A stretch of 64,000 nt of DNA, from positions 54,808,001-54,872,000 of the forward strand of contig OZ024750.1 of assembly GCA_964016885.1 (NCBI GenBank). The letters are read 5' to 3'. Shown here in pieces: positions 1 to 64,000 of the stretch. How positions within the stretch are numbered: position 1 is the first letter of the stretch; every line of letters starts with the position of its first letter. Source of the DNA: Eledone cirrhosa (Eukaryota). The notes under the pieces were generated by a model. The model searched no databases. It saw nothing but the letters and a program-made list of their open reading frames with translations, and was not told where the DNA came from. The position numbers and the translations under genes were made by a program.

Positions 1-1587
1 AGTTGAAACTGAGAACCACCACCCCTCCTGCTGACCCAAATGTTTACTGAGGACCAGAACACTATTCTCCGCAATATAAGAGAGGAATGCGCTTGCCGGA
101 CTATTGATGACTATAACATCACATTCCAAGGTAATGGCAAAACACAGTGAATGCTAGACATGACCAGAACACCACAACATGCACATCGGAGCAACAGAGA
201 TATAATATCAATAGGCGAATCAATTGAATTTTTTGAGTTGAAATACATATATGTGTCTGTGTGTATCGGACACACGTACACATAAAGAAACTGCTGACCT
301 AAATGTACCTGTCATGCCTGTCTGAATTCCTAAGAGAATTTTCGGTCAGTTACTATCTTGACCGATTAACCCCACAATTACTACGTAGCGGTTCTTGCAC
401 GTGACTGCTGGACCCGGATGAAACGAAGACGAAGAATTTCCTTGCGTACCGTTTTGTACCACAGATGCGATCTCACTCTGCCTCGTTAATGTTCTATCGA
501 CACCAAAGTTCTACGTTCGGGGCAATAGAATTGAATCCAACCACCGACAACATAGTTGGATGACCGATAATCACACCAAACCGGAGTACTGTGATCCTTG
601 TGATTTCAAGATATACAACCACTGACATTGTTACGAAGACCAGAAAATCATACTCCATAATATTGAACCAAGTGATTGATTTGTGCGACCAAAATAACAC
701 CACACACATATTGAACTAGGAATATTGGATCCTCCGTCAATGTCTGGGTGAGCAAAAATAGATTTCTATTTGCATTGGAATTTACGAACTTGTGCACTTG
801 TGCATCTGCTGTGGTGTGAAAAACAAACGCACATGACCGCACAGATAAACAATGGACTATGCCACGTGGCTTGAACCTGTAAGTGAATTGAAGGTTCTGT
901 AACTCTGATATACAGATTATTTATTATTAAGATGTATAAACTTGACATAACTATTATCATCTTATATTCTCTCAACTAATCACATTTGATCATATTTCTC
1001 TATCCCGTTTTCTCCCCCCATAATTATAATATTTTTATTTTTATTCTTACTTGAAAAAATCGGTTTTTTTACATTGTGTTTTCCCCTCCAAATACTCGCT
1101 TATATTTCTTTATATATTCTCTATATATTTTTTTACATATATATTTTTTATCTTTATTATTTTCACTTTTATCCTCCTTTATATTTTACCTTATTCTTAC
1201 TTTTATACCTAATTATAGTGTAATCTTCCCCATACCTTATTATACATTATTAATTATAGATTATTATTATTACTCTTTTTCCATTTTTAATTACCTCATG
1301 TACTTTCTCCTTCGTTATATATACATATATATTGTATGCCCTTTGTGTTTGTGTAGCCTCTGCACACCCTCTGCACCATACTATCGACGCCACCCCATCT
1401 ATAGTTCAGCTAACCACTCGACTCCCGGTAATGAATATGACCGCAGCTAGTAAACAAGGACCCACACCCACCCTCCCGCACCAAAATTAGACTTATCGTC
1501 CCCTACTTTTGCTCTTTACTCTCTTTACTCTTTGTTCTTGAATGTTTGGTTGGTAGAGTCCATAACACCAATCAAAGCCCTTTTATA

Positions 1588-1632
1588 GCTCTGACGAATC
1601 CTACGGTTACGTAAGGAAGAAACATTGTAAGC
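1588..1632 (+). ncRNA. Minimal type I hammerhead ribozyme motif (degenerate), Penelope-like terminus
   Basis: gct-CTGACGA-a-tcctacg/cgta-agga stem II-a-GAAAC-att-GTA-agc, followed by AATAAA and (TA)n. Stem II closing pair is an A-A mismatch. Confidence 0.6.
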
Positions 1633-1674
1633 CAATAAAAATCTTTTGATGTTGTAGACGCTCTTGTGTTCTTT

Positions 1675-1677
<3 letters not shown>

Positions 1678-1712
<35 letters not shown>
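1678..1712. repeat. (TA)n microsatellite between two tail-to-tail HHR-bearing termini
   Basis: Direct reading. Confidence 0.95.
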
Positions 1713-1714
<2 letters not shown>

Positions 1715-1752
1715 AGGAAACGAAAAATCAGTGCTGCATCTGGACTTTATTT

Positions 1753-1842
1753 CGTGTTACACATGTTTCACCGTCATGAGCTCGAGTCATGGTCCTTGTA
1801 TGGATCTGGCTGATTCTACTTCTGCAGGTTCTTTCAGACACG
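1753..1842 (-). ncRNA. Type I hammerhead ribozyme motif with long stem II insert
   Basis: Minus strand: cgtgt-CTGAAAGA-acc...ggt-GAAAC-atgt-GTA-acacg, then AATAAA. 5-bp stem I, palindromic ACATGT stem III, one extra core nucleotide. Confidence 0.65.
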
Positions 1843-2342
1843 TCTGTTATGTCCGGAGCAAATGTTATCACTGGTGTGTTGTTATCAAAACAACCCCTCA
1901 AAAAACCCTCTTTCCACTCTTGTCATGCCAATGGCTGTTTTTACTCCACGTCATCACAAGTTCTGGTCAGTATCTGCTGCCACACGGTTCAGCAACTATT
2001 TTCCGTCCGACATATTTCAATGGAGTCATGCTGTGTTCAGTACCTCATGCGTCTGCTCACACTTCAGAGTAAGCACCTACACATACTAGAATAAACACAT
2101 AGTAACACACACATATATATACTCAGACATACACCTATCTATGCATTCACACTCGTACGTCTACAGGCTCAGACGCCCACACCGCCACATACATACATCA
2201 CAGTATATATACTTACACACCCTCTCTCCCCCTCTCCCATGGGCCCAGTCACACCCACTCGTTGATACATGCCGCCACGGGCCTTCTCACTGTTCTGTAT
2301 CAATTGGGTAAGCATGTCATATTCAAACGTACACATACATAC

Positions 2343-3409
2343 ACCAGATAGAAAAATGCGTACAGCAAAAAAAAAGTAATATTGTTGGAATATAAACCTT
2401 TAAAAATACAGGACAAGAAACTAAAATAAAACTTTAAAAGAATAGGACAAGAAACTAAGATAAAACTTTAAAAGAATAGGACAAGAAACTCAGATAAAAC
2501 TTTAAAGAATTGGACAAGAAATAAAAAAATTTACAATAATATTAGTGGCAAAATTTTTATTGGTAAAAAATCGAGTTCCACATTCATAGGCTCTGGGTTC
2601 CACATTCAGAGGTCGTCGTCAGACCGGGGGGGGATCATTTGATCCTGGTTTGAACACCAATTGGGCCATACCATACCCCTATTTCATCATTCGGCGACAC
2701 GCCTCATGTGTCATGCATAATGTGAATGGGCCCATGAGCACAGATCTTGAGCAGCAGCTGACGGTCTTGTCGTCCCGCTCATCCTTGATCTTGACCAACC
2801 CGTCCATCTTCTCCTTGCATCTTGTCTTTGAGTTCAAGTCCGGCAGTCCAGATGAATGCGTGCCACAGCTTTCTGGTACAGGAAGGGGGAGCAGGAGGAC
2901 TGGAGGGAGGACCGGTGGTTGAGGGAGGTGCCGTAGTCGGTGGTCAGAGTCGACATCTTGTCCCGGTCGTCTTCTCCATCTTCGTCTGGTGTTGCGGGAC
3001 CAGAAGTGCATTCTTGGAGGAGACCTGCAGCTGCATCGGCCAATTCTTCTTGCAATGGTCATTCTGACGGAGCAGAACTGCTCAGGCAACCAACCCCAAC
3101 CAGAACCAATCACTCAGGGGCAATGCACAATGAGAGCATGACAATTATTATGCACTAATCAAGAAGATACTGGGGCATAGCACAGGAAACGAATAAAAAA
3201 AATTGCCACTAATATTATTGTAAAATTTTTTATTTCTTGTCCAATTCTTTAAAGTTTTATCTTAGTTTCTTGTCCTATTCTTTTAAAGTTTTATCTTAGT
3301 TTCTTGTCCAATTCTTTAAAGTTTTATTTTAGTTTCTTGTCCTGTATTTTTAAAGGTTTATATTCCAACAATATTACTTTTTTTTGCTGTACGCATTTTT
3401 CTATCTGGT
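2343..3409. repeat. Long inverted repeat (about 215-bp arms with internal tandem subrepeats) around a GC-richer 630-bp core
   Basis: 2343-~2560 is the reverse complement of ~3193-3409. Confidence 0.9.
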
Positions 3410-3682
3410 CTACTATTTTTTAAGGCAATGCAAGCAACAACTATCTAATAATTAAACGATCATAGTGAATTACTGACAAGTGATTGACATTTTAAAGTTC
3501 TTTTGAGTATAATTGCAATCTAGTTGAGGCAACTGGCTTAATGACAAAGCTAGTAAATCATGAATGCATTTGAGATGATTAGTGCATAATAGTGAATTGG
3601 TGAAACTTGTGCATTTCAATGGTGTTACAACAATAGATGTAAGTTATATAGTAGTAATACTTTATCATTTTAACTTTTTAGA

Positions 3683-4042
3683 ATGGACAAAAACCCATGC
3701 AAAGAAATGACTTTGACTGCAGTGATTCTCTCCAATTTACTTACAAAGAAAAACGTGGTCAAATACCTTATCATCTCTGATAAAATGCCCATTGAATCAC
3801 TGAAAATCGGATGCATGGAATTCCTCATAAAATGCACCTATGAATCGGAAGCCATCACATATATCAATGGATATAGGGAGTTGTTCACACTGGAAGACCA
3901 TCACTTCATTTGTGACTTCATCAGTTATCTCCACGATTATCTCAGACACCCAATGCCATTGATAAGAGGTGATCCAATGTGTGAGCATGTAACTAATCTT
4001 ATAGAAGTTGTTATCGACCACCTGGCTTTTAGTGACATTTGA
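3683..4042 (+). CDS. Unknown 119-aa ORF, antisense to the helicase; preceded by a possible mini-intron (GTAAGT at ~3639 ... tttttag at 3681)
   Basis: Open frame, largely retained in the duplicate at 9249-9506; no recognised domain. Confidence 0.4.
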   Translation: MDKNPCKEMTLTAVILSNLLTKKNVVKYLIISDKMPIESLKIGCMEFLIKCTYESEAITYINGYRELFTLEDHHFICDFISYLHDYLRHPMPLIRGDPMCEHVTNLIEVVIDHLAFSDI

Positions 4043-4203
4043 CTGATTTGACTGATAATGATGTATTTTTAAAAAGTATGTGTACATTCTTGTTACTATT
4101 TTAAGGCAATGCAAGCAACAACTATTTAATAAAATGTGTGCATTACTAGTATGATGACATTTTATTAAGTCACAAAATTAGTCAGTCAGCCATAGAACAA
4201 GTA

Positions 4204-4665
4204 TCAGGTGGCAAAAACATTGGCAAAAATTTGTGTCAATTTAAGATTTCCAACATTGTTCAAATGAATCATATCTGGTTTGAAGTCAGATTTGTCAAAT
4301 TTTGACCAATTTTCAATGTTGTGAAGATTGGGCAAGTTCAATTTTTGAATCATTTCTTTCATGCAGTAATTAAACTTTTCCAAACGAGAATATCTCTTGC
4401 CCAAGTCATTTTTATTTTCAATTACACTTTGTGGACGTGGAATGACACCACTGTAGAAAATGGGTGTACAGTGGTGCTTTTCCGCTATTTTCTGTAGCCT
4501 TGCAAAGAAACTCTTCCCCTGTTTTTCCGGTTTTGTGCATCGAATGGGCACTTTGTCCTTAATTTACAAATAAATGATTAATAAAAAATACTTGGGCAAA
4601 AATTATTGTATTACTTTGCACAGCTTTGTAGTGCCAACGGTGCGACGAGGATTCAGATCATTAGA
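4204..4665 (-). pseudogene. SGNH/GDSL hydrolase, 5'-truncated, one 57-nt intron (4558-4614)
   Basis: Block III SNDL splices in frame (GT..AG) to FYSGVIPRP and block V DMIHLNNVG. Confidence 0.75.
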
Positions 4666-5044
4666 GCATGTAACTAATCTTATAGAAGTTGTTATCGACC
4701 ACCTGGCTTTTAGTGACATTTGACTGATTTGGCAGACAACAGATACATTGGATAGACCTACTGCATACTTCGGCACTATCCTCTGACACTGTAGCTTGAC
4801 AAATGTAACAAATTTCCTGTAGTACTACATATAAATGAAAAATTGCTCATGTTACAAAACAACAGTTACATTGGACAGACCTACTGCATATGTCGGCACT
4901 GTCCTCTGACACAGTTGCTTGACAAATGAAACAAATTTTTCATATAGTAGTACAGATTTTTATACTCTATATTATTTTAATGTCTAATAGAGTTCACTTG
5001 GATGTGTAGGACAGAGCATTCTGGAGTGATATTGGACCTATAGT

Positions 5045-6834
5045 TTTTTTAAAAAAAGTAAAACAATATTTGGCAATTTAGGTGGAAATTTTGGGTGCCT
5101 TTTGGTTTTGCACGTGTCACTAATTTCATCCCATTTGTCACCATCTGTGTGAATTAAACAAATGTAATGACCTCCTTATGTGGAACCTAATGTGTGAACA
5201 ATTGCTGATTGAAGTTGGAAATTGGTATAAAAAAACTGCTGACGTTTTGAACTGAAATTCAATAAATCACAATGTATTTGAGTTTCTTGACCACTGGTTA
5301 TGAGGAATCGGTTGATTGATACTACAAGGTAGTGCATTGTGGGTGGGAAATCTCTCCTGATGGTTGTTTTGTGCTCTGTATTGGTGGTGCAGGTGTCACA
5401 TTGTTTTATTATGGTGTCATTTGATATAAGTAAAGTACGGAACTGTTGAGGGCCTTGAATAGGATGCAATGTCAAGTCTGATTTAATTTCTGGTGTTTTG
5501 TGAGTTTCGAGTCCACATCCAGGTCTATGTGTGCAAGTACAAATTTGATCATTCAAACGTGGGCATTCATTTTCATGACTTTTAGTCCATCTTAGTGTTC
5601 CATTCACTTGAAATTGGAATATTTGCTGTGCATTTGGTGGAAAATGTGGGTAGATATTTTTCCAAAAATCATGGGCACATTGCTGAGCACCATCCTTAAA
5701 TCTCCCCCCAATTAATCTTCGCAGAATTGAAACATCCCGATCCCCTGGTGTGACAATATTTGCTATTTCCTGAACAACTGGACTGAGTAATTTGGTAGAC
5801 AACAAAGTTTCCCAAAGTTTGGGCAATAGCTTGAAGTGTGGAATTGGCAAAACAGGCATTTTCCTTATTTTGTAGTCTAATCATGGGAGTGAGCATGGAA
5901 ATTGTAGCTAATTTAAGTTTTTTGGTAGGAGGAGCATATTCAGAAGGGTTGTCCACATTCAACATTCGCCATGATCGTTTTTTTGGTATGCAAGATTCAG
6001 AAGCCATGCATGGTGGTTTATTTCTACATGGTCCAAGTGGAGGCAATTTTGTTGTAGAACGCAATTTGTTGTACTCTTCCCAAGCAGATTTGTCACACAT
6101 GATCAGGGTTCGTGGGTCAAAATCTATCAAATAGACATTGCAGAGTTTCCTAGCTCGTGAAAGTGCAACATAGGCCATTCCATCTGTGAACAACAGAGGA
6201 CCAAGATCAGCAATGACCCCATCAACACTTATTCCCTGTGATTTATGGATGGTGATGGCATAGGCAAGGCTTAGGGGGAACTGTTTTCGTGTCACATACA
6301 CACCAGGAGAGATTTCATAGTCTGCAGTCACCTTTTCTATTGAAATGTCATTGCCTATCATGTGATCAAATTCCACAATGATTTGTCCCATTTTCCCATC
6401 TTTTCCATTGACCATGCTTTGCACTGTTCCCATGACACCATTACATAGCCCCTTCACCAAATTAATGTTTCGTCTCAGCATTACTCTGGCCCCAACTCCA
6501 ACTTGCAATTCAGTCTCAAGTTCAGCAGTGTCTGATGCCTTTTTTGGTTTGGAAAATTTGTTTGACTTTGACTTTTTTTACAACCTTTCTGGCGCATTCT
6601 TGAGTCCTCAGCAATAACTACAACTGTACTGATGTTGGCATGCTTAAGCATTTCCTTGTTGAATTCATCTACAGATTCATTGACAGGCAAAATACAGACA
6701 AATTTTTGACTAGCTAATGTGCAAAGTTGCATTAGTTTCTCAGTTGCCTCTCTCATTGTTGCCCTGCGATCTGGGAATAGGCAATATTCACTCAAAGTCT
6801 TGATGTCCAATTTGATGGGGGACCAAATTTGCAC
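5045..6834 (-). pseudogene. PIF1-family helicase C-terminal half fused to a USP (peptidase C19) domain; frameshifts and a stop
   Basis: VGARVMLRRN..GLCNG, QFPLSLAYAITIHKSQG, AYVALSR; in-frame Cys box LQNKENACFANSTLQ; QQCAHDF; His box AIVHTLGST*GGHYICL..W.EISD. Confidence 0.85.
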
Positions 6835-6889
6835 AATCTAGCTAAAGTCAGAAGTTCTGTACATTTTCTGCCATCAAAATCTTCCTGGT

Positions 6890-7215
6890 CACTTTGCTCA
6901 CCCCCCTCTTTTTGTGCACCTGTCTCACTTTGCTCACCTCCATCAGTTGGCTCATCTACCCCTCTTTGTGGACATTCACTTTGCTCACCTCCATCAGTTG
7001 GCTCATCTACTCCTCTTTGTGGACATTTCTCACTTGGCTCATCCCCCCCTCTTTGTGCACCTCCCTCACTTAGCTCATCTCCCCCTCTTTGCTTGCCTTC
7101 CTCATTTGGCTCATCTCCCCCTCTTTGTGCACCTGTCTCACTTGGCTCATTCCCCCCCCCCCCCTCTTTGTGCACATTTCTCACTTTGCTCACCTCCCTC
7201 ACTTGGCTCATCACC
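6890..7215 (-). repeat. About 39-bp coding-like tandem repeat (GGDEPSEGGAQR type)
   Basis: Repeated cacttggctcatctccccctctttgtgc units. Confidence 0.85.
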
Positions 7216-8291
7216 ATCTTTACACCTGCACTCATTTGTTGGACAGTCATCAGTCAGAAAATTGTGGTTTTCAAGTTCTGTTAGAGGAAAATAATCAACT
7301 GTACTTTTTAGGAATAGAAAGTGTTCATTTGTGAAAGTATGGTAAAATATTTCCCCCCAGTATGCAGTCAACCCCTCCTTCTTAGCTAATTTGATGTGTG
7401 CATAAACTGAAGCCATTGTTTTTTTCAATTCATTAAACATGAAATTTCGAATTCCCTGTGCTTCTCTGTAGATTTTGGAAACTTTTTCAAGGCCCTGCTT
7501 GAATTTCTTCCTATACTGTGTCCAATTTTTTTTTTTTTTTTTCGAAGCCAAATATGATTTTGTGAATTTGTGTAACATGATTTCCCTTTGCATGCGAATG
7601 TCTTTAAATCGTTGAATTCGTTTTTTTCTGTACAAAAATTTGTGTTTTTGTTGTATCAACCGTCCATTTGTAAAATAATAATGTGAAAAATATATGGCAT
7701 CTTTTTCTTTTCCTTCTTCTCCTGTTCTCAATCTGTGTGCTTTTTGATACAATGCCTGTTGACGTTTGCCCTCATCGCCTGCTCTCACTCTGTGCTCTTT
7801 TTGATTCAATGCATGCTGATTTTTGCCCTCAGTCTGCGCACTTTTTGATACGATGCCTCTTGACTTTTGCCCTCATCGCCTCTTCTCAGTCTATATGCTT
7901 TTTGCCATGCCTTATTTTTAAATTTTGCTTCGTCTGATTGTCTTTTTTCTCTTATTTCTGCAGCTTTCCGTTGTCTGTACTCCCTATTCCTAATTGCAGT
8001 TTTTCTCCGTTTTTCATTCTCTTTATCAATGTTTTGATCTTTGTCAGTCTCATTGAATTCAAATTCAGGTCCAGGATTTAATTCGACACAACCGATTATG
8101 AGTAATGATAAGATTAACGCGCGCGTTCTATATTTCTGATTGGAAATAGGATAATTTCGTTTTTTGAATTTGTAAAAACTGGCATGAATGTGAATTTGAT
8201 CAGTCCAATTGCCCGATTTTAGTGAAAGGTATTGATTCGAAATGGAAATACTCCATTTCTGTGCCATGGAAAAACTGAATAAGCTGAGCAA
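7147..8291 (-). pseudogene. N-terminal region of the element's ORF: 2A-like motif, then basic 19-aa repeats (QKxxRLRxGDEGK)
   Basis: ORFs 7806-8291 and 7147-7809 overlap at a frameshift and share the repeat. Confidence 0.6.
8067..8105 (-). other. 2A-like (StopGo) peptide motif LLIIGCVELNPGP
   Basis: Matches hydrophobic-G-D(V/I)ExNPGP except D->C. Confidence 0.7.
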
Positions 8292-9228
8292 AATTCTATA
8301 TCCAGAGAAATTCTTTTTTTTTTTTTAATTCTTTTTTTTTTTGTTTTTATCAAACTATGCTCGCAATAATAATTTTCAATCCAAAAGAGAATTTTTTTGT
8401 TAAACGTCGAAAAAACTCTTTCTTTTGTGTAGTATTTTTGTGTTCGTCTGTATGCGTGAGTTACTTGTGTTACCATGAAAGTTATAACAGAAATATTGTG
8501 TAGGTTGCGTGCTTCAACAAATGGAATATTATGAATTTTATGGACTTACGCTAAGCGAGTCTAGAAACCCGATTCGAATATTCCAAATGTTAAGCCACTC
8601 CACATTTCCGTTAAAACGACTGGCGAATTCAAATAGGCTGCGTTTTCATACTTAATCGTCGAGGGTCACAAATTTAGTGTAGATATATTGTCACCAATTT
8701 GGTTTAGGTATAAATTCGAATTTAGCGGAGAAGAATATTTAGAGAGTTGTTGTGTTGTTGCCACGAGGAACCAGGTTTGGTAGAAAGATACGATAGGAAT
8801 ATCGACAACGAATTTTAGCTTGTTTTTACATTATTTATTAATAAAGGTTAAGAAGTGAATTAAGATGGCATGCCAAGAATAATGAAATAATTCAATTAAG
8901 ATTACAAGAGAAAATACGGGCGACTGGCTGAAGGCGTTTGGTCAGGCTCGTAGGTAATGTTTTGTCGTTACATATTGTTTGTGCTTACGGAGCAAAAGAA
9001 CAAGTGTTGTTTATCTTAACACGGTCTAGTGATAGCGTCCTCAAATCTTTGCGGGCTATTTCTCCCTCCGAACGTGTAGGGATACATCCTCTTCTACTGG
9101 CGCTGATTGGCTGAGCTGAGCCAAATCACGCACAGAGAATGTATGTGAGCCCGCGGAATGTAGGTCACTACACCTGGTATATGAAGAGCAACCGATACGA
9201 TCGGTCTTGAAGAAGAATGAAGAATGAA

Positions 9229-9850
9229 ACCTTATCATCTCTGATAAAATGCCCATTGAATCACTGAAAATCGGATGCATGGAATTAATCATAAAATGCA
9301 CCTATGAATCGGAAGCCATCACATATTTCAATGGATATAGGGAGTTGTTCACACTGGAAGACCATCACTTCATTTGTGACTTCATCAGTTATCTCCACGA
9401 TTATCTCAGACACCCAATGCCATTGATGAGAGGTGATCCAATGTGTGAGCATGTAACTAATCTTATAGAAGATGTTATCGACCACCTGGCTTTTAGTGAC
9501 ATTTGACTGATTTGACTGATAATGATGTATTTTTAAAAAGTATGTGTACATTCTTGTTACTATTTTAAGGCAATGCAAGCAACAACTATTTAATAAAATG
9601 TGTGCATTACTAGTATGATGACATTTTATTAAGTCACAAAATTAGTCAGTCAACCATAGAACAAGTATCAGGTGGCAAAAACATTGGCAAAAATTTGTGT
9701 CAATTTAAGATTTCCAACATTGTTCAAATGAATCATATGTGGTTTGAAGCCAGATTTGTCAAATTTTGACCAATTTTCAATGTTGTGAAGATTGGGCAAG
9801 TTCAATTTTTGAATCATTTCTTTCATGCAGTAATTAAACTTTTCCAAACG
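9229..9850 (+). repeat. About 620-bp direct repeat of 3765-4386
   Basis: Near-identical sequence, including most of the 119-aa ORF and the SGNH 3' end. Confidence 0.95.
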
Positions 9851-10095
9851 TCGTCATTTCTGGATTACCTCCCCTAGCGTCACGCTTACTACTCACTCAC
9901 TTGAACACGAGATTTATCAGCAAACTTTGATTATAAACTTTTTCCCGCTGGACCAAATTTCTAGATTTTTAAGCCAAAAGATGCGTAATGATCTACTGTT
10001 CATGCTCATATAAGTTTTATCTCAGTTAAATAAAGTAGAGCCGCGCTGTACTGTCGTCGTCCCTTTAGGACTAAACGGACTACCGCCCGTTTAGG

Positions 10096-11525
10096 ATATG
10101 GCGACGTACACAAATATACATATACACACATACATACATACATATATGGCGACGTACACAAATATACATATACACACATACATATATATATGGCGACGTA
10201 CACAAATATACACACATACATACAGATATGGCGACGTACACAAATATACATATACACATACATACACACATATATGGCGACATACACAAATATACATATA
10301 CACACATACACACATACATACATATATCGCGACATAAACAAATATACATATACACACATACATACTGCATATATGGCGACGTACACAAATATACATATAC
10401 AAAGTGGACGTGTAGGCGCCACGAAGAAGCACCCAGCACTCACTGTAAATGAGGTTGGTGTTAGGAAGGGCATCCAGCTGTAGAAATCAAGCCAGATCAG
10501 TTCCTGTATGAGCAAGGCATGGTCAGCCGACCAGACACTGCCCACAACAGGACAACCCGTCTAACCCATGCTAGCGTGGAAGAACGGACGTAAAACGGTG
10601 ATGATAATGATGATGATGATGACATACATACATACATATATGGCGACGTACACAAATATACATATACACATACATACATATATATATGGCGACGTACACA
10701 AATATACATATACACACATACATACATATATGACGACGTACACAAATATACATACACACATACATACATATATGGCGACGTACACAAATATACATATACA
10801 CACATACATACATATATGGCGACGTACACAAATATACATACACACATACATACATATATGGCGACGTACACAAATATACATATACACATACATACATATA
10901 TGGCGACGTACACAAATATACATATACACACATACATACATACATACATATATGGCGACGTACACAAATATACATATACACACATACATGCATATATATA
11001 TGGCGACGTATACAAATATACATATACACACATACATACATATATGGCGACGTACACAAATATACATACACACACATACATACATATATGGCGACGTACA
11101 CAAATATACATACACACATACATACATATATGGCGACGTACACAAATACACACATACACACATACATACATATATGGCGACGTACACAAATATACATATA
11201 CACACATACATACATATATGGCGACGTACACAAATATACATATACACACATACATACATATATGGCAACGTACACAAATATACATATACACAAATACATA
11301 CATGCATATATGGAGACGTACACAAATATACATATACACACATACATACATACATATATGGCAACGTACACAAATATACATATACACACATACATACATA
11401 TATGGCGACGTACACAAATATACATATACACACATACATGGCGACGTACACAAATATACATATACACACATATACACACATACATACATACATATATGGC
11501 GACGTACACAAATATACATATACAT
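10096..11525. repeat. Minisatellite, about 42-50-bp unit with core atatggcgacgtacacaaatatac
   Basis: Many tandem units; explains the spurious Y/I/H/T-rich ORFs. Confidence 0.97.
10402..10622 (+). mobile_element. 5'-truncated RTE LINE 3' end with (GAT)n tail
   Basis: Near-identical to 46843-47058. Confidence 0.92.
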
Positions 11526-11936
11526 GGTGGCTGCCAACTCGTTTTCGAGTACGGCCACTACTTTATATCCATGTAGGAGAACCCCTACCGATGCGCTGAA
11601 CGAGTGTGACTTTTTAGTCCAGCCAGCGACTTGAAAACTCTGGTACAAACACTACACTTGGGACAATTATTGACACATAGTGCCGGGCCCATGGTACCAT
11701 GTGACGACAAGTGCAGACTGATCTCCAGATATAAACCAATGTCTGTGCAGTGAAGCTTTTATAGTGAGCAAAGGCACTGTACAAAGCCAGTCCCACTCTC
11801 TTAACCAAGATGATATTTACCAAAAAGTAGAACAAGTCAACATCATTGGATATCATCAGAGTTACAGGTGTTATATCAGAGTTTTCCTTCTAGAATTCTG
11901 CCTTGACAAAGGCTAAGGGGTCATCTCTCCCGGTGA

Positions 11937-12131
11937 TTTTGGATGGCCATTGACTCTTAAGAGCACCTTTGCCCTTTGACAGGTTTTGTTTTTAGTCCTG
12001 CAGGATGTCCAAAGTCACCCTCCTCACCAAGAAAACTTGGTGGGGTTGCCAGTTTAGTAGCCAACGACCCGACCATGAGACAGGGTGTACTAGGATACAT
12101 GTTACCAGTAGCACCAACTGGTGACCTGACA
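11937..12131 (-). mobile_element. Segment homologous to the 5' region (30375-30586) of the minus-strand RTE
   Basis: High identity by eye; diverges abruptly at about 11937. Confidence 0.8.
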
Positions 12132-12144
12132 TATATATATATAT

Positions 12145-13100
12145 ATATGAAAAAGTTTGTCCTCATCAGTGGCCATCCAACCGTCGTAGGCATTTCGTCG
12201 CATTAAAGGCCATATACCTCAGGTTGGTGCGAGCAACGGCTAAAATAAAGTCGTTGGGACACGTAAATAAAGGGGACGCTAGGGTAAACAAACAAAATGG
12301 TTTAAGCAGTACCCTAGCGTCCCCTTTATTTACGTGTCCCAACGACTTTTTTTTAGCCGTTGCTCGCACCAACCTGAGATATATGGCCTTTAATGCGACG
12401 AAATGCCTACGACGGTTGGATGGCCACTGATGAGGACAAACTTTTTCATATGTAACCCATTTGCAGCGCCGCAGCTCCATTATTATCATATTTACACATA
12501 TATTTTTTCCTCCGCTGCCACCAGTCTGTTTCGTTCTTTGTGTCTTTACCCTTTCTAGCAGTCTCTCTGTTAGCCTCTTCCTCACCTTTCACTCACTCAC
12601 TCTCTGTCACCACCTCTCCTCCTCCCCTTTCTTCCCGTTTGACCTGTCCGTAATCCTTTTCTCGCGGACACTTGGCCAAGCCGGTATGAATTTTTTTCTC
12701 TCTCGTCTGCAACTTCACAGAACTTATGTTTACCGAATTCGCAGACCAGACCCCTTCTTCCTCCCGTTAGACCTGTGCGAAATTCCTTCCTTGCTCACAT
12801 TACAACCAGGTTTGATGGTCTTTATTCTCTCGTTCACGATTCCACCAAATTTATATTCATAGAAATCTGGGACTTGTTTCCTTCTTCATCACTTTCTGCT
12901 GCTTAAACCATTTTGTTTGTTTACCCTAGCGTCCCCTTTATTTACGTGTCCCAACGACTTTTTTTTAGCCGTTGCTCGCACCAACCTGAGGTATATGGCC
13001 TCTAATGCGACGAAATGCCTACGACGGTTGGATGGCCACTGATGAGGACAAACTTTTTCATATGTAACCCATTTGCAGCGCCGCAGCTCCATCATTATCA
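12145..13100 (+). mobile_element. Non-autonomous element with Penelope-type architecture: inverted partial repeat plus two direct ~190-bp repeats, flanked by (TA)n
   Basis: 12145-12286 reverse-complements 12310-12451; 12310-12490 is repeated at 12922-13100. Confidence 0.7.
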
Positions 13101-13489
13101 TATATATATATATACGCACATATATTTATAAATATATACTCTTATGTATTGCATTAAATATTCTACACGTGTATATATATATATTTATATGAATATATAT
13201 ATATACTCTTATGTGTATACGTCTGAAAATGTATATATGTATGTAAATATATTTTTATACATACATGTATACATATAGATGGTCAGTTATGCACATAAAA
13301 TATTTCATTTATTTATATACATACAATGAATTATTAACTTATTAAAAACTACAATGTATGATTAAATTATGTTTGATTATAATGTCTATGACAGAAAATT
13401 ATTATAATTGATCTAAATTAATGTTAAAATAAATTTTTAAAAATCTAAATAAACAGTTTATTTGTCAACATAACCGTCGTGATAATATT

Positions 13490-13632
13490 GGTTCCTTATA
13501 TAGGCATAAGACCAACAATTTTTGGGGAGGGGAAAGTAGATTAAATCAACACCAGTGCATTACTGGTATTTTATTTTATCGACCCCGTAAAGATGAAAGG
13601 CAAATTAAACCTCGGAGGGATTTGAACTCAGA
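13490..13632 (-). mobile_element. Nin-domain SINE fragment
   Basis: Minus strand gagttcaaatcc B-box then gcctttcatc...ggggtcgataaaat..taccag; relatives at 31268-31380 and 37615-37806. Confidence 0.75.
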
Positions 13633-15777
13633 TCAGACCGTCGTCATATTACAAATAAAAAGAGAGGGAGTCGGGCTGCTAACTGTAAGGTTCTTGTCTT
13701 TAGGTGGGGGTGTTGTGTTGGTCGTTGGGTAGGAGCTGTTGGCCGATGGGTTGAGCATGTAGTATCACTGAACCACGATCAAGGCTGCGATAGTGATGCT
13801 TCTGTGGTTTCATATTTCAACACAGGCAAGATGATCTATAATATGAACAGCTAAATTGTGGAGAAATTCATTCAATTACTACAGGTCTGACCCTTAGTCT
13901 GAATTATATCTACTTATGTAGGTTTAACTTTACCAAGATTACCGAATCACTGCTCGAACTTGGGGCTTCTGAAACTAACTTATTGTGTTAGCAGATGTTG
14001 GATGAGAATCTTCAATAAAAATGTGGAGAAGCAAGGCATTAGATCGTTCTTTTTGTTTCTATTTGAATTGATTTTTTCATGTTATCTTTTCTTTTGCTTG
14101 TAAATACAACCCACGTATTGTAAGAGTGGTTGAGTTACTGCAGTGTTAATGCTTCAGTGTGTGGAAGCCAAGTTAACAGAGCAGAAATCTTGTTGAGAGA
14201 TGTACTGGTACCAACCACATAATTATGGAGATAACGTTCAGATGAATAATAAATTGTGGAATGTCCTAGCTTTCGTCCTGGTAAGGCTAAGTAGGCTTTT
14301 TGCTGTGTTACCTTAGGTTTGTAAGGACTATTTAAGTCAATATTTCAGTGATTGATTTCTTGTTTTTGGTGGGTAGTCACACGTGGTCGTATGCGTTGCT
14401 TATGTTGACTTATGTGGAGCCCTGAAAATCCCGTCCGGCAGGGACGGCTGCCTAGACAGAATTTTGAGATGTATCAAAAACAGTGGAGGAGAAATAAATA
14501 TAATACATTCACGAAACACGTGTTACACGTAATTACGAATAAAATGTCAAAATGAAACTTGGGTCACTCAATCTTGATATATATTTCATTAGGGAACTAA
14601 CCCTCGTTTAGTACTCTATTGTCTTTAAACTGCGGCTTAAAGCAGCCCACCAAACAATCCCTTTCTAATTCAAGAAGGTATGTGACCTGAAAGAAATTTG
14701 GCTGCTATTTCCAACAGGTCAAGTAACCACATAGAGGTCTTCACTCCTTCTCTCGAAACAAACATATTTGTTATTGTTAGTGGTTTTAGCCAAAAAGTTG
14801 TTGTTGAAATCAGTAATTTTTTACAGGAAAGTTAGAATTAACTAATAAACTTGATACAATTGAGTGAGGGAAGATTTTAGCTGGCCAACATCGAAAACAC
14901 TTTCTAAATGAGACAGAACACTTTGTAGAATAATTATTTCAATGATTCTTTTCTAACTTTTCCTTTCAACTTTCTCTTTCATTTCACTTGTTTTTCCTCC
15001 TTTTCTTTAACCTTCTTATTAGATTATATGTTGTCTTATATTTTCACTTGGACTTTATACTTCTCTGTGTTATATATATATGGTTCCATGTGAAACACCA
15101 TAACTAGAATACAATTGAACAACAAACAAACGATTTGTTTCGATTATAAAGAATTTGTCGTTACAACGAATTATCTTTATACCACCTGAATTTCGTTATA
15201 ACGGAATTTCACTGTATATATATTATGTGTGCGTGCGTGTATATATATATATATAAATATATATAGCAAGAAGGAGACTGATATTCTGGCGGTTTTCGAG
15301 CTTATTCTGAAGTCTGTACAAAAGACTTGCTGTGTTGATTGTTTAACTAAACGTAAGAGTTTAAAGAAAGAAAAATCCTTAATGGATAATTTCACTGCTA
15401 TTTCTAGCAGGGTGAGAGACTACGTAGATATATAATTGATATTTTACTGAGTGATACTTTCTGATTTACCATCAATTAAATACGATCGGAACTGTCTGAA
15501 TGTATTAAATTATATCAGGGAATTTTAACTAATGACACCGGTAAGGGAGTTAAATCATTTCCAATGACACCGAGTACTTGCTGTCTTCAATGTAACTTTA
15601 ATTAATCTAATATATATATATACACAATATATATATTAATTAATATAATATATATATATATACACAATTTTAATTCCCCGACATCAGTCTTACACTGTCA
15701 TATCTATTCTTACTTTACAATTGTGTCTACTAAGAGTTCCATTACAATCTATAGTAGTAAAACTACTATTTCACCAG

Positions 15778-16062
15778 AACATCTGCTATCAGTCATTTAT
15801 AGACAATATATATATTTTAGACCACATATCAACCTAATATATATATATTTCCTATCAAATCTGTAGCTAAAGACATAAAGTCAGCCTCACTACTTCATTC
15901 TGACAAGATATCAATTTATGACTAAAGATGAAGATACACCAACGTTAATGTCGTGAAATAAAGCTGATAACATTGAAACTTCTAATTTGATAACAAAGAG
16001 ATTATTTCTTTGGTTGTTTAGTAAAACCTAACAACACAACACATTGATTATATGTGAAGGAG
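15778..16062 (+). other. Putative non-coding exon of ZNF gene 1 (donor GAG|GTAAGT at 16063; acceptor uncertain)
   Basis: Donor and flanks conserved in three paralogs (16063, 32506, 63441). Confidence 0.55.
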
Positions 16063-16386
16063 GTAAGTTGACAAAGATTTACTTAATGTCTATATTAATG
16101 TACGTAAATAATATAATTATGTGAAGCCTACAACGATACCAGATTCCACTGTTACATGTGATATAAAATATATTGTTATCATGACTGTCTTTATTATTTA
16201 AATAATTGCTGGCCTTGTGCCTAAAGTAGAAACAATTATTTAAATACCTCCGTTTATATTTCAACCACTGGAACAACCTCAAACAAGAAACAGTTGTCAC
16301 ACCCTCAGTCAACATTTTTAATGTAAAAAAACAAAATATATGTTATGAGTGTATATAGGTAGATGTATGTTGTGTGTGTATATATA

Positions 16387-16970
16387 CAGTAATCCCCCGC
16401 TATATCGCGGTTCACTTTTCGCGGTCCCGTTACATCGCGGATATTTCTTTGGAACGTATCTAATTTCCTATCGCGGTAATCCTCGCCACATCGCAGATTA
16501 TTCGTTAGAACATATCTATTTACTTATCGCGGTACGTCTGAATAAAAAGTGTTTAAAATTTAAACTTATTAAATAAGTTTCAATGTTATTAAAGTGTATA
16601 TCGTAAGGAAGGGACATCTTAAGGCTTTAATTATGAACAAATGTTTATATTTTTCATTCCATTACTGTTTTACTGATTGTGTTTTGCTCTAATCTACTAC
16701 AAACCCTTCATAGATTGACGGGAGATGTCCAGTGTATTACCAAGTGGCTACCGTAGCTGGCAATAGTCCTCATTGGTAACTAGTGGTACGATAGTTGGTG
16801 GTAGTTTCTATACGATCGTTACTGGTTGTTTTTGGTGTTTAAATACAAAAGTGTGTTTTAATTAGTTTATATCTACTTAAAGCATGTATGAGAGGTATTT
16901 TAAGGCTTAAACTATGAAAACAACGGTTGTCTTTATGGTCTCTCTATATCACGGTAGTTTCTGGAACGTA
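16387..16970 (+). mobile_element. Tigger/pogo-like MITE remnant
   Basis: TA|CAGTAATCCCCCGCTATATCGCGG terminus with repeated atcgcgg; paralog at 36670-37215. Confidence 0.6.
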
Positions 16971-16973
16971 TCC

Positions 16974-17158
16974 TGGCTTAGTGGTTAGAGGATTGGGCTT
17001 ACAATTAAAAGGTGGTGAGTTCGTTTCTCGGGCCGGGTGATGTGTTGTTTCGTTGAGCAAGACACTCTATTTTACGTTGCTCCAGTTTACTCAGCTGTAG
17101 AAATGAGTTGTGATGTTACTGGTGCCAAACTGTATCGGCCATAGCCTTTCCCTTGGAC
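16974..17158 (+). mobile_element. tRNA-derived SINE
   Basis: A box TGGCTTAGTGG, B box gagttcgtttc, central ttgagcaagacact; paralog at 37222-37400. Confidence 0.75.
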
Positions 17159-17515
17159 ATATATATAGTGTATATATTCTGTATAATATATATAGTGTAT
17201 ATATACTGTATAATATATTTATATATACTGTATATATACTGTATAATATATATTGTATATATATATGTTGTGATGTTACTAGTCCCAAGCTGTATCGGCC
17301 ATAGCCTTTCTCTTGGACATATATATAGTGTATATATACTGCACACAGTGTATATATAATATATAAATAATATATACACTGTGTGCAGTATATATACGTT
17401 GTGACGTCACTGGTGCCAAGCTGTATTGGCCATTGCTTTTCTCTTGGACATCATATATAGTGTATATATATAATGTATATAGTGTATATATACTGTACAC
17501 AGTGTATATATGTAT

Positions 17516-20485
17516 ATCATCATCACTGTTTTACGTCCCTTCTTCCACGGTAGTATGGGTTAGACAGGTTGTCCTGTTGTGGGCAGTGCCAGGTAGGGTG
17601 ACCTTGTCTTGCTCAGATGGGAACCGATTTTGGCTTGATTTTTACAGCTGGATGCCCTTTGTTTTAATGAGTTTATATCTACTTAAAGCATGTATGAGAG
17701 GTATTTTAAGGCTTAAACTATGAAAACAACGGTTGTCTTTATGGTCTCTCTATATCACGGTAGTTTCTGGAACGTATCCTCACAGTGAGTGATGGGTGCT
17801 ATTTTGTTGTGACACCTCCGTGGCCACTTTACAGTGGGAGGGGGTAGGGGCATATTGTCTATATGCTTCAGTTTCGGCTTGTACCCGTGGGAAGTCTGGT
17901 CTTCTATATTACTGTGTGAAACCAGAGGTCACGGTCCGGTGTCATCGCCTTCGGGTGGTGCAATTGAGTAAGGTCAGCTTTCATCACCTCATCCCAGGTC
18001 TTCTTGGGTTTCCCCACTCCATGGCTTCCATTGACTGCTAGTGCTCTGCATCTGTTTATGTAGCTTTCATCCTTCATACACATCACATGTCCATACCAAC
18101 ACAACCTCCTCCCCTTCACACAGCATTTGATTCCTCTTATGCTCAGTCTGTCTTTCAATTTGTTAATGCTTTACCGTTCATGTATATTAATATTACACAT
18201 CCATCGGAGCATGCAAGCGTCGTTTCTTTCTAATCTACGCAAGTCTTCTACACATAGCGCCCAGGTCTCACTACCATTGTTTGGTGGTGCTTGTTTCTTT
18301 AGTTCTGCCATAGATTCAGCTATAAGTGTAAGATCATCCGCATATAGGAGTTCCTATGGGCATCCGGTCTTAAACTCTTCTGTTATAGCCTGCAATACTA
18401 TAATAAACAGGAGAGGGGTAAGAACAGAGCCCTGGTGGACACCGACCTGTATGCTAAATTCCTCGCTATAGTCATTGTTAACTCTTTGCTGACTGCTCCC
18501 CTATACATGGCATGTACAGCTTTCACAAGCCAATAATCTACTCCTAGTTTTCTAAGAGGCCACCAGATTATAGCAAGGGGCACTCTGTCGAAGACTTTTT
18601 CCAGATCGACAAAAGCCAGGTGGAGCGGCTTGCTTTTAGCTAGGTACTTTTCCTGTAACTGCCTCAGAAGGAAGAGGGCATCAGTGGTGCTTTTTCCTGG
18701 CACAAACCCAAACTGCATCTCACCTAGTTTTACCCAGTCCCTGATCAACTGTGCTATGACTCTTTCCATTACTTTCATAACCTGGTCCATCAGCGTTATA
18801 CCTCTATAGTTTATTCTATCTAGTGCATCTACTTTAACCTTGTAGCAGTTGACAATGATGCTGTTGCACCAATCCTTTGGTATGACACCCACTAGTATTC
18901 CCTGATTAACAATATATGGTTATTACTTTATCTACCCATTTCTCAGTTAATAGTATACCTACACCACCCATCCCATTGTCATTTCCCACCCAGAAAAGTT
19001 TATAGCACTAACTTTCGCCTACAAGGACTCTATCGGACTCTCCTCTCCATCTAGTCTCTTGCCCAGAGCATACATCAATATCCTTTCACTCTAGCATGTC
19101 TATAATTTCTCCTTCCCTTCCTTCCATTGTGCTTATGTTGATGCTGCCAACTAAGAGTTTTGGACATTTGCCATCATTTGTGGGAGAGGGTGAATTTTTG
19201 CGGGGGAGTGTGTATGCTTCCTGTCTCTGAATTAAAGCTTCGTATGGGTGCTTGGTAACTCGCGGATTTATATTGATTTATTTATTCGGGGTTGTTCCAT
19301 TTATCCTTCACTCCTCCATACATAACAGTAAACAAGAATTCTTTGGTGCAGGGCTAGAAGGACAGTAGTAGTAATGGCAGAGTTTGTTTGGGTTGGTAAG
19401 GGCTAGAAGGACAGTAGTAGCAATGGCAGAGTTTGTTGGGGCTGGTAAGGGCTAGAAGCACAGTAGTAGTAATGGCAGAGTTTGTTGGGGCTAGTAAGGG
19501 CTAGAAGGACAGTAGTAGTAATGGCAGAGTTTGTTGGGGCTAGAAGGACAGTAGTAGCAATGGCAGAGTTTGTTGGGGCTGGTAAGGGCTAGAAGGACAG
19601 TAGTAGCAATGGCAGAGTTTGTTGGGGCTGGTAAGGGCTAGAAGCACAGTAGTAGTAATGGCAGAGTTTGTTGGGGCTGGTAAGGTCTAGAAGGACTAGT
19701 AGTAATGGCAGAGTTTTGGGGGCTGGTAAGGTCTAGAAGGACAGTAGTAGTAATGGCAGAGTTTGTTGGGGCTGGTAAGGGCTAGAAGGACAGTAGTAGT
19801 AATGGCAGAGTTTGTTGGAGCTGGTAAGGTCTAGAAGGACTAGTAGTAATGGCAGAGTTTGTTGGGGCTGGTAAGGTCTAGAAGGACAGTAGTAGTAATG
19901 GCAGAGTTTGTTGGGGCTGGTAAGGGCTAGAAGGACAGTAGTAGTAATGGCAGAGTTTGTTGGGGCTGGTAAGGGCTAGAAGGACAGTAGTAGTAATGGC
20001 AGAGTTTGTTGGGGCTGGTAAGGGCTAGGAGGACAGTAGTAATAATGGCAGAGTTTGTTGGGAATAGTAATGGGTAAGGACATGTTGCTGAGGTTTGATT
20101 GGTCAAATAGCCTATGGTGGTGAGTGGGAAATTGTGAGATAGGTAGCCATCATGACATATATCATCACAGCAGATTCGGGGGAAATAAGCAGATATAAGT
20201 AGACATATTAGACAAGGCAAGTATGCAAGAACTTCAAAGATGGTCACCTAGCTTTGAAAACACCGAAATGAATGAGTGAGAGAAAGGGGAGGTAATGGCG
20301 GGGGTTAGGGATGAGTTTGTAGAGAAAGACATAATGTCCAACATGGTTTATATCAAAAACAAGGTCGAAGTATATACGTTGTGGAAACAAGTGAATGATA
20401 ATAATAATAATGTAAACAGAACATTTTGAAATTGGGGAAGAGAGATAGCTGTAGAATAGAAATAATCTATGGATGTCTTGGATAT
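17516..20485 (-). mobile_element. Internally deleted, decayed RTE LINE
   Basis: RT fragments 17904-18892 (AFVDLEKVFDRVP) homologous to the intact copy; 3' tail at 17516; 5' UTR-like region beyond 19100. Confidence 0.85.
19351..20062. repeat. 49-bp minisatellite (about 14 copies)
   Basis: gggctagaaggacagtagtagtaatggcagagtttgttggggctggtaa. Confidence 0.95.
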
Positions 20486-20823
20486 AAGTTATATATATAT
20501 GTTGTGATGTCACTGGTGCCAAGCCCTGTCAGCCATTGCCTTTCCCTTGGACAACATATATAGTGTATACATATATTGTACACAGTGTATATATATACAC
20601 TATATATATATATAGTGTATATATATGTTGTGATGTCACTGGTGCCAAGCTGTGTCAGCCATTACCTTTCCCTTGGACATATATATAGTGTATATATACT
20701 GTATAATATATATAGTGTATATATATGTTGTGATGTCACAAGTGCCAAGCTGTATCGGCCATAGCCTTTCTCTTGGACAACATATATAGGGTATTATATA
20801 TACTGTACACAGTGTATATATAC

Positions 20824-21190
20824 ATCATCATCATCATCGTTTAACGTCCATCTTCCACGCTAGCATGGGTTTGGACGGGAGTTTTCCCACTTGAGGCAAG
20901 AATGGTTATCTTGCTCGCATAGGACTGTCTGGTGGGTTTTCTACGGCTGGATGCCCTTCCTAACACCAACCACATTTACAGTGTGGACTGGGAGGTTTTT
21001 ACCGTGTTACCTACACGGCCACATTACAGCGTGGACTGTGTGTTTTTTTTTTTTGACGTGACACCTACACGACCTCATTTATTTCGGACTGGATGTTGTG
21101 GTTCCAACATAATTTCACATTTAAGGGGGTGGTGTGGATTGGTGCGGGTAGTGGGACGGGGGTGTATTTTGTTAGAGGTACCTACTGACT
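20824..21190 (-). mobile_element. RTE 3' UTR fragment
   Basis: (CAT)n plus the ggatgcccttcctaacaccaacc motif shared with the other RTE tails. Confidence 0.85.
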
Positions 21191-22139
21191 GTTGCTTTCA
21201 GCAGGTTCACTTTCAAGGATTGCCACTGTTACTCTATATTACATGTCTCTAATTGATCTTCCTTATTGTCAAAGGCATCAAGTAATAGGCTTTTAAATTT
21301 GTCACTGGCTATGGGGTCCTTTAACTTCCATAATCTTCTACTCAAGGTAGTCTACAATTTACCAATATAGAAATATAAAATTTCCACTGTTAAATCTATC
21401 TCTGCTTCTAAAGTATTCTGTATTATCTCATACTGTTTCTTTCTTATTTCAGAATATCAGATGACATTGGGATAAATTATTATTTTCAATCTTGGATACA
21501 TCACCTCTATTTATCATCATTTTAAGACTAAAACATTCTAAGCAGAACTTATATAACACTGTTTATATAAATCTCTCGTCGTATTACTGTGAAATATTTC
21601 CTCAAAACTGAGTTTATTTTCTTCACTATCAGATGATTTTGTATTTTAACTAAACGTGGATGAAAAAGAAGTTTGTATTATCTTCAGATATTAACTGAAA
21701 TATAGTTGAGGGAAATATAGAAGAAGAAATATTTTATAAGAAATATAATATAAAAAAATTACAAGGAAAACATCTGTATATTCTGTTGAAGAAGGAATAA
21801 TTATGGAAAATAATTGACAAAGAAGATTTAATGCGAAACACAATCTAAAGTGTTTAGTATTCCTGGTGAGATGACGAAGGTTAGAGAAGAGAAGCCATAT
21901 CACTGTGATATCTGGTAAATCATTTAATAAACTTAGTACCTTTAACTACTCACAAAGTTATACATACAGAAGATAAGCCATATTGTGATATCTGTGGTAA
22001 ATCATTCTCTCGAAGTAGTGACTTAACTTCTCACATACGTACCCATACAGGAGATAAGCCATATCACTGTGATATCTGTAGTAAATCATTCTCTCTCAGC
22101 AGTCACTTAACTGATCCCAAACCTACCCATACAGGAGGC

Positions 22140-22964
22140 ATGCCATATCACTGTGATATCTGTGGTAAATCATTCTCTGGTAGTAGTTCTTTAATTAGGC
22201 ATAAACGTATACATACAGGAGAGAAACCATATCAATGCGATATCTGTGGTAAATCATTCTCTAATAGTAGTACCTTAACTTCTCACATACATACCCATAC
22301 AGGTGAGAAACCATATCACTGCAATATCTGTGGTAAATCATTCTCTCAAAATAGTCACGTAACTGATCACAAACGTATACATACAGGAGACAAGCCATAT
22401 CACTGTGATATCTGTGGTACATCATTCTCTCAAAGTAGTCACTTAACTTCCCACAAACGTATACATACAGGAGACAAGCCATATCACTGTGATATCTGTG
22501 GTAAATCATACTCTGATAGTAGTCACTTAACTAGACACAAACGTACACATACGGGAGACAAGCCATATCACTGTGATATCTGTGGTAAATCATTCTCTCT
22601 AAGTGGTACCTTAACTAGCCACAAATGTACCCATACAGGAGAGAAGCCATATCACTGTGATATCTGTGGTAAATCATTCTCTCTAAGTAGTACCTTAACT
22701 AGCCACAAACGTACCCATACAGGAGAGAAGCCATATCACTGTGATATCTGTGGTAAATCATTCTCTGAAAGTAGATCCTTATTTAAGCATAAACGTATAC
22801 ATACAGGAGACAAGCCATATCACTGTGATATCTGTGGTATATCATTCTCTCAAAGTAGTAACTTAACTGCACATAAACGTACCCATACAGGAGACAAGCC
22901 ATATCACTGTGATATCTGTGGTAAATCGTTCTCTTCTAAAGAGTACTTAATGCAACACAATTAG
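22140..22964 (+). CDS. Tandem C2H2 zinc-finger protein (9 complete fingers, 1 partial); ancestral N-terminus disrupted, so possibly a pseudogene
   Basis: CxxC-x12-HxxxH with TGEKP/TGDKP linkers; acceptor at 21451-52; AATAAA at ~23025; ancestral ATG 21803 followed by TGA 21815. Confidence 0.85.
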
Positions 22965-23264
22965 ACAAGATGAAAACCATGTCACTCACCCAAAATAGTG
23001 CCACCAATGTTGTTAATATTTTCAATAAAACTGTTTTACTAAGAAATTCTTCTCGTTTCATTTTATTTGTAGAAGTTGTAACCAAGACTTGTGCTGACAA
23101 AACTGTATTGTTCAGGATTTACACATGTTATATATATATGAATGTATGTGTGTAGAAATTTGTGTCCATGTATATGTTGTATCTATGTTTGTATATACGT
23201 GTGCATATCTGTGTTTGATTTATTTGTGTATGTATGTGTGTATATGTAAGTCAACTTCATCTAC

Positions 23265-23890
23265 ATCATCACTGTTTTTATGTCGGTTTTTCCATGCTTG
23301 CTTGGTTGGACAGGTCCTTCTCAATATGGCATCTCTCAACTTATCGTGTTCCTTTGTCATCTCCTCTGTGAGAGTCAGTTCTTTGCAGTCAGTTCACACA
23401 GCCTCTGTCTAGGTCTTTCTTGGTCTACCGCTACTATGGTTTCCTTCTACCGTGATTTCCTGGCACTTCTTCACCCAGCGGTCATTATCCATGTGCATCA
23501 CATGTCGTACAAACACAGTCTTCTCTCTTACACACCACTTCAGATCACTCTTAAACCCAGCTTCTTCTTGTACTCATCCAAGCTCTGCCTTTCTCTCACA
23601 CTTACATAACATATCCTACAAAACATGGTTGTTTCATTTCTCTCCAGTCTACATATCCTCTGCAGTCACAGCCCTTGTTTAGTTACCATACATCATTGTA
23701 CATCACCCACATGTGTCATACAGTTGTCCTTTTGTACAGAGAGAGAAACCTTTTGTGGTCAACAGTTGCAGTAGCTCTCTAAACCTTTTCCATCCTATCC
23801 TTATTCTAGCTATTCATCTTTCAGAGCAGTCCCCTCCACTGCTAATTAAGTCAACTAGATTGTAAAAGCTATCAACCACTTCTAAGTGTG
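23265..23890 (-). mobile_element. Old RTE 3' fragment
   Basis: Degenerate homology to the RTE C-terminus and tail. Confidence 0.65.
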
Positions 23891-23895
23891 TATAA

Positions 23896-25294
23896 TCTAC
23901 TATATAAATGGCAATTTCTGTCTGTGTATCTGTGTATAACCAGTTGGCGCCTACACCAGTGATCAGATCCTGATGAAACTTGACACACATGTTAAGCTAA
24001 TATTCAGAAACAGGACGCTAATTAGATTTCAATAAATGGAACCCCTGTGGACATCTTTACAATGGAGGAGGAAAGAGATGTTTCAGTGAGAGAGGGGGAA
24101 GAGGAGATACTACTACAGTATGTTAAACCCCCTCTCCCACTACTCCCCTTCCTCCTCCAAAACGAGGCAACAACTTACTAGAAATATACATATAGAAATT
24201 TCAACCAAAGTAGACGACAATGTGTGTTGTTGATTGTTCTCCATTCTGTAGAGAAAGAGAGTGTAGGGGATTGGGGAGGGGAGAAAATGATAGCGTTCGA
24301 TAACTTTAACTTTTATTTATTCTTTACACACTGTTTAACTCTCCCCCTTCCTCAACCTTACGTCTCTTTCTCTCTCTCTTTCACACAAGACGTACTGTGA
24401 CTGTCTGTTGTGTTGTGTGTCTGGGGAAGTTACAATGTCCACATACACACACACAAACATGCATCTCTATATATATACATATAAAACTGAGGATGTGTGT
24501 GTATGTCCGTACCTACATTACTTCTACAGTTTGCATCCGATTTTCTTCAAATTTGGAACAAACATGGGTTATGTTCCCAGAAATGTTGTAGACTCATAAA
24601 ATTTTCCATGTTTTGTCTAATGTGGCCCCTAGGTGGACGAAGGCTGTACTGGATCACCGTGACTATCATGTCACATGTGCAAAACTTAAATAATTGTTGG
24701 TTAACATTTTACTCATCTTAGTGTGTTACGTCCTTTTTCCTTAGATAAGGCCTCCAAGGAAGAGATCCACCATTGGTCGAAAAACAGCGAAAGCTGAGAG
24801 AGGGAAAAGAAGAAAAGCAAAGGAATCATCAGTGGAGGCTGCAATTAGACGATCGCAAGATGCTGAATGTAAAGCTACTGCAAGAGTGTTAGAAAACTAC
24901 AAGCAGTGTTGTATTTAAGACATAGGTTACTTATGTATTTTGGATGGTAATGGGCACTTTCATTTTTCCAGATATTGATTATAGGGCTTCCCAGGGGCAG
25001 ATAACCCCCTTTAACCACTTCCGTGGTGTCGACTGAAGCACTGCAGTGCATTGCAACAAAACGTCATAACTTCTGTAGTTTGCAACCGATTTTTACCAAA
25101 CTTGACACATGGGCTACGTGCGTTCTCCAGATGAATTGCGACATATTGAGTAGGGGATTCCTGGGGCAGGAACCCCCTTTTGGAAAAAGACGATTGTGTA
25201 CAAGTATAGTTTTCGAAGCAGCACTGAAGTATTGACATGATTGCTATACATGACAGCTATTTAATGCCCGAGATACGCCAGGTACCTCTGCTAG
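23896..25294 (+). mobile_element. Nested non-autonomous Helitrons
   Basis: A|TC..tatataaa 5' ends at 23896 and ~24465; remnant PPRKRSTIGRK N-terminus at ~24750; hairpin-like segment plus CTAG|T at 25291-94. Confidence 0.7.
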
Positions 25295-25529
25295 TCACAT
25301 ATATAATTAAAACTGACAATTCCACCAATAAAGATTTACCTCCCTTTTTGACAATATGAAACTCTCCTCTGTTTGAGGTAAAAATTGTTGGAGGAAAGAA
25401 CTTCCTTTTAATATATTTGCCGGCATGCCCAACAACGGGTCTGTTTGGAAGTGCCTCCCCCCAATAAACAGTGGTGGCCATAAGTGGACTCGGAAACCAA
25501 TGGTCAAACATGCATGTTATGTGTATGAA

Positions 25530-26975
25530 ACATTATTTACACTAAAGAGACTATGGGTCCACAAGAGATTTAGTGAGATACAAGGTGAGTTAACTAAGAA
25601 CTAGGTTTTACATGGGGTCATTGCACTGGAACAGTAAGAAGCAATCGCTTTTAGGAGACAAGCTCTATCAAATATTAAAAGGGTTCCATAGAAACAGTTG
25701 ACAGTTTCTGTTACCTGGGTGACCAAATTAGCAGTGGAGGTAGGTGTTCTGAAAGTACAGAAACTAGAGTAAGAACAAAATGGCAAAGGTTTAGGGTGCT
25801 AATATTACTACTACTCCTAGCTACAAAAGGTTGTTTCTCCAAATTGATGTGTGCATATGAACAGCAATGCTGCATTGCAGTGAGAACCTCAGAAGATTGG
25901 ATAGAAATGAAGCTTGAATTCTCCGATGGATGTGTAATATTAATATACATGAAGGGGAAAGTGTAAATAAACTGAGAGAGAACCTGGGCATGAGAGGGAT
26001 AAGATACAGTATGCAGGAGTGTAGATTGCTGTGGTATGGACATGTGATGTGTATGAAGGTAGAGATGCTGTATAAAAGGTTGACTGCTTGAAATTGATGG
26101 AAGAGGAAGACCTAGGAAAGCTTGGGATGAGGAGGTAAAAACTGACCTGACACCATTGTACCTCTCAAAGGTGATGACACAGGATTGAAATCTCTGGCGT
26201 TATACAGTACTGCAGGAGACCTGCATTCCCATGTCCACGGGTTGACACAACACTTAGTGGTTTGAAGTATGCTCTAATTTTCCTCCTCCCCACATCTTAA
26301 CACTCCACCCCCTTACCAGCTAAGTACTCCACCCTGACCTACCTCTCCAATTCCCACCCTACATACACACAGCCCCACCCCCACTTTCACATCCGATACG
26401 CCTTTCTTGACCAACCCATGTATACAAGTATGGAAAGCTTAACATGCTCTCCCCCAATGCTGCTTAAATGGCTAAAAGCCCTCAGACACTCCTGTAAGGT
26501 GGTCATGCAAGTGTCATGACAGAAGAACACAGAGTCCTCTCTGTTATGTAATATGACAAAAGAGCACCTAACCCTCCCTGCAAGGTAGTCATGCTGGTGA
26601 CATGACAAATAAGCACCCAGTTAACCCAGTGATCTAGACATGACAGGAGGCCTCTAGCCCACCCTGTAAAGTGGTCATGCTAGTGGTAAGACTGAAGGGA
26701 CCCGAACCACCCTTCAAATTGGTGACATGACAAAGAGCAGCAAAAAGCACCCAGTCCACCCTGTAGGTTGGTCATGTTAGCAACACAACAATAAATATCA
26801 AGTCCACCCTGTAAATGTGGTTCGAGTTAGGAAGGGCATCCAGCCGGACAATCCAACCAGAAATGGTTCTTGCATGAGCAAGGCAGGGTTATTTGATCTA
26901 AGTTTTCACACAATAGGACAACTCGTCTGACCCATGCTAGCATGTAAATTGGAGTTTAAATTGTGATGAGGATAA
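25530..26975 (+). mobile_element. Old degenerate RTE 3' portion
   Basis: Remnant tggtatggacatgtgatg (WYGHVM) and RTE tail motifs. Confidence 0.65.
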
Positions 26976-27084
26976 ATACAATATAGGAATATACACGTAT
27001 GTATTATATTCTTTTACTCTTTTACGTGTTCCAGCTATCTGGTTGAGGCCATGCTGGGGCACCGCCCTTCAGATATATGTATAT

Positions 27085-30000
27085 ATATCATCACACATCA
27101 TCACTCATCGACTACTGTCGAGATGATGGATCTCACTCTCATGCCCCAGAATCCCCTGCCCCCAGGTCCTGTCTGCTGATTCCCGTATCCCTAGAGATAA
27201 CGTCAGGGAATGACAGCTTCCTACTCCTAGTCAGGCTGGTGTCAGGGTTCCAGAGCAAGAGAGCGGATATGATTTCATTGCTGGCACGGTGACAGTGGCC
27301 AGCAAATTGAGCTCGCCGGGATTTTAGAAGGGCAGAGGCTCGAGGGAGTTTGCCATAGATTTTAGACAAGGTGGGATGTCGTTTCCAGGATAGGTTTTGC
27401 ACTCTCATTAAGAGGCGGGTATATGTGCCATCCAATCTCCTCTCAAGTTGTGATGTTAGTGTCCAAGTTTCGGATCCATAAAGTAATATGGACTAAAGGG
27501 TTGCTTGGAATATTTCCAGTTTTAGCTTGTTGGTAAGTTGAGATGTCCATATGGCGTGCATGTCATTGCACGCTGACCATGCCATACCTTTCCTGGTTAG
27601 AAAATCTTTTTTGGAGGAGGAGATATATGAGCCAAGATACTTGTAATCTTCCACCTGCTTAAGGGTGGTACCATTAAGGGTTCTGATGGGGTAGTTTGGG
27701 CTGTTTGCGCATCTGTTCACACACTCAGTCTTGGATTCGTTGAGGTACAGTCCAACACAGTTGGACGCTGGCTCTAATGACTTCAAAAGACTCTCAGCAT
27801 TTTCCAGTGACCGACTGATCAATGCGATGTCGTCAGCAAAGTCGGTGTCGGTCAAGTATTTTGCTGGGTAGCGTGAGCTTCTCCTAGGCTGTAGTTGGTA
27901 TCCCCTATCCTGAATCCTATCCACAGACATGCGCAAAACATAATCCACAACAGTGATAAATAGATACGGAGCAAGGGTATCGCCCTGTAAAATTCCAGCG
28001 AGGATTGAGAAAGGTGGTGTTTCCCCATCTGGGGTCAGGACAGTTGATTTGGTATCTGTACACATTACACGTATGGCCGCGATGATTTTATCAGGAATCC
28101 CATAGTGTTGATCTACCTCTCCTAAATCCATTCTGGTTGTTACGAAGGATTGGCTCAAAAAATGGGATTAAGCGGTTAAGAAGAAGCTTGTTGTATATTT
28201 TTGCAGCAATTGCCATGAGAGAAATTCCTCTATAGTTGGTGGCTAAAGAAAGATCTCCTTTTTTGGGCATGGGGATAATTTGAGCTGCATGCCAGACGCT
28301 AGGTGGTTTATTGGTCTCGAAAGTATGGTTACATAAGTTGAGCAAAAGGATGTGGAAATGCTCATCCTTCCAAATCAGGGTAGGTATATTATCCGGCCCA
28401 AAGGCTTTTGAGGCTTTGAGCTGTTTGATGGTTTCTTTGAGCTCAGGCATGGTGAAAGGAGAGGTGTTGATTCCTAAAGGCTCTGAAACCTGAACGGATG
28501 GCAGTTGATAGTTATCAGGGAGTCTGGCCTTTTTCCCTAGAAGTTTTTTAAAATGAGCAGACCAATTTTCAAGACGTTTTTTGGCAGAGCCTCCCTTTAT
28601 TCTAACTGCAGAGTTTGAGTTTTTGCCTGAAAGATCTTTGACAACCTTCCAAGCAAGATGATGGTGTTTGCTGATGTGATGTTGCGATAGCTGATCAATC
28701 CTACCTGAGATATAGTCGGCTTCAGCATTAAGATAAGCGTCGTCTAGTGATTTTTTGGCCATGATAAGCTGTATCTTTTTCCCTTGAGATGGTGATTGAT
28801 GGTGAGATTGGGATATTGACCTAAGATGGGCCCTTGCCTCAACTACCTTCTCTGAGGCACTAGCTTTCATTTGGCTTCGGCTTTTCTTTTTAGATAGGGT
28901 GGCAAGTGCAACTTCCTCTGTTGATTGCTTAAGACAGTCATACACATCCTCAATATTATCGTCATTGATGTCAGAAGTTGAGAGAGATTGAAATCTGTTA
29001 TAGACTTGAAGCGTGAAGCTATTGGATAGTTGTTTGTTGGAAGAAACGGCTTTCCAGTCTATTCTTTTCATGGGGTGAGGTTCGGCCCTCTTGGATATCC
29101 TGAGGCTAAGTTTGATTGTTGCCAAGATGACTCGATGATCTGACCCAACAGAGCTAAAGGAGGAATAATATCTAGAATCTTTGATTGAGTTTCTCCATTT
29201 CTTGCGAAATATCAAATAGTCAATCTGAGCTCGTTTTTGGTTTGGGTATTTGAAGGTCTAAAGCCGGTCTCTGGTCTTCATGAAGCTGTTGTTTGAGCTG
29301 AATAGACTGAATTCTTCCATGAAGTCCTTGAGACATTCCCCGTTTCGGTTAGTAACCCTATTGTATGTGAACTTTACTTCATCCGGGCCAAGTTGAGCGT
29401 TGAGGTCTCCAGCGATGATAAGAAAGTTGTGTAAGGGTACTTGCTCAACAACTGTGCGAAGGGTCATGTAGAATTCTCTTACCTCATCCTCAGGAGAGGC
29501 GTTATGAGGACTGTATACACATATCGCAGTGGTTCTAGGATTGCCCTCTAGTGTAAGCACCAAGATGGGAGAGATTGTTTCAATCCCCAGAAGATTATTG
29601 CTGGCTTTAGATGAGAGAAGGCAGCCGACTCCTCCGACGGAGGCATTGACAGGGTTCTTGGTGGCTGAAGAGGTGACAAGTTGGTAGGATCCTAGGGTGT
29701 GATACTTGAGATCATCCTTTGGGTGGAAAAAGCGGTGTTCTTGGACCGCAAGGATGTCAATGTTCTGAAGTTTGGCATTCTCTGCCAGCTCCTGGAGTCT
29801 AGCTGTTGGAAGGAGGGTTCTGGTGTTCAAGGAGCTAACTATTATTTGCTTTTTACAGCTAACTAAGCGAGATTTGCTTGCTGTTTGGTTAGGACCTGTT
29901 TCTTCTCCATCAGATGAACCCCGTCCCTTGAGATTTGAGGATTCATCATCATTCGATGCCTTTGTAGGTGCATTATGATCAGAAACAGGACCTGGGAAAG

Positions 30001-30823
30001 CAGGGGCTGGACCTATATCAACAGGTATACCATATAGTGTGGTTCCCTGAGGAACAGGAACCCTGGTGCAGTTAATTGTGAAATCCATCATCTTTTCAAA
30101 TAGCTAATAATGTGTGTGGGCGCCACTACTACACACATGTGAAAGAATTTGACAGCCAAGTCTTGAAGAAGGTGCTTTCTCCTCCGTGTGGTGGGTTACC
30201 CGGCGCCAGATACCAACCTGGTATTTATACCCTCGCCCTAATTGTTCGTGTTGCAAGCACTAGAGTAGTCGCTAACCAAAGCTACGGACCCACTCTATCC
30301 GTCTGGAGATACGTTGTACTAGCTTACCAGCATACTAGTAGCAGGAAGTTGACTTTTCGGCGGGCCGTGCTGGTTTTGGATGGCCATTGACTCCAAGAGC
30401 TCTTAAGAGCTCCCAGGAGTTCCTTTGCCCTTCGACAGGTTTTATTTTTAGTCCTGCAGGATGTCCAAAGTCACCTTCCTCACCAAGAAACCTTGGTGGG
30501 GTTGCCAGTTTAGTCGCCAACGACCCGACCATGAGACAGGTTGTACTGGGATACATGTTACCAGTAGCACCAACTGGTGACCTGACCATGTGTGAAATCC
30601 ATCATCTTTTCAAAGACGTATCAGAGAACCTTGAGATTTTCAGCTTCGATCATCACATCGATTGTACCCAGAGCTGGTCGCCAGAGAAACGATTGTAATA
30701 TGTCCACTAAATTCCACTCATCGCAACACTGATTCTCTCTTTTTCTGTGATATACTCTGCTCTATGAGAGCATCGAGTGCTCAAACGGCCTACTGCATAT
30801 GGACGCTTTAAGCATCCAAAACC

Positions 30824-30830
<7 letters not shown>
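27085..30830 (-). mobile_element. RTE-clade LINE (second family), frameshifted, RT partly deleted
   Basis: APE motifs (LNTRTL, AVQEHR, AGDLNA); RT motifs NYRGISL, QNGFR, GILQGD, DFADD, YKYLGS; deletion at ~28105; (GAT)-rich tail. Confidence 0.9.

Positions 30831-30887
<57 letters not shown>
30828..30887. repeat. (TA)n microsatellite
   Basis: Direct reading. Confidence 0.95.
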
Positions 30888-30892
<5 letters not shown>

Positions 30893-32765
30893 TAACAGAT
30901 TAAAGTTTAAGCAAAGAATCGCTGCTTACCCCTTTAACGGGATCTTCTGAAACTAAAAAAAAAATCAATCCATGACCGAAAAAGTAAATATTTCGAAAAA
31001 CTTTGCAACCGAAGGAAAACAGGAAGACGATACTTTGGTTCGTGAAGACGTTCCCTGGCAATGAACGGAAAAAAGCGAAGATAATACGTCGTTATGTGGA
31101 GCGTTGACAACAATTACACGTAAAGACAAAACCACGTTTATGGTATAAATGGAGTCGTAGACTAATATACTATTTAGGAAACTGAATGATTCTCGGCTTC
31201 GGAGTTCAGAATAATGAAAATAAATTAGTATAACGAAAATTACAGAGGTTTTAAAATCATAAAACTAATAATTGTTTCTACTTTTTGGCCAGCAATAACA
31301 CAGTACATTACTGGTACTTTATTTTATCGACCCTGTAAGGATGAAAGGCAAAGTTAACCTCGGTGGGATTTGAACTCACCCCATGCATAAAAGTAATAAT
31401 AATTAAATATATACATACACACATTTATACACGTGCATACGCGAAAACACACACCTTGCATGCATATACATGTACGTACACATAAACACACGCACACGGA
31501 CGTAAACCGGTGCGACACATATATCCGCACACGTACGAACATATACACCAAATACACATATAAATATATATGTGTGTGTATATACATATAATTATATATA
31601 CATATATAAATATACACGCATAAATGCGTATAGAACTCACACATACCTACAGGTAAATACATATATGTTCACCAAACATACATATACCAAACCCTTATGT
31701 ACACATACACACACCATACATACGTGTAAACACACATACACACCCATATATACACATATATATACATACATACGTACATATATGTATGTATATATATATA
31801 TATAGAGAGAGAGAGACAGAGAGAGCAGTTGTAATGGATAATATCGCTGTTATTTCTAGCAGTTAGAGAGACTACGTAGAGGTTCTCTTATTGATATATA
31901 ATTGATATTTTACTGAGTCCTATTTTCTGATTTACAATAAATTAAATACGATTGGAACTGTGTCTGAAGGTATTAAATTATAACAGGGACTTCTAACGTA
32001 TGACACCGGTACGAGAGTTGAAACATTACCAACGACGCCTTGTACCTGCTGTCTTCATTATAACTTTAATTAATCTAATTATATCTTGTGTAACAATTAT
32101 ATATATATACACAATTTTAATTCCCCGACATCAGTCTTACACTGTCATATCTATTCTTACTTTACAATTGTGTCTACTAAGATTTCCATTACAATCTGTA
32201 GTAGTAAAACTACTATTTCACCAGAACATCTGCTATCAGTCATTTATATACAATATATATATTTTAGACCACATATCAACCTAATATATAGATATTTCCT
32301 ATCAAATCTATATCTAAAGACATAAAGTCAGCCTCACTACTTCATTCTGACAAGATATCAATTTATGACTAAAGATGAAGAAGATACACCAACGTTAATG
32401 TCGTGAAATAAAGCTGATAACATTGAAACTTCTAATTTGATAACAAAGAGATTATTTCTTTGGTTGTTTAGTAACAACACAACACATTGATTATATGTGA
32501 AGGAGGTAAGTTGACAAAGATTTACTTAATGTCTATATTAATGTGTGTAAATAATATAATTATGTGAAGCCTACAACGACCCAGTAATTATCTACAAGTG
32601 AAAATATATATAACAACATCAGAAAAATATATTTCTTCCTCCACTTTTATATATAGAAAAGAAACTTCCAAACTGAAATGTTGATGTGATATTTTTCAAT
32701 CATCAGATTTCACTGTTACATGTGATATAAAATATATTGTTATCATGACTGTCTTTATTATTTAA

Positions 32766-34782
32766 CTAGCATTAAAGCCCGGCGTTGCTCGGGGTCATTA
32801 AGTTACCAAAGTTAGGTTGCAGCACTTTTTTGTCTGCCAGGCACTGGGTGAATGAATTGCAGACCTGGAAGCATGAGCTGCGCCAGCAGTGACAATTGTA
32901 GTTTCGCCTATGGATATTATCTCTGTGCAAAAAAGTGTTGAAATTTATTGTTTCACAGTACTTGCGCAACACGCGAGTAGACGATGCCAGCCGAACAACA
33001 GAGCTGCGATGGAGTTGTTCTGCATGGTTGTCTGTGTGTTTTCTAAATTTAAGACAGTAGGGAGGGTTGTGATATGAGGGAGAGTTAGCTGTTGTTTCTA
33101 GCAGGTTTAGTGACCTCATAGAGGATATGTGTTTTCTAAATTTAAGACAGTAGGGAGTGGTGTGATATGAGGGAGAGTTAGCTGCTGTTTATAGCAGGTT
33201 TAGTGACCTCATAGAGGATATGTGTTTTCTAAATTTAAGACAGTAGGGAGTGGTGTGATATGAGGGAGAGTTAGCTGCTGTTTCTAGCAGGTTTAGTGAC
33301 CTCATAGAAGATATGTTTTCTAAATTTAAGACAGTAGAGAGGGGTGTGATATGGGGGAGAGTTAGCTGCTGTTTCTAGCAGGTTTAGTGACCTCATAGAG
33401 GATATGTTTTGTAAATTTAAGACAGTAGGGAGGGGTGTGATATGAGGGAGAGTTAGCTGCTGTTTCTAGCAGGTTTAGTGACCTAATAGAAGATATGTTT
33501 TCTAAATTTTAGACAGTAGGGAGGGGTATGATATGGGGGAGAGTTAGCTGCTGTTTCTAGCAGGTTTAGTAACCTCATAGAGGATATGTGTTTTCTAAAT
33601 TTAAGACAGTAGGGAGTGGTGTGATATGAGGGAGAGTTAGCTGCTGTTTCTAGCAGGTTTAGTAACCTCATAGAGGATATGTGTTTTCTAAATTTAAGAC
33701 AGTAGGGAGTGGTGTGATATGAGGGAGAGTTAGCTGCTGTTTCTAGCAGGTTTAGTGACCTCATAGAGGATATGTGTTTTCTAAATTTAAGACAGTAGGG
33801 AGTGGTGTGATATGAGGGAGAGTTAGCTGCTGTTTCTAGCAGGTTTAGTGACCTCATAGAAGATATGTTTTCTAAATTTAAGACAGTAGAGAGGGGTGTG
33901 ATATGGGGGAGAGTTAGCTGCTGTTTCTAGCAGGTTTAGTGACCTCATAGAGGATATGTTTTCTAAATTTAAGACAGTAGGGAGGGGTGTGATATGAGGG
34001 AGAGTTAGCTGCTGTTTCTAGCAGGTTTAGTGACCTAATAGAAGATATGTTTTCTAAATTTAAGACAGTAGGGAGGGGTATGATATGGGGGAGAGTTAGC
34101 TGCTGTTTCTAGCAGGTTTAGTAACCTCATAGAGGATATGTGTTTTCTAAATTTAAGACAGTAGGGAGTGGTGTGATATGAGGGAGAGTTAGCTGCTGTT
34201 TCTAGCAGGTTTAGTAACCTCATAGAGGATATGTGTTTTCTAAATTTAAGACAGTAGGGAGTGGTGTGATATGAGGGAGAGTTAGCTGCTGTTTCTAGCA
34301 GGTTTAGTGACCTCATAGAGGATATTATTGTTTATCATCTATATATATAAAACTGACTGCACGCCTAACGAAATTTACAGATACATATATTTTAAATAAA
34401 ATTATATAATTTTTGCTTTTTTTTACGAAATATTTGCTTGTTTTACGTAGTCTTTAAATAGACTTGTTTTCAAGTAAAAATTGTGTTAATGTCATTTTAA
34501 ACGCTGAGAAAGCCAGCGTAATTTTTTTAATTTTTGCACGCAGACGCTCAATGTAAACAGAACAAAGGGAAATAACTGATCACTTACGCTCAAAAATCGA
34601 TACATTATATTCGATTTCGTCAGATAGGGCGGGTCAATTTGAAATATTTTTTTTCCGATGTCTTCGCTAGGGCTCAATGTACAAGTATAGCAATTTCGGT
34701 GCAATGCCGTGAGAGATTCTAAGAGGAGATGTGTGCCAAAAATCGATAGACAGACAGACAACCACAGTTTTATATATATAGA
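32766..34782 (-). mobile_element. Non-autonomous Helitron copy 1 with internal 91-93-bp satellite (33036-34325)
   Basis: 5' TCTATATATATAAAACTG; 3' cccgagcaacgccggg hairpin plus CTAG; A|T insertion site. Confidence 0.9.
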
Positions 34783-34785
34783 AGA

Positions 34786-36527
34786 CTAGCATTAAAGCCC
34801 GGCGTTGCTCGGGGTCATTAAGTTACCAAAGTTAGGTTGCAGCACTTTTTTGTCTGCCAGGCACTGGGTGAATGAATTGCAGACCTGGAAGCATGAGCTG
34901 CGCCAGCAGTGACAATTGTAGTTTCGCCTATGGATATTATCTCTGTGCAAAAAAGTGTTGAAATTTATTGTTTCACAGTACTTGCGCAACACGCGAGTAG
35001 ACGATGCCAGCCGAACAACAGAGCTGCGATGGAGTTGTTCTGCATGGTTGTCTGTGTGTTTTCTAAATTTAAGACAGTAGGGAGGGTTGTGATATGAGGG
35101 AGAGTTGGCTGTTGTTTCTAGCAGGTTTAGTGACCTCATAGAGGATATGTGTTTTCTAAATTTAAGACAGTAGGGAGTGGTGTGATATGAGGGAGAGTTA
35201 GCTGCTGTTTATAGCAGGTTTAGTGACCTCATAGAGGATATGTTTTCTAAATTTAAGACAGTAGGGAGTGGTGTGATATGAGGGAGAGTTAGCTGCTGTT
35301 TCTAGCAGGTTTAGTGACCTCATAGAAGATATGTTTTCTAAATTTAAGACAGTAGAGAGGGGTGTGATATGGGGGAGAGTTAGCTGCTGTTTCTAGCAGG
35401 TTTAGTGACCTCATAGAGGATATGTTTTGTAAATTTAAGACAGTAGGGAGGGGTGTGATATGAGGGAGAGTTAGCTGCTGTTTCTAGCAGGTTTAGTGAC
35501 CTAATAGAAGATATGTTTTCTAAATTTAAGACAGTAGGGAGGGGTATGATATGGGGGAGAGTTAGCTGCTGTTTCTAGCAGGTTTAGTAACCTCATAGAG
35601 GATATGTGTTTTCTAAATTTAAGACAGTAGGGAGTGGTGTGATATGAGGGAGAATTAGCTGCTGTTTCTAGCAGGTTTAGTAACCTCATAGAGGATATGT
35701 GTTTTCTAAATTTAAGACAGTAGAGAGGGGTGTGATATGGGGGAGAGTTAGCTGCTGTTTCTAGCAGGTTTAGTGACCTCATAGAGGATATGTTTTCTAA
35801 ATTTAAGACAGTAGGGAGGGGTGTGATATGAGGGAGAGTTAGCTGCTGTTTCTAGCAGGTTTAGTGACCTCATAGAAGATATGTTTTCTAAATTTAAGAC
35901 AGTAGGGAGGGGTATGATATGGGGGAGAGTTAGCTGCTGTTTCTAGCAGGTTTAGTAACCTCATAGAGGATATGTGTTTTCTAAATTTAAGACAGTAGGG
36001 AGTGGTGTGATATGAGGGAGAGTTAGCTGCTGTTTCTAGCAGGTTTAGTGACCTCATAGAGGATATTATTGTTTATCATCTATATATATAAAACTGACTG
36101 CACGCCTAACGAAATTTACAGATACATATATTTTAAATAAACTTATATAATTTTTGCTTTTTTTTACGAAATATTTGCTTGTTTTACGTAGTCTTTAAAT
36201 AGACTTGTTTTCAAGTAAAAATTATTGTGTTAATGTCATTTTAAACGCTGAGAAAGCCAGCGTAATTTTTTTTAATTTTTACACGCAGACGCTCAATGTA
36301 AACAGAACAAAGGGAAATAACTGATCACTTACGCTCAAAAATCGATACATTATATTCGATTTCGTCAGATAGGGCGGGTCAATTTGAAATATTTTTTTTC
36401 CGATGTCTTCGCTAGGGCTCAATGTACAAGTATAGCAATTTCGGTGCAATTCCGTGAGAGATTCTAAGAGGAGATGTGTGCCAAAAATCGATAGACAGAC
36501 AGACAACCACAGTTTTATATATATAGA
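34786..36527 (-). mobile_element. Non-autonomous Helitron copy 2 (head-to-tail) with satellite 35056-36065
   Basis: Near-identical to copy 1 with fewer satellite units. Confidence 0.9.
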
Positions 36528-37614
36528 TTACCTCCGTCTATATTTCAACCACTGGAACAACCTCAAACAAGAAACAGTTGTCACCCTCAGTCAATATTTT
36601 AATGTAAGATATCGAAATAAATGTTATGAGTGTATATAGATAGATGTATGTTGTGTGTGTATATATATACAGTAATCCCCCGCTATATCGCGGTTCACTT
36701 TTCGCGGTCCCGTTACATCGCGGATAGTTCTTTGGAACGTATCTAATTTCCTGTCGCGGATTATTCGTTAGAACATATCTATTTACTTATCGCGGTACGT
36801 CTGAATAAAAAGTGTTTAAAATTTAAACTTATTAAATAAGTTTCAATGTTATTAAAAGGTATATCGTAAGGAAGGGACATCTTAAGGCTTTAATTATAAA
36901 CAAATGTTTATAGTTTTCATTCCATTATTGTTTTACTCTAATCTACTACAAACCCTTCATAGATTGACGGGAGATGTGCAGTGTATTACCAAGTGGCTAC
37001 CGTGGCTGGCAATAGTCCTCATTGGTAATTAGTGGTATGATAGTTGGTGGTAGTTTCTATACGATCGTTACTGGCTGTTTTTGGTGTTTAAATACAAAAG
37101 TGTGTTTTAATGAGTTTATATGTACTTAAAGCATGTATGAGAGGTATTTTAAGGCTTAAACTATGAAAACAACGGTTGTCTTTATAGTCTCTCTATATCA
37201 CGGTTGGTTCTGGAATATATCACGGCTTAGTGGTTAAAGCATAGGGCTTGCAATCGAATGGTTGTGAGTTCGATTGTCGTACCGGGTGATGTGTTGTTTC
37301 CTTGAGCAAGACACTTTATTTCACATTGTTTACTCAGCTGTAGAAATGAGTTGTGATATTACTGGTGCCAAGTTATATCAGCCTTAGCCTTTCTCTTAGA
37401 CAACATTATATATAGTGTATTATATATACTGTACATAGTGTATATATAATATATATATATAGTGTATATATGTTGCGATGTTACTGGTGCCCAGCTGTAT
37501 CAGCCATAGCCTTTCTCTTGGATAACATCATATATAGTGTATAATATATACTGTACAGAGTATATATAATATATATATAGTGTATAATATATATTGTACA
37601 GTGTATATATAATA

Positions 37615-37806
37615 TAATTTTCTACTTTTGGCACAAGGCCAGCAATTATCCCAGTGTATTACTGGTACTTTATTTTATCGACCCCGTAAGGATGAAAGGC
37701 AAAGTTAACCTAGGCGGGATTTGAACTCAGAATGGCAAGGGCGGTAACTCTATGCATCAAAGCATGGCGTCCAACCCTCTACCGATACTGCCAATTCACC
37801 GCCCTA
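37615..37806 (-). mobile_element. Nin-domain SINE with head region
   Basis: Head ggcggtgaattggcag, B box gagttcaaatccc, Nin core. Confidence 0.75.
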
Positions 37807-37869
37807 TAGTATATATGTTGTGATACTGGTGCCAAGCTGTATCAGCCATTACCTTTCTCTTGGACAACA

Positions 37870-39212
37870 TCATATATAGTGTATAATATATATTGTACAC
37901 AGTGTATATATAATATATATATATATAGTGTATAATATATACTGTACACAGTGTATATATAATATATATATAGTGTATAATATATACTGTACAGTGTATA
38001 TATAATATATATATAGTGTATAATATATACTGTACACAGTGTATATATAATATATATATAGTGTATAATATATACTGTACACAGTGTATATATAATATAT
38101 ATATAGTGTATAATATATACTGTACACAGTGTATATATAATATATATATAGTGTATAATATATACTGTACACAGTGTATATATAATATATATATAGTGTA
38201 TAATATATACTGTACATAGTGTATATATAATATATATATAGTGTATAATATATACTGTACAGTGTATATATAATATATATATAGTATATATATACTGTAC
38301 ATAGTGTATGTATAATATATATATAGTGTATAATATATACTGTACATAGTGTATATATAATATATATATATAGTGTATATATACTGTACATGGTGTATAT
38401 ATAATATATATATAGTGTATATATACTGTACATGGTGTATATATAATATATATAGTGTATATATACTGTACATAGTGTATATATAGTGTATATATACTGT
38501 ACATAGTGTGTATATAATATGTATATAGTGTATATATACTGTACATAGTGTATATATAATATATATAGTGTATATATACTGTACATAGTGTATATATAAT
38601 ATATATATAGTGTATATATACTGTACATAGTGTATATATAATATATATATAGTGTATATATACTGTACATAGTGTGTATATAATATATATATAGTGTATA
38701 TATACTGTACATAGTGTATATATAATATATAGAGTGTATATATACTGTACATAGTGTATATATAATATATATATAGTGTATATATAATATATATATAGTG
38801 TATATATATTGTACATAGTGTATATATAATATATATATAATGTATATATACTGTACATAGTGTATATATAATATATATATAGTGTATATATATGGTATAT
38901 AGTGTATATATAATATATATATAATGTATATATATGGTATATAGTGTATATATAATATATATATAATGTATATATACTGTACATAGTGTATATATAATAT
39001 ATATATAGTGTATATATAGTGTACATAATGTATATATAATATATATATAGTGTATATATATAATATATATATATAGTGTATATATACTGTATATAGAGTA
39101 TATATAATATATATATAGTGTATATATAATATATATATATAGTGTATATATATGGTACATAGTGTATATATAATATATATATATATAGTGTATATATACT
39201 GTATATAGTGTA
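37870..39212. repeat. TA-rich minisatellite (about 40 bp; tactgtacacagtgtatatataatatatatatagtg)
   Basis: Direct reading; explains the 394-538-aa Y/I ORFs. Confidence 0.95.
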
Positions 39213-39254
39213 TAGTTTTTAACTGGTTGAAATTCTTCATTCTCAGTTGAAGAG

Positions 39255-39330
39255 GTTCTAGGACAGCATTCTTCACTGTATGAGATGTCATCTGGTGTAC
39301 CACAGGGATCTGTTCTTGGACCCCCTTTTG
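39255..39330 (+). mobile_element. Tiny CR1/L2-type RT remnant
   Basis: Translates SSGVPQGSVLGP. Confidence 0.55.
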
Positions 39331-41054
39331 TTTGTTGCATATGTAGTGGATAAATGTATTCTTTTGTGGATGAATGATAAAAAGAATAATGCCAGAATTG
39401 TGATGTTGACAATGTTTATTTTACAATAACAATATTCACTTATTGCTACATTGAATATCGAGTAACATTATAGAACCATCTAGGCAATAGAAGGAGCTGG
39501 TGTCCTGTGTCCACTTGCTACTTATTGCACCTGAGCATCGCCACATACAAAATCTACGTTCTTAGATAGCTTACCTCTAATCCCACTACATCTTTTATGT
39601 ACCCATAGTTTGCATTTGGGACATAAAATGGAATTTCTACCTACTCCTTTGCTACACACTGAACATGGCCATTTCCCAGAGGGCACCTGTGCCCTGTTTT
39701 CCTTTCTACATATTAGAATATGTGTATGTAACTCAAATAGTTGTCCCCCATCCTCACTTTGGTCTCAAATAATTGTACCCACCCTCGCTTTCATCTCAAA
39801 TAATTCTCCCCCACCCTCGCTTTTGTCTCAAATAATCTTCCCCCACCCTCACTTATTTATTTTCCACCCCACTCTTGATTCACCCTACCCTCTGTTTATT
39901 AAATTGTTCTTATCTCTGGTGAAATATTATTCAAAGTGGTCGCATTCCTGCGACAATTTTCTTTAGACATTAAAAAACATTTTACATGACATAAAAAGTG
40001 CATTACTAGAAATGCCATATGTTATAAAATAAATAAGATGGGTTGGGGTCTCATTATGTAAACTAAATTACTAATTCTGGATTTCTATCTCTGGTGAAGT
40101 TTTACCGATTTTCCACACACCCCACATTTCTTTCTGGGTCGATGTATTTAATATAGCAAAAAGCACCCAGTCTACATTGTAAAGTTGTTATGTAGGTGTC
40201 ATGACAAAAAGCACTCAGCCCACACTGTAAATTGATCTTGTAGGTATCACACCAAAAAGTGCCCAGTCTATGCTGTAATGTGGTCATGTAGGTGTCAGAA
40301 CAAAAAGTGCCCAGTCCACACTGTAATGTGGTCATGTAGGTGTCAGAACAAAAAGTGCCCAGCATACACTGTAAATATGGTTGGCATTAGGAAGGGCATT
40401 CCTCCGTGTAAACAAAGACAGAAACAGTTCTGTATGAGCAAAACATGGTCACCTGACTGACATTGCTTCAAATGGGACAACCCGTCAAACCCATGCTACC
40501 TTGGAAAATGGCCGTTAAATGATAACAATATATTTATGTATATGAATTTTTTTTTCTTTTACGCCTGGGAGTGAAAGGCCTCCAGTTGTTGTCACAACCT
40601 TCTAGGAGAAGGAAACTCTGAAAGAAAACCTGCGGCTTAGGAAACATCCGATGATGTTGATCAGTTCTCCTTTTTGGGTAGCGTTTTTGATGTTCAGAGA
40701 GTGGGATTGGTTGAGTGCAAGGCCTTTCCCCACTTAAAAAACCTTCAAAGCACAGGCATTGCTTGTTCAGGATATGTTATAAGTTTGTATGGTTGGCCGA
40801 AGCCTAAAAGTGGACCAAATTCTATAATGTGACAAGTGATTGCAAAACTCTTAGCAGAGTTTTCAGCCTTCACATGTATATATAGAGATAAAATGTGGTT
40901 GGTGTTAGGAAGGGCATCCAACTGTAGAAAACCTGCCAGATACGAGTGAGATACGGTCACCCGATCAATGAAGTGGGACAATTCCCGTCTAACCCATGTT
41001 AGCGTGGCAGACGTTTAATGATGATGAAGATACATATAAATATGTATATATATA

Positions 41055-41101
<47 letters not shown>

Positions 41102-41124
41102 ATATATATGTATATATGTACATA

Positions 41125-42305
41125 TAACGTCTGATGATCTAACGCTCATAGCTGAATCAATGGCCGAGCTAGAGAAGAAAAGTGCCCACAAAATACTAAC
41201 TCTTTCAATTGCGCAGAGGGTTCTATAGAAATAGTGGACAGCTTCCGTTACTTGGGTGACAAAATCAGCAGTGGGGGAGGGTGCTCTGAAAGTACAGTAG
41301 CTAGAGTCAGAACTGGATGGAAAAAGTTCAGAGAGCTTATACCACTATTAGCCGCTAAAGGGTTCTCCCTAAAAATGAAAGGCAGGTTGTATGATGCCTG
41401 CATACGAACAGCAATGTTGCATGGCAGTGAGACCTGGGCATTGTGTGCAGAGGATATACGCAGACTAGAGAGGAACGAAGCTTGCCTGCTCCGCTGGATG
41501 TGTAATAGTAATATATGTGAACGGCAAAGCATAAATGAATTAAGGAAAAAATTAGAAATAAGAGGGATCAGATGTTGTTTACTCGAGAGAAGGCTACGTT
41601 GGTATGGTCACATGATGCGCATGAAAGACGACAGCTGTATAACAAAGTGCAGGGCAATAAAGATAGATGGTAGCCACGGAGTAGGCAGACCCAGGAAAAC
41701 CTGGGTCGAGCTGATAAATTCCGACCTCACACACTTACACCTCTCCAAGACAATGTCACTGGACCGAGACCTTTGGCGGTACTCAGTAACACAGAAGACC
41801 CGCCTTACCTAAATACAAAGTAAAACCTACTAGTCAGTAGGCATCTCTAACAAAATACACCCCTGTCCCACCCCATCCACACCGCCCCCTTCAATGCAAA
41901 GTTATGTTGGTGCCACAACATCCAGGCCGAAACAAACAAGATCGTGTAGGTGTCACGACAAAAAAACACACAGTCCACGCTGTAACGTGACCGTGTAGGC
42001 AACATGGTAAAAACCTCCCAGACCCACACTGTAAATGTGGTTGGTGTTAGGAAGGGCATCCAGCTGTAGAAAACACGCCAGATAGTCCACGCTGTAATGT
42101 GGCCGTGTAGGCAACACGGTAAAAACCTCCCAGCCCCACACTGTAAATGTGGTTGGTGTTAGGAAGGGCATCCAGCTGTAGAAAACCCGCCAGACAGTCC
42201 TATGCGAGCAAGACAACCACTCTTGCCTCAAGTGGGAAAACCCCCGTCCAAACCCATGCAAGCGTGGAGCAGGGACGTTAAACGATGATGATGATGATGA
42301 TGATA
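41125..42305 (+). mobile_element. 5'-truncated RTE with duplicated 3' UTR unit
   Basis: ORF 41234-41812 homologous to the intact ORF C-terminus; (GAT)n tail. Confidence 0.9.
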
Positions 42306-42360
42306 TGTATGTATATATATATGTGTATATATGTACATATATGTATGTATATATATGTAT

Positions 42361-42400
<40 letters not shown>

Positions 42401-42678
42401 GTATATATATGTATGTATATATATGTATATATATGTATGTATATATATGTATATATGTACATATATATGTACATATATATGTATGTATATATATGTACAT
42501 ATATATGTATGTATATATATGTATATATATATGTATATATGTACATATATATATATATATATGTATATACGTGTATATATATGTATATATGTATTTGTGC
42601 ATATATATATATGTATATATGTACATATATATATATGTATTTATGTATATATATATATATATGTATTTATGTATATAT

Positions 42679-45600
42679 AGGTATTTTAGCCTACATATTG
42701 TCGTTAATATTATGATGTTCCCTGCTGTATTAGCGTTAAATTTTCCCTGCTGTATTAGCGATAAATTTTCGAGGGTTTCTCTTAGTAGCTTTTTCATGTC
42801 GTTAATATTATGATGTTCCCTGCTGTATTAGCGTTAAATTTTCCCTGCTGTATTAGCGATAAATTTTCGAGGGTTTCTCTTAGTAGCTTTTTTCATGACG
42901 TTATTATTGTTAATTTTACTGATGTAGTATTAACTTATTAACTTGGATATTTACCATGCGGTATTCTAATCCTATTGTATCTCTCTCAGTTATTTACCAT
43001 GCGACCCTCAGTTCCTACCCCCCCCCCCCTCTCTATGCACTTCTTTAAGGCTTACTACCCTGTCTTTAACCTAATTCATTCAATCTGAAAATATTGAAGA
43101 GATAAGACACTTTGCCATTCTTCTCTGCTAAAATGTACCACTAGAGTTGATTCAAATTTTCCCAGCCAGCCATCCACCTAATCTACGAAGGTATTTTAGC
43201 CTACATATTGTCGTTAATATTATGATGTTCCCTGCTGTATTAGCGTTAAATTTTCCCTGCTGTATTAGCGATAAATTTTCGAGGGTTTCTCTTAGTAGCT
43301 TTTTTCATGACGTTATTATTGTTAATTTTACTGATGTAGTATTAACTTGGATATTTACCATGCGACCCTCAGTTCCTACCTCACAATTTCCCTCCCCCCC
43401 ACCCCCACTCACCACCATAGTCTATTCGACCAATCAAACCTAGCATGCCATTTCCACTGCTGCTGCTGCTACTACCTGCCTAACTAACTCTCTCCTCCTC
43501 TGGCGCATCCCAACACACCCTGCCATTACCCCACCACCACTGTCCTTCTAGCCCTCAATTTTCCCACCGTTATGGATGGATGAGCTGGGAATACACGAGC
43601 AACTCTGAATCAATAGATGAAATATGAATCTGCGAGCTACCAAGCACCCACGTGAAGCGCCAACCCAGAGACCCTCCCCTACGAGTGTCGACAAATGCCC
43701 AAAACTCCGAGTTGGTACCATCAATGTAGGCTCAATGAAAGGAAGAGCAGGAGAAATCGTAGAAATGCTAGAGCGAAAGGAAGTTGATGTATGCTGTGTG
43801 CAAGAGACTAGATGGAGAGGAGGGTCTGCTAGAGTCCTTGTAGGAAAAAGCCAGTGCTACAAATTTTTCTGGGTGGGAAATGACGATGGGATGGGTGGTG
43901 TAGGTATACTATTAGCTGACAAGTGGGTAGATAAAGTAATCTCAGTGTACAGGGTAAATGCAAGAATCATTAAACTCAGACTAGTCCTGAATAAGACAAT
44001 TACCACAATAATATCAGCTTACGCACCCCAATCGGGGCTGCCAGACGAACTTAAGGATAGGTTTTACGAGTCCCTAATACACACTACTGCTCTAACAGAC
44101 GACAAGGACTTCCTAATCATTGCAGGAGATTTTAACGGACACGTAGGTAAACACTGCGCCGGCTTCAATAGAGTACATGGAGGCCATGGAGTTGGCACAA
44201 GGAATGAGGAAGGATTCAGACTTCTAGAATTCTGCGACGCCAATGACATGTCGATATGTAACACAAACTTTAAAAAACCCGACAACCACCTGATCACCTA
44301 TAGATCAGGGGAGCACTCTAGTCAGTTAGATTTTATCCTCATCAGAGGACGTGACAGATGGACGGTCGTAAACACAAAAGCCTTCCCTAGTGAGGAATGT
44401 ACATCCCAACATAGCTTAGTTGTCAGCGACCTCACGGTCAGAACTAGACGAGCCCTGAAACAGAGGCCAACCTGGAGAAGAAAGATCTGGAAGCTGAAAG
44501 TCCCCTCAACCAGTAACAGATTTAAAGATATTTTACTCAACGCCTACGACAGTAAAGAAGAACAGATAGAGACATTTAACGTAGAAGAGAACTGGGAGTT
44601 CCTAAAAAATAACTTACTAGAGGCGACGGATGAGGTTTGTGGCTGGAGTAAGACCTCAAGCAGGAGGAGAGTGACTTGGTGGTGGAACAATAAGGTAGAT
44701 GAAGCAGTCAAGGCCAAGAGACAGGCATGGAAAGAATGGAAGAACGGGGGGAGCAGGGTACATTACATAGAGACCAAGAGGGAAGCTAGGCGACAAGTAT
44801 ACTTAGCTAGGAGGGAAGCAGAGGATAGAAAATTCAAGCATGTTTTACAACGTGAGGACCAGAAACAGGAGGTATTCAAGATTGCGAGGCAGTGTGTCAG
44901 AGATAGTTGTGATGTCATTGGAGAGAAGTGTATCCGGAATGATAAAGGTGAGCTTGCCCTCACAAGTGCTGAGAAGAAAGATGCATGGAAGAGTCATTAT
45001 GATAGATTACTAAATGAGGAGAATGCATGGGAAGAAGAGACCCTACCCCACGTAGACCCTATAGAGGGACCAGCAGTACAAGTCAGCGGCAGCGTAGTAA
45101 GTAAGGCAATCAGAGATATGAAGATAGGGAAGGCAACCGGTCCATCGGGTATAGCTGCCGAGATGCTGAAGGCATCTGGGTCTGTAGGTCACACTATAAC
45201 CACACGTATCGTTAACCAGGTAATACTAGAGGGGGCCATACCAAAAGATTGGTGCAGTAGCATCATTGTCAACTGCTACAAAGGTAAAGGCGATGCACTA
45301 GATAGAGGAAACTATAGAGGTATAAAGTTGATGGACCAGGTCATGAAAGTAACAGAAAGAGTTATAGCACAGCTGATTAGGGACCGGGTGAATATAGACG
45401 AGATGCAATTTGGGTTTGTTCCAGGGAAAGGCACCACTGATGCGCTCTTCCTTGTGAGGCAATTACAGGAAAAGTACCTAGCTAAAAGTAAGCCACTCTA
45501 CTTGGCATTTGTCGACCTTGAGAAAGCCTTTGACAGAGTTCCACGTGCAGTAATCTGGTGGGCTCTTAGAAAACTAGGAGTAGATGAATGGCTTGTGAAA

Positions 45601-47058
45601 GCGGTACAAGCCATGTATAGGGGAGCAGTCAGCAAAGTTAGGATTGGCAATGAGTATAGCGAGGAATTTAGCGTACAGGTTGGGGTCCACCAGGGCTCTG
45701 TTCTTAGCCCTCTCCTGTTCATCATAGTCCTGCAGGCAATAACGGAGGAGTTTAAGACCGGATGCCCATGGGAACTCCTGTATGCTGATGACCTCGCACT
45801 CATAGCTGAATCTATGGTAGAACTAGAGAATAAATTCCAAACCTGGAAGCAGGGACTAGAGAGAAAGGGCCTCAAAGTCAACATGACAAAGACTAAGGTC
45901 CTTATAAGTAGACGAGAAAACAGAACCCAGATCCCCTCAGGGAAATGGCCTTGCTCAGTATGTAGGAAAGGTGTAGGTAGGAACTCCATTCTCTGCCCCA
46001 AATGCAAACAATGGGTACACAAGAGATGTAGCGGGATCTCAGGAAGCTTAATTAAGAATGTAGGATTCACATGCAGCAGCTGTGCTGAAACAGCAAGCAA
46101 ACAGCCACAGGAAACAAGTACCACCAATCTCTGGGAGGGCCCTGTAGAAACAGTAGACAGCTTCTGCTACCTAGGTGACCGAATTAGCAACGGAGGTGGG
46201 TGCTCAGAAAGTACAATAACTAGGGTAAGAACGGGATGGAAGAAGTTTAGGGAACTACTACCACTGCTAGCTGCAAAAGGCTTCTCCCTCAGAATGAAAG
46301 GCAGACTGTATGATGCGTGTATCCGAACAGCGATGTTGCATGGTAGTGAGACCTGGGCGCTGAAGGTGGAAGACTTACGTAGATTAGAGAGAAACGAAGC
46401 CTGCATGCTCCGATGGATGTGTAACAGTAATATACGTGAACGACAAAGCATAAATGAATTGAGAGAGAGACTGAGCATAAGAGGAATCAAATGCTGCGTG
46501 CAGGAGAGGCGGTTACGCTGGTATGGACATGTGATGCGTATGAAGGATGACAGCTGCATAAAAAGGTGCAGAGCACTAGAAGTTGATGGAAACCGCGGAG
46601 TGGGGAGACCCAAGATGACTTGGGATGAGGTGATAAAAGCCGACCTTACCCAACTACACCTCTCAAAGTCAATGACACACGACCGTGACTTCTGGCGTCA
46701 CGCAGTAATACAGGGTACCCGACCTCCCATGGGTACATGCTGAAGCATATAAACAATATGCCCCCCCCCCGCCCCCCCCCCCCCCCCCACCGCAAGGTGG
46801 TCGTGGAGGTGCCACGGCAAAAAAGCACCCAGCCCACACTGTAAAGTGGACGTGTAGGCGCCACGAAAAAGCACCCAGCACTCACTGTAAATGAGGTTGG
46901 TGTTAGGAAGGGCATCCAGCTGTAGAAATCAAGCCAGATCAGTTCCTGTATGAGCAAGGCATGGTCAGCCGACCAGACACTGCCCACAACAGGACAACCC
47001 GTCTAACCCATGCTAGCGTGGAAGAACGGACGTAAAACGGTGATGATGATGATGATGA
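42679..47058 (+). mobile_element. Full-length RTE LINE with tandemly duplicated 5' UTR, inserted in a TA-rich microsatellite
   Basis: Intact ORF, 3' UTR, (GAT)n tail. Confidence 0.93.
43624..46743 (+). CDS. RTE ORF: AP endonuclease, reverse transcriptase and PHD-like Cys/His finger
   Basis: CVQETRW, AGDFNGH, SQLDFIL, SQHSLV; AFVDLEKAFD, GVHQGS, LYADD; CSVC..CPKC..WVHKRC..CSSC. Confidence 0.95.
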   Translation: MNLRATKHPREAPTQRPSPTSVDKCPKLRVGTINVGSMKGRAGEIVEMLERKEVDVCCVQETRWRGGSARVLVGKSQCYKFFWVGNDDGMGGVGILLADKWVDKVISVYRVNARIIKLRLVLNKTITTIISAYAPQSGLPDELKDRFYESLIHTTALTDDKDFLIIAGDFNGHVGKHCAGFNRVHGGHGVGTRNEEGFRLLEFCDANDMSICNTNFKKPDNHLITYRSGEHSSQLDFILIRGRDRWTVVNTKAFPSEECTSQHSLVVSDLTVRTRRALKQRPTWRRKIWKLKVPSTSNRFKDILLNAYDSKEEQIETFNVEENWEFLKNNLLEATDEVCGWSKTSSRRRVTWWWNNKVDEAVKAKRQAWKEWKNGGSRVHYIETKREARRQVYLARREAEDRKFKHVLQREDQKQEVFKIARQCVRDSCDVIGEKCIRNDKGELALTSAEKKDAWKSHYDRLLNEENAWEEETLPHVDPIEGPAVQVSGSVVSKAIRDMKIGKATGPSGIAAEMLKASGSVGHTITTRIVNQVILEGAIPKDWCSSIIVNCYKGKGDALDRGNYRGIKLMDQVMKVTERVIAQLIRDRVNIDEMQFGFVPGKGTTDALFLVRQLQEKYLAKSKPLYLAFVDLEKAFDRVPRAVIWWALRKLGVDEWLVKAVQAMYRGAVSKVRIGNEYSEEFSVQVGVHQGSVLSPLLFIIVLQAITEEFKTGCPWELLYADDLALIAESMVELENKFQTWKQGLERKGLKVNMTKTKVLISRRENRTQIPSGKWPCSVCRKGVGRNSILCPKCKQWVHKRCSGISGSLIKNVGFTCSSCAETASKQPQETSTTNLWEGPVETVDSFCYLGDRISNGGGCSESTITRVRTGWKKFRELLPLLAAKGFSLRMKGRLYDACIRTAMLHGSETWALKVEDLRRLERNEACMLRWMCNSNIRERQSINELRERLSIRGIKCCVQERRLRWYGHVMRMKDDSCIKRCRALEVDGNRGVGRPKMTWDEVIKADLTQLHLSKSMTHDRDFWRHAVIQGTRPPMGTC

Positions 47059-48156
47059 TATATATATATTTGTACATATATATATATGTATATATTTGTA
47101 CATATATATATATATGTATATATATAAGTGTATATATATACATATGAATATATGTGTATATATATATATATACATATGAATATATTTATATATGTTTATA
47201 TGTATATATCATCATCATTGAAGACACTCGAAATAGAAACTGATACAGGGTAGAGAGAGCTCTTAAGTCCAGTAAAATAACCTCTCTAGTGCCACAAACA
47301 ATACACCCAGTCCTTGCTGTAAAGGGGTTGAGGAGAGGAAGGGCATCCAACCAGAATAGAAAAAAAACAAGGCCAAAATTATGGAAAGCCCTGCAAATAA
47401 AGTTCCCACTAATTGTGTCTACAGGACTAACACAAGTCATGTTGGTGGGGTGCCTAGGGTAGCCATGTGTGAGCATCCTTTGACTCTTATCAAGCAATTG
47501 CACAGCATTTTTCCCTTCCATGTAGAAAGAACTGTTACTCAAGGAACTGTCAAGTTACACATCTCAGGTCTCAGACAATTACCATGTTAGAATGTCATAT
47601 AAGAATGAAGTTTCTGGGTAAAGGCTATAGGGCAGACCTCCCAAGAGTTAGAAGGATAACATTTACAGAGCTTGCTGGAATACCACTGCTCACATTGGAG
47701 AGAATAACTCTGGACAGGAAAGTTGATATCTACAATTTATCAATATAGAATTATAAATTTCCAATGTTAAATCTATCTCTGCTTCTAAAGTATTCTCTAT
47801 TATCTCATACTATTTCTTTCTTATTTCAGAATACCAGATGACATTGGGATATATTTACTCTTTAATCTTGAATATATCACCTCTATTTATCATTATTCCA
47901 AGACTAAATATTTTGATACAGAACTCATATAACACTGTTTATATAAATCTATGGCAGAATTACTGTGAAATATTTCCTCAGAACTGTCTTTCTTGGAAAA
48001 ATATTGTTTTGTCACCATCTGAAATATTTACAAGATGATTTTGAATCTTAACTAAACTTAGATCAGAAAGAAGTTTGCATCATCTTCAGATCTTGACTGA
48101 GGTCACAGTTGCTGGAAATATTGCAGAAGAAATATCATCAGGAATAAAATATATAA

Positions 48157-48927
<771 letters not shown>

Positions 48928-49700
48928 ACTAGTCACAAATGTATACATACAGGTAAGAAGCCATATCACTGTGATATCTGTGGTAAATCATTCTCTGTAT
49001 GAAGTAGTTTAACTAGACACAAATATACCCATAGAGGTGAGAAACCATAACAAAGTCATATCTCATTGTCTCAAAATGGTGAATTAATTACACACAAATA
49101 CATTCATATGAGTGAGAAGCCATACCACTATGATATTGGGGAGAAATTATTCTCTTTCATTGCTACATTTACATATAAACATATATATACTGGAGAAAAG
49201 CCATATCACTGTAATATTTGTGGTAAATTATTAACTATGAAAGCTCACTTAACTAGATACAAACATATACATACAGGAGAGAAACCATATCACTGTGATA
49301 TCTGTGGGAAATCATTCTCTGAAATAAGTCATTCACTTGGCACTAACATTTACAGAAAAGGAACCATATCACTGTGATGTCTGTGGTAGATCATACTCTA
49401 AATGTTGTGGCTTCACTACACACTAACATATACAGGTGAGGAACCATATCACTGTGATGTCTGTGATAAATCATTCTCTAAATGTTGTGGCATCTCTATA
49501 CATGAACATCTACATTCCGGAAAGGAACCATATCACTGTGATGTCTGTGGTAAATTATGTTCTAAATGTTGTGGCTTCACTAGACACTAACATATACAGG
49601 AGAGGAACCATATCACTGTGATGTCTGTAGTAAATCATTCTCTTGTAAAGGTTACTTAATGAAACAGAAACACATTCAGACAGGATAAAAACCATATCAC
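48928..49700 (+). pseudogene. Decayed zinc-finger units in the putative 3' UTR of ZNF gene 2
   Basis: 84-bp units with stops and frameshifts; AATAAA at ~49739. Confidence 0.85.
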
Positions 49701-49990
49701 TCACCCAAAATAATGCCACCAATGTTGTCAATGTTTTGAATAAAACGTGTTTATTCTGAAATTATTCTCCTTTAATTTTATTTGTAGAAGTTATAACCAA
49801 GACTTGTGCTGACAAAACTGTATGCTACAGAATTTACAAACACTATATATATATAGTAATAATAATAATAAATGGGAAGAATAAAATCCGAAGAGGGCTC
49901 GATAAGGATAAATATATATCAAATACATAAAAACCATAGAAGAAAGATTTATTAAAATAACAGATTAAAGTTTAAGCAAAGAATATATAT

Positions 49991-50436
49991 ACTAGACCTA
50001 AAAAATGCGCAAGCTCAAAAGAGCCACAGAATGTTATAATAAACCTTCAATAGTGTGGGACTAGAGTTGTTGCTCAAAAATATTGTAATCATTATCTATC
50101 GTACACTCTGTGGCATCCTTTTATAAAAAAGAGACTCATAACGAACTCAAGACGACACGATAATTATTTAAGCTAATGTTCAATATCTCATATTAGATGT
50201 TTAGTAATGATTAATACAAAATTCACTTAAACCGAATTCTATATTATAAATTCACTTAAATACTTATTGTGTCGTCTTAAGTTCATTATGAGTCTCTTTT
50301 TTATAAAAGGATGCCACAGAGTGTACGATAGATAATGATTACAATATTTTTGAGCAACAACTCTAGTCTCACACTTTTGAAGGTTTATTATAACATTCTG
50401 TGGCTCTTTTGAGCTTGCGCATTTTTCAGGTCTAGT
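49991..50436. repeat. Foldback element, about 180-bp arms and 85-nt spacer
   Basis: 49991-50172 reverse-complements 50255-50436. Confidence 0.9.
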
Positions 50437-51092
50437 TTAATATTTTTTAAGGCAACGCTTGTAATAACTCTAGTTAAACATGATATATATTAATAATACA
50501 TTATAGTTGTAATGTAATTAGATTATATAATTGTTATTTTATAAATTATCTTATAAATATTATTGTAAGATGTATTAAAATATTTTCAGACTTTTAATAT
50601 AAACTACAAAAAACAATCAATATTAAATAAATATATTTTACATAATAATTGTTATAGTTGAATTAATAAAAATTAAATATTACATACAAATAGTCTAACA
50701 TAATAATAATAAAATAATCTAACATAAAACGAACAATAATATGGACATATATACAAGTAAATATGATACAATCAATATTATAAGCATGTTATAACGAAAT
50801 GAAAAAAATTAGTTAATATAAATTTAAAAAATCATATATAAATTAACAATATAACTTACCAAAACGAGAAAAATATTTTGATGATAAACGACGAAATACA
50901 GGAGGAAGATTCGAAAGCGAAACGATAAATAAGCGTGCAAACAAAGTAGCGGATGCTTTTGAGCAACAATTACTCTCATTGGTTGATTAGCCAATAAGAC
51001 GATGAAATTAGCCAGTAAGACGATACATTACAAAACATATTTGGGAGGGATGACCACGGCCAGTGAAACCCCTTGAATTTTTTATTCACAAG

Positions 51093-51935
51093 CTACTATT
51101 AGCTGCTAAAGGGTTCTCCCTAAAAATGAAAGGCAGGTTGTACGATGCCTGCATACGAACAGCAACGTTGCATGGCAGTGAGACCTGGGCATTGTGTGCA
51201 GAGGATATATGCAGACTAGAGAGGAACGAAGCTTGCATGCTCCGCTGGATGTGTAACAGTAATATACGTGAACGGCAAAGCATAAACGAACTAAGGACAA
51301 AATTAGAAATAAGAGGGATCAGATGTTGTTTACTCGAGAGAAGGCTACGCTGGTATGGACACGTGATGCGCATGAAAGTCGATAGCTGTATAACAAAGTG
51401 CAGGGCAATAAAGATAGACGGTAGCCACGGAATAGGCAGACCTAGAAAAACCTGGGACGAGCTGATAAACTCCGACCTCACACACTTACACCTCTCCAAG
51501 ACAATGTCACTGGACCGAGACCTTTGGCGGTACTCAGTAACAGAGAAGACCCGCCTTACCTAAATACATAGTAAAACCTACTACAGCCAGTAGGCATCTC
51601 TAACAAAATACCACCCCCACCCCATCCACACCACCCCGTTCTATGTAAAGTTATGTTGGTGCCACACCATCCAGGCCGAAACAAATGAGATCGTGTAGGT
51701 GTCACGACAAAAAAACACACAGTCCACGCTGTAATGTGGCCGTGTAGGCAACACGGTAAAAACCTCCCAGACCCACACTGTAAATGTGGTTGGTGTTAGG
51801 AAGGGCATCCAACTGTAGAAAACCTGCCAGACAGTCCTATGCGAGCAAGACAATCACTCTTGCCTCAAGTGGGAATACCCCCGTCCAAACCCATGCAAGC
51901 GTGGAACACGGACGTTAAACGTTGATGATGATGAA
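51093..51935 (+). mobile_element. 5'-truncated RTE
   Basis: Very similar to 41345-42305. Confidence 0.9.
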
Positions 51936-52477
51936 GCTACGCATATATGTCAGACACGCAAACTTAAAACATTCTGTTGTTAGTCACTGCGTATCTAACA
52001 GATATATTTATGAGTGTATATGTATGTGTGTAGAAATTTCTGTCCATGAATATGATTGTATCTTTATTTGTGTATATGTATATCTATATGTGAGTATGTA
52101 TATGTACGTGTGTATAATTATGTGTATCTGTCTGTACCTATGTGTATGTTTATATATGTGTTTTTATATACATGTGTGCACATCTGGATATATTTTCAGT
52201 GTCTGTTCTAGCTCTCTCAGTACAAATCCCACTGACGTGAAGCTGCTTATATATTTTGAGGTCCATAAATGAAATACCAGTGAAATACTGAGGTTGATTC
52301 TTCCTGTTTGTCATTGTCTGTCTGTCTACTCTTCTCCCTCTCTCTCTATATATATATATATGAGCGCGACACTTGCCTCTAAATTAGACAAATCCGTCTA
52401 ACCCATGCTAGCGTGGAAGATAGACATTAATCGATGATGATGATATCTAGGGATTGTAACATTATTACCACAACAGA

Positions 52478-52552
52478 AGTCTGATGAGCTATTGATTTTA
52501 GAGTCAGGCTAGATCGAACCTTGAGCTGATCAATAGCGAAATGTGCTTCACT
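52478..52552 (+). ncRNA. Decayed type I hammerhead motif
   Basis: agt-CTGATGA-gctattgat/atcaatagc (9-bp stem II)-GAAA-tgtgc-TTC-act, then AATAAA. Confidence 0.65.
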
Positions 52553-52647
52553 GCTCAATAAACGTAATGAAGACATGACAAACCTTCCTTTATATATATA
52601 TACACACATATATATTTCTATTGGTGCTTTAAGATAACGACGTATAT

Positions 52648-53026
52648 ATGAATGTATGTATTGTATATTTAACAATATACTGTATGTTTAGTTAAAAACA
52701 CTTTGAAGGCCTTTTGCTATGAGTTTAAGGTATTGACTATAGTCACACCTGGCTTCAGCAAAACCAAAGGGAAATAACCAACGATTGTTTCTCACTTTTT
52801 AATGGTTATCAAGGTTATATATCCCCTATTTTTGCTGTGAACTGTAGAAGGTGGATTCTTATAGAATTCCAATTATGTTTATGTGCTGTTTAAACTCATT
52901 AACATACAGGTTGCCTGAAGCTAGGTATGTGACGTCTGTCAATACCTTAAATTCATAGCGCAGGGCCTTCAAAATGATTTTAGATAAACATACAGTATAT
53001 TATTAAATATACAATACCTACATTCA
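52648..53026. repeat. Diverged foldback, about 120-bp arms
   Basis: 52648-52766 versus 52909-53026. Confidence 0.8.
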
Positions 53027-54219
53027 TCTATATATATAATTCCTGTTCTGTGTGTGAGTGTAAAAGAGTTTCACTTTGAAAATATTCCATCCATCTCTGT
53101 CAAATTAAACACATAGCCAAAATAGGCTACGGTTTGTAACATAAAGAAAAAATTATTTCATAATGATTAATTTCGAAGTCACAAACTTCGATTTTATAAT
53201 CTTATAGGCTTTTGCACTAACAAATTCCATGACGGCCATTAAAGAGAGAGAGCGTTCCTTTTACACACTTCTTAACTGTCCCCCTTCCACAACACAACGT
53301 TATGGGATTGTATGTGTATGTCGGTGTGTATATGTGTGTGTATGTGTTTGTATGTGTGCGTGCATGTGTGTGTGTGTGTGTGTGTGTGTGTAATTTCCAT
53401 AACGGCCAGAGAGAGAAGGATATGTGAGAAGGAGATAGAAAGAGAGGAGTGAGAGAGAGAGAGAGAGTAAAATAAAGAAAGTGAGGAGTGTGTGTGACTT
53501 AACTCTCCCCCTTCCACAACGTCACGTCTTGGGATTGTGTGCGTATGTGTATGTGTTTGTGTGTGTGTGTACGTGCGTATGTGTGTGTATGTGTTTGTGT
53601 GTGTGTGTACGTGCGTATGTGTGTGTGCATGTGTGTGTGTATGTGTATAAATGTGTTAATTGTAAGAAATAACAGACGATACTTTAGCGATAAATACAGT
53701 GTTTATAATTTTAACTTATTTATTACACTTAACTCTCCCCCTTCCACAACGTCACGTCTTGGGATTGTGTGTGTATGTTTGTGTGTGTGTGTATGTGCGT
53801 ATGTGCGTGCGTGTGTGCATGTGTGTGTATAAATGTGTTAATTGTAAGAAATAACAGACGATACTTTTTATTCAAAAAATTAAACTCTAAACCAGTTTTG
53901 ATGTCATAAATCATATTTTCAAAGTGAAAATCGTCATTTCTTTAATACTTATTCAGAGGTTGATATATATTTACTGTTTGTCTTTTGGTTTTTAATCAAA
54001 TATTTACACATTGCTCAACTGACACTGCTAAACACGATATTAGCAAAATTATTTTGTAAGTATGAAAATCTAATATATAATTCCCGTGTAGAAAAAGCAG
54101 ATGATAAAATATACTTTTTCGTTTTGCTTATTATTACAAAAATTTACACATTGTACACAACTATTTATTTTTTTTAATTGATTTGTATCAGCTTTATTCA
54201 ATTACATATTTTCGGTAGA

Positions 54220-57200
54220 ATGCCTCGAAAAAGAAAGAGTAACATTGGAAAAAAAACAAAAAATGCTTTTGCTTTGCGTTCTTTGCGCGCAAGCTAAACA
54301 GAAGAACAATGTGTGCTACGGCGTGCTCGCAATGCTGCTTCTACCTCGATCGCCAGAGCATTACAAACAACTGAACAAGCAGAACTCCAGCGTGCTCACA
54401 ATGCTGCCTCTACTTTGAACATCAGAGCATTACAGAAAGCTGAACAAGCAGAACTCCGGCGTGCTCGCAATGCTGCTTCTAATTCCAATAGCCGTGCTTT
54501 AGAGACTGTTGACCAAAGGGCAACAAGGCTTGCGGCTGATTCTCAACGGAAAATGCGTACTTATGTCTTTCCGAGGGATTCTTCCTGTTACTGGTCTAAG
54601 AAAGGTTTTCAATACAACCCCCAAGAGGACTACGCATCCCATCCGCATATCATCATTGGTAGTATGTCAACTGTTTGCGTCCATTGTAATGCAATGAGGT
54701 GGCCAGATGAATCTACCGGTATATGTTGCTCCAATGGAACGGTTACATTGCCTTATTTACAAGTCGGTGCCGAACCTTTGAATTCTCTGCTGCTTGGAGA
54801 CCACCCTGATTCTAAACACTTTTTCAGAAATATAAGAGCCTACAATTCGGCTTTCCAAATGACAAGCTTTGGTCATACAACAATAAAAAGATGGGAATTA
54901 TATGCCCACATTTAAAGTGCAAAGCCAAATTTACCATCAAATAGGATCACTTATTCCACAAGATGGCAAAGAACACAGTTTTCTCCAGATCTACTTTATG
55001 GGCAACGGACCTGAAGAAATTGCACGAAGGGCTTCAGTTGCTAAAGGAACGACACCTTCTCTTCTGCAGCCCCTTCAATATATGCTTCATTCCATAAACC
55101 CGTACATCACCATTTTCAAAACTGCTTTACAACGTAGAGATGCTAACAACAATCAATACAAGGTTGTCATTCAAAATGACCGTGCTCCACCAGGGCAGCA
55201 TCAGGGTTGCTTTAATAGACCCCAAACCGATGAAGTTGCGGTGATTATAACACGTCCTAATGAGAGCGCTTCAAACCGTGATATTGTTATTGAATGGCAG
55301 GACTCGCATCTTCAAAAAATAAATGAACTTCATCCCGCATATGATGCTCTCCAGTATCCATTGCTGTTCCCCTTTGGCAACGATGGCTACCGCATTGATT
55401 TGCAAAAGTGTAATCCTGTAAGTTTAATGCATCTTACACCAGGGAAAACCATTTCACAAATGGAATTTTATGCATTTAGACTTATGTTTCGCAAAAACGA
55501 CGTCAACATTCTGCATAGAACACGGATGCTCCTCAATCAATACTGTGTAGACATATTTGCTAAGATTGACACTGAACGCCTCCAATGGATAAGACATCAT
55601 CAAAAGGAACTGCGTTCAGAAGAATATGGCAATCTACGTGACGAAGTAAACCGAAATGATCAGGCTAATGCTTCGGATGTTGGGCTTTCTGTCATTCTCC
55701 CATCATCATACACTGGAGGCCCCCGTTACATGCATGAAAAAATGCAGGATGCTCTGACCTATGTCCGCCATTGTGGCCGTCCCGATCTTTTTATCACCTT
55801 TACATGCAATCCAAAATGGTTGGACATCCAGTCTCATTTACTTCATGGCCAAAATCCTTCACACAGGCATGATATCACATCCAGAGTGTTTCACATGAAG
55901 CTTATAAAAATGATGGATGTTTTAAAATACGGACAACTTTTTGGACCAGTAAGGTGCTTCATGTACACAGTAGAATGGCAGAAGAGAGGACTCCCACATG
56001 CCCATATTCTCATTTGGCTTCAAAAGAAACTTATGTCAACTGATGTTGATTCCACTATCAGTGCTGAACTGCCAAATCCCCAAGAAGACCCTTCGCTATT
56101 TCAAATCATAAAAGCCAACATGATACATGGCCCGTGTGGCCACCTAAATCCAAAATCTGCATGTATGGACAATAGGAGATGTACAAAGTGTTACCCACGT
56201 AAACTCATCAATGAAACCAAAACTGGTGATGATGGCTACCCTTCATACCGTCGCCGAGCACCGCAGGAGGGTGGACATATGGCAAATATAACAATGCTTG
56301 GTGGTCAAGATTTCACTATTGACAACCGATGGGTTGTACCACATAACAAGGTGCTATGTAAAATGTTTTCAGCCCATATTAACGTTGAATTCTGCAACTC
56401 CGTCAAAGCAATCCAATACATCTGCAAGTATGTCCATAAGGGAGCTGATCGAGCAGTTGTTGAGTTGGCTAAAAGCGATAACCCTGATGCTGCCAGAGAT
56501 GAAGTCACGTGTTTTCAAACTGGACGCTACATCTCTTCTAACGAGGGATTTTGGCGCATATTCGGTTTTCCGATCCATGAAGGTGAACCTGCAGTTATTC
56601 ATCTCAGCGTTCATTTGGAGAATGGTCAACGGGTGTATTTTAACCAAGAAAATATGCTTGACTATGCAAGACAACCTCGAAGAACGACCCTTACCGGGTT
56701 CTTTGAACTTTGTACTTCAGACTCTTTTGCCAGAACACTTCTTTATGCAGAGTTGCCTACATTCTACACGTGGAATAAATCTTCCCGCTGTTGGCAAAGA
56801 AGAAAGCGAGGACGCATTTCACAAAGGGATGCTTTGATGCGCGAGTCTGATGCCCTCTCAAGAGTGTACACAGTTCACCCGCTCAATTCAGAATATTTTC
56901 ACCTTCGTCTTCTATTGCACGTTATCAAAGGTCCGACTTCCTTTGAAGACCTCCGTACCGTCAATGGCCATATTTGGTCAACATTTAAAGAGGCCTGCTC
57001 CAAATTAGGTCTTCTCGACAACGATGACCACTATGACCACGCCCTCCATGAAGCATCAATGTTGCAGTCACCAATTGCTCTTCGTAAGCTTTTCGCCGTT
57101 ATGCTGGTATACTGCAGTCTTGGGAATCCACAGTCTTTCTGGGATAAATATCGTGACAGCATGTGCTTGGACATCCTAATGCAATCTCGCTTTGCGTCCA

Positions 57201-58777
57201 CAGACATGAATTTACAGTTTACACATGAAATGTACAATTGCGGTCTCATATTTCTAGAAGATATACTTTTGGAAATGACCGGCCATCCCTTGAAGAACTA
57301 CTATATGGAATCCCCTAAAAGAGAAAATGAGGCTGTTTGTAACCGCCACGTACTAAGGGAGACATGCTACAATGCTGCCAGGCTTCTGTCCTACATTCAA
57401 AAAAGAGAAAAACTTTTGAATTCTGAACAAGCTGATGTCTATACTTTTGTTTTGACCATGCTTGAAGACATAAACGGTGGCATCCTCTTCCTTGATGCAC
57501 CAGGTGGCACAGGAAAGACATTTCTACTAAACCTCCTTCTTGCCAAAGTTCGCCAACATGGACAGATTGCCATTGCAATGGCATCTTCAGGAATAGCAGC
57601 AACACTGCTAGACGGCGGCAGAACAGTCCATTCAACATTTAAGCTTCCCCTTAACATTAGTCATGTTGAAAATCCGACCACTAATGTAAACGAAGAATTC
57701 TGATGAGGCTGCTGTCTTTCGAAAATGCAAAATGATTGTCTGGGATGAGGCGACAATGTCCCACAAGAATGCACTTCATGCAATCAATGCAACGCTACAA
57801 GACCTGCGCTCCAACTCTAAACCTTTCGGTGGCATCGTTCTGCTTCTTGCTGGGGACTTTCGTCAAACTATTCCCATCATCCCAAAAGGTCAACCAGGTG
57901 ATGAAATAGACGCTTGCATTAAACATTCTCATTTTTGGCGCTTCGTCCAGTCGAGAATGTTAACCATCAACATGCGATCAATTCTCCACCAACAAGACGG
58001 TAACAATTATTTTTCTTCAAAGTTATTGGATGTTGGTAATGGGAACTTACTAATCGACGTAAATGGTTTCGTTGACATAAGTACCATCGGCAACTACGTC
58101 TCCAGCCCTGGGGACCTTTGCACAAAAGTTTACCCCGACCTCTCAACAAATTACGTCAGTCATCAATGGATGTGTGAAAGGGCTATCTTAGCCCCTACGA
58201 ATGCCACCGTCCAAGCTATTAACACATGTCTGCTTTATCAACTTCCTTCCCAAGAGCGATGTTATGCTTCGATTGATTCGATTACGGATCCAACGCAAGT
58301 AACGTTTTACACAACAGAGTTTTTAAACTCACAAGAACCATCGGGAATGCCACCGCATAAACTCTGCCTAAGACTTGGATGTCCCATCATACTCTTAAGA
58401 AATTTGGAACCTCCTCGTCTTTGCAATGGCACACGCTAGGTTATAACGCAAATGTTGGATGACGTTCTCGAGGCTACAATCATTACTGGAAAAGGCGCTG
58501 GTGACTCTGTTTTTATTTCCCGAGTTCCACTTATTCCAACTGACTGTGTCTTTCCGATGAAAAGAGTTCAATTTCCCATTCGATTAAGTTTTGCAATGAC
58601 CATTAACAAAGCCCAGGGGCAATCACTAAAAGTGGTTAGCTGGACCTCACTACCCCATGTTTTTCACACGGACAACTGTATGTGGGATGTTCAAGAGTTG
58701 GAAACTCAGCAAGTCTCTTTTACTACGCTCCCGGAAGATTTACAAAAAATGTGGTTTACAAGGCAGCCCTCCAATAG
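54220..58777 (+). pseudogene. Helitron Rep/helicase (HUH nuclease plus PIF1), broken by stops and frameshifts
   Basis: LFITFTCNPKW, VEWQKRGLPHAH, YICKYVHKG; APGGTGKT, VWDEA, GDFRQ, PPRLCNGTR, FAMTINKAQGQSL. Confidence 0.95.
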
Positions 58778-58783
58778 TTTATC

Positions 58784-60158
58784 CAATGCTGCTTCAACTT
58801 CCAATAGCCGTACTTTAGAGACTGTTGACCAAAAGGCAACAAGGCTTGCGGCTGATTCTCAACGGAAAATGCGTACTTATGTCTTTCCGAGGGATTCTTC
58901 CTGTTACTGGTCTAAGAAAGGTTTTCAATACAACCCCCAAGAGGACTACGCATCCCATCCACATATCATCATTGGTAGTATGTCAACTGTTTGCGTCCAT
59001 TGTAATGCAATGAGGTGGCCAGATGAATCTACCGGTATATGTTGCTCCAATGGAACGGTTACATTGCCTTATTTACAAGTCGGTGCCGAACCTTTGAATT
59101 CTCAGCTGCTTGGAGACCACCCTGATTCTAAACACTTTTTCAGAAATATAAGAGCCTACAATTCGGCTTTCCAAATGACAAGCTTTGGTCATACAACAAT
59201 AAAAAGATGGGAATTATATGCCCACATTTAAAGTGCAAAGCCAAATTTACCATCAAATAGGATCACTTATTCCACAAGATGGCAAAGAACACAGTTTTCT
59301 CCAGATCTACTTTATGGGCAACGGACCTGAAGAAATTGCACGAAGGGCTTCAGTTGCTAAAGGAACGACACCTTCTCTTCTGCAGCCCCTTCAATATATG
59401 CTTCATTCCATAAACCCGTACATCACCATTTTCAAAACTGCTTTACAACGTAGAGATGCTAACAACAATCAATACAAGGTTGTCATTCAAAATGACCACG
59501 CTCCACCAGGGCAGCATCAAGGTTGCTTTAATAGACCCCAAACCGATGAAGTTGCGGTGATTATAACACGTCCTAATGAGAGCGCTTCAAACCGTGATAT
59601 TGTTATTGAATGGCAGGACTCGCATCTTCAAAAAATAAATGAACTTCATCCCGCATATGATGCTCTCCAGTATCCATTGCTGTTCCCCTTTGGCAACGAT
59701 GGCTACCGCATTGATTTGCAAAAGTGTAATCCTGTAAGTTTAATGCATCTTACACCAGGGAAAACCATTTCACAAATGGAATTTTATGCATTTAGACTTA
59801 TGTTTCGCAAAAACGACGTCAACATTCTGCATAGAACACGGATGCTCCTCAATCAATACTGTGTAGACATATTTGCTAAGATTGACACTGAACGCCTCCA
59901 ATGGATAAGACATCATCAAAAGGAACTGCGTTCAGAAGAATACGACAATCTACGTGACGAAGTAAACCGAAATGATCAGGCTAATGCTTCGGATGTTGGG
60001 CTTTCTGTCATTCTCCCATCATCATACACTGGAGGCCCCCGTTACATGCATGAAAAAATGCAGGATGCTCTGACCTATGTCCGCCATTGTGGCCGTCCCG
60101 ATCTTTTTATCACCTTTACATGCAATCCAAAATGGTTTGACGTCCAGTCTCATTTACT
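58784..60158 (+). repeat. About 1.37-kb duplicate of 54468-55842
   Basis: Near-identical, with the same frameshift. Confidence 0.95.
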
Positions 60159-60421
60159 GTTTGTCTTTCGGTTATTAATAAAAAAAATTACACATTGTTC
60201 AACCGACACGGCTAACGATACATTTCTCTATGTTCACATTTTAATGACACATATCTGTAAATAAAACTTGCTCTTTTTGAATACCGTCTCATTTTTTTTA
60301 TTGAAAGAGTTGATCAGGTAAAATTATCCTCCAAGTTAAACATACAACACGGAAATTGACCATTAACATTGCAGCCTTACCAAGAACTGACACCGTCCAA
60401 TGGACGGGGGTCATTTGCTAG

Positions 60422-61026
60422 TATATATATAAAACTGAGGGTCTGTCTGTGTGTGTGTGAATCCCTAAAACTCGAGAAGTACCCAACCGATTTTTTTCAA
60501 ACTTTACATGTGTATTACTTATATTTCAGGGAGTGTTATGCACATTAAAAAATTCAACTTTTTGATCCCCTAGGGCCTGCAGTAGGTGAAAAACATTTTT
60601 AAGCTTTTTAGTTTTTTTTTAGGCGTTATGTCAGACTGATTTACTTGAAATTGTAACTATGTATTAGTCAGTCTCTTCTTCATACCGTGAGCAAAGAAAA
60701 TCCAACTTTTTTATGGCCTAGGGCCCACATTAGGTGAAAAACTTCATTTTTTCAGCTTCTTGGAAGCATTACGTCTAGCCGATTTTCCCGAAATTTCAAG
60801 GCATATTATGCACATAAAAAAATTCATCCCCTAGGGCCTGCATTAGGTGAAAACCTGCATTTTTCCTGCTTCATCGAGGAAAATCTTAAAGATTATCCAG
60901 CCATCAGAGTATTCAGTTTATTTTCTTTACATATTGTCCAGGCATTCAGTTTTTCCACGATTAGGTCTGTTGGCGGCCCGCGTTCCAAAATACCTTATCC
61001 TGTGAAATGCCGGGTACCACTGCTAG
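60422..61026 (+). mobile_element. Short non-autonomous Helitron appended to the large one
   Basis: tatatatataaaactgagg 5' end; GC-rich subterminal segment plus CTAG|T at 61023-26. Confidence 0.8.
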
Positions 61027-61183
61027 TATGTATATACACTTAAGAAAATTAACAAATTGAGGACCAGACAAATGAAAACACGGCAAAACGAAAAACCATT
61101 TTTTTAAGGGGAAACCGTAAAGAATAATTTTTTGAAAATGAAAATACAAATGAAAGGCACAGAACTCCAGGTTCATCAGCTGT

Positions 61184-61281
61184 TGAGATGGACCTTGCCA
61201 GTTTCAACCCCTACCAACGGTACTGCTTGTACACCTGGGGTGAGAGGAGATCACATATTAAAATACGCTCATCAGATCTCA
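61184..61281 (-). ncRNA. Degenerate type I hammerhead motif
   Basis: tgagat-CTGATGA...GAAAC-tggcaag-GTC-c-atctca; stem II poorly paired. Confidence 0.5.
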
Positions 61282-61719
61282 GACCACCTGCAGTTTCAAT
61301 CTGAGATTACTGCAAAGAATGGGAGGCTCGAAACAATGGAGAAATAAATATCTTCGTTAGTACCCATTCTATTTCTTCAAGTCAACTCACAGCTGCTGAT
61401 TTCTGTCCTTTGAGGTAATGTTTTACCCAACACCACTTCGATGGTATTTTACTGTTTTAACAGCTTCCTTATGCTGAGTTTTTCTACTTTCCTACAAATT
61501 CTAATACACTGGCGTTTCAAAACTTGATATCCGAGTTAATATTCTTTATATATATAAAAGGAAAACGAAGACAGACATATACATATATGTGTTCAAATAG
61601 TAAGGGACTACATTTGCTAAGGTGAAAAGAATACTAACTATAGACAATAGGGTTTGTCAGACTTAATTTAAGAATAAATCAAGAAAATAAATACAAACCA
61701 TAATTGCGGTAACTACCAA

Positions 61720-61800
61720 TCACCCGGACAGTTTTGCTAATACTGTTTCGCAGTATTAATTGTGCAAAGGACTACCATATTCTCGCTGATCAGCGGGTGA
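61720..61800 (-). ncRNA. Type I hammerhead, CUGAUCA core variant
   Basis: tcacccg-CTGATCA-gcg...tgc-GAAACag..ctGTC-cgggtga (7-bp stem I). Confidence 0.75.
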
Positions 61801-62229
61801 AGAAATATTTGTATCCTGGTCACTTCTAAAAAAAACTGGATAGTGTGTTTATATACAACGCACATGGTATCAGAACTTAGCGTGTCTCGCAAACTCACAC
61901 CACTAAAAATAGCAGCTGGGTTTACTCGACATTTGAATTAACTCGACGAATTAACGGAGCCGAATATATTCAAGGCATATATTGAGTTAGAAACTCAAAA
62001 TAGTCTCTTACAATAAATTAGCTCTAGGAAATTGTTTATAGTTAGTATTCTTATTACCTTAGCGAATCTAGTCCCTTACGATTTGACCACATATATGTAT
62101 ATGTCTGTGTTCCTTTTTCTTTTTGTTCAGTTATAATATACGGCTCGGAAAAATCTCTTTCCTAGAGCTAATTTATTGTAAGAGACTATTTTGAGTTTCT
62201 AACTCAATATATGTCTTGAATATATCCTT

Positions 62230-62271
<42 letters not shown>

Positions 62272-62398
62272 GTAATAAACACAGTAAATCATGTGTCTAA
62301 TATTACGAGGGTTGAAGAACCACATTTGTTTGAAATATTTAACCATGAAACAGACAGAAAGAGATAAATATATACAGACCGCCTCAATAACTATTATA

Positions 62399-62480
62399 TC
62401 TCCCGGACAGATTAGTGATTAATCTGTTTCGCCCTGAGTGTGTTTGTAACCGATAATCCATGGGCATCATCAACGAGAGA
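62399..62480 (-). ncRNA. Type I hammerhead, UUGAUGA core variant
   Basis: tctctcg-TTGATGA-t-gccc...gggc-GAAACagatta-atcac-taatctGTC-cgggaga. Confidence 0.8.
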
Positions 62481-62550
62481 ATCTGGTTAAATGTGAAATA
62501 GTCATTGTGTGTGACTGTTAGCATTAGGTGTTTGTCGCATTTAATCAGAT

Positions 62551-62636
62551 TCTCTCGTTGACGATGCCCGTGGATTAATTATCTGTTACAAAGACACTCA
62601 GGGCGAAACAGATTAATCACTAATCTCTCTGGGAGA
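62551..62636 (+). ncRNA. Inverted sister hammerhead (UUGACGA; GUC->CUC)
   Basis: Other arm of the 62266-62682 foldback. Confidence 0.7.
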
Positions 62637-62983
62637 TATAATAGTTATTGAGGCAGTCTTTACTGTGTTTATTACTACATATATTATTATTATAATGCTC
62701 AGTATTTATACTTTGAGCTTGTTAATTACAGGGTTTCAGTATGAGTTATTAACTCTATCTTTCATTTATATATATATACATATTGTTATACTTGGGGAGG
62801 GTCATATTGTTAAAATATTGCGAGAAATAATAACAGAACATACTCACTGTTTGGTTTGGGTTGGTTTTCGCTTCTGTGTCTTTTATATCTCCATAGTTAA
62901 TTTATCTGGCAATCAAAGTTTATTATTGACTGACCAATTGTTAAAAATACAGATATAAATAAATATATATATATATATATAGT

Positions 62984-63283
62984 CTATCGAAGTTCTTTCG
63001 ACACATATCCGTGACTCCCGATTCTGTCTCTTTGGTTGTAGCCAGAGAACTGCATGCAGTTGATAAATTGTTGGATGTGTCTTTCCATTTCAGTTGAGTC
63101 ACACATGCGGGAGACATTCTTCATCACTCTTACCAAGTCTGCAATCAGAATATTAAACTTAGCACTTTTGGACATTGCTGAGATTTTTAGTATCAGGTAT
63201 TTGGAGGCCATGGGTTTAGCATAGTGAGAGTGGAGAATTTGGGCCCTCTTGTCTGTAGTTAGGGTGTTTGGAAAGGTAGTCAC
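62984..63283 (-). pseudogene. Penelope-like element RT thumb fragment (Naiad-like pattern)
   Basis: HYAKPMASKYLI..SAM...K.NIL..DLVR.M.N.S......MQFSGY. Confidence 0.7.
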
Positions 63284-63344
63284 ACATTCTATAACCCCCT
63301 CAGTGACAAGGCTGTTATTTAGTATCTCTCCTGTGTTCTGTCAG

Positions 63345-63440
63345 ACACCATCTAGTTTTTGTGAACTCACAAAAATATGAGATTATTTCGTTTGTTGTTT
63401 AGTAAAAATTAACACAACACATTGATTACATCTGAAGGAG
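63345..63440 (+). other. Putative non-coding exon of a third ZNF paralog (donor at 63441)
   Basis: Homologous to 16000-16140 and 32445-32620. Confidence 0.5.
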
Positions 63441-63554
63441 GTAAGTTGACAAAGATTTACTTAATGTCTATATTAATGTGTGTATATAATATAATTATGT
63501 GAACCCTTCAACGATACAGTAATTATATACAAGTGAAAATATATATAACAACAT

Positions 63555-64000
63555 TACCACTAATACTAAATACTATACTGTACATTAGATAATGTAGTCC
63601 TAGATACACTATGTCTGATAGCCACTAATACTAACTACTATACTGTACATTAGATAATGTTGTCTTCAATACACTATGTCTGATAGCCACTAATACTAAC
63701 TACTGTACTGTACATTAGATAATGTAGTCCTAGGTATACTATATCTGATAGCCACTAATACTAACTACTGTACTGTACATTAGATAATGTAGTCCTAGAT
63801 ACACTATGTCTATAGCCACTAATACTAACTACTATACAGTACATTAGATAATGTAGTATTAGATATACTATGTCTGATAGCCACTAATACTAACTACTGT
63901 ACTGTACATTAGATAATGTAGTCCTAGATATACTATGTCTGATAGCCACTAATACTAACTACTGTACTTTACATTAGATAATGTAGTCCTAGATATACTA
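63555..64000. repeat. 65-bp minisatellite, runs off the window
   Basis: ccactaatactaactactgtactgtacattagataatgtagtcctagatacactatgtctgatag. Confidence 0.95.

What the first reader, a model, noticed from the sequence alone, without database searches (positions are those of the whole stretch)
5045..6834. PIF1 helicase fused to a USP-family deubiquitinase in a rolling-circle-type element
Seen: the USP Cys box lies in the same ORF as helicase motifs V/VI, followed after a frameshift by QQCAHDF, a CxxC, LVVSINRF and a His box. The helicase signature (RVMLRRN, TIHKSQG) differs from the canonical Helitron in this window (LRNL.PPRL, TINKAQG) and fits Helitron2/Helentron. Known: Helentrons often carry OTU proteases and a C-terminal AP endonuclease. 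A C-terminal USP in that position is not something I recall as characterised. Inference: a distinct lineage with its own DUB, for polyprotein processing or anti-silencing. Rep and Walker A/B are absent here, so the class is inferred.
Basis: partly seen in the sequence, partly recalled or inferred. Interest (0 to 1): 0.8.

Follow-up and report, generated by a model that had tools for sequence, protein, structure and literature searches.

The report
Rolling-circle transposon with swappable deubiquitinase tail
This is a broken copy of a rolling-circle jumping gene whose intact relatives in the same genome make one long transposase ending in a domain predicted to remove ubiquitin, likely to keep the host from destroying it; such domains were listed in these elements in 2024, but the direct fusion, the unusual ends and a likely ribosome-skipping signal seem undescribed.

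Summary
Observation confirmed. Window 10096-2344 (minus strand) is a dead 7.75-kb copy of an HLE2-type Helitron. A private 3.9-kb deletion removed Rep and helicase motifs I-III.

The fusion is real. Sibling copies carry helicase and USP in one frame (PF00443 over cut-off; USP fold, Foldseek E 2.5e-17). A sister family has 7 copies with an unbroken 2230-2245-codon DUF6570-Rep-Pif1-USP frame; 5 compared differ by 1-10 nt. It has no endonuclease, so it is not a Helentron proper.

USP (UCH) cargo in HLE2 is already catalogued (HELIANO 2024), and this scan found it twice on other DNA.

Not found in print:
(1) USP in the transposase frame; HELIANO places it in another ORF.
(2) Four families with TC...CTRG ends, A|T targets, a 5' hairpin and short inverted repeats, as in the oomycete proto-Helentron.
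(3) The slot after the helicase holds USP, OTU or Ulp1 across one clade, with dead-USP-plus-new-protease intermediates.
(4) A StopGo/2A consensus motif near the N-terminus (window 8067-8123).

The likely role is protecting the transposase from ubiquitin-driven removal (inferred, untested). Verdict: new variant of a known kind.

The parts
10071..10096 (-). 5' terminus: TC start preceded by A, 10-bp hairpin with GGTA loop. This copy has one stem mismatch and has lost the 13-bp subterminal inverted repeat that follows in siblings.
   Evidence: 398 exact matches to the family's 34-nt 5' end in the genome, 0 for the reversed control
9229..9850 (-). Duplicate of a 3'-untranslated segment (window 3765-4386) inside the 5' region, shared with one sibling copy
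8067..8123 (-). StopGo/2A-like peptide (L-rich stretch then G-CVELNPG/P) near the start of the transposase frame (ORF 7806-8324)
   Evidence: matches (D/G/C/N)(V/I)ExNPGP of PMC12846837
6809..8324 (-). N-terminal part of the transposase gene, frameshifted: leader, basic repeats, 18/36-bp tandem repeat at 6889-7156
6808..6809 (.). Junction of a ~3.9-kb deletion that removed DUF6570, the HUH Rep domain and helicase motifs I-III; unique to this copy
6100..6808 (-). C-terminal half of the Pif1-family helicase (2B domain, motifs V and VI), frameshift near 6580
   Evidence: PF21530 26.7 bits, PF13538 32 bits, both over cut-off
5041..5880 (-). USP/C19 domain: Cys box 5840-5878 (Cys at 5852-5854), QQCAHDF 5665-5685, zinc-finger cysteines, His box 5164-5175, ISD 5116-5124. 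Broken here by an 8-nt deletion (~5818-5823) and a TAA (5176-5178).
3196..3408 (+). Inverted copy of the element's 3'-terminal ~200 bp, about 1 kb from the end; present in all four families of this genome
2344..2390 (-). 3' terminus: subterminal inverted repeat, weak palindrome, T-run, CTGG, followed by T

Best explanation
The locus is a dead, internally deleted copy of an HLE2-type rolling-circle transposon whose intact relatives encode one Rep-helicase-USP protein, and the USP tail is predicted to be an active deubiquitinase that likely protects the transposase from ubiquitin-driven removal. Shown: the element, its ends, the A|T target without duplication, the single frame, the USP fold, the kept catalytic Cys and His, and purifying selection on the domain. 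Inferred from established Helitron biology: Rep nicks the 5' end and binds the DNA covalently, and the helicase peels the strand off to the CTRG end. Inferred and untested: this covalent protein-DNA adduct is a substrate for SUMO- and ubiquitin-dependent clearance (pathway recalled), and a tethered isopeptidase reverses the tag. That would explain why USP, OTU and the SUMO protease Ulp1 can each fill the same slot. In families A and B a 2A-like peptide would likely split a leader of roughly 70-130 residues from the transposase during translation. Odds: identity of the element 0.97; USP active on ubiquitin or a ubiquitin-like protein 0.8; self-protection as the main role about 0.5.
For: One frame: L009 has helicase motifs V/VI plus a whole USP in 508 codons; L051 has 2412 codons with one stop. 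Family D has open frames of 2230-2245 codons at 7 loci with DUF6570, Helitron_like_N, PIF1 and UCH all over cut-off; 5 of these differ by 1-10 nt in 6690. Fold: pLDDT 88.4; best PDB matches USP21, USP30, USP2, E ~3e-17, TM ~0.7-0.75. Cys and His are kept in 20 of 20 aligned element USPs (rows were chosen as UCH hits). dN/dS of the USP is 0.42 (95% CI 0.26-0.70) between families A and B and 0.15 (0.09-0.30, dS near saturation) between B and C. Of the 120 listed longer homologs (316 found), 17 carry UCH, always after the helicase; 45 of the 51 annotated with OTU (one of them only) have the OTU motif after the helicase, and Pfam placed it there in one more; 3 carry a C-terminal Ulp1. In the helicase tree, 44 of 61 rows form one clade (100/98) whose deepest branches carry USP, and OTU needs 4 changes. 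Intermediates exist: Cys-less USP plus OTU (P0050, P0069) and Cys-less USP plus intact USP (P0016, sponge). The USP tree repeats the supported sister groups of the helicase tree. Zebrafish Helitron VTD domains are proven K48/K63 deubiquitinases, and the authors propose protection from the proteasome (PMC9741609).
Against: No enzyme assay, substrate or transcript. The USP is less constrained than the helicase (dN/dS 0.42 vs 0.11 between A and B). Seven of the 20 A/B matches share a deletion of most of the USP and still spread; they may have been moved in trans, but the domain may also be dispensable. Families A and B have Ser where USP36 has Asn at the third catalytic position; family D has Asn; Ser-type USPs are recalled, not checked. 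Nothing here tells the transposase from chromatin as the substrate. The 2A motif is missing from family D and was found in only 2 of 24 related clusters. Deep branches of both trees are poorly resolved and the sample is biased toward hits to one query.
Confidence: 0.55

Rival explanations
1. The USP acts on chromatin or replication factors at the donor or target site (for example H2A/H2B ubiquitin or PCNA), countering silencing or fork repair instead of protecting the transposase.
For: It is tethered to a DNA-tracking helicase. The closest solved relatives by sequence include USP36, and the nearest stand-alone hits look like the same group, though weakly. Ulp1 in the same slot also fits SUMO-dependent silencing (recalled).
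Against: No substrate data. Three unrelated isopeptidases with different specificities fill the slot, which fits a general anti-degradation role better than one histone mark.
Confidence: 0.22
2. The USP cuts the polyprotein itself, as viral papain-like proteases do.
For: The protein is 2200-2900 residues long. An LLGG lies between Rep and helicase in families B and D.
Against: No Gly-Gly occurs between helicase and USP in B or D. The LLGG is not conserved as such in the six other USP-bearing relatives checked, nor in family C. USP, OTU and Ulp1 would need different cut sites.
Confidence: 0.08
3. The USP is a passenger, a captured host gene fragment that helps little.
For: Helitrons capture genes often. 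A USP-truncated sublineage has 7 copies. Constraint is weaker than on the helicase.
Against: dN/dS is below 1, catalytic residues are kept across sponge, crustacean and metagenomic relatives, the domain is co-inherited with the helicase, and a protease is kept in the slot after each swap. It is no recent capture: element USPs group apart from the one full host USP and one viral USP tested (97/90; only two outgroups, with a long-branch warning).
Confidence: 0.12
4. The fusion is an accident of this copy, or an assembly artefact.
For: The window copy is heavily broken.
Against: The same junction occurs at many loci in four families of 46-98% identity and in unrelated datasets.
Confidence: 0.01

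Closest known systems
UCH-bearing HLE2 elements, subgroups c and d (HELIANO, Li et al. 2024, PMC11417382; sections 4, 22, 23, 24 and supplement rows read, figures not seen)
   Same: HLE2 transposase with DUF6570 and PF00443 as stable cargo; no endonuclease.
   Different: The paper counts UCH among 17 domains 'encoded in different ORFs' and places OTU upstream of RepHel. Here USP, OTU and Ulp1 are in-frame at the C-terminus. Its subgroups c/d come mostly from lungfish and axolotl. I could not place our elements in its tree.
proto-Helentron of Phytophthora infestans (PMC4067079, passages; revisited in PMC11417382 section 24)
   Same: HLE2-type RepHel without endonuclease, 3' CTAG, insertion between A and T without duplication, 5' stem-loop, ~12-nt inverted repeats.
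   Different: It starts with TT, not TC; its 5' stem-loop lies 3.6 kb from the left repeat, not beside it; cargo is SET/TIR. HELIANO reports no similar element in 404 genomes, whereas four families occur in this animal genome.
FoHeli3-5 / 'HLE2-reverse' of Fusarium oxysporum (PMC5148889, passages)
   Same: Hairpin at the 5' end upstream of a 13-16-bp inverted repeat, no strong 3' hairpin, 9-11 kb.
   Different: Ends are TGCCT and CTCCTGT with no established target preference; no protease domain reported in the passages read.
Helentrons with OTU and VTD deubiquitinases (PMC9741609, passages)
   Same: A rolling-circle transposon carrying its own deubiquitinase; the VTD domains are shown to be active.
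   Different: Different protease class, C-terminal AP endonuclease present; such rows lie outside the 44-row clade.
StopGo/2A peptides of RNA viruses and non-LTR retrotransposons (PMC12846837 section 9 and passages; bioRxiv 2026.06.17.732966 passages)
   Same: L-rich stretch ending in G, then (D/C)(V/I)ExNPGP; the Cys variant is reported as functional.
   Different: Here the motif is in a DNA transposon's transposase frame. No paper holding both 'Helitron' and '2A-like' was found.

Membership tests
Helitron-like element (any) | HUH Rep and Pif1 helicase in one protein | tested here: met
   PF14214, PF23343, PF05970 over cut-off in L051 and L307; deleted from the window copy
Helitron-like element (any) | Dispersed copies with sharp ends and no target-site duplication | tested here: met
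   Removing TC...CTAG from a family D copy restores the flanking satellite unit: 79 matches vs 0, 0, 0 for shifted ends
HLE2 group | DUF6570 marker and HLE2-type transposase | tested here: met
   PF20209 65 and 64 bits; far from the window's HLE1 in the tree
HLE2 group | Short subterminal inverted repeats | tested here: met
   13 bp in A/B, 11 bp in C, 10 bp in D
HLE2 group (canonical) | Insertion between T and T; stem-loop after the right repeat | tested here: not met
   A precedes 72 of 72 distinct 5' ends (45+11+16); T follows 12 of 12 outer 3' ends in A/B and 8 of 8 in D; the strong hairpin is at the 5' end
Helentron (strict) | C-terminal AP endonuclease | tested here: not met
   No Exo_endo_phos hit in L051 or L307; the frame ends with the USP
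HLE1 (canonical Helitron) | 5'-TC, CTRR-3', A|T target | tested here: met
HLE1 (canonical Helitron) | HLE1-type transposase, no inverted repeats | tested here: not met
   DUF6570 and repeats present; 44% identity over only 34 residues to the window's HLE1 helicase end
proto-Helentron | HLE2 enzyme without endonuclease, 3' CTAG, A|T target, 5' stem-loop | tested here: met
proto-Helentron | 5'-TT start | tested here: not met
   All four families start TC
proto-Helentron | Same clade as the Phytophthora element | not tested
   Reference sequence not in hand
HELIANO HLE2 subgroup c/d | Placement in that paper's tree | not testable with these tools
USP / peptidase C19 | PF00443 over curated cut-off | tested here: met
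   49, 41 and 39.6 bits vs 23.9
USP / peptidase C19 | USP fold with Cys box, His box and zinc-finger cysteines | tested here: met
USP / peptidase C19 | Third catalytic residue Asn/Asp | tested here: inconclusive
   Ser-Asp in A/B, Asn-Asp in D
USP / peptidase C19 | Cleaves ubiquitin isopeptide bonds | not testable with these tools
   Needs an assay
StopGo/2A peptide | (D/G/C/N)(V/I)ExNPGP core with L-rich upstream stretch | tested here: met
   8 A/B copies; 9 occurrences vs 0.0 mean in 200 shuffles of 272,351 residues of related proteins, from 2 clusters; degenerate in one C copy
StopGo/2A peptide | Co-translational peptide-bond skipping | not testable with these tools
   Needs a reporter assay

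The most novel reading that the evidence does not exclude
A widespread animal clade of rolling-circle transposons combines an HLE2 enzyme with HLE1-type ends and needs a tethered ubiquitin/SUMO isopeptidase at the transposase C-terminus to rescue its covalent Rep-DNA intermediate from host clearance. The slot is renewed by appending a new protease (USP, OTU or Ulp1) while the old one decays. Some lineages release the transposase by StopGo recoding, which would be the first case in a DNA transposon, and family D is a still-active element on which all of this can be tested.
Probability: 0.3. Interest if true: 0.8.

Novelty: new variant of a known kind. Interest (0 to 1): 0.55.

Why it matters
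Why many transposons and viruses carry ubiquitin and SUMO proteases is largely open. Here three unrelated protease families replace each other at one position of one transposase, with intermediates preserved, which points to a required function and not chance cargo. Family D supplies near-identical intact copies with defined ends, so a wild-type versus catalytic-mutant transposition test is feasible. The ends extend a layout so far reported from an oomycete and a fungus to an animal, and they blur the rule that ends and enzyme type go together in HLE1 and HLE2. A working 2A peptide would extend StopGo recoding to DNA transposons.

Tried and rejected
Pfam on the window pieces alone: no UCH hit, because the domain is split.

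Viral contig scan: of 80 loci none showed a Rep motif, and two had stand-alone USP frames. No viral home for the element was seen.

Expression: no RNA holder listed; no reads were laid.

Both ends of one insertion in a repeated host element: the 5' side matched A|T in 4 of 5 paralogs that could be read, but the 3' end of that copy was not found.

Whether the window's own flanks restore its neighbouring satellite: the expected string was not found (0 matches), so this is inconclusive.

Multi-USP proteins among the 86 hits looked like domesticated copies, but the five looked up are bird and plant gene models of ordinary host USPs. Ten of the 86 hits carry helicase motifs.

Gly-Gly processing sites: not conserved.

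2A motif in metagenome loci: none in the 160 loci scanned, most being partial or unrelated. The peptide CVELNPGP is not in the supplements of PMC12338488.

(DNA alignment of ends) had two wrong coordinates and was not used. No complex prediction was run. In the helicase tree 15 of 120 proteins were dropped for lack of a regex anchor, and 61 of 108 rows were used. Supplements of the bioRxiv papers and all figures were not visible; HELIANO Fig. 7 and S9-S19 could bear on USP position and on end structure.

Full report
Observation. The helicase end scores over cut-off for Pif1_2B and UvrD_C_2; the split USP gives no Pfam hit in the window. Besides the frameshift after the Cys box there is a TAA before the His box and a second frameshift near 6580.

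The family. The genome is 3.0 Gb in 1796 contigs; I infer an animal from zinc-finger arrays and LINEs in the window. A DNA search gave 57 matches from 40 scored candidates: 20 at 88-100% identity (families A and B, window included) and 20 longer matches at 65-70% (family C). In siblings the helicase runs straight into a whole USP, scoring 49 and 41 bits against a cut-off of 23.9. A family B copy reads 2412 codons with one stop: leader, basic repeats, DUF6570, Helitron_like_N/Rep, PIF1, 2B, UvrD_C_2, UCH. A protein search with the USP found 119 matches and a fourth family, D, at about 46% identity, with open frames of 2230 or 2245 codons at 7 loci. These have the same domain order. The element is 12,852 bp, and the five 2230-codon frames differ by 1-10 nt. 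Family D is therefore very young and probably active (inferred).

The window copy. It runs from 10096 to 2344. About 3.9 kb holding DUF6570, Rep and helicase motifs I-III is deleted at 6808/6809, and that junction occurs once in the genome. The copy is dead and did not spread in this form.

Ends. All four families start with TC, fold a hairpin from base 3, carry a 10-13-bp subterminal inverted repeat, and end CGCATTTTT-N-CTRG. The stem changes in a compensated way between A and B, and entirely in C, around the same GGTA loop; D has a longer stem. An A precedes 72 of 72 distinct 5' ends. A T follows 12 of 12 outer 3' ends in A/B and 8 of 8 in D; in C all 8 begin with T, but five of these look like inner copies. 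Removing TC...CTAG from a D copy restores the surrounding satellite (79 matches, 0 for three shifted alternatives). There are 398 exact copies of the A/B 5' end. So an HLE2 enzyme sits between HLE1-type ends. This resembles proto-Helentron and FoHeli3-5; HELIANO states it saw nothing like proto-Helentron in 404 genomes. Each family also has an inverted copy of its last ~200 bp about 1 kb upstream; its role is unexplained.

The USP. AlphaFold2 gives pLDDT 88.4, and Foldseek returns USP21, USP30 and USP2 at E about 3e-17. Cys and His are kept in 20 of 20 aligned element domains. dN/dS is 0.42 between A and B and 0.15 between B and C, against 0.11 and 0.10 for the helicase end. Against this, 7 of the 20 A/B matches share a deletion of most of the USP.

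Beyond this genome. Of 316 longer homologs the best 120 were listed; 17 carry UCH, always directly after the helicase, among them sponge and brine-shrimp proteins of up to 2795 and 2696 residues. OTU follows the helicase in 45 of 51 by motif, with three at the N-terminus and three unplaced by the regex; three have a C-terminal Ulp1. In a 61-row helicase tree, 44 rows form one clade (100/98); its deepest branches carry USP, OTU needs four changes, and no bootstrap tree made either label a single group. Two clusters show a Cys-less USP followed by OTU, and the sponge cluster a Cys-less USP followed by an intact USP; these Cys-less domains group together (100/99). The simplest reading is append-and-decay: a new protease is added at the end and the old one is lost. 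The direction depends on a weakly resolved backbone and is inferred.

A 2A-like motif. Near the N-terminus families A and B read L-rich-G-CVELNPGP (8 copies, window 8067-8123), and one C copy keeps a degenerate version at the same place. Two of 24 related clusters have canonical GDVEYNPGP or GDIETNPGP at the same position; many predicted proteins start at a later Met, so a leader would be missed. Family D has none. PMC12846837 extends the core to (D/G/C/N)(V/I)ExNPGP and reports about 90% activity for the Cys variant tested, while D-to-A abolishes activity in F2A. Function here is untested.

What is known. HELIANO lists UCH (PF00443) as stable HLE2 cargo, enriched in subgroups c and d, but among domains in separate ORFs. 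Helitron VTD domains are proven deubiquitinases. Searches for Helitron with USP terms returned only these papers as relevant; Helitron with '2A-like' returned none. The library lacks most subscription papers, and Repbase and Dfam were not available. Two earlier notes of this scan describe the same fusion in other genomes and cite the same paper; I had reached that reading before the look-up.

Mechanism and verdict. The most likely role is a tethered isopeptidase that reverses ubiquitin (or SUMO) tagging of the transposase, in particular of its covalent DNA intermediate (pathway recalled, about 0.5). Chromatin deubiquitination (0.22), passenger (0.12) and self-processing (0.08) follow. The in-frame fusion in intact young copies, the end structure, the protease relay and the 2A-like motif make this a new variant of a known kind; interest 0.55.

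Noticed in passing
window 54298-60264 (+): A canonical HLE1 Helitron (Helitron_like_N, PIF1), broken into several frames, with a second Rep-region copy at 59203-60261.
   Followed up: partly
window 21888-22950 and 48157-49701 (+): Arrays of C2H2 zinc fingers (84-bp period).
   Followed up: no
window 27139-30103 (-), 43621-46743 (+), 18398-18919 (-): LINE-type endonuclease/reverse-transcriptase frames; the 1040-codon frame also has a PHD-finger hit at residues 778-821, beside the RT.
   Followed up: no
window 10096-11524: 44-bp satellite directly abutting the element's 5' end; similar repeats follow 5' fragments of the family in two other copies.
   Followed up: partly
window 12142-13114: Nested inverted and direct repeats (168- and 145-nt arms at 98%), MITE- or foldback-like.
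   Followed up: no
L307-L320 (G000, e.g. C2:253894021-253906872): Family D: 12.85-kb, near-identical intact RepHel-USP elements, probably still active.
   Followed up: yes
L013-L019: Seven family A copies share one deletion that removes most of the USP and part of the 3' region.
   Followed up: partly
L051:7361-7363 and L048: Both family B copies (99.4% identical, different flanks) share a TAA inside the helicase, so they likely came from an already broken donor.
   Followed up: partly
P0493 (2931 aa) and P0042: Relatives with extra N-terminal domains: Ulp1-like motifs by eye plus a C-terminal USP in P0493; an NYN nuclease domain in P0042.
   Followed up: no
P0021, P0032, P0038, P0039, P0070, P0071: Two OTU motifs in tandem after the helicase, another possible stage of the protease relay.
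   Followed up: no
L327 (G000:C1:271835324-271836355): A host USP lying in a 3773-codon uninterrupted frame, USP34-like by recall; unusual as a single exon.
   Followed up: no
P0005: A RepHel-USP protein labelled as from a Gammaproteobacteria bin in NCBI; probably eukaryotic contamination of that bin.
   Followed up: no

Follow-up and report, generated by a model that had tools for sequence, protein, structure and literature searches.

Introduction

Eckert et al. 2023 (PMC10085705), in the sections of the paper available to us, name six ways of ordering the blocks of a hammerhead ribozyme, the order site-GAAA-CUGANGA being their type SGC. According to the same sections, type SGC is known only from metatranscriptomes, its natural members cleave in cis, and its linkers measure 0-44 nt, some forms having no linker at the joint comparable to the one considered below. 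Non-circular hammerhead permutations in general are reported there from environmental sequences and, weakly, from one bacterium, and the SGC search pattern demands at least two stem II pairs beyond the G-C pair. A search of full-text literature, for the most part from outside subscription journals, brought up no account that places an SGC hammerhead in a eukaryotic genome or a Penelope-type element (PLE), or that combines it with a kink-turn. The same search returned the term 'type-SGC' from one paper only, and one 2026 paper, in its accessible part, gives Eckert et al. a single-sentence citation.

Two groups of mobile elements are also close to the one described here. Non-LTR retrozymes and non-autonomous PLE derivatives (PMC7229834; bioRxiv 10.64898/2026.07.22.740005) are, in the available portions of these sources, defined by and searched with type I hammerheads, and the 2026 preprint (bioRxiv 10.64898/2026.07.22.740005) there ties animal retrozymes to PLEs with type I models only. 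Naiad PLEs target (TA)n and are without canonical hammerheads in the accessible sections of Craig et al. 2021 (PMC8557442), where eight Naiads are flagged with a 'half core' and a second half on either side at 35-50 nt. The tail of PLEs has been tied to two internal reverse-transcription starts by Frangieh et al. (PMC11167929, accessible sections).

Results

A repeat with hammerhead blocks in site-GAAA-CUGAUGA order

The repeat was found in the 3.0-Gb genome of Eledone cirrhosa, within a stretch of 64,000 nt that was analysed as a whole and is called the window. Its surroundings there include C2H2 zinc-finger ORFs, APE-type retrotransposons and Helitrons, which point to an animal host. When the window was compared with itself, a direct repeat of 193 nt (97% identity) and an inverted arm of 168 nt (98% identity) were detected. 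The element is non-coding, and no ORF of at least 150 aa overlaps it. Its parts, in window coordinates, are:

12142-12309, minus strand: inverted, 5'-truncated arm, reaching the short fixed 3' end in (TA)n; its outermost bases overlap the microsatellite
12162-12261, minus strand: motif copy 3, intact; core 12232-12162, predicted cleavage between 12213 and 12212
12310-13099, plus strand: direct arm, 1.3 monomers of a 612-nt unit, without an ORF of at least 150 aa
12335-12438, plus strand: motif copy 1, in which one stem III pair is lost through G>A at 12379; cleavage is predicted after 12383
12947-12951, plus strand: helix Z, 5' strand UGUCC, partner 13046-13050; AUCC/GGAU in the D subfamilies, UUCCC/GGGAA in E
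12952-12974, plus strand: hairpin P0, missing from F and G and with compensation in B, C, D and E
12976-12980, plus strand: helix Y, 5' strand UCGCA, partner 13006-13010, immediately 5' of C11.1
12981-12986, plus strand: helix X, 5' strand CCAACC, partner 13026-13031
12987-12989, plus strand: predicted kink-turn, non-bulged strand (3n U, 2n G, 1n A); lost in subfamily J
12990-13001, plus strand: block S, with GGUAU (stem III, 5' strand), A17, after which cleavage is predicted (12995), and UGGCC(U) (stem I, 3' strand)
13006-13019, plus strand: helix Y 3' strand and block G, with C11.1, GAAA and stem III 3' strand
13020-13025, plus strand: predicted kink-turn, bulged strand (3-nt bulge, G1b, A2b; 3b = C)
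13026-13032, plus strand: helix X 3' strand, which covaries, and a 1-nt joint to stem I
13033-13050, plus strand: block C, with stem I 5' strand, CUGAUGA (13039-13045), G10.1 (13046) and helix Z 3' strand
13060-13099, plus strand: PLE-type tail of about 40 nt between the family's two fixed 3' ends, as in the accessible sections of PMC11167929

Copy 2 is made up of GGUAU (12990-12994), A17 (12995), UGGCC (12996-13000), C-GAAA (13011-13015), AUGCC (13015-13019), GGCCA (13034-13038) and CUGAUGA (13039-13045). Copy 1, 612 nt upstream, differs from it at 12379 and 12390. A preliminary description of this DNA had placed three hammerhead blocks in two direct copies 612 nt apart and in one inverted copy, and had given their order as non-circular. 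We find the blocks at those places, the inverted copy lying on the minus strand, and in all three copies their order is site - GAAA - CUGAUGA, that of type SGC and none of the circularly permuted orders of types I-III. The suggestion that this order was new does not hold, as it had already been published as type SGC by Eckert et al. 2023 (PMC10085705, available sections). Cleavage after 12995 and 12383, as proposed in that description, would fall at the correct position for a hammerhead core. The stem III mismatch reported for copy 1 is real, and a reservation about stem II stands, stem II consisting of one pair. Stem III had been drawn with six pairs; five are conserved and the sixth, an outer A-U pair (12989/13020), is not, since A is present in 55/55 of the representatives described below and its partner U in only 28/55.

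The absence of an ordinary hammerhead was likewise borne out: there is no GAAA within 345 nt after either plus-strand CUGAUGA, and the 87 Rfam matches over 9000-17000 (E up to 10) include none to a hammerhead model. A type I or III reading that draws on downstream bases is ruled out by the missing GAAA 3' of the core. HDV-like, twister and pistol readings were dropped, no corresponding match being present in Rfam. A pairing of 13001-13006 with the GGUUGG strand, preferred by the single-sequence minimum-free-energy structure, was also dropped, because the GGUUGG strand covaries with X. Fold energies calculated for single sequences do not stand out (z from -0.4 to -1.5), as expected of a pseudoknotted fold.

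Abundance and recovery of left-out blocks

The whole genome was searched with three disjoint patterns that fix the spacing between GAAA, a GA and CUGAYGA, and the reversed patterns were used as controls. The patterns yielded 21,965, 549 and 600 matches compared to 11, 19 and 11 for the reversed patterns, giving about 23,100 spaced-motif matches against 41. A pattern built from blocks S and G matched the genome 1158 times and its control not at all. The first 30 loci of each search were then inspected for the block that the search had omitted, block S being scored as UH plus complementary stems. Block S was present at the predicted place in 17/30 and 18/30 loci (null 0.21% and 0.25%), and block C in 27/30 (null 0.08%); the misses were chiefly truncations and point mutations, together with a few chance matches. 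Recovery at about 250 to more than 1000 times the null rate argues against a chance arrangement of the blocks. With a 179-nt query, 1848 first-look candidates came up; scoring covered 40 of them, and 30 sequences were examined. In a metagenome scan with at least 120 loci, 2 of the 121 matches listed (one sequence) passed loose stem filters and none was accepted; no metagenome profile match, among the matches listed, had E below 0.06, and no credible relative was found there.

Stems I and III and helix X covary around an invariant core

Profile matches (n = 276; 218 gapless, 18 gapped and 40 partial) were reduced, by removing duplicates and microsatellite-truncated frames, to 115 unique frames and then to 55 representatives. 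On these representatives, a 23-pair structure is paired in 87.5% of 1265 cells, compared to 32-47% when the partners are slid by 1-3 columns. Changes on both sides occur in 19/23 pairs, and 13/23 pairs are among the 37 highest-ranking of 2278 column pairs. Only 2/23 pairs, both in helix X, reach significance individually when set against a tree-aware null, a consequence of the small number of deep lineages.

Clustering of 188 near-full copies gave 10 clusters of at least two (177 copies) and 11 singletons, and the 10 subfamily majority lines have a lowest pairwise identity of 48%. C3, U4, G5, A6, G8, A9, G12, A13, A14, A15.1 and U16.1 are the same in 10/10 consensuses; N7 can be U or C, and H17 can be A or C. 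Outside the core, the S-G linker has a UAAUG that is likewise invariant in 10/10. Pairing in the consensuses extends to 60/60 cells of helix X, 49/50 of stem III and 58/60 of stem I (167/170 together), and to 44/50 of helix Y; in the 55 representatives, 90% of helix X cells and 82% of helix Y cells are paired. Helix Z is compensated from GUCC/GGAC through AUCC/GGAU to UUCCC/GGGAA, and in subfamily J the 1.1-2.1 pair changes from U-A to C-G. The family therefore has the CUGANGA core, GAAA and UH of a hammerhead, flanked by covarying stems I and III. Stem II is a single pair, canonical in 34/55 representatives in one register and, if either of two registers is allowed, in 135/154 copies; the D subfamilies reach only 39/56, with U-A or C.A at that position.

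Compared to the HRIMA-1/SGC variants (PMC10085705, as presented in the sections available to us), the motif has the same block order, core and stems I and III of 5-6 pairs, and here, too, one more base may stand between A9 and the G that follows. Stem II, in contrast, is multi-pair in those variants (about six pairs in the consensus line) and one pair here, and the S-G linker is about 3 nt there and 9 nt here. Their interaction helix pairs with a strand 3' of stem II, whereas here the strand before stem I pairs upstream of block S (helix X, via the predicted kink-turn) and the strand that follows CUGAUGA has its partner far upstream (helix Z). Y, Z and P0 are additional helices, and the motif resides in chromosomes, where its copies number tens of thousands. 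It was probably missed by the published SGC search because its stem II does not satisfy the pair requirement of that pattern. We infer that the motif behaves like a type-SGC hammerhead outside the HRIMA-1 and SGC-variant motifs. Judged from these alignments, the covarying hammerhead-like SGC fold is real and its architecture and setting are new.

A predicted kink-turn and the fold of a single copy

Between helix X and stem III, one strand reads N-G-A and the other carries a 3-nt bulge followed by G-A-N, which agrees with the kink-turn consensus of a 3-nt bulge, G1b.A1n and A2b.N2n; subfamily J is the exception. A1n, G1b and A2b are invariant in 10/10 subfamily consensuses, with the restriction that in families E-G G1b and A2b (not A1n) belonged to the search pattern. 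In the 55 representatives A1n is A in 55/55, G1b is kept in 52/55 and A2b in 54/55. The standard kink-turn, in the accessible sections of PMC5061560, has the same 3-nt bulge followed by G.A and A.G, and position 2n, here G, U or A, resembles standard k-turns and Kt-23 (PMC5061560); the -1 pair here is C-G in 8/10 consensuses. Unlike the kink-turns known from those sections (PMC5061560), the predicted one sits inside a ribozyme scaffold and is replaced by Watson-Crick pairs in subfamily J. Family A has C at 3b, which permits ion-induced kink-turn folding (PMC4382518, accessible part).

Subfamily J makes up most of the 600 matches of the third spaced pattern. Its three kink-turn pairs have turned Watson-Crick, leaving a plain bulge, and its S-G linker is mostly 2 nt longer. 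The kink-turn is thus common but dispensable, and subfamily J is a natural control set for the fold. At loci L370-L399 of this subfamily, H17 is U or C, there is no kink-turn, and in one branch stem III is preceded by an extra insertion.

RNA with a kink-turn is bent to about 50 degrees (PMC5061560, available sections). Such a bend, or the plain 3-nt bulge in one subfamily, could fold helix X back along stem III and bring the far end of X to stem I, so that the CUGAUGA strand would arrive via the 1-nt joint. Where stem II would otherwise be, Z, P0 and Y may meet the lone 10.1-11.1 pair in a four-way junction, with Y and Z substituting for the missing stem around that one pair. The preliminary description had required the CUGAUGA strand to come from the other repeat. 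With the bend, a second repeat is likely not needed, and the trans arrangement is not favoured: the kink-turn match is found in 10/10 consensuses, many insertions carry a single motif copy, and the published SGC forms cleave in cis. Covariation among genomic copies, proposed there as a check, came out as hoped, with stems I and III and helix X covarying around an invariant core in the 10 subfamily consensuses. The concern that UGGCCA is palindromic can be dropped, stem I of other subfamilies being non-palindromic and compensated. From the primary structure and its variation, we consider it likely that the motif is a monomeric ribozyme that cuts itself after AUA at 12995; the monomer geometry would follow by analogy from the kink-turn bend.

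Insertion anatomy of the family

The copies examined from the 179-nt query show variable 5' truncation and frequent inverted arms, may exceed one monomer in length, and end in (TA)n. Two fixed 3' ends, used by 10 and 28 of 38 family A arms, follow the predicted cut at about 64 and 104 nt in the 3' direction, and a two-end pattern is also seen in families C and D. Unit lengths are 612 nt in family A, 527 nt in B and 511 nt in C. The PLE-like architecture suspected at the outset is therefore seen in all its parts: 5' truncation, inversion, partial tandem, two 3' ends and a microsatellite target, the anatomy of a non-autonomous PLE derivative. By its organisation, the repeat appears to be a non-coding Penelope-type mobile element with a hammerhead core in its terminal part. 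Family A copies differ from their own majority by only 0.7% and have moved recently. Head-to-tail multimers of at least four monomers occur in some subfamilies (L069, L071; G000:C1:25329114-25331875).

Like the non-LTR retrozymes and non-autonomous PLE derivatives (PMC7229834; bioRxiv 10.64898/2026.07.22.740005, available portions), these are non-coding units of a few hundred nucleotides with one hammerhead each, occurring as monomers to multimers and linked to PLEs. They differ in that the hammerhead is of type SGC and not type I, that the copies are mostly dispersed as PLE-style inverted and partial-tandem insertions, and that they are known from genomic DNA alone.

Cleavage would cut tandem or read-through transcripts to units of about 510-610 nt. 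Two internal starts, about 64 and 104 nt 3' of the cut, could be used by a PLE reverse transcriptase acting in trans, which would insert the copies into (TA)n. Since genomic copies extend through the cut site, RNA that is uncut, multimeric or circular must often be the template. Among arms copying a whole monomer, 13/29 stop between -5 and +65 nt of the upstream predicted cut, with 14.6% expected from the body rate (p ~1e-4), in a zone chosen after family A had been seen; four arms apparently starting at, or at most 3 nt from, the cut are likely alignment-edge artefacts and were left out of the counts. This clustering fits RNA 5' ends made by cleavage, and stalling of the reverse transcriptase at a stable structure would explain it equally well.

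Naiad PLEs and the search for an autonomous partner

Naiad PLEs (PMC8557442, accessible sections) share with the element the (TA)n targets, inversions, partial tandems and tail; unlike them, the element has no ORF. In the part of the published material available to us (PMC8557442), the 3' ends of Naiad_Obim and Naiad_Ovul show, by eye, P0, Y, X, the kink-turn, a stem III of 5 pairs and a stem I of 6 pairs, with G-C at 10.1-11.1 and the same GAAA-to-CUGAUGA spacing as in the studied element. The 3' end of Naiad_Esco has X, III and I and lacks the kink-turn, again by eye, and two entries just ahead of Naiad_Obim in PMC8557442 end in a different motif. No core was seen by eye at the ends of Naiad_Omin and Naiad_Adux, as far as their sequences were available, and a Darwinula end gave no readable fold by eye. 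In the portion of the supplement at hand, Naiad_Mmer and the entry preceding it share an end motif with a possible resemblance to a twister ribozyme. Some Naiads may thus use other ribozyme classes. The motif studied here may have descended from the 3' end of Naiad-type PLEs.

In the genome, 0/50 GIY-YIG loci (30 + 20) held an autonomous PLE with the motif as its own terminal repeat. Two motif matches among the GIY-YIG loci are separate insertions. A motif beside a PLE ORF (L358) was rejected as a mere neighbour because a type I-like core of its own closes that PLE, and the PLE beside L064/L068 is likewise a neighbour. Naiad-like reverse transcriptase (RT) remnants amount to 3 pattern matches and 85 protein matches in the genome, most of the latter with stops, and a second RT-motif pattern gave 0 matches there. 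By eye, the decayed remnants resemble the Octopus Naiads in the accessible published material, a likeness that would suit an octopod host. Of the decayed Naiad-like loci, 0/43 read have an intact motif at their own 3' end, and two contain segments too decayed to score.

Of four other PLE families that were read, three have minimal type I-like cores, by eye. In young PLE families, at L168 (minus strand, both terminal repeats) and L186:5030-5070, type I-like cores deviate from CUGANGA by eye (UUGAAAA, UUGCAGA).

Discussion

The likely monomeric cleavage after 12995 has to be weighed against three other readings of the same fold or sequence. An SGC-type hammerhead might be active only as a dimer, with the CUGAUGA of one repeat completing the core of another, or as a domain-swapped dimer. 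Covariation is blind to pairing in cis or in trans, tandem dimers and multimers occur among the genomic copies, the joint from X to stem I is only 1 nt, and amphibian retrozyme hammerheads cleave better as dimers (PMC7229834, available portion). The kink-turn consensus, however, stands exactly where a single copy has to fold back, cleavage in cis is on record for SGC forms whose linkers span 0-44 nt (PMC10085705, available sections), stem I is non-palindromic outside family A, and many insertions hold a single motif; an obligatory dimer is in our opinion improbable. As for the possibility that the blocks came together by chance in an AT-rich repeat and were spread by descent, copies within a subfamily are indeed not independent, Rfam has no hammerhead match, and the single-sequence energies are unexceptional. 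The compensatory changes present in all six helices, between subfamilies that share as little as 48% identity yet keep the core invariant, and the rate at which omitted blocks were recovered weigh so heavily on the other side that we regard this explanation as largely refuted already and give it hardly any credence.

The fold could also be real and act chiefly as a signal at which the PLE reverse transcriptase binds or starts, its cleavage being very slow or dependent on the protein of the element. This would suit a stem II of a single weak pair, the invariance of the non-core UAAUG and the extension of genomic copies through the site; in the accessible sections of PMC11167929, moreover, an Anolis PLE hammerhead cleaved only with the protein of its element, and its cleavage was dispensable for insertion in vitro. 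All 11 catalytic-core bases are kept, though, and N7 and H17 vary exactly as hammerheads permit. A full core would be unnecessary for a pure binding signal, and its retention argues against one, making this an unlikely account. Self-cleavage of the single copy is the reading that we prefer.

About 23,000 motif matches in the genome of an animal make the non-circular hammerhead common, and they bring deep natural covariation and simple constructs for testing. By implication, ribozyme and retrozyme surveys that use type I/III descriptors miss whole families. The motif also offers a testable answer, at least in cephalopods, to the puzzle of Naiad PLEs that have 'half cores' and no canonical hammerheads. 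A natural kink-turn inside a hammerhead scaffold, if true, would represent an architecture not seen before and might act as a switch under protein control. We see about even chances for a broader hypothesis, in which hammerheads of non-circular permutation make up a major class of ribozymes in the genomes of one animal lineage or more. Under this hypothesis the kink-turn SGC fold with one-pair stem II would be the 'missing' ribozyme of cephalopod Naiad PLEs and their non-autonomous parasites, cleaving as a monomer and possibly gated by a host L7Ae-family protein where the kink-turn folds poorly alone.

Other features of the window

The element is inserted in the (TA)n end of another dispersed repeat (11525-12130), pieces of which recur in many loci. 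Upstream of this lies a minisatellite (10000-11520) of about 44-nt units with a GGCGACG core in an ATAC-rich unit, which gives spurious miRNA matches in Rfam. A 121-nt direct repeat (16854-16974 and 17660-17780, 806 nt apart) and a 49-nt tandem array (19302-20000) are also present. Tandem C2H2 zinc-finger ORFs occupy 21909-22964 and 48157-48927, and pieces of Helitron Rep/PIF1 helicase are found at 5176-6577 and 54887-60264. A 1040-aa APE-RT ORF at 43621-46743 has a PHD-finger match right after its RT domain.
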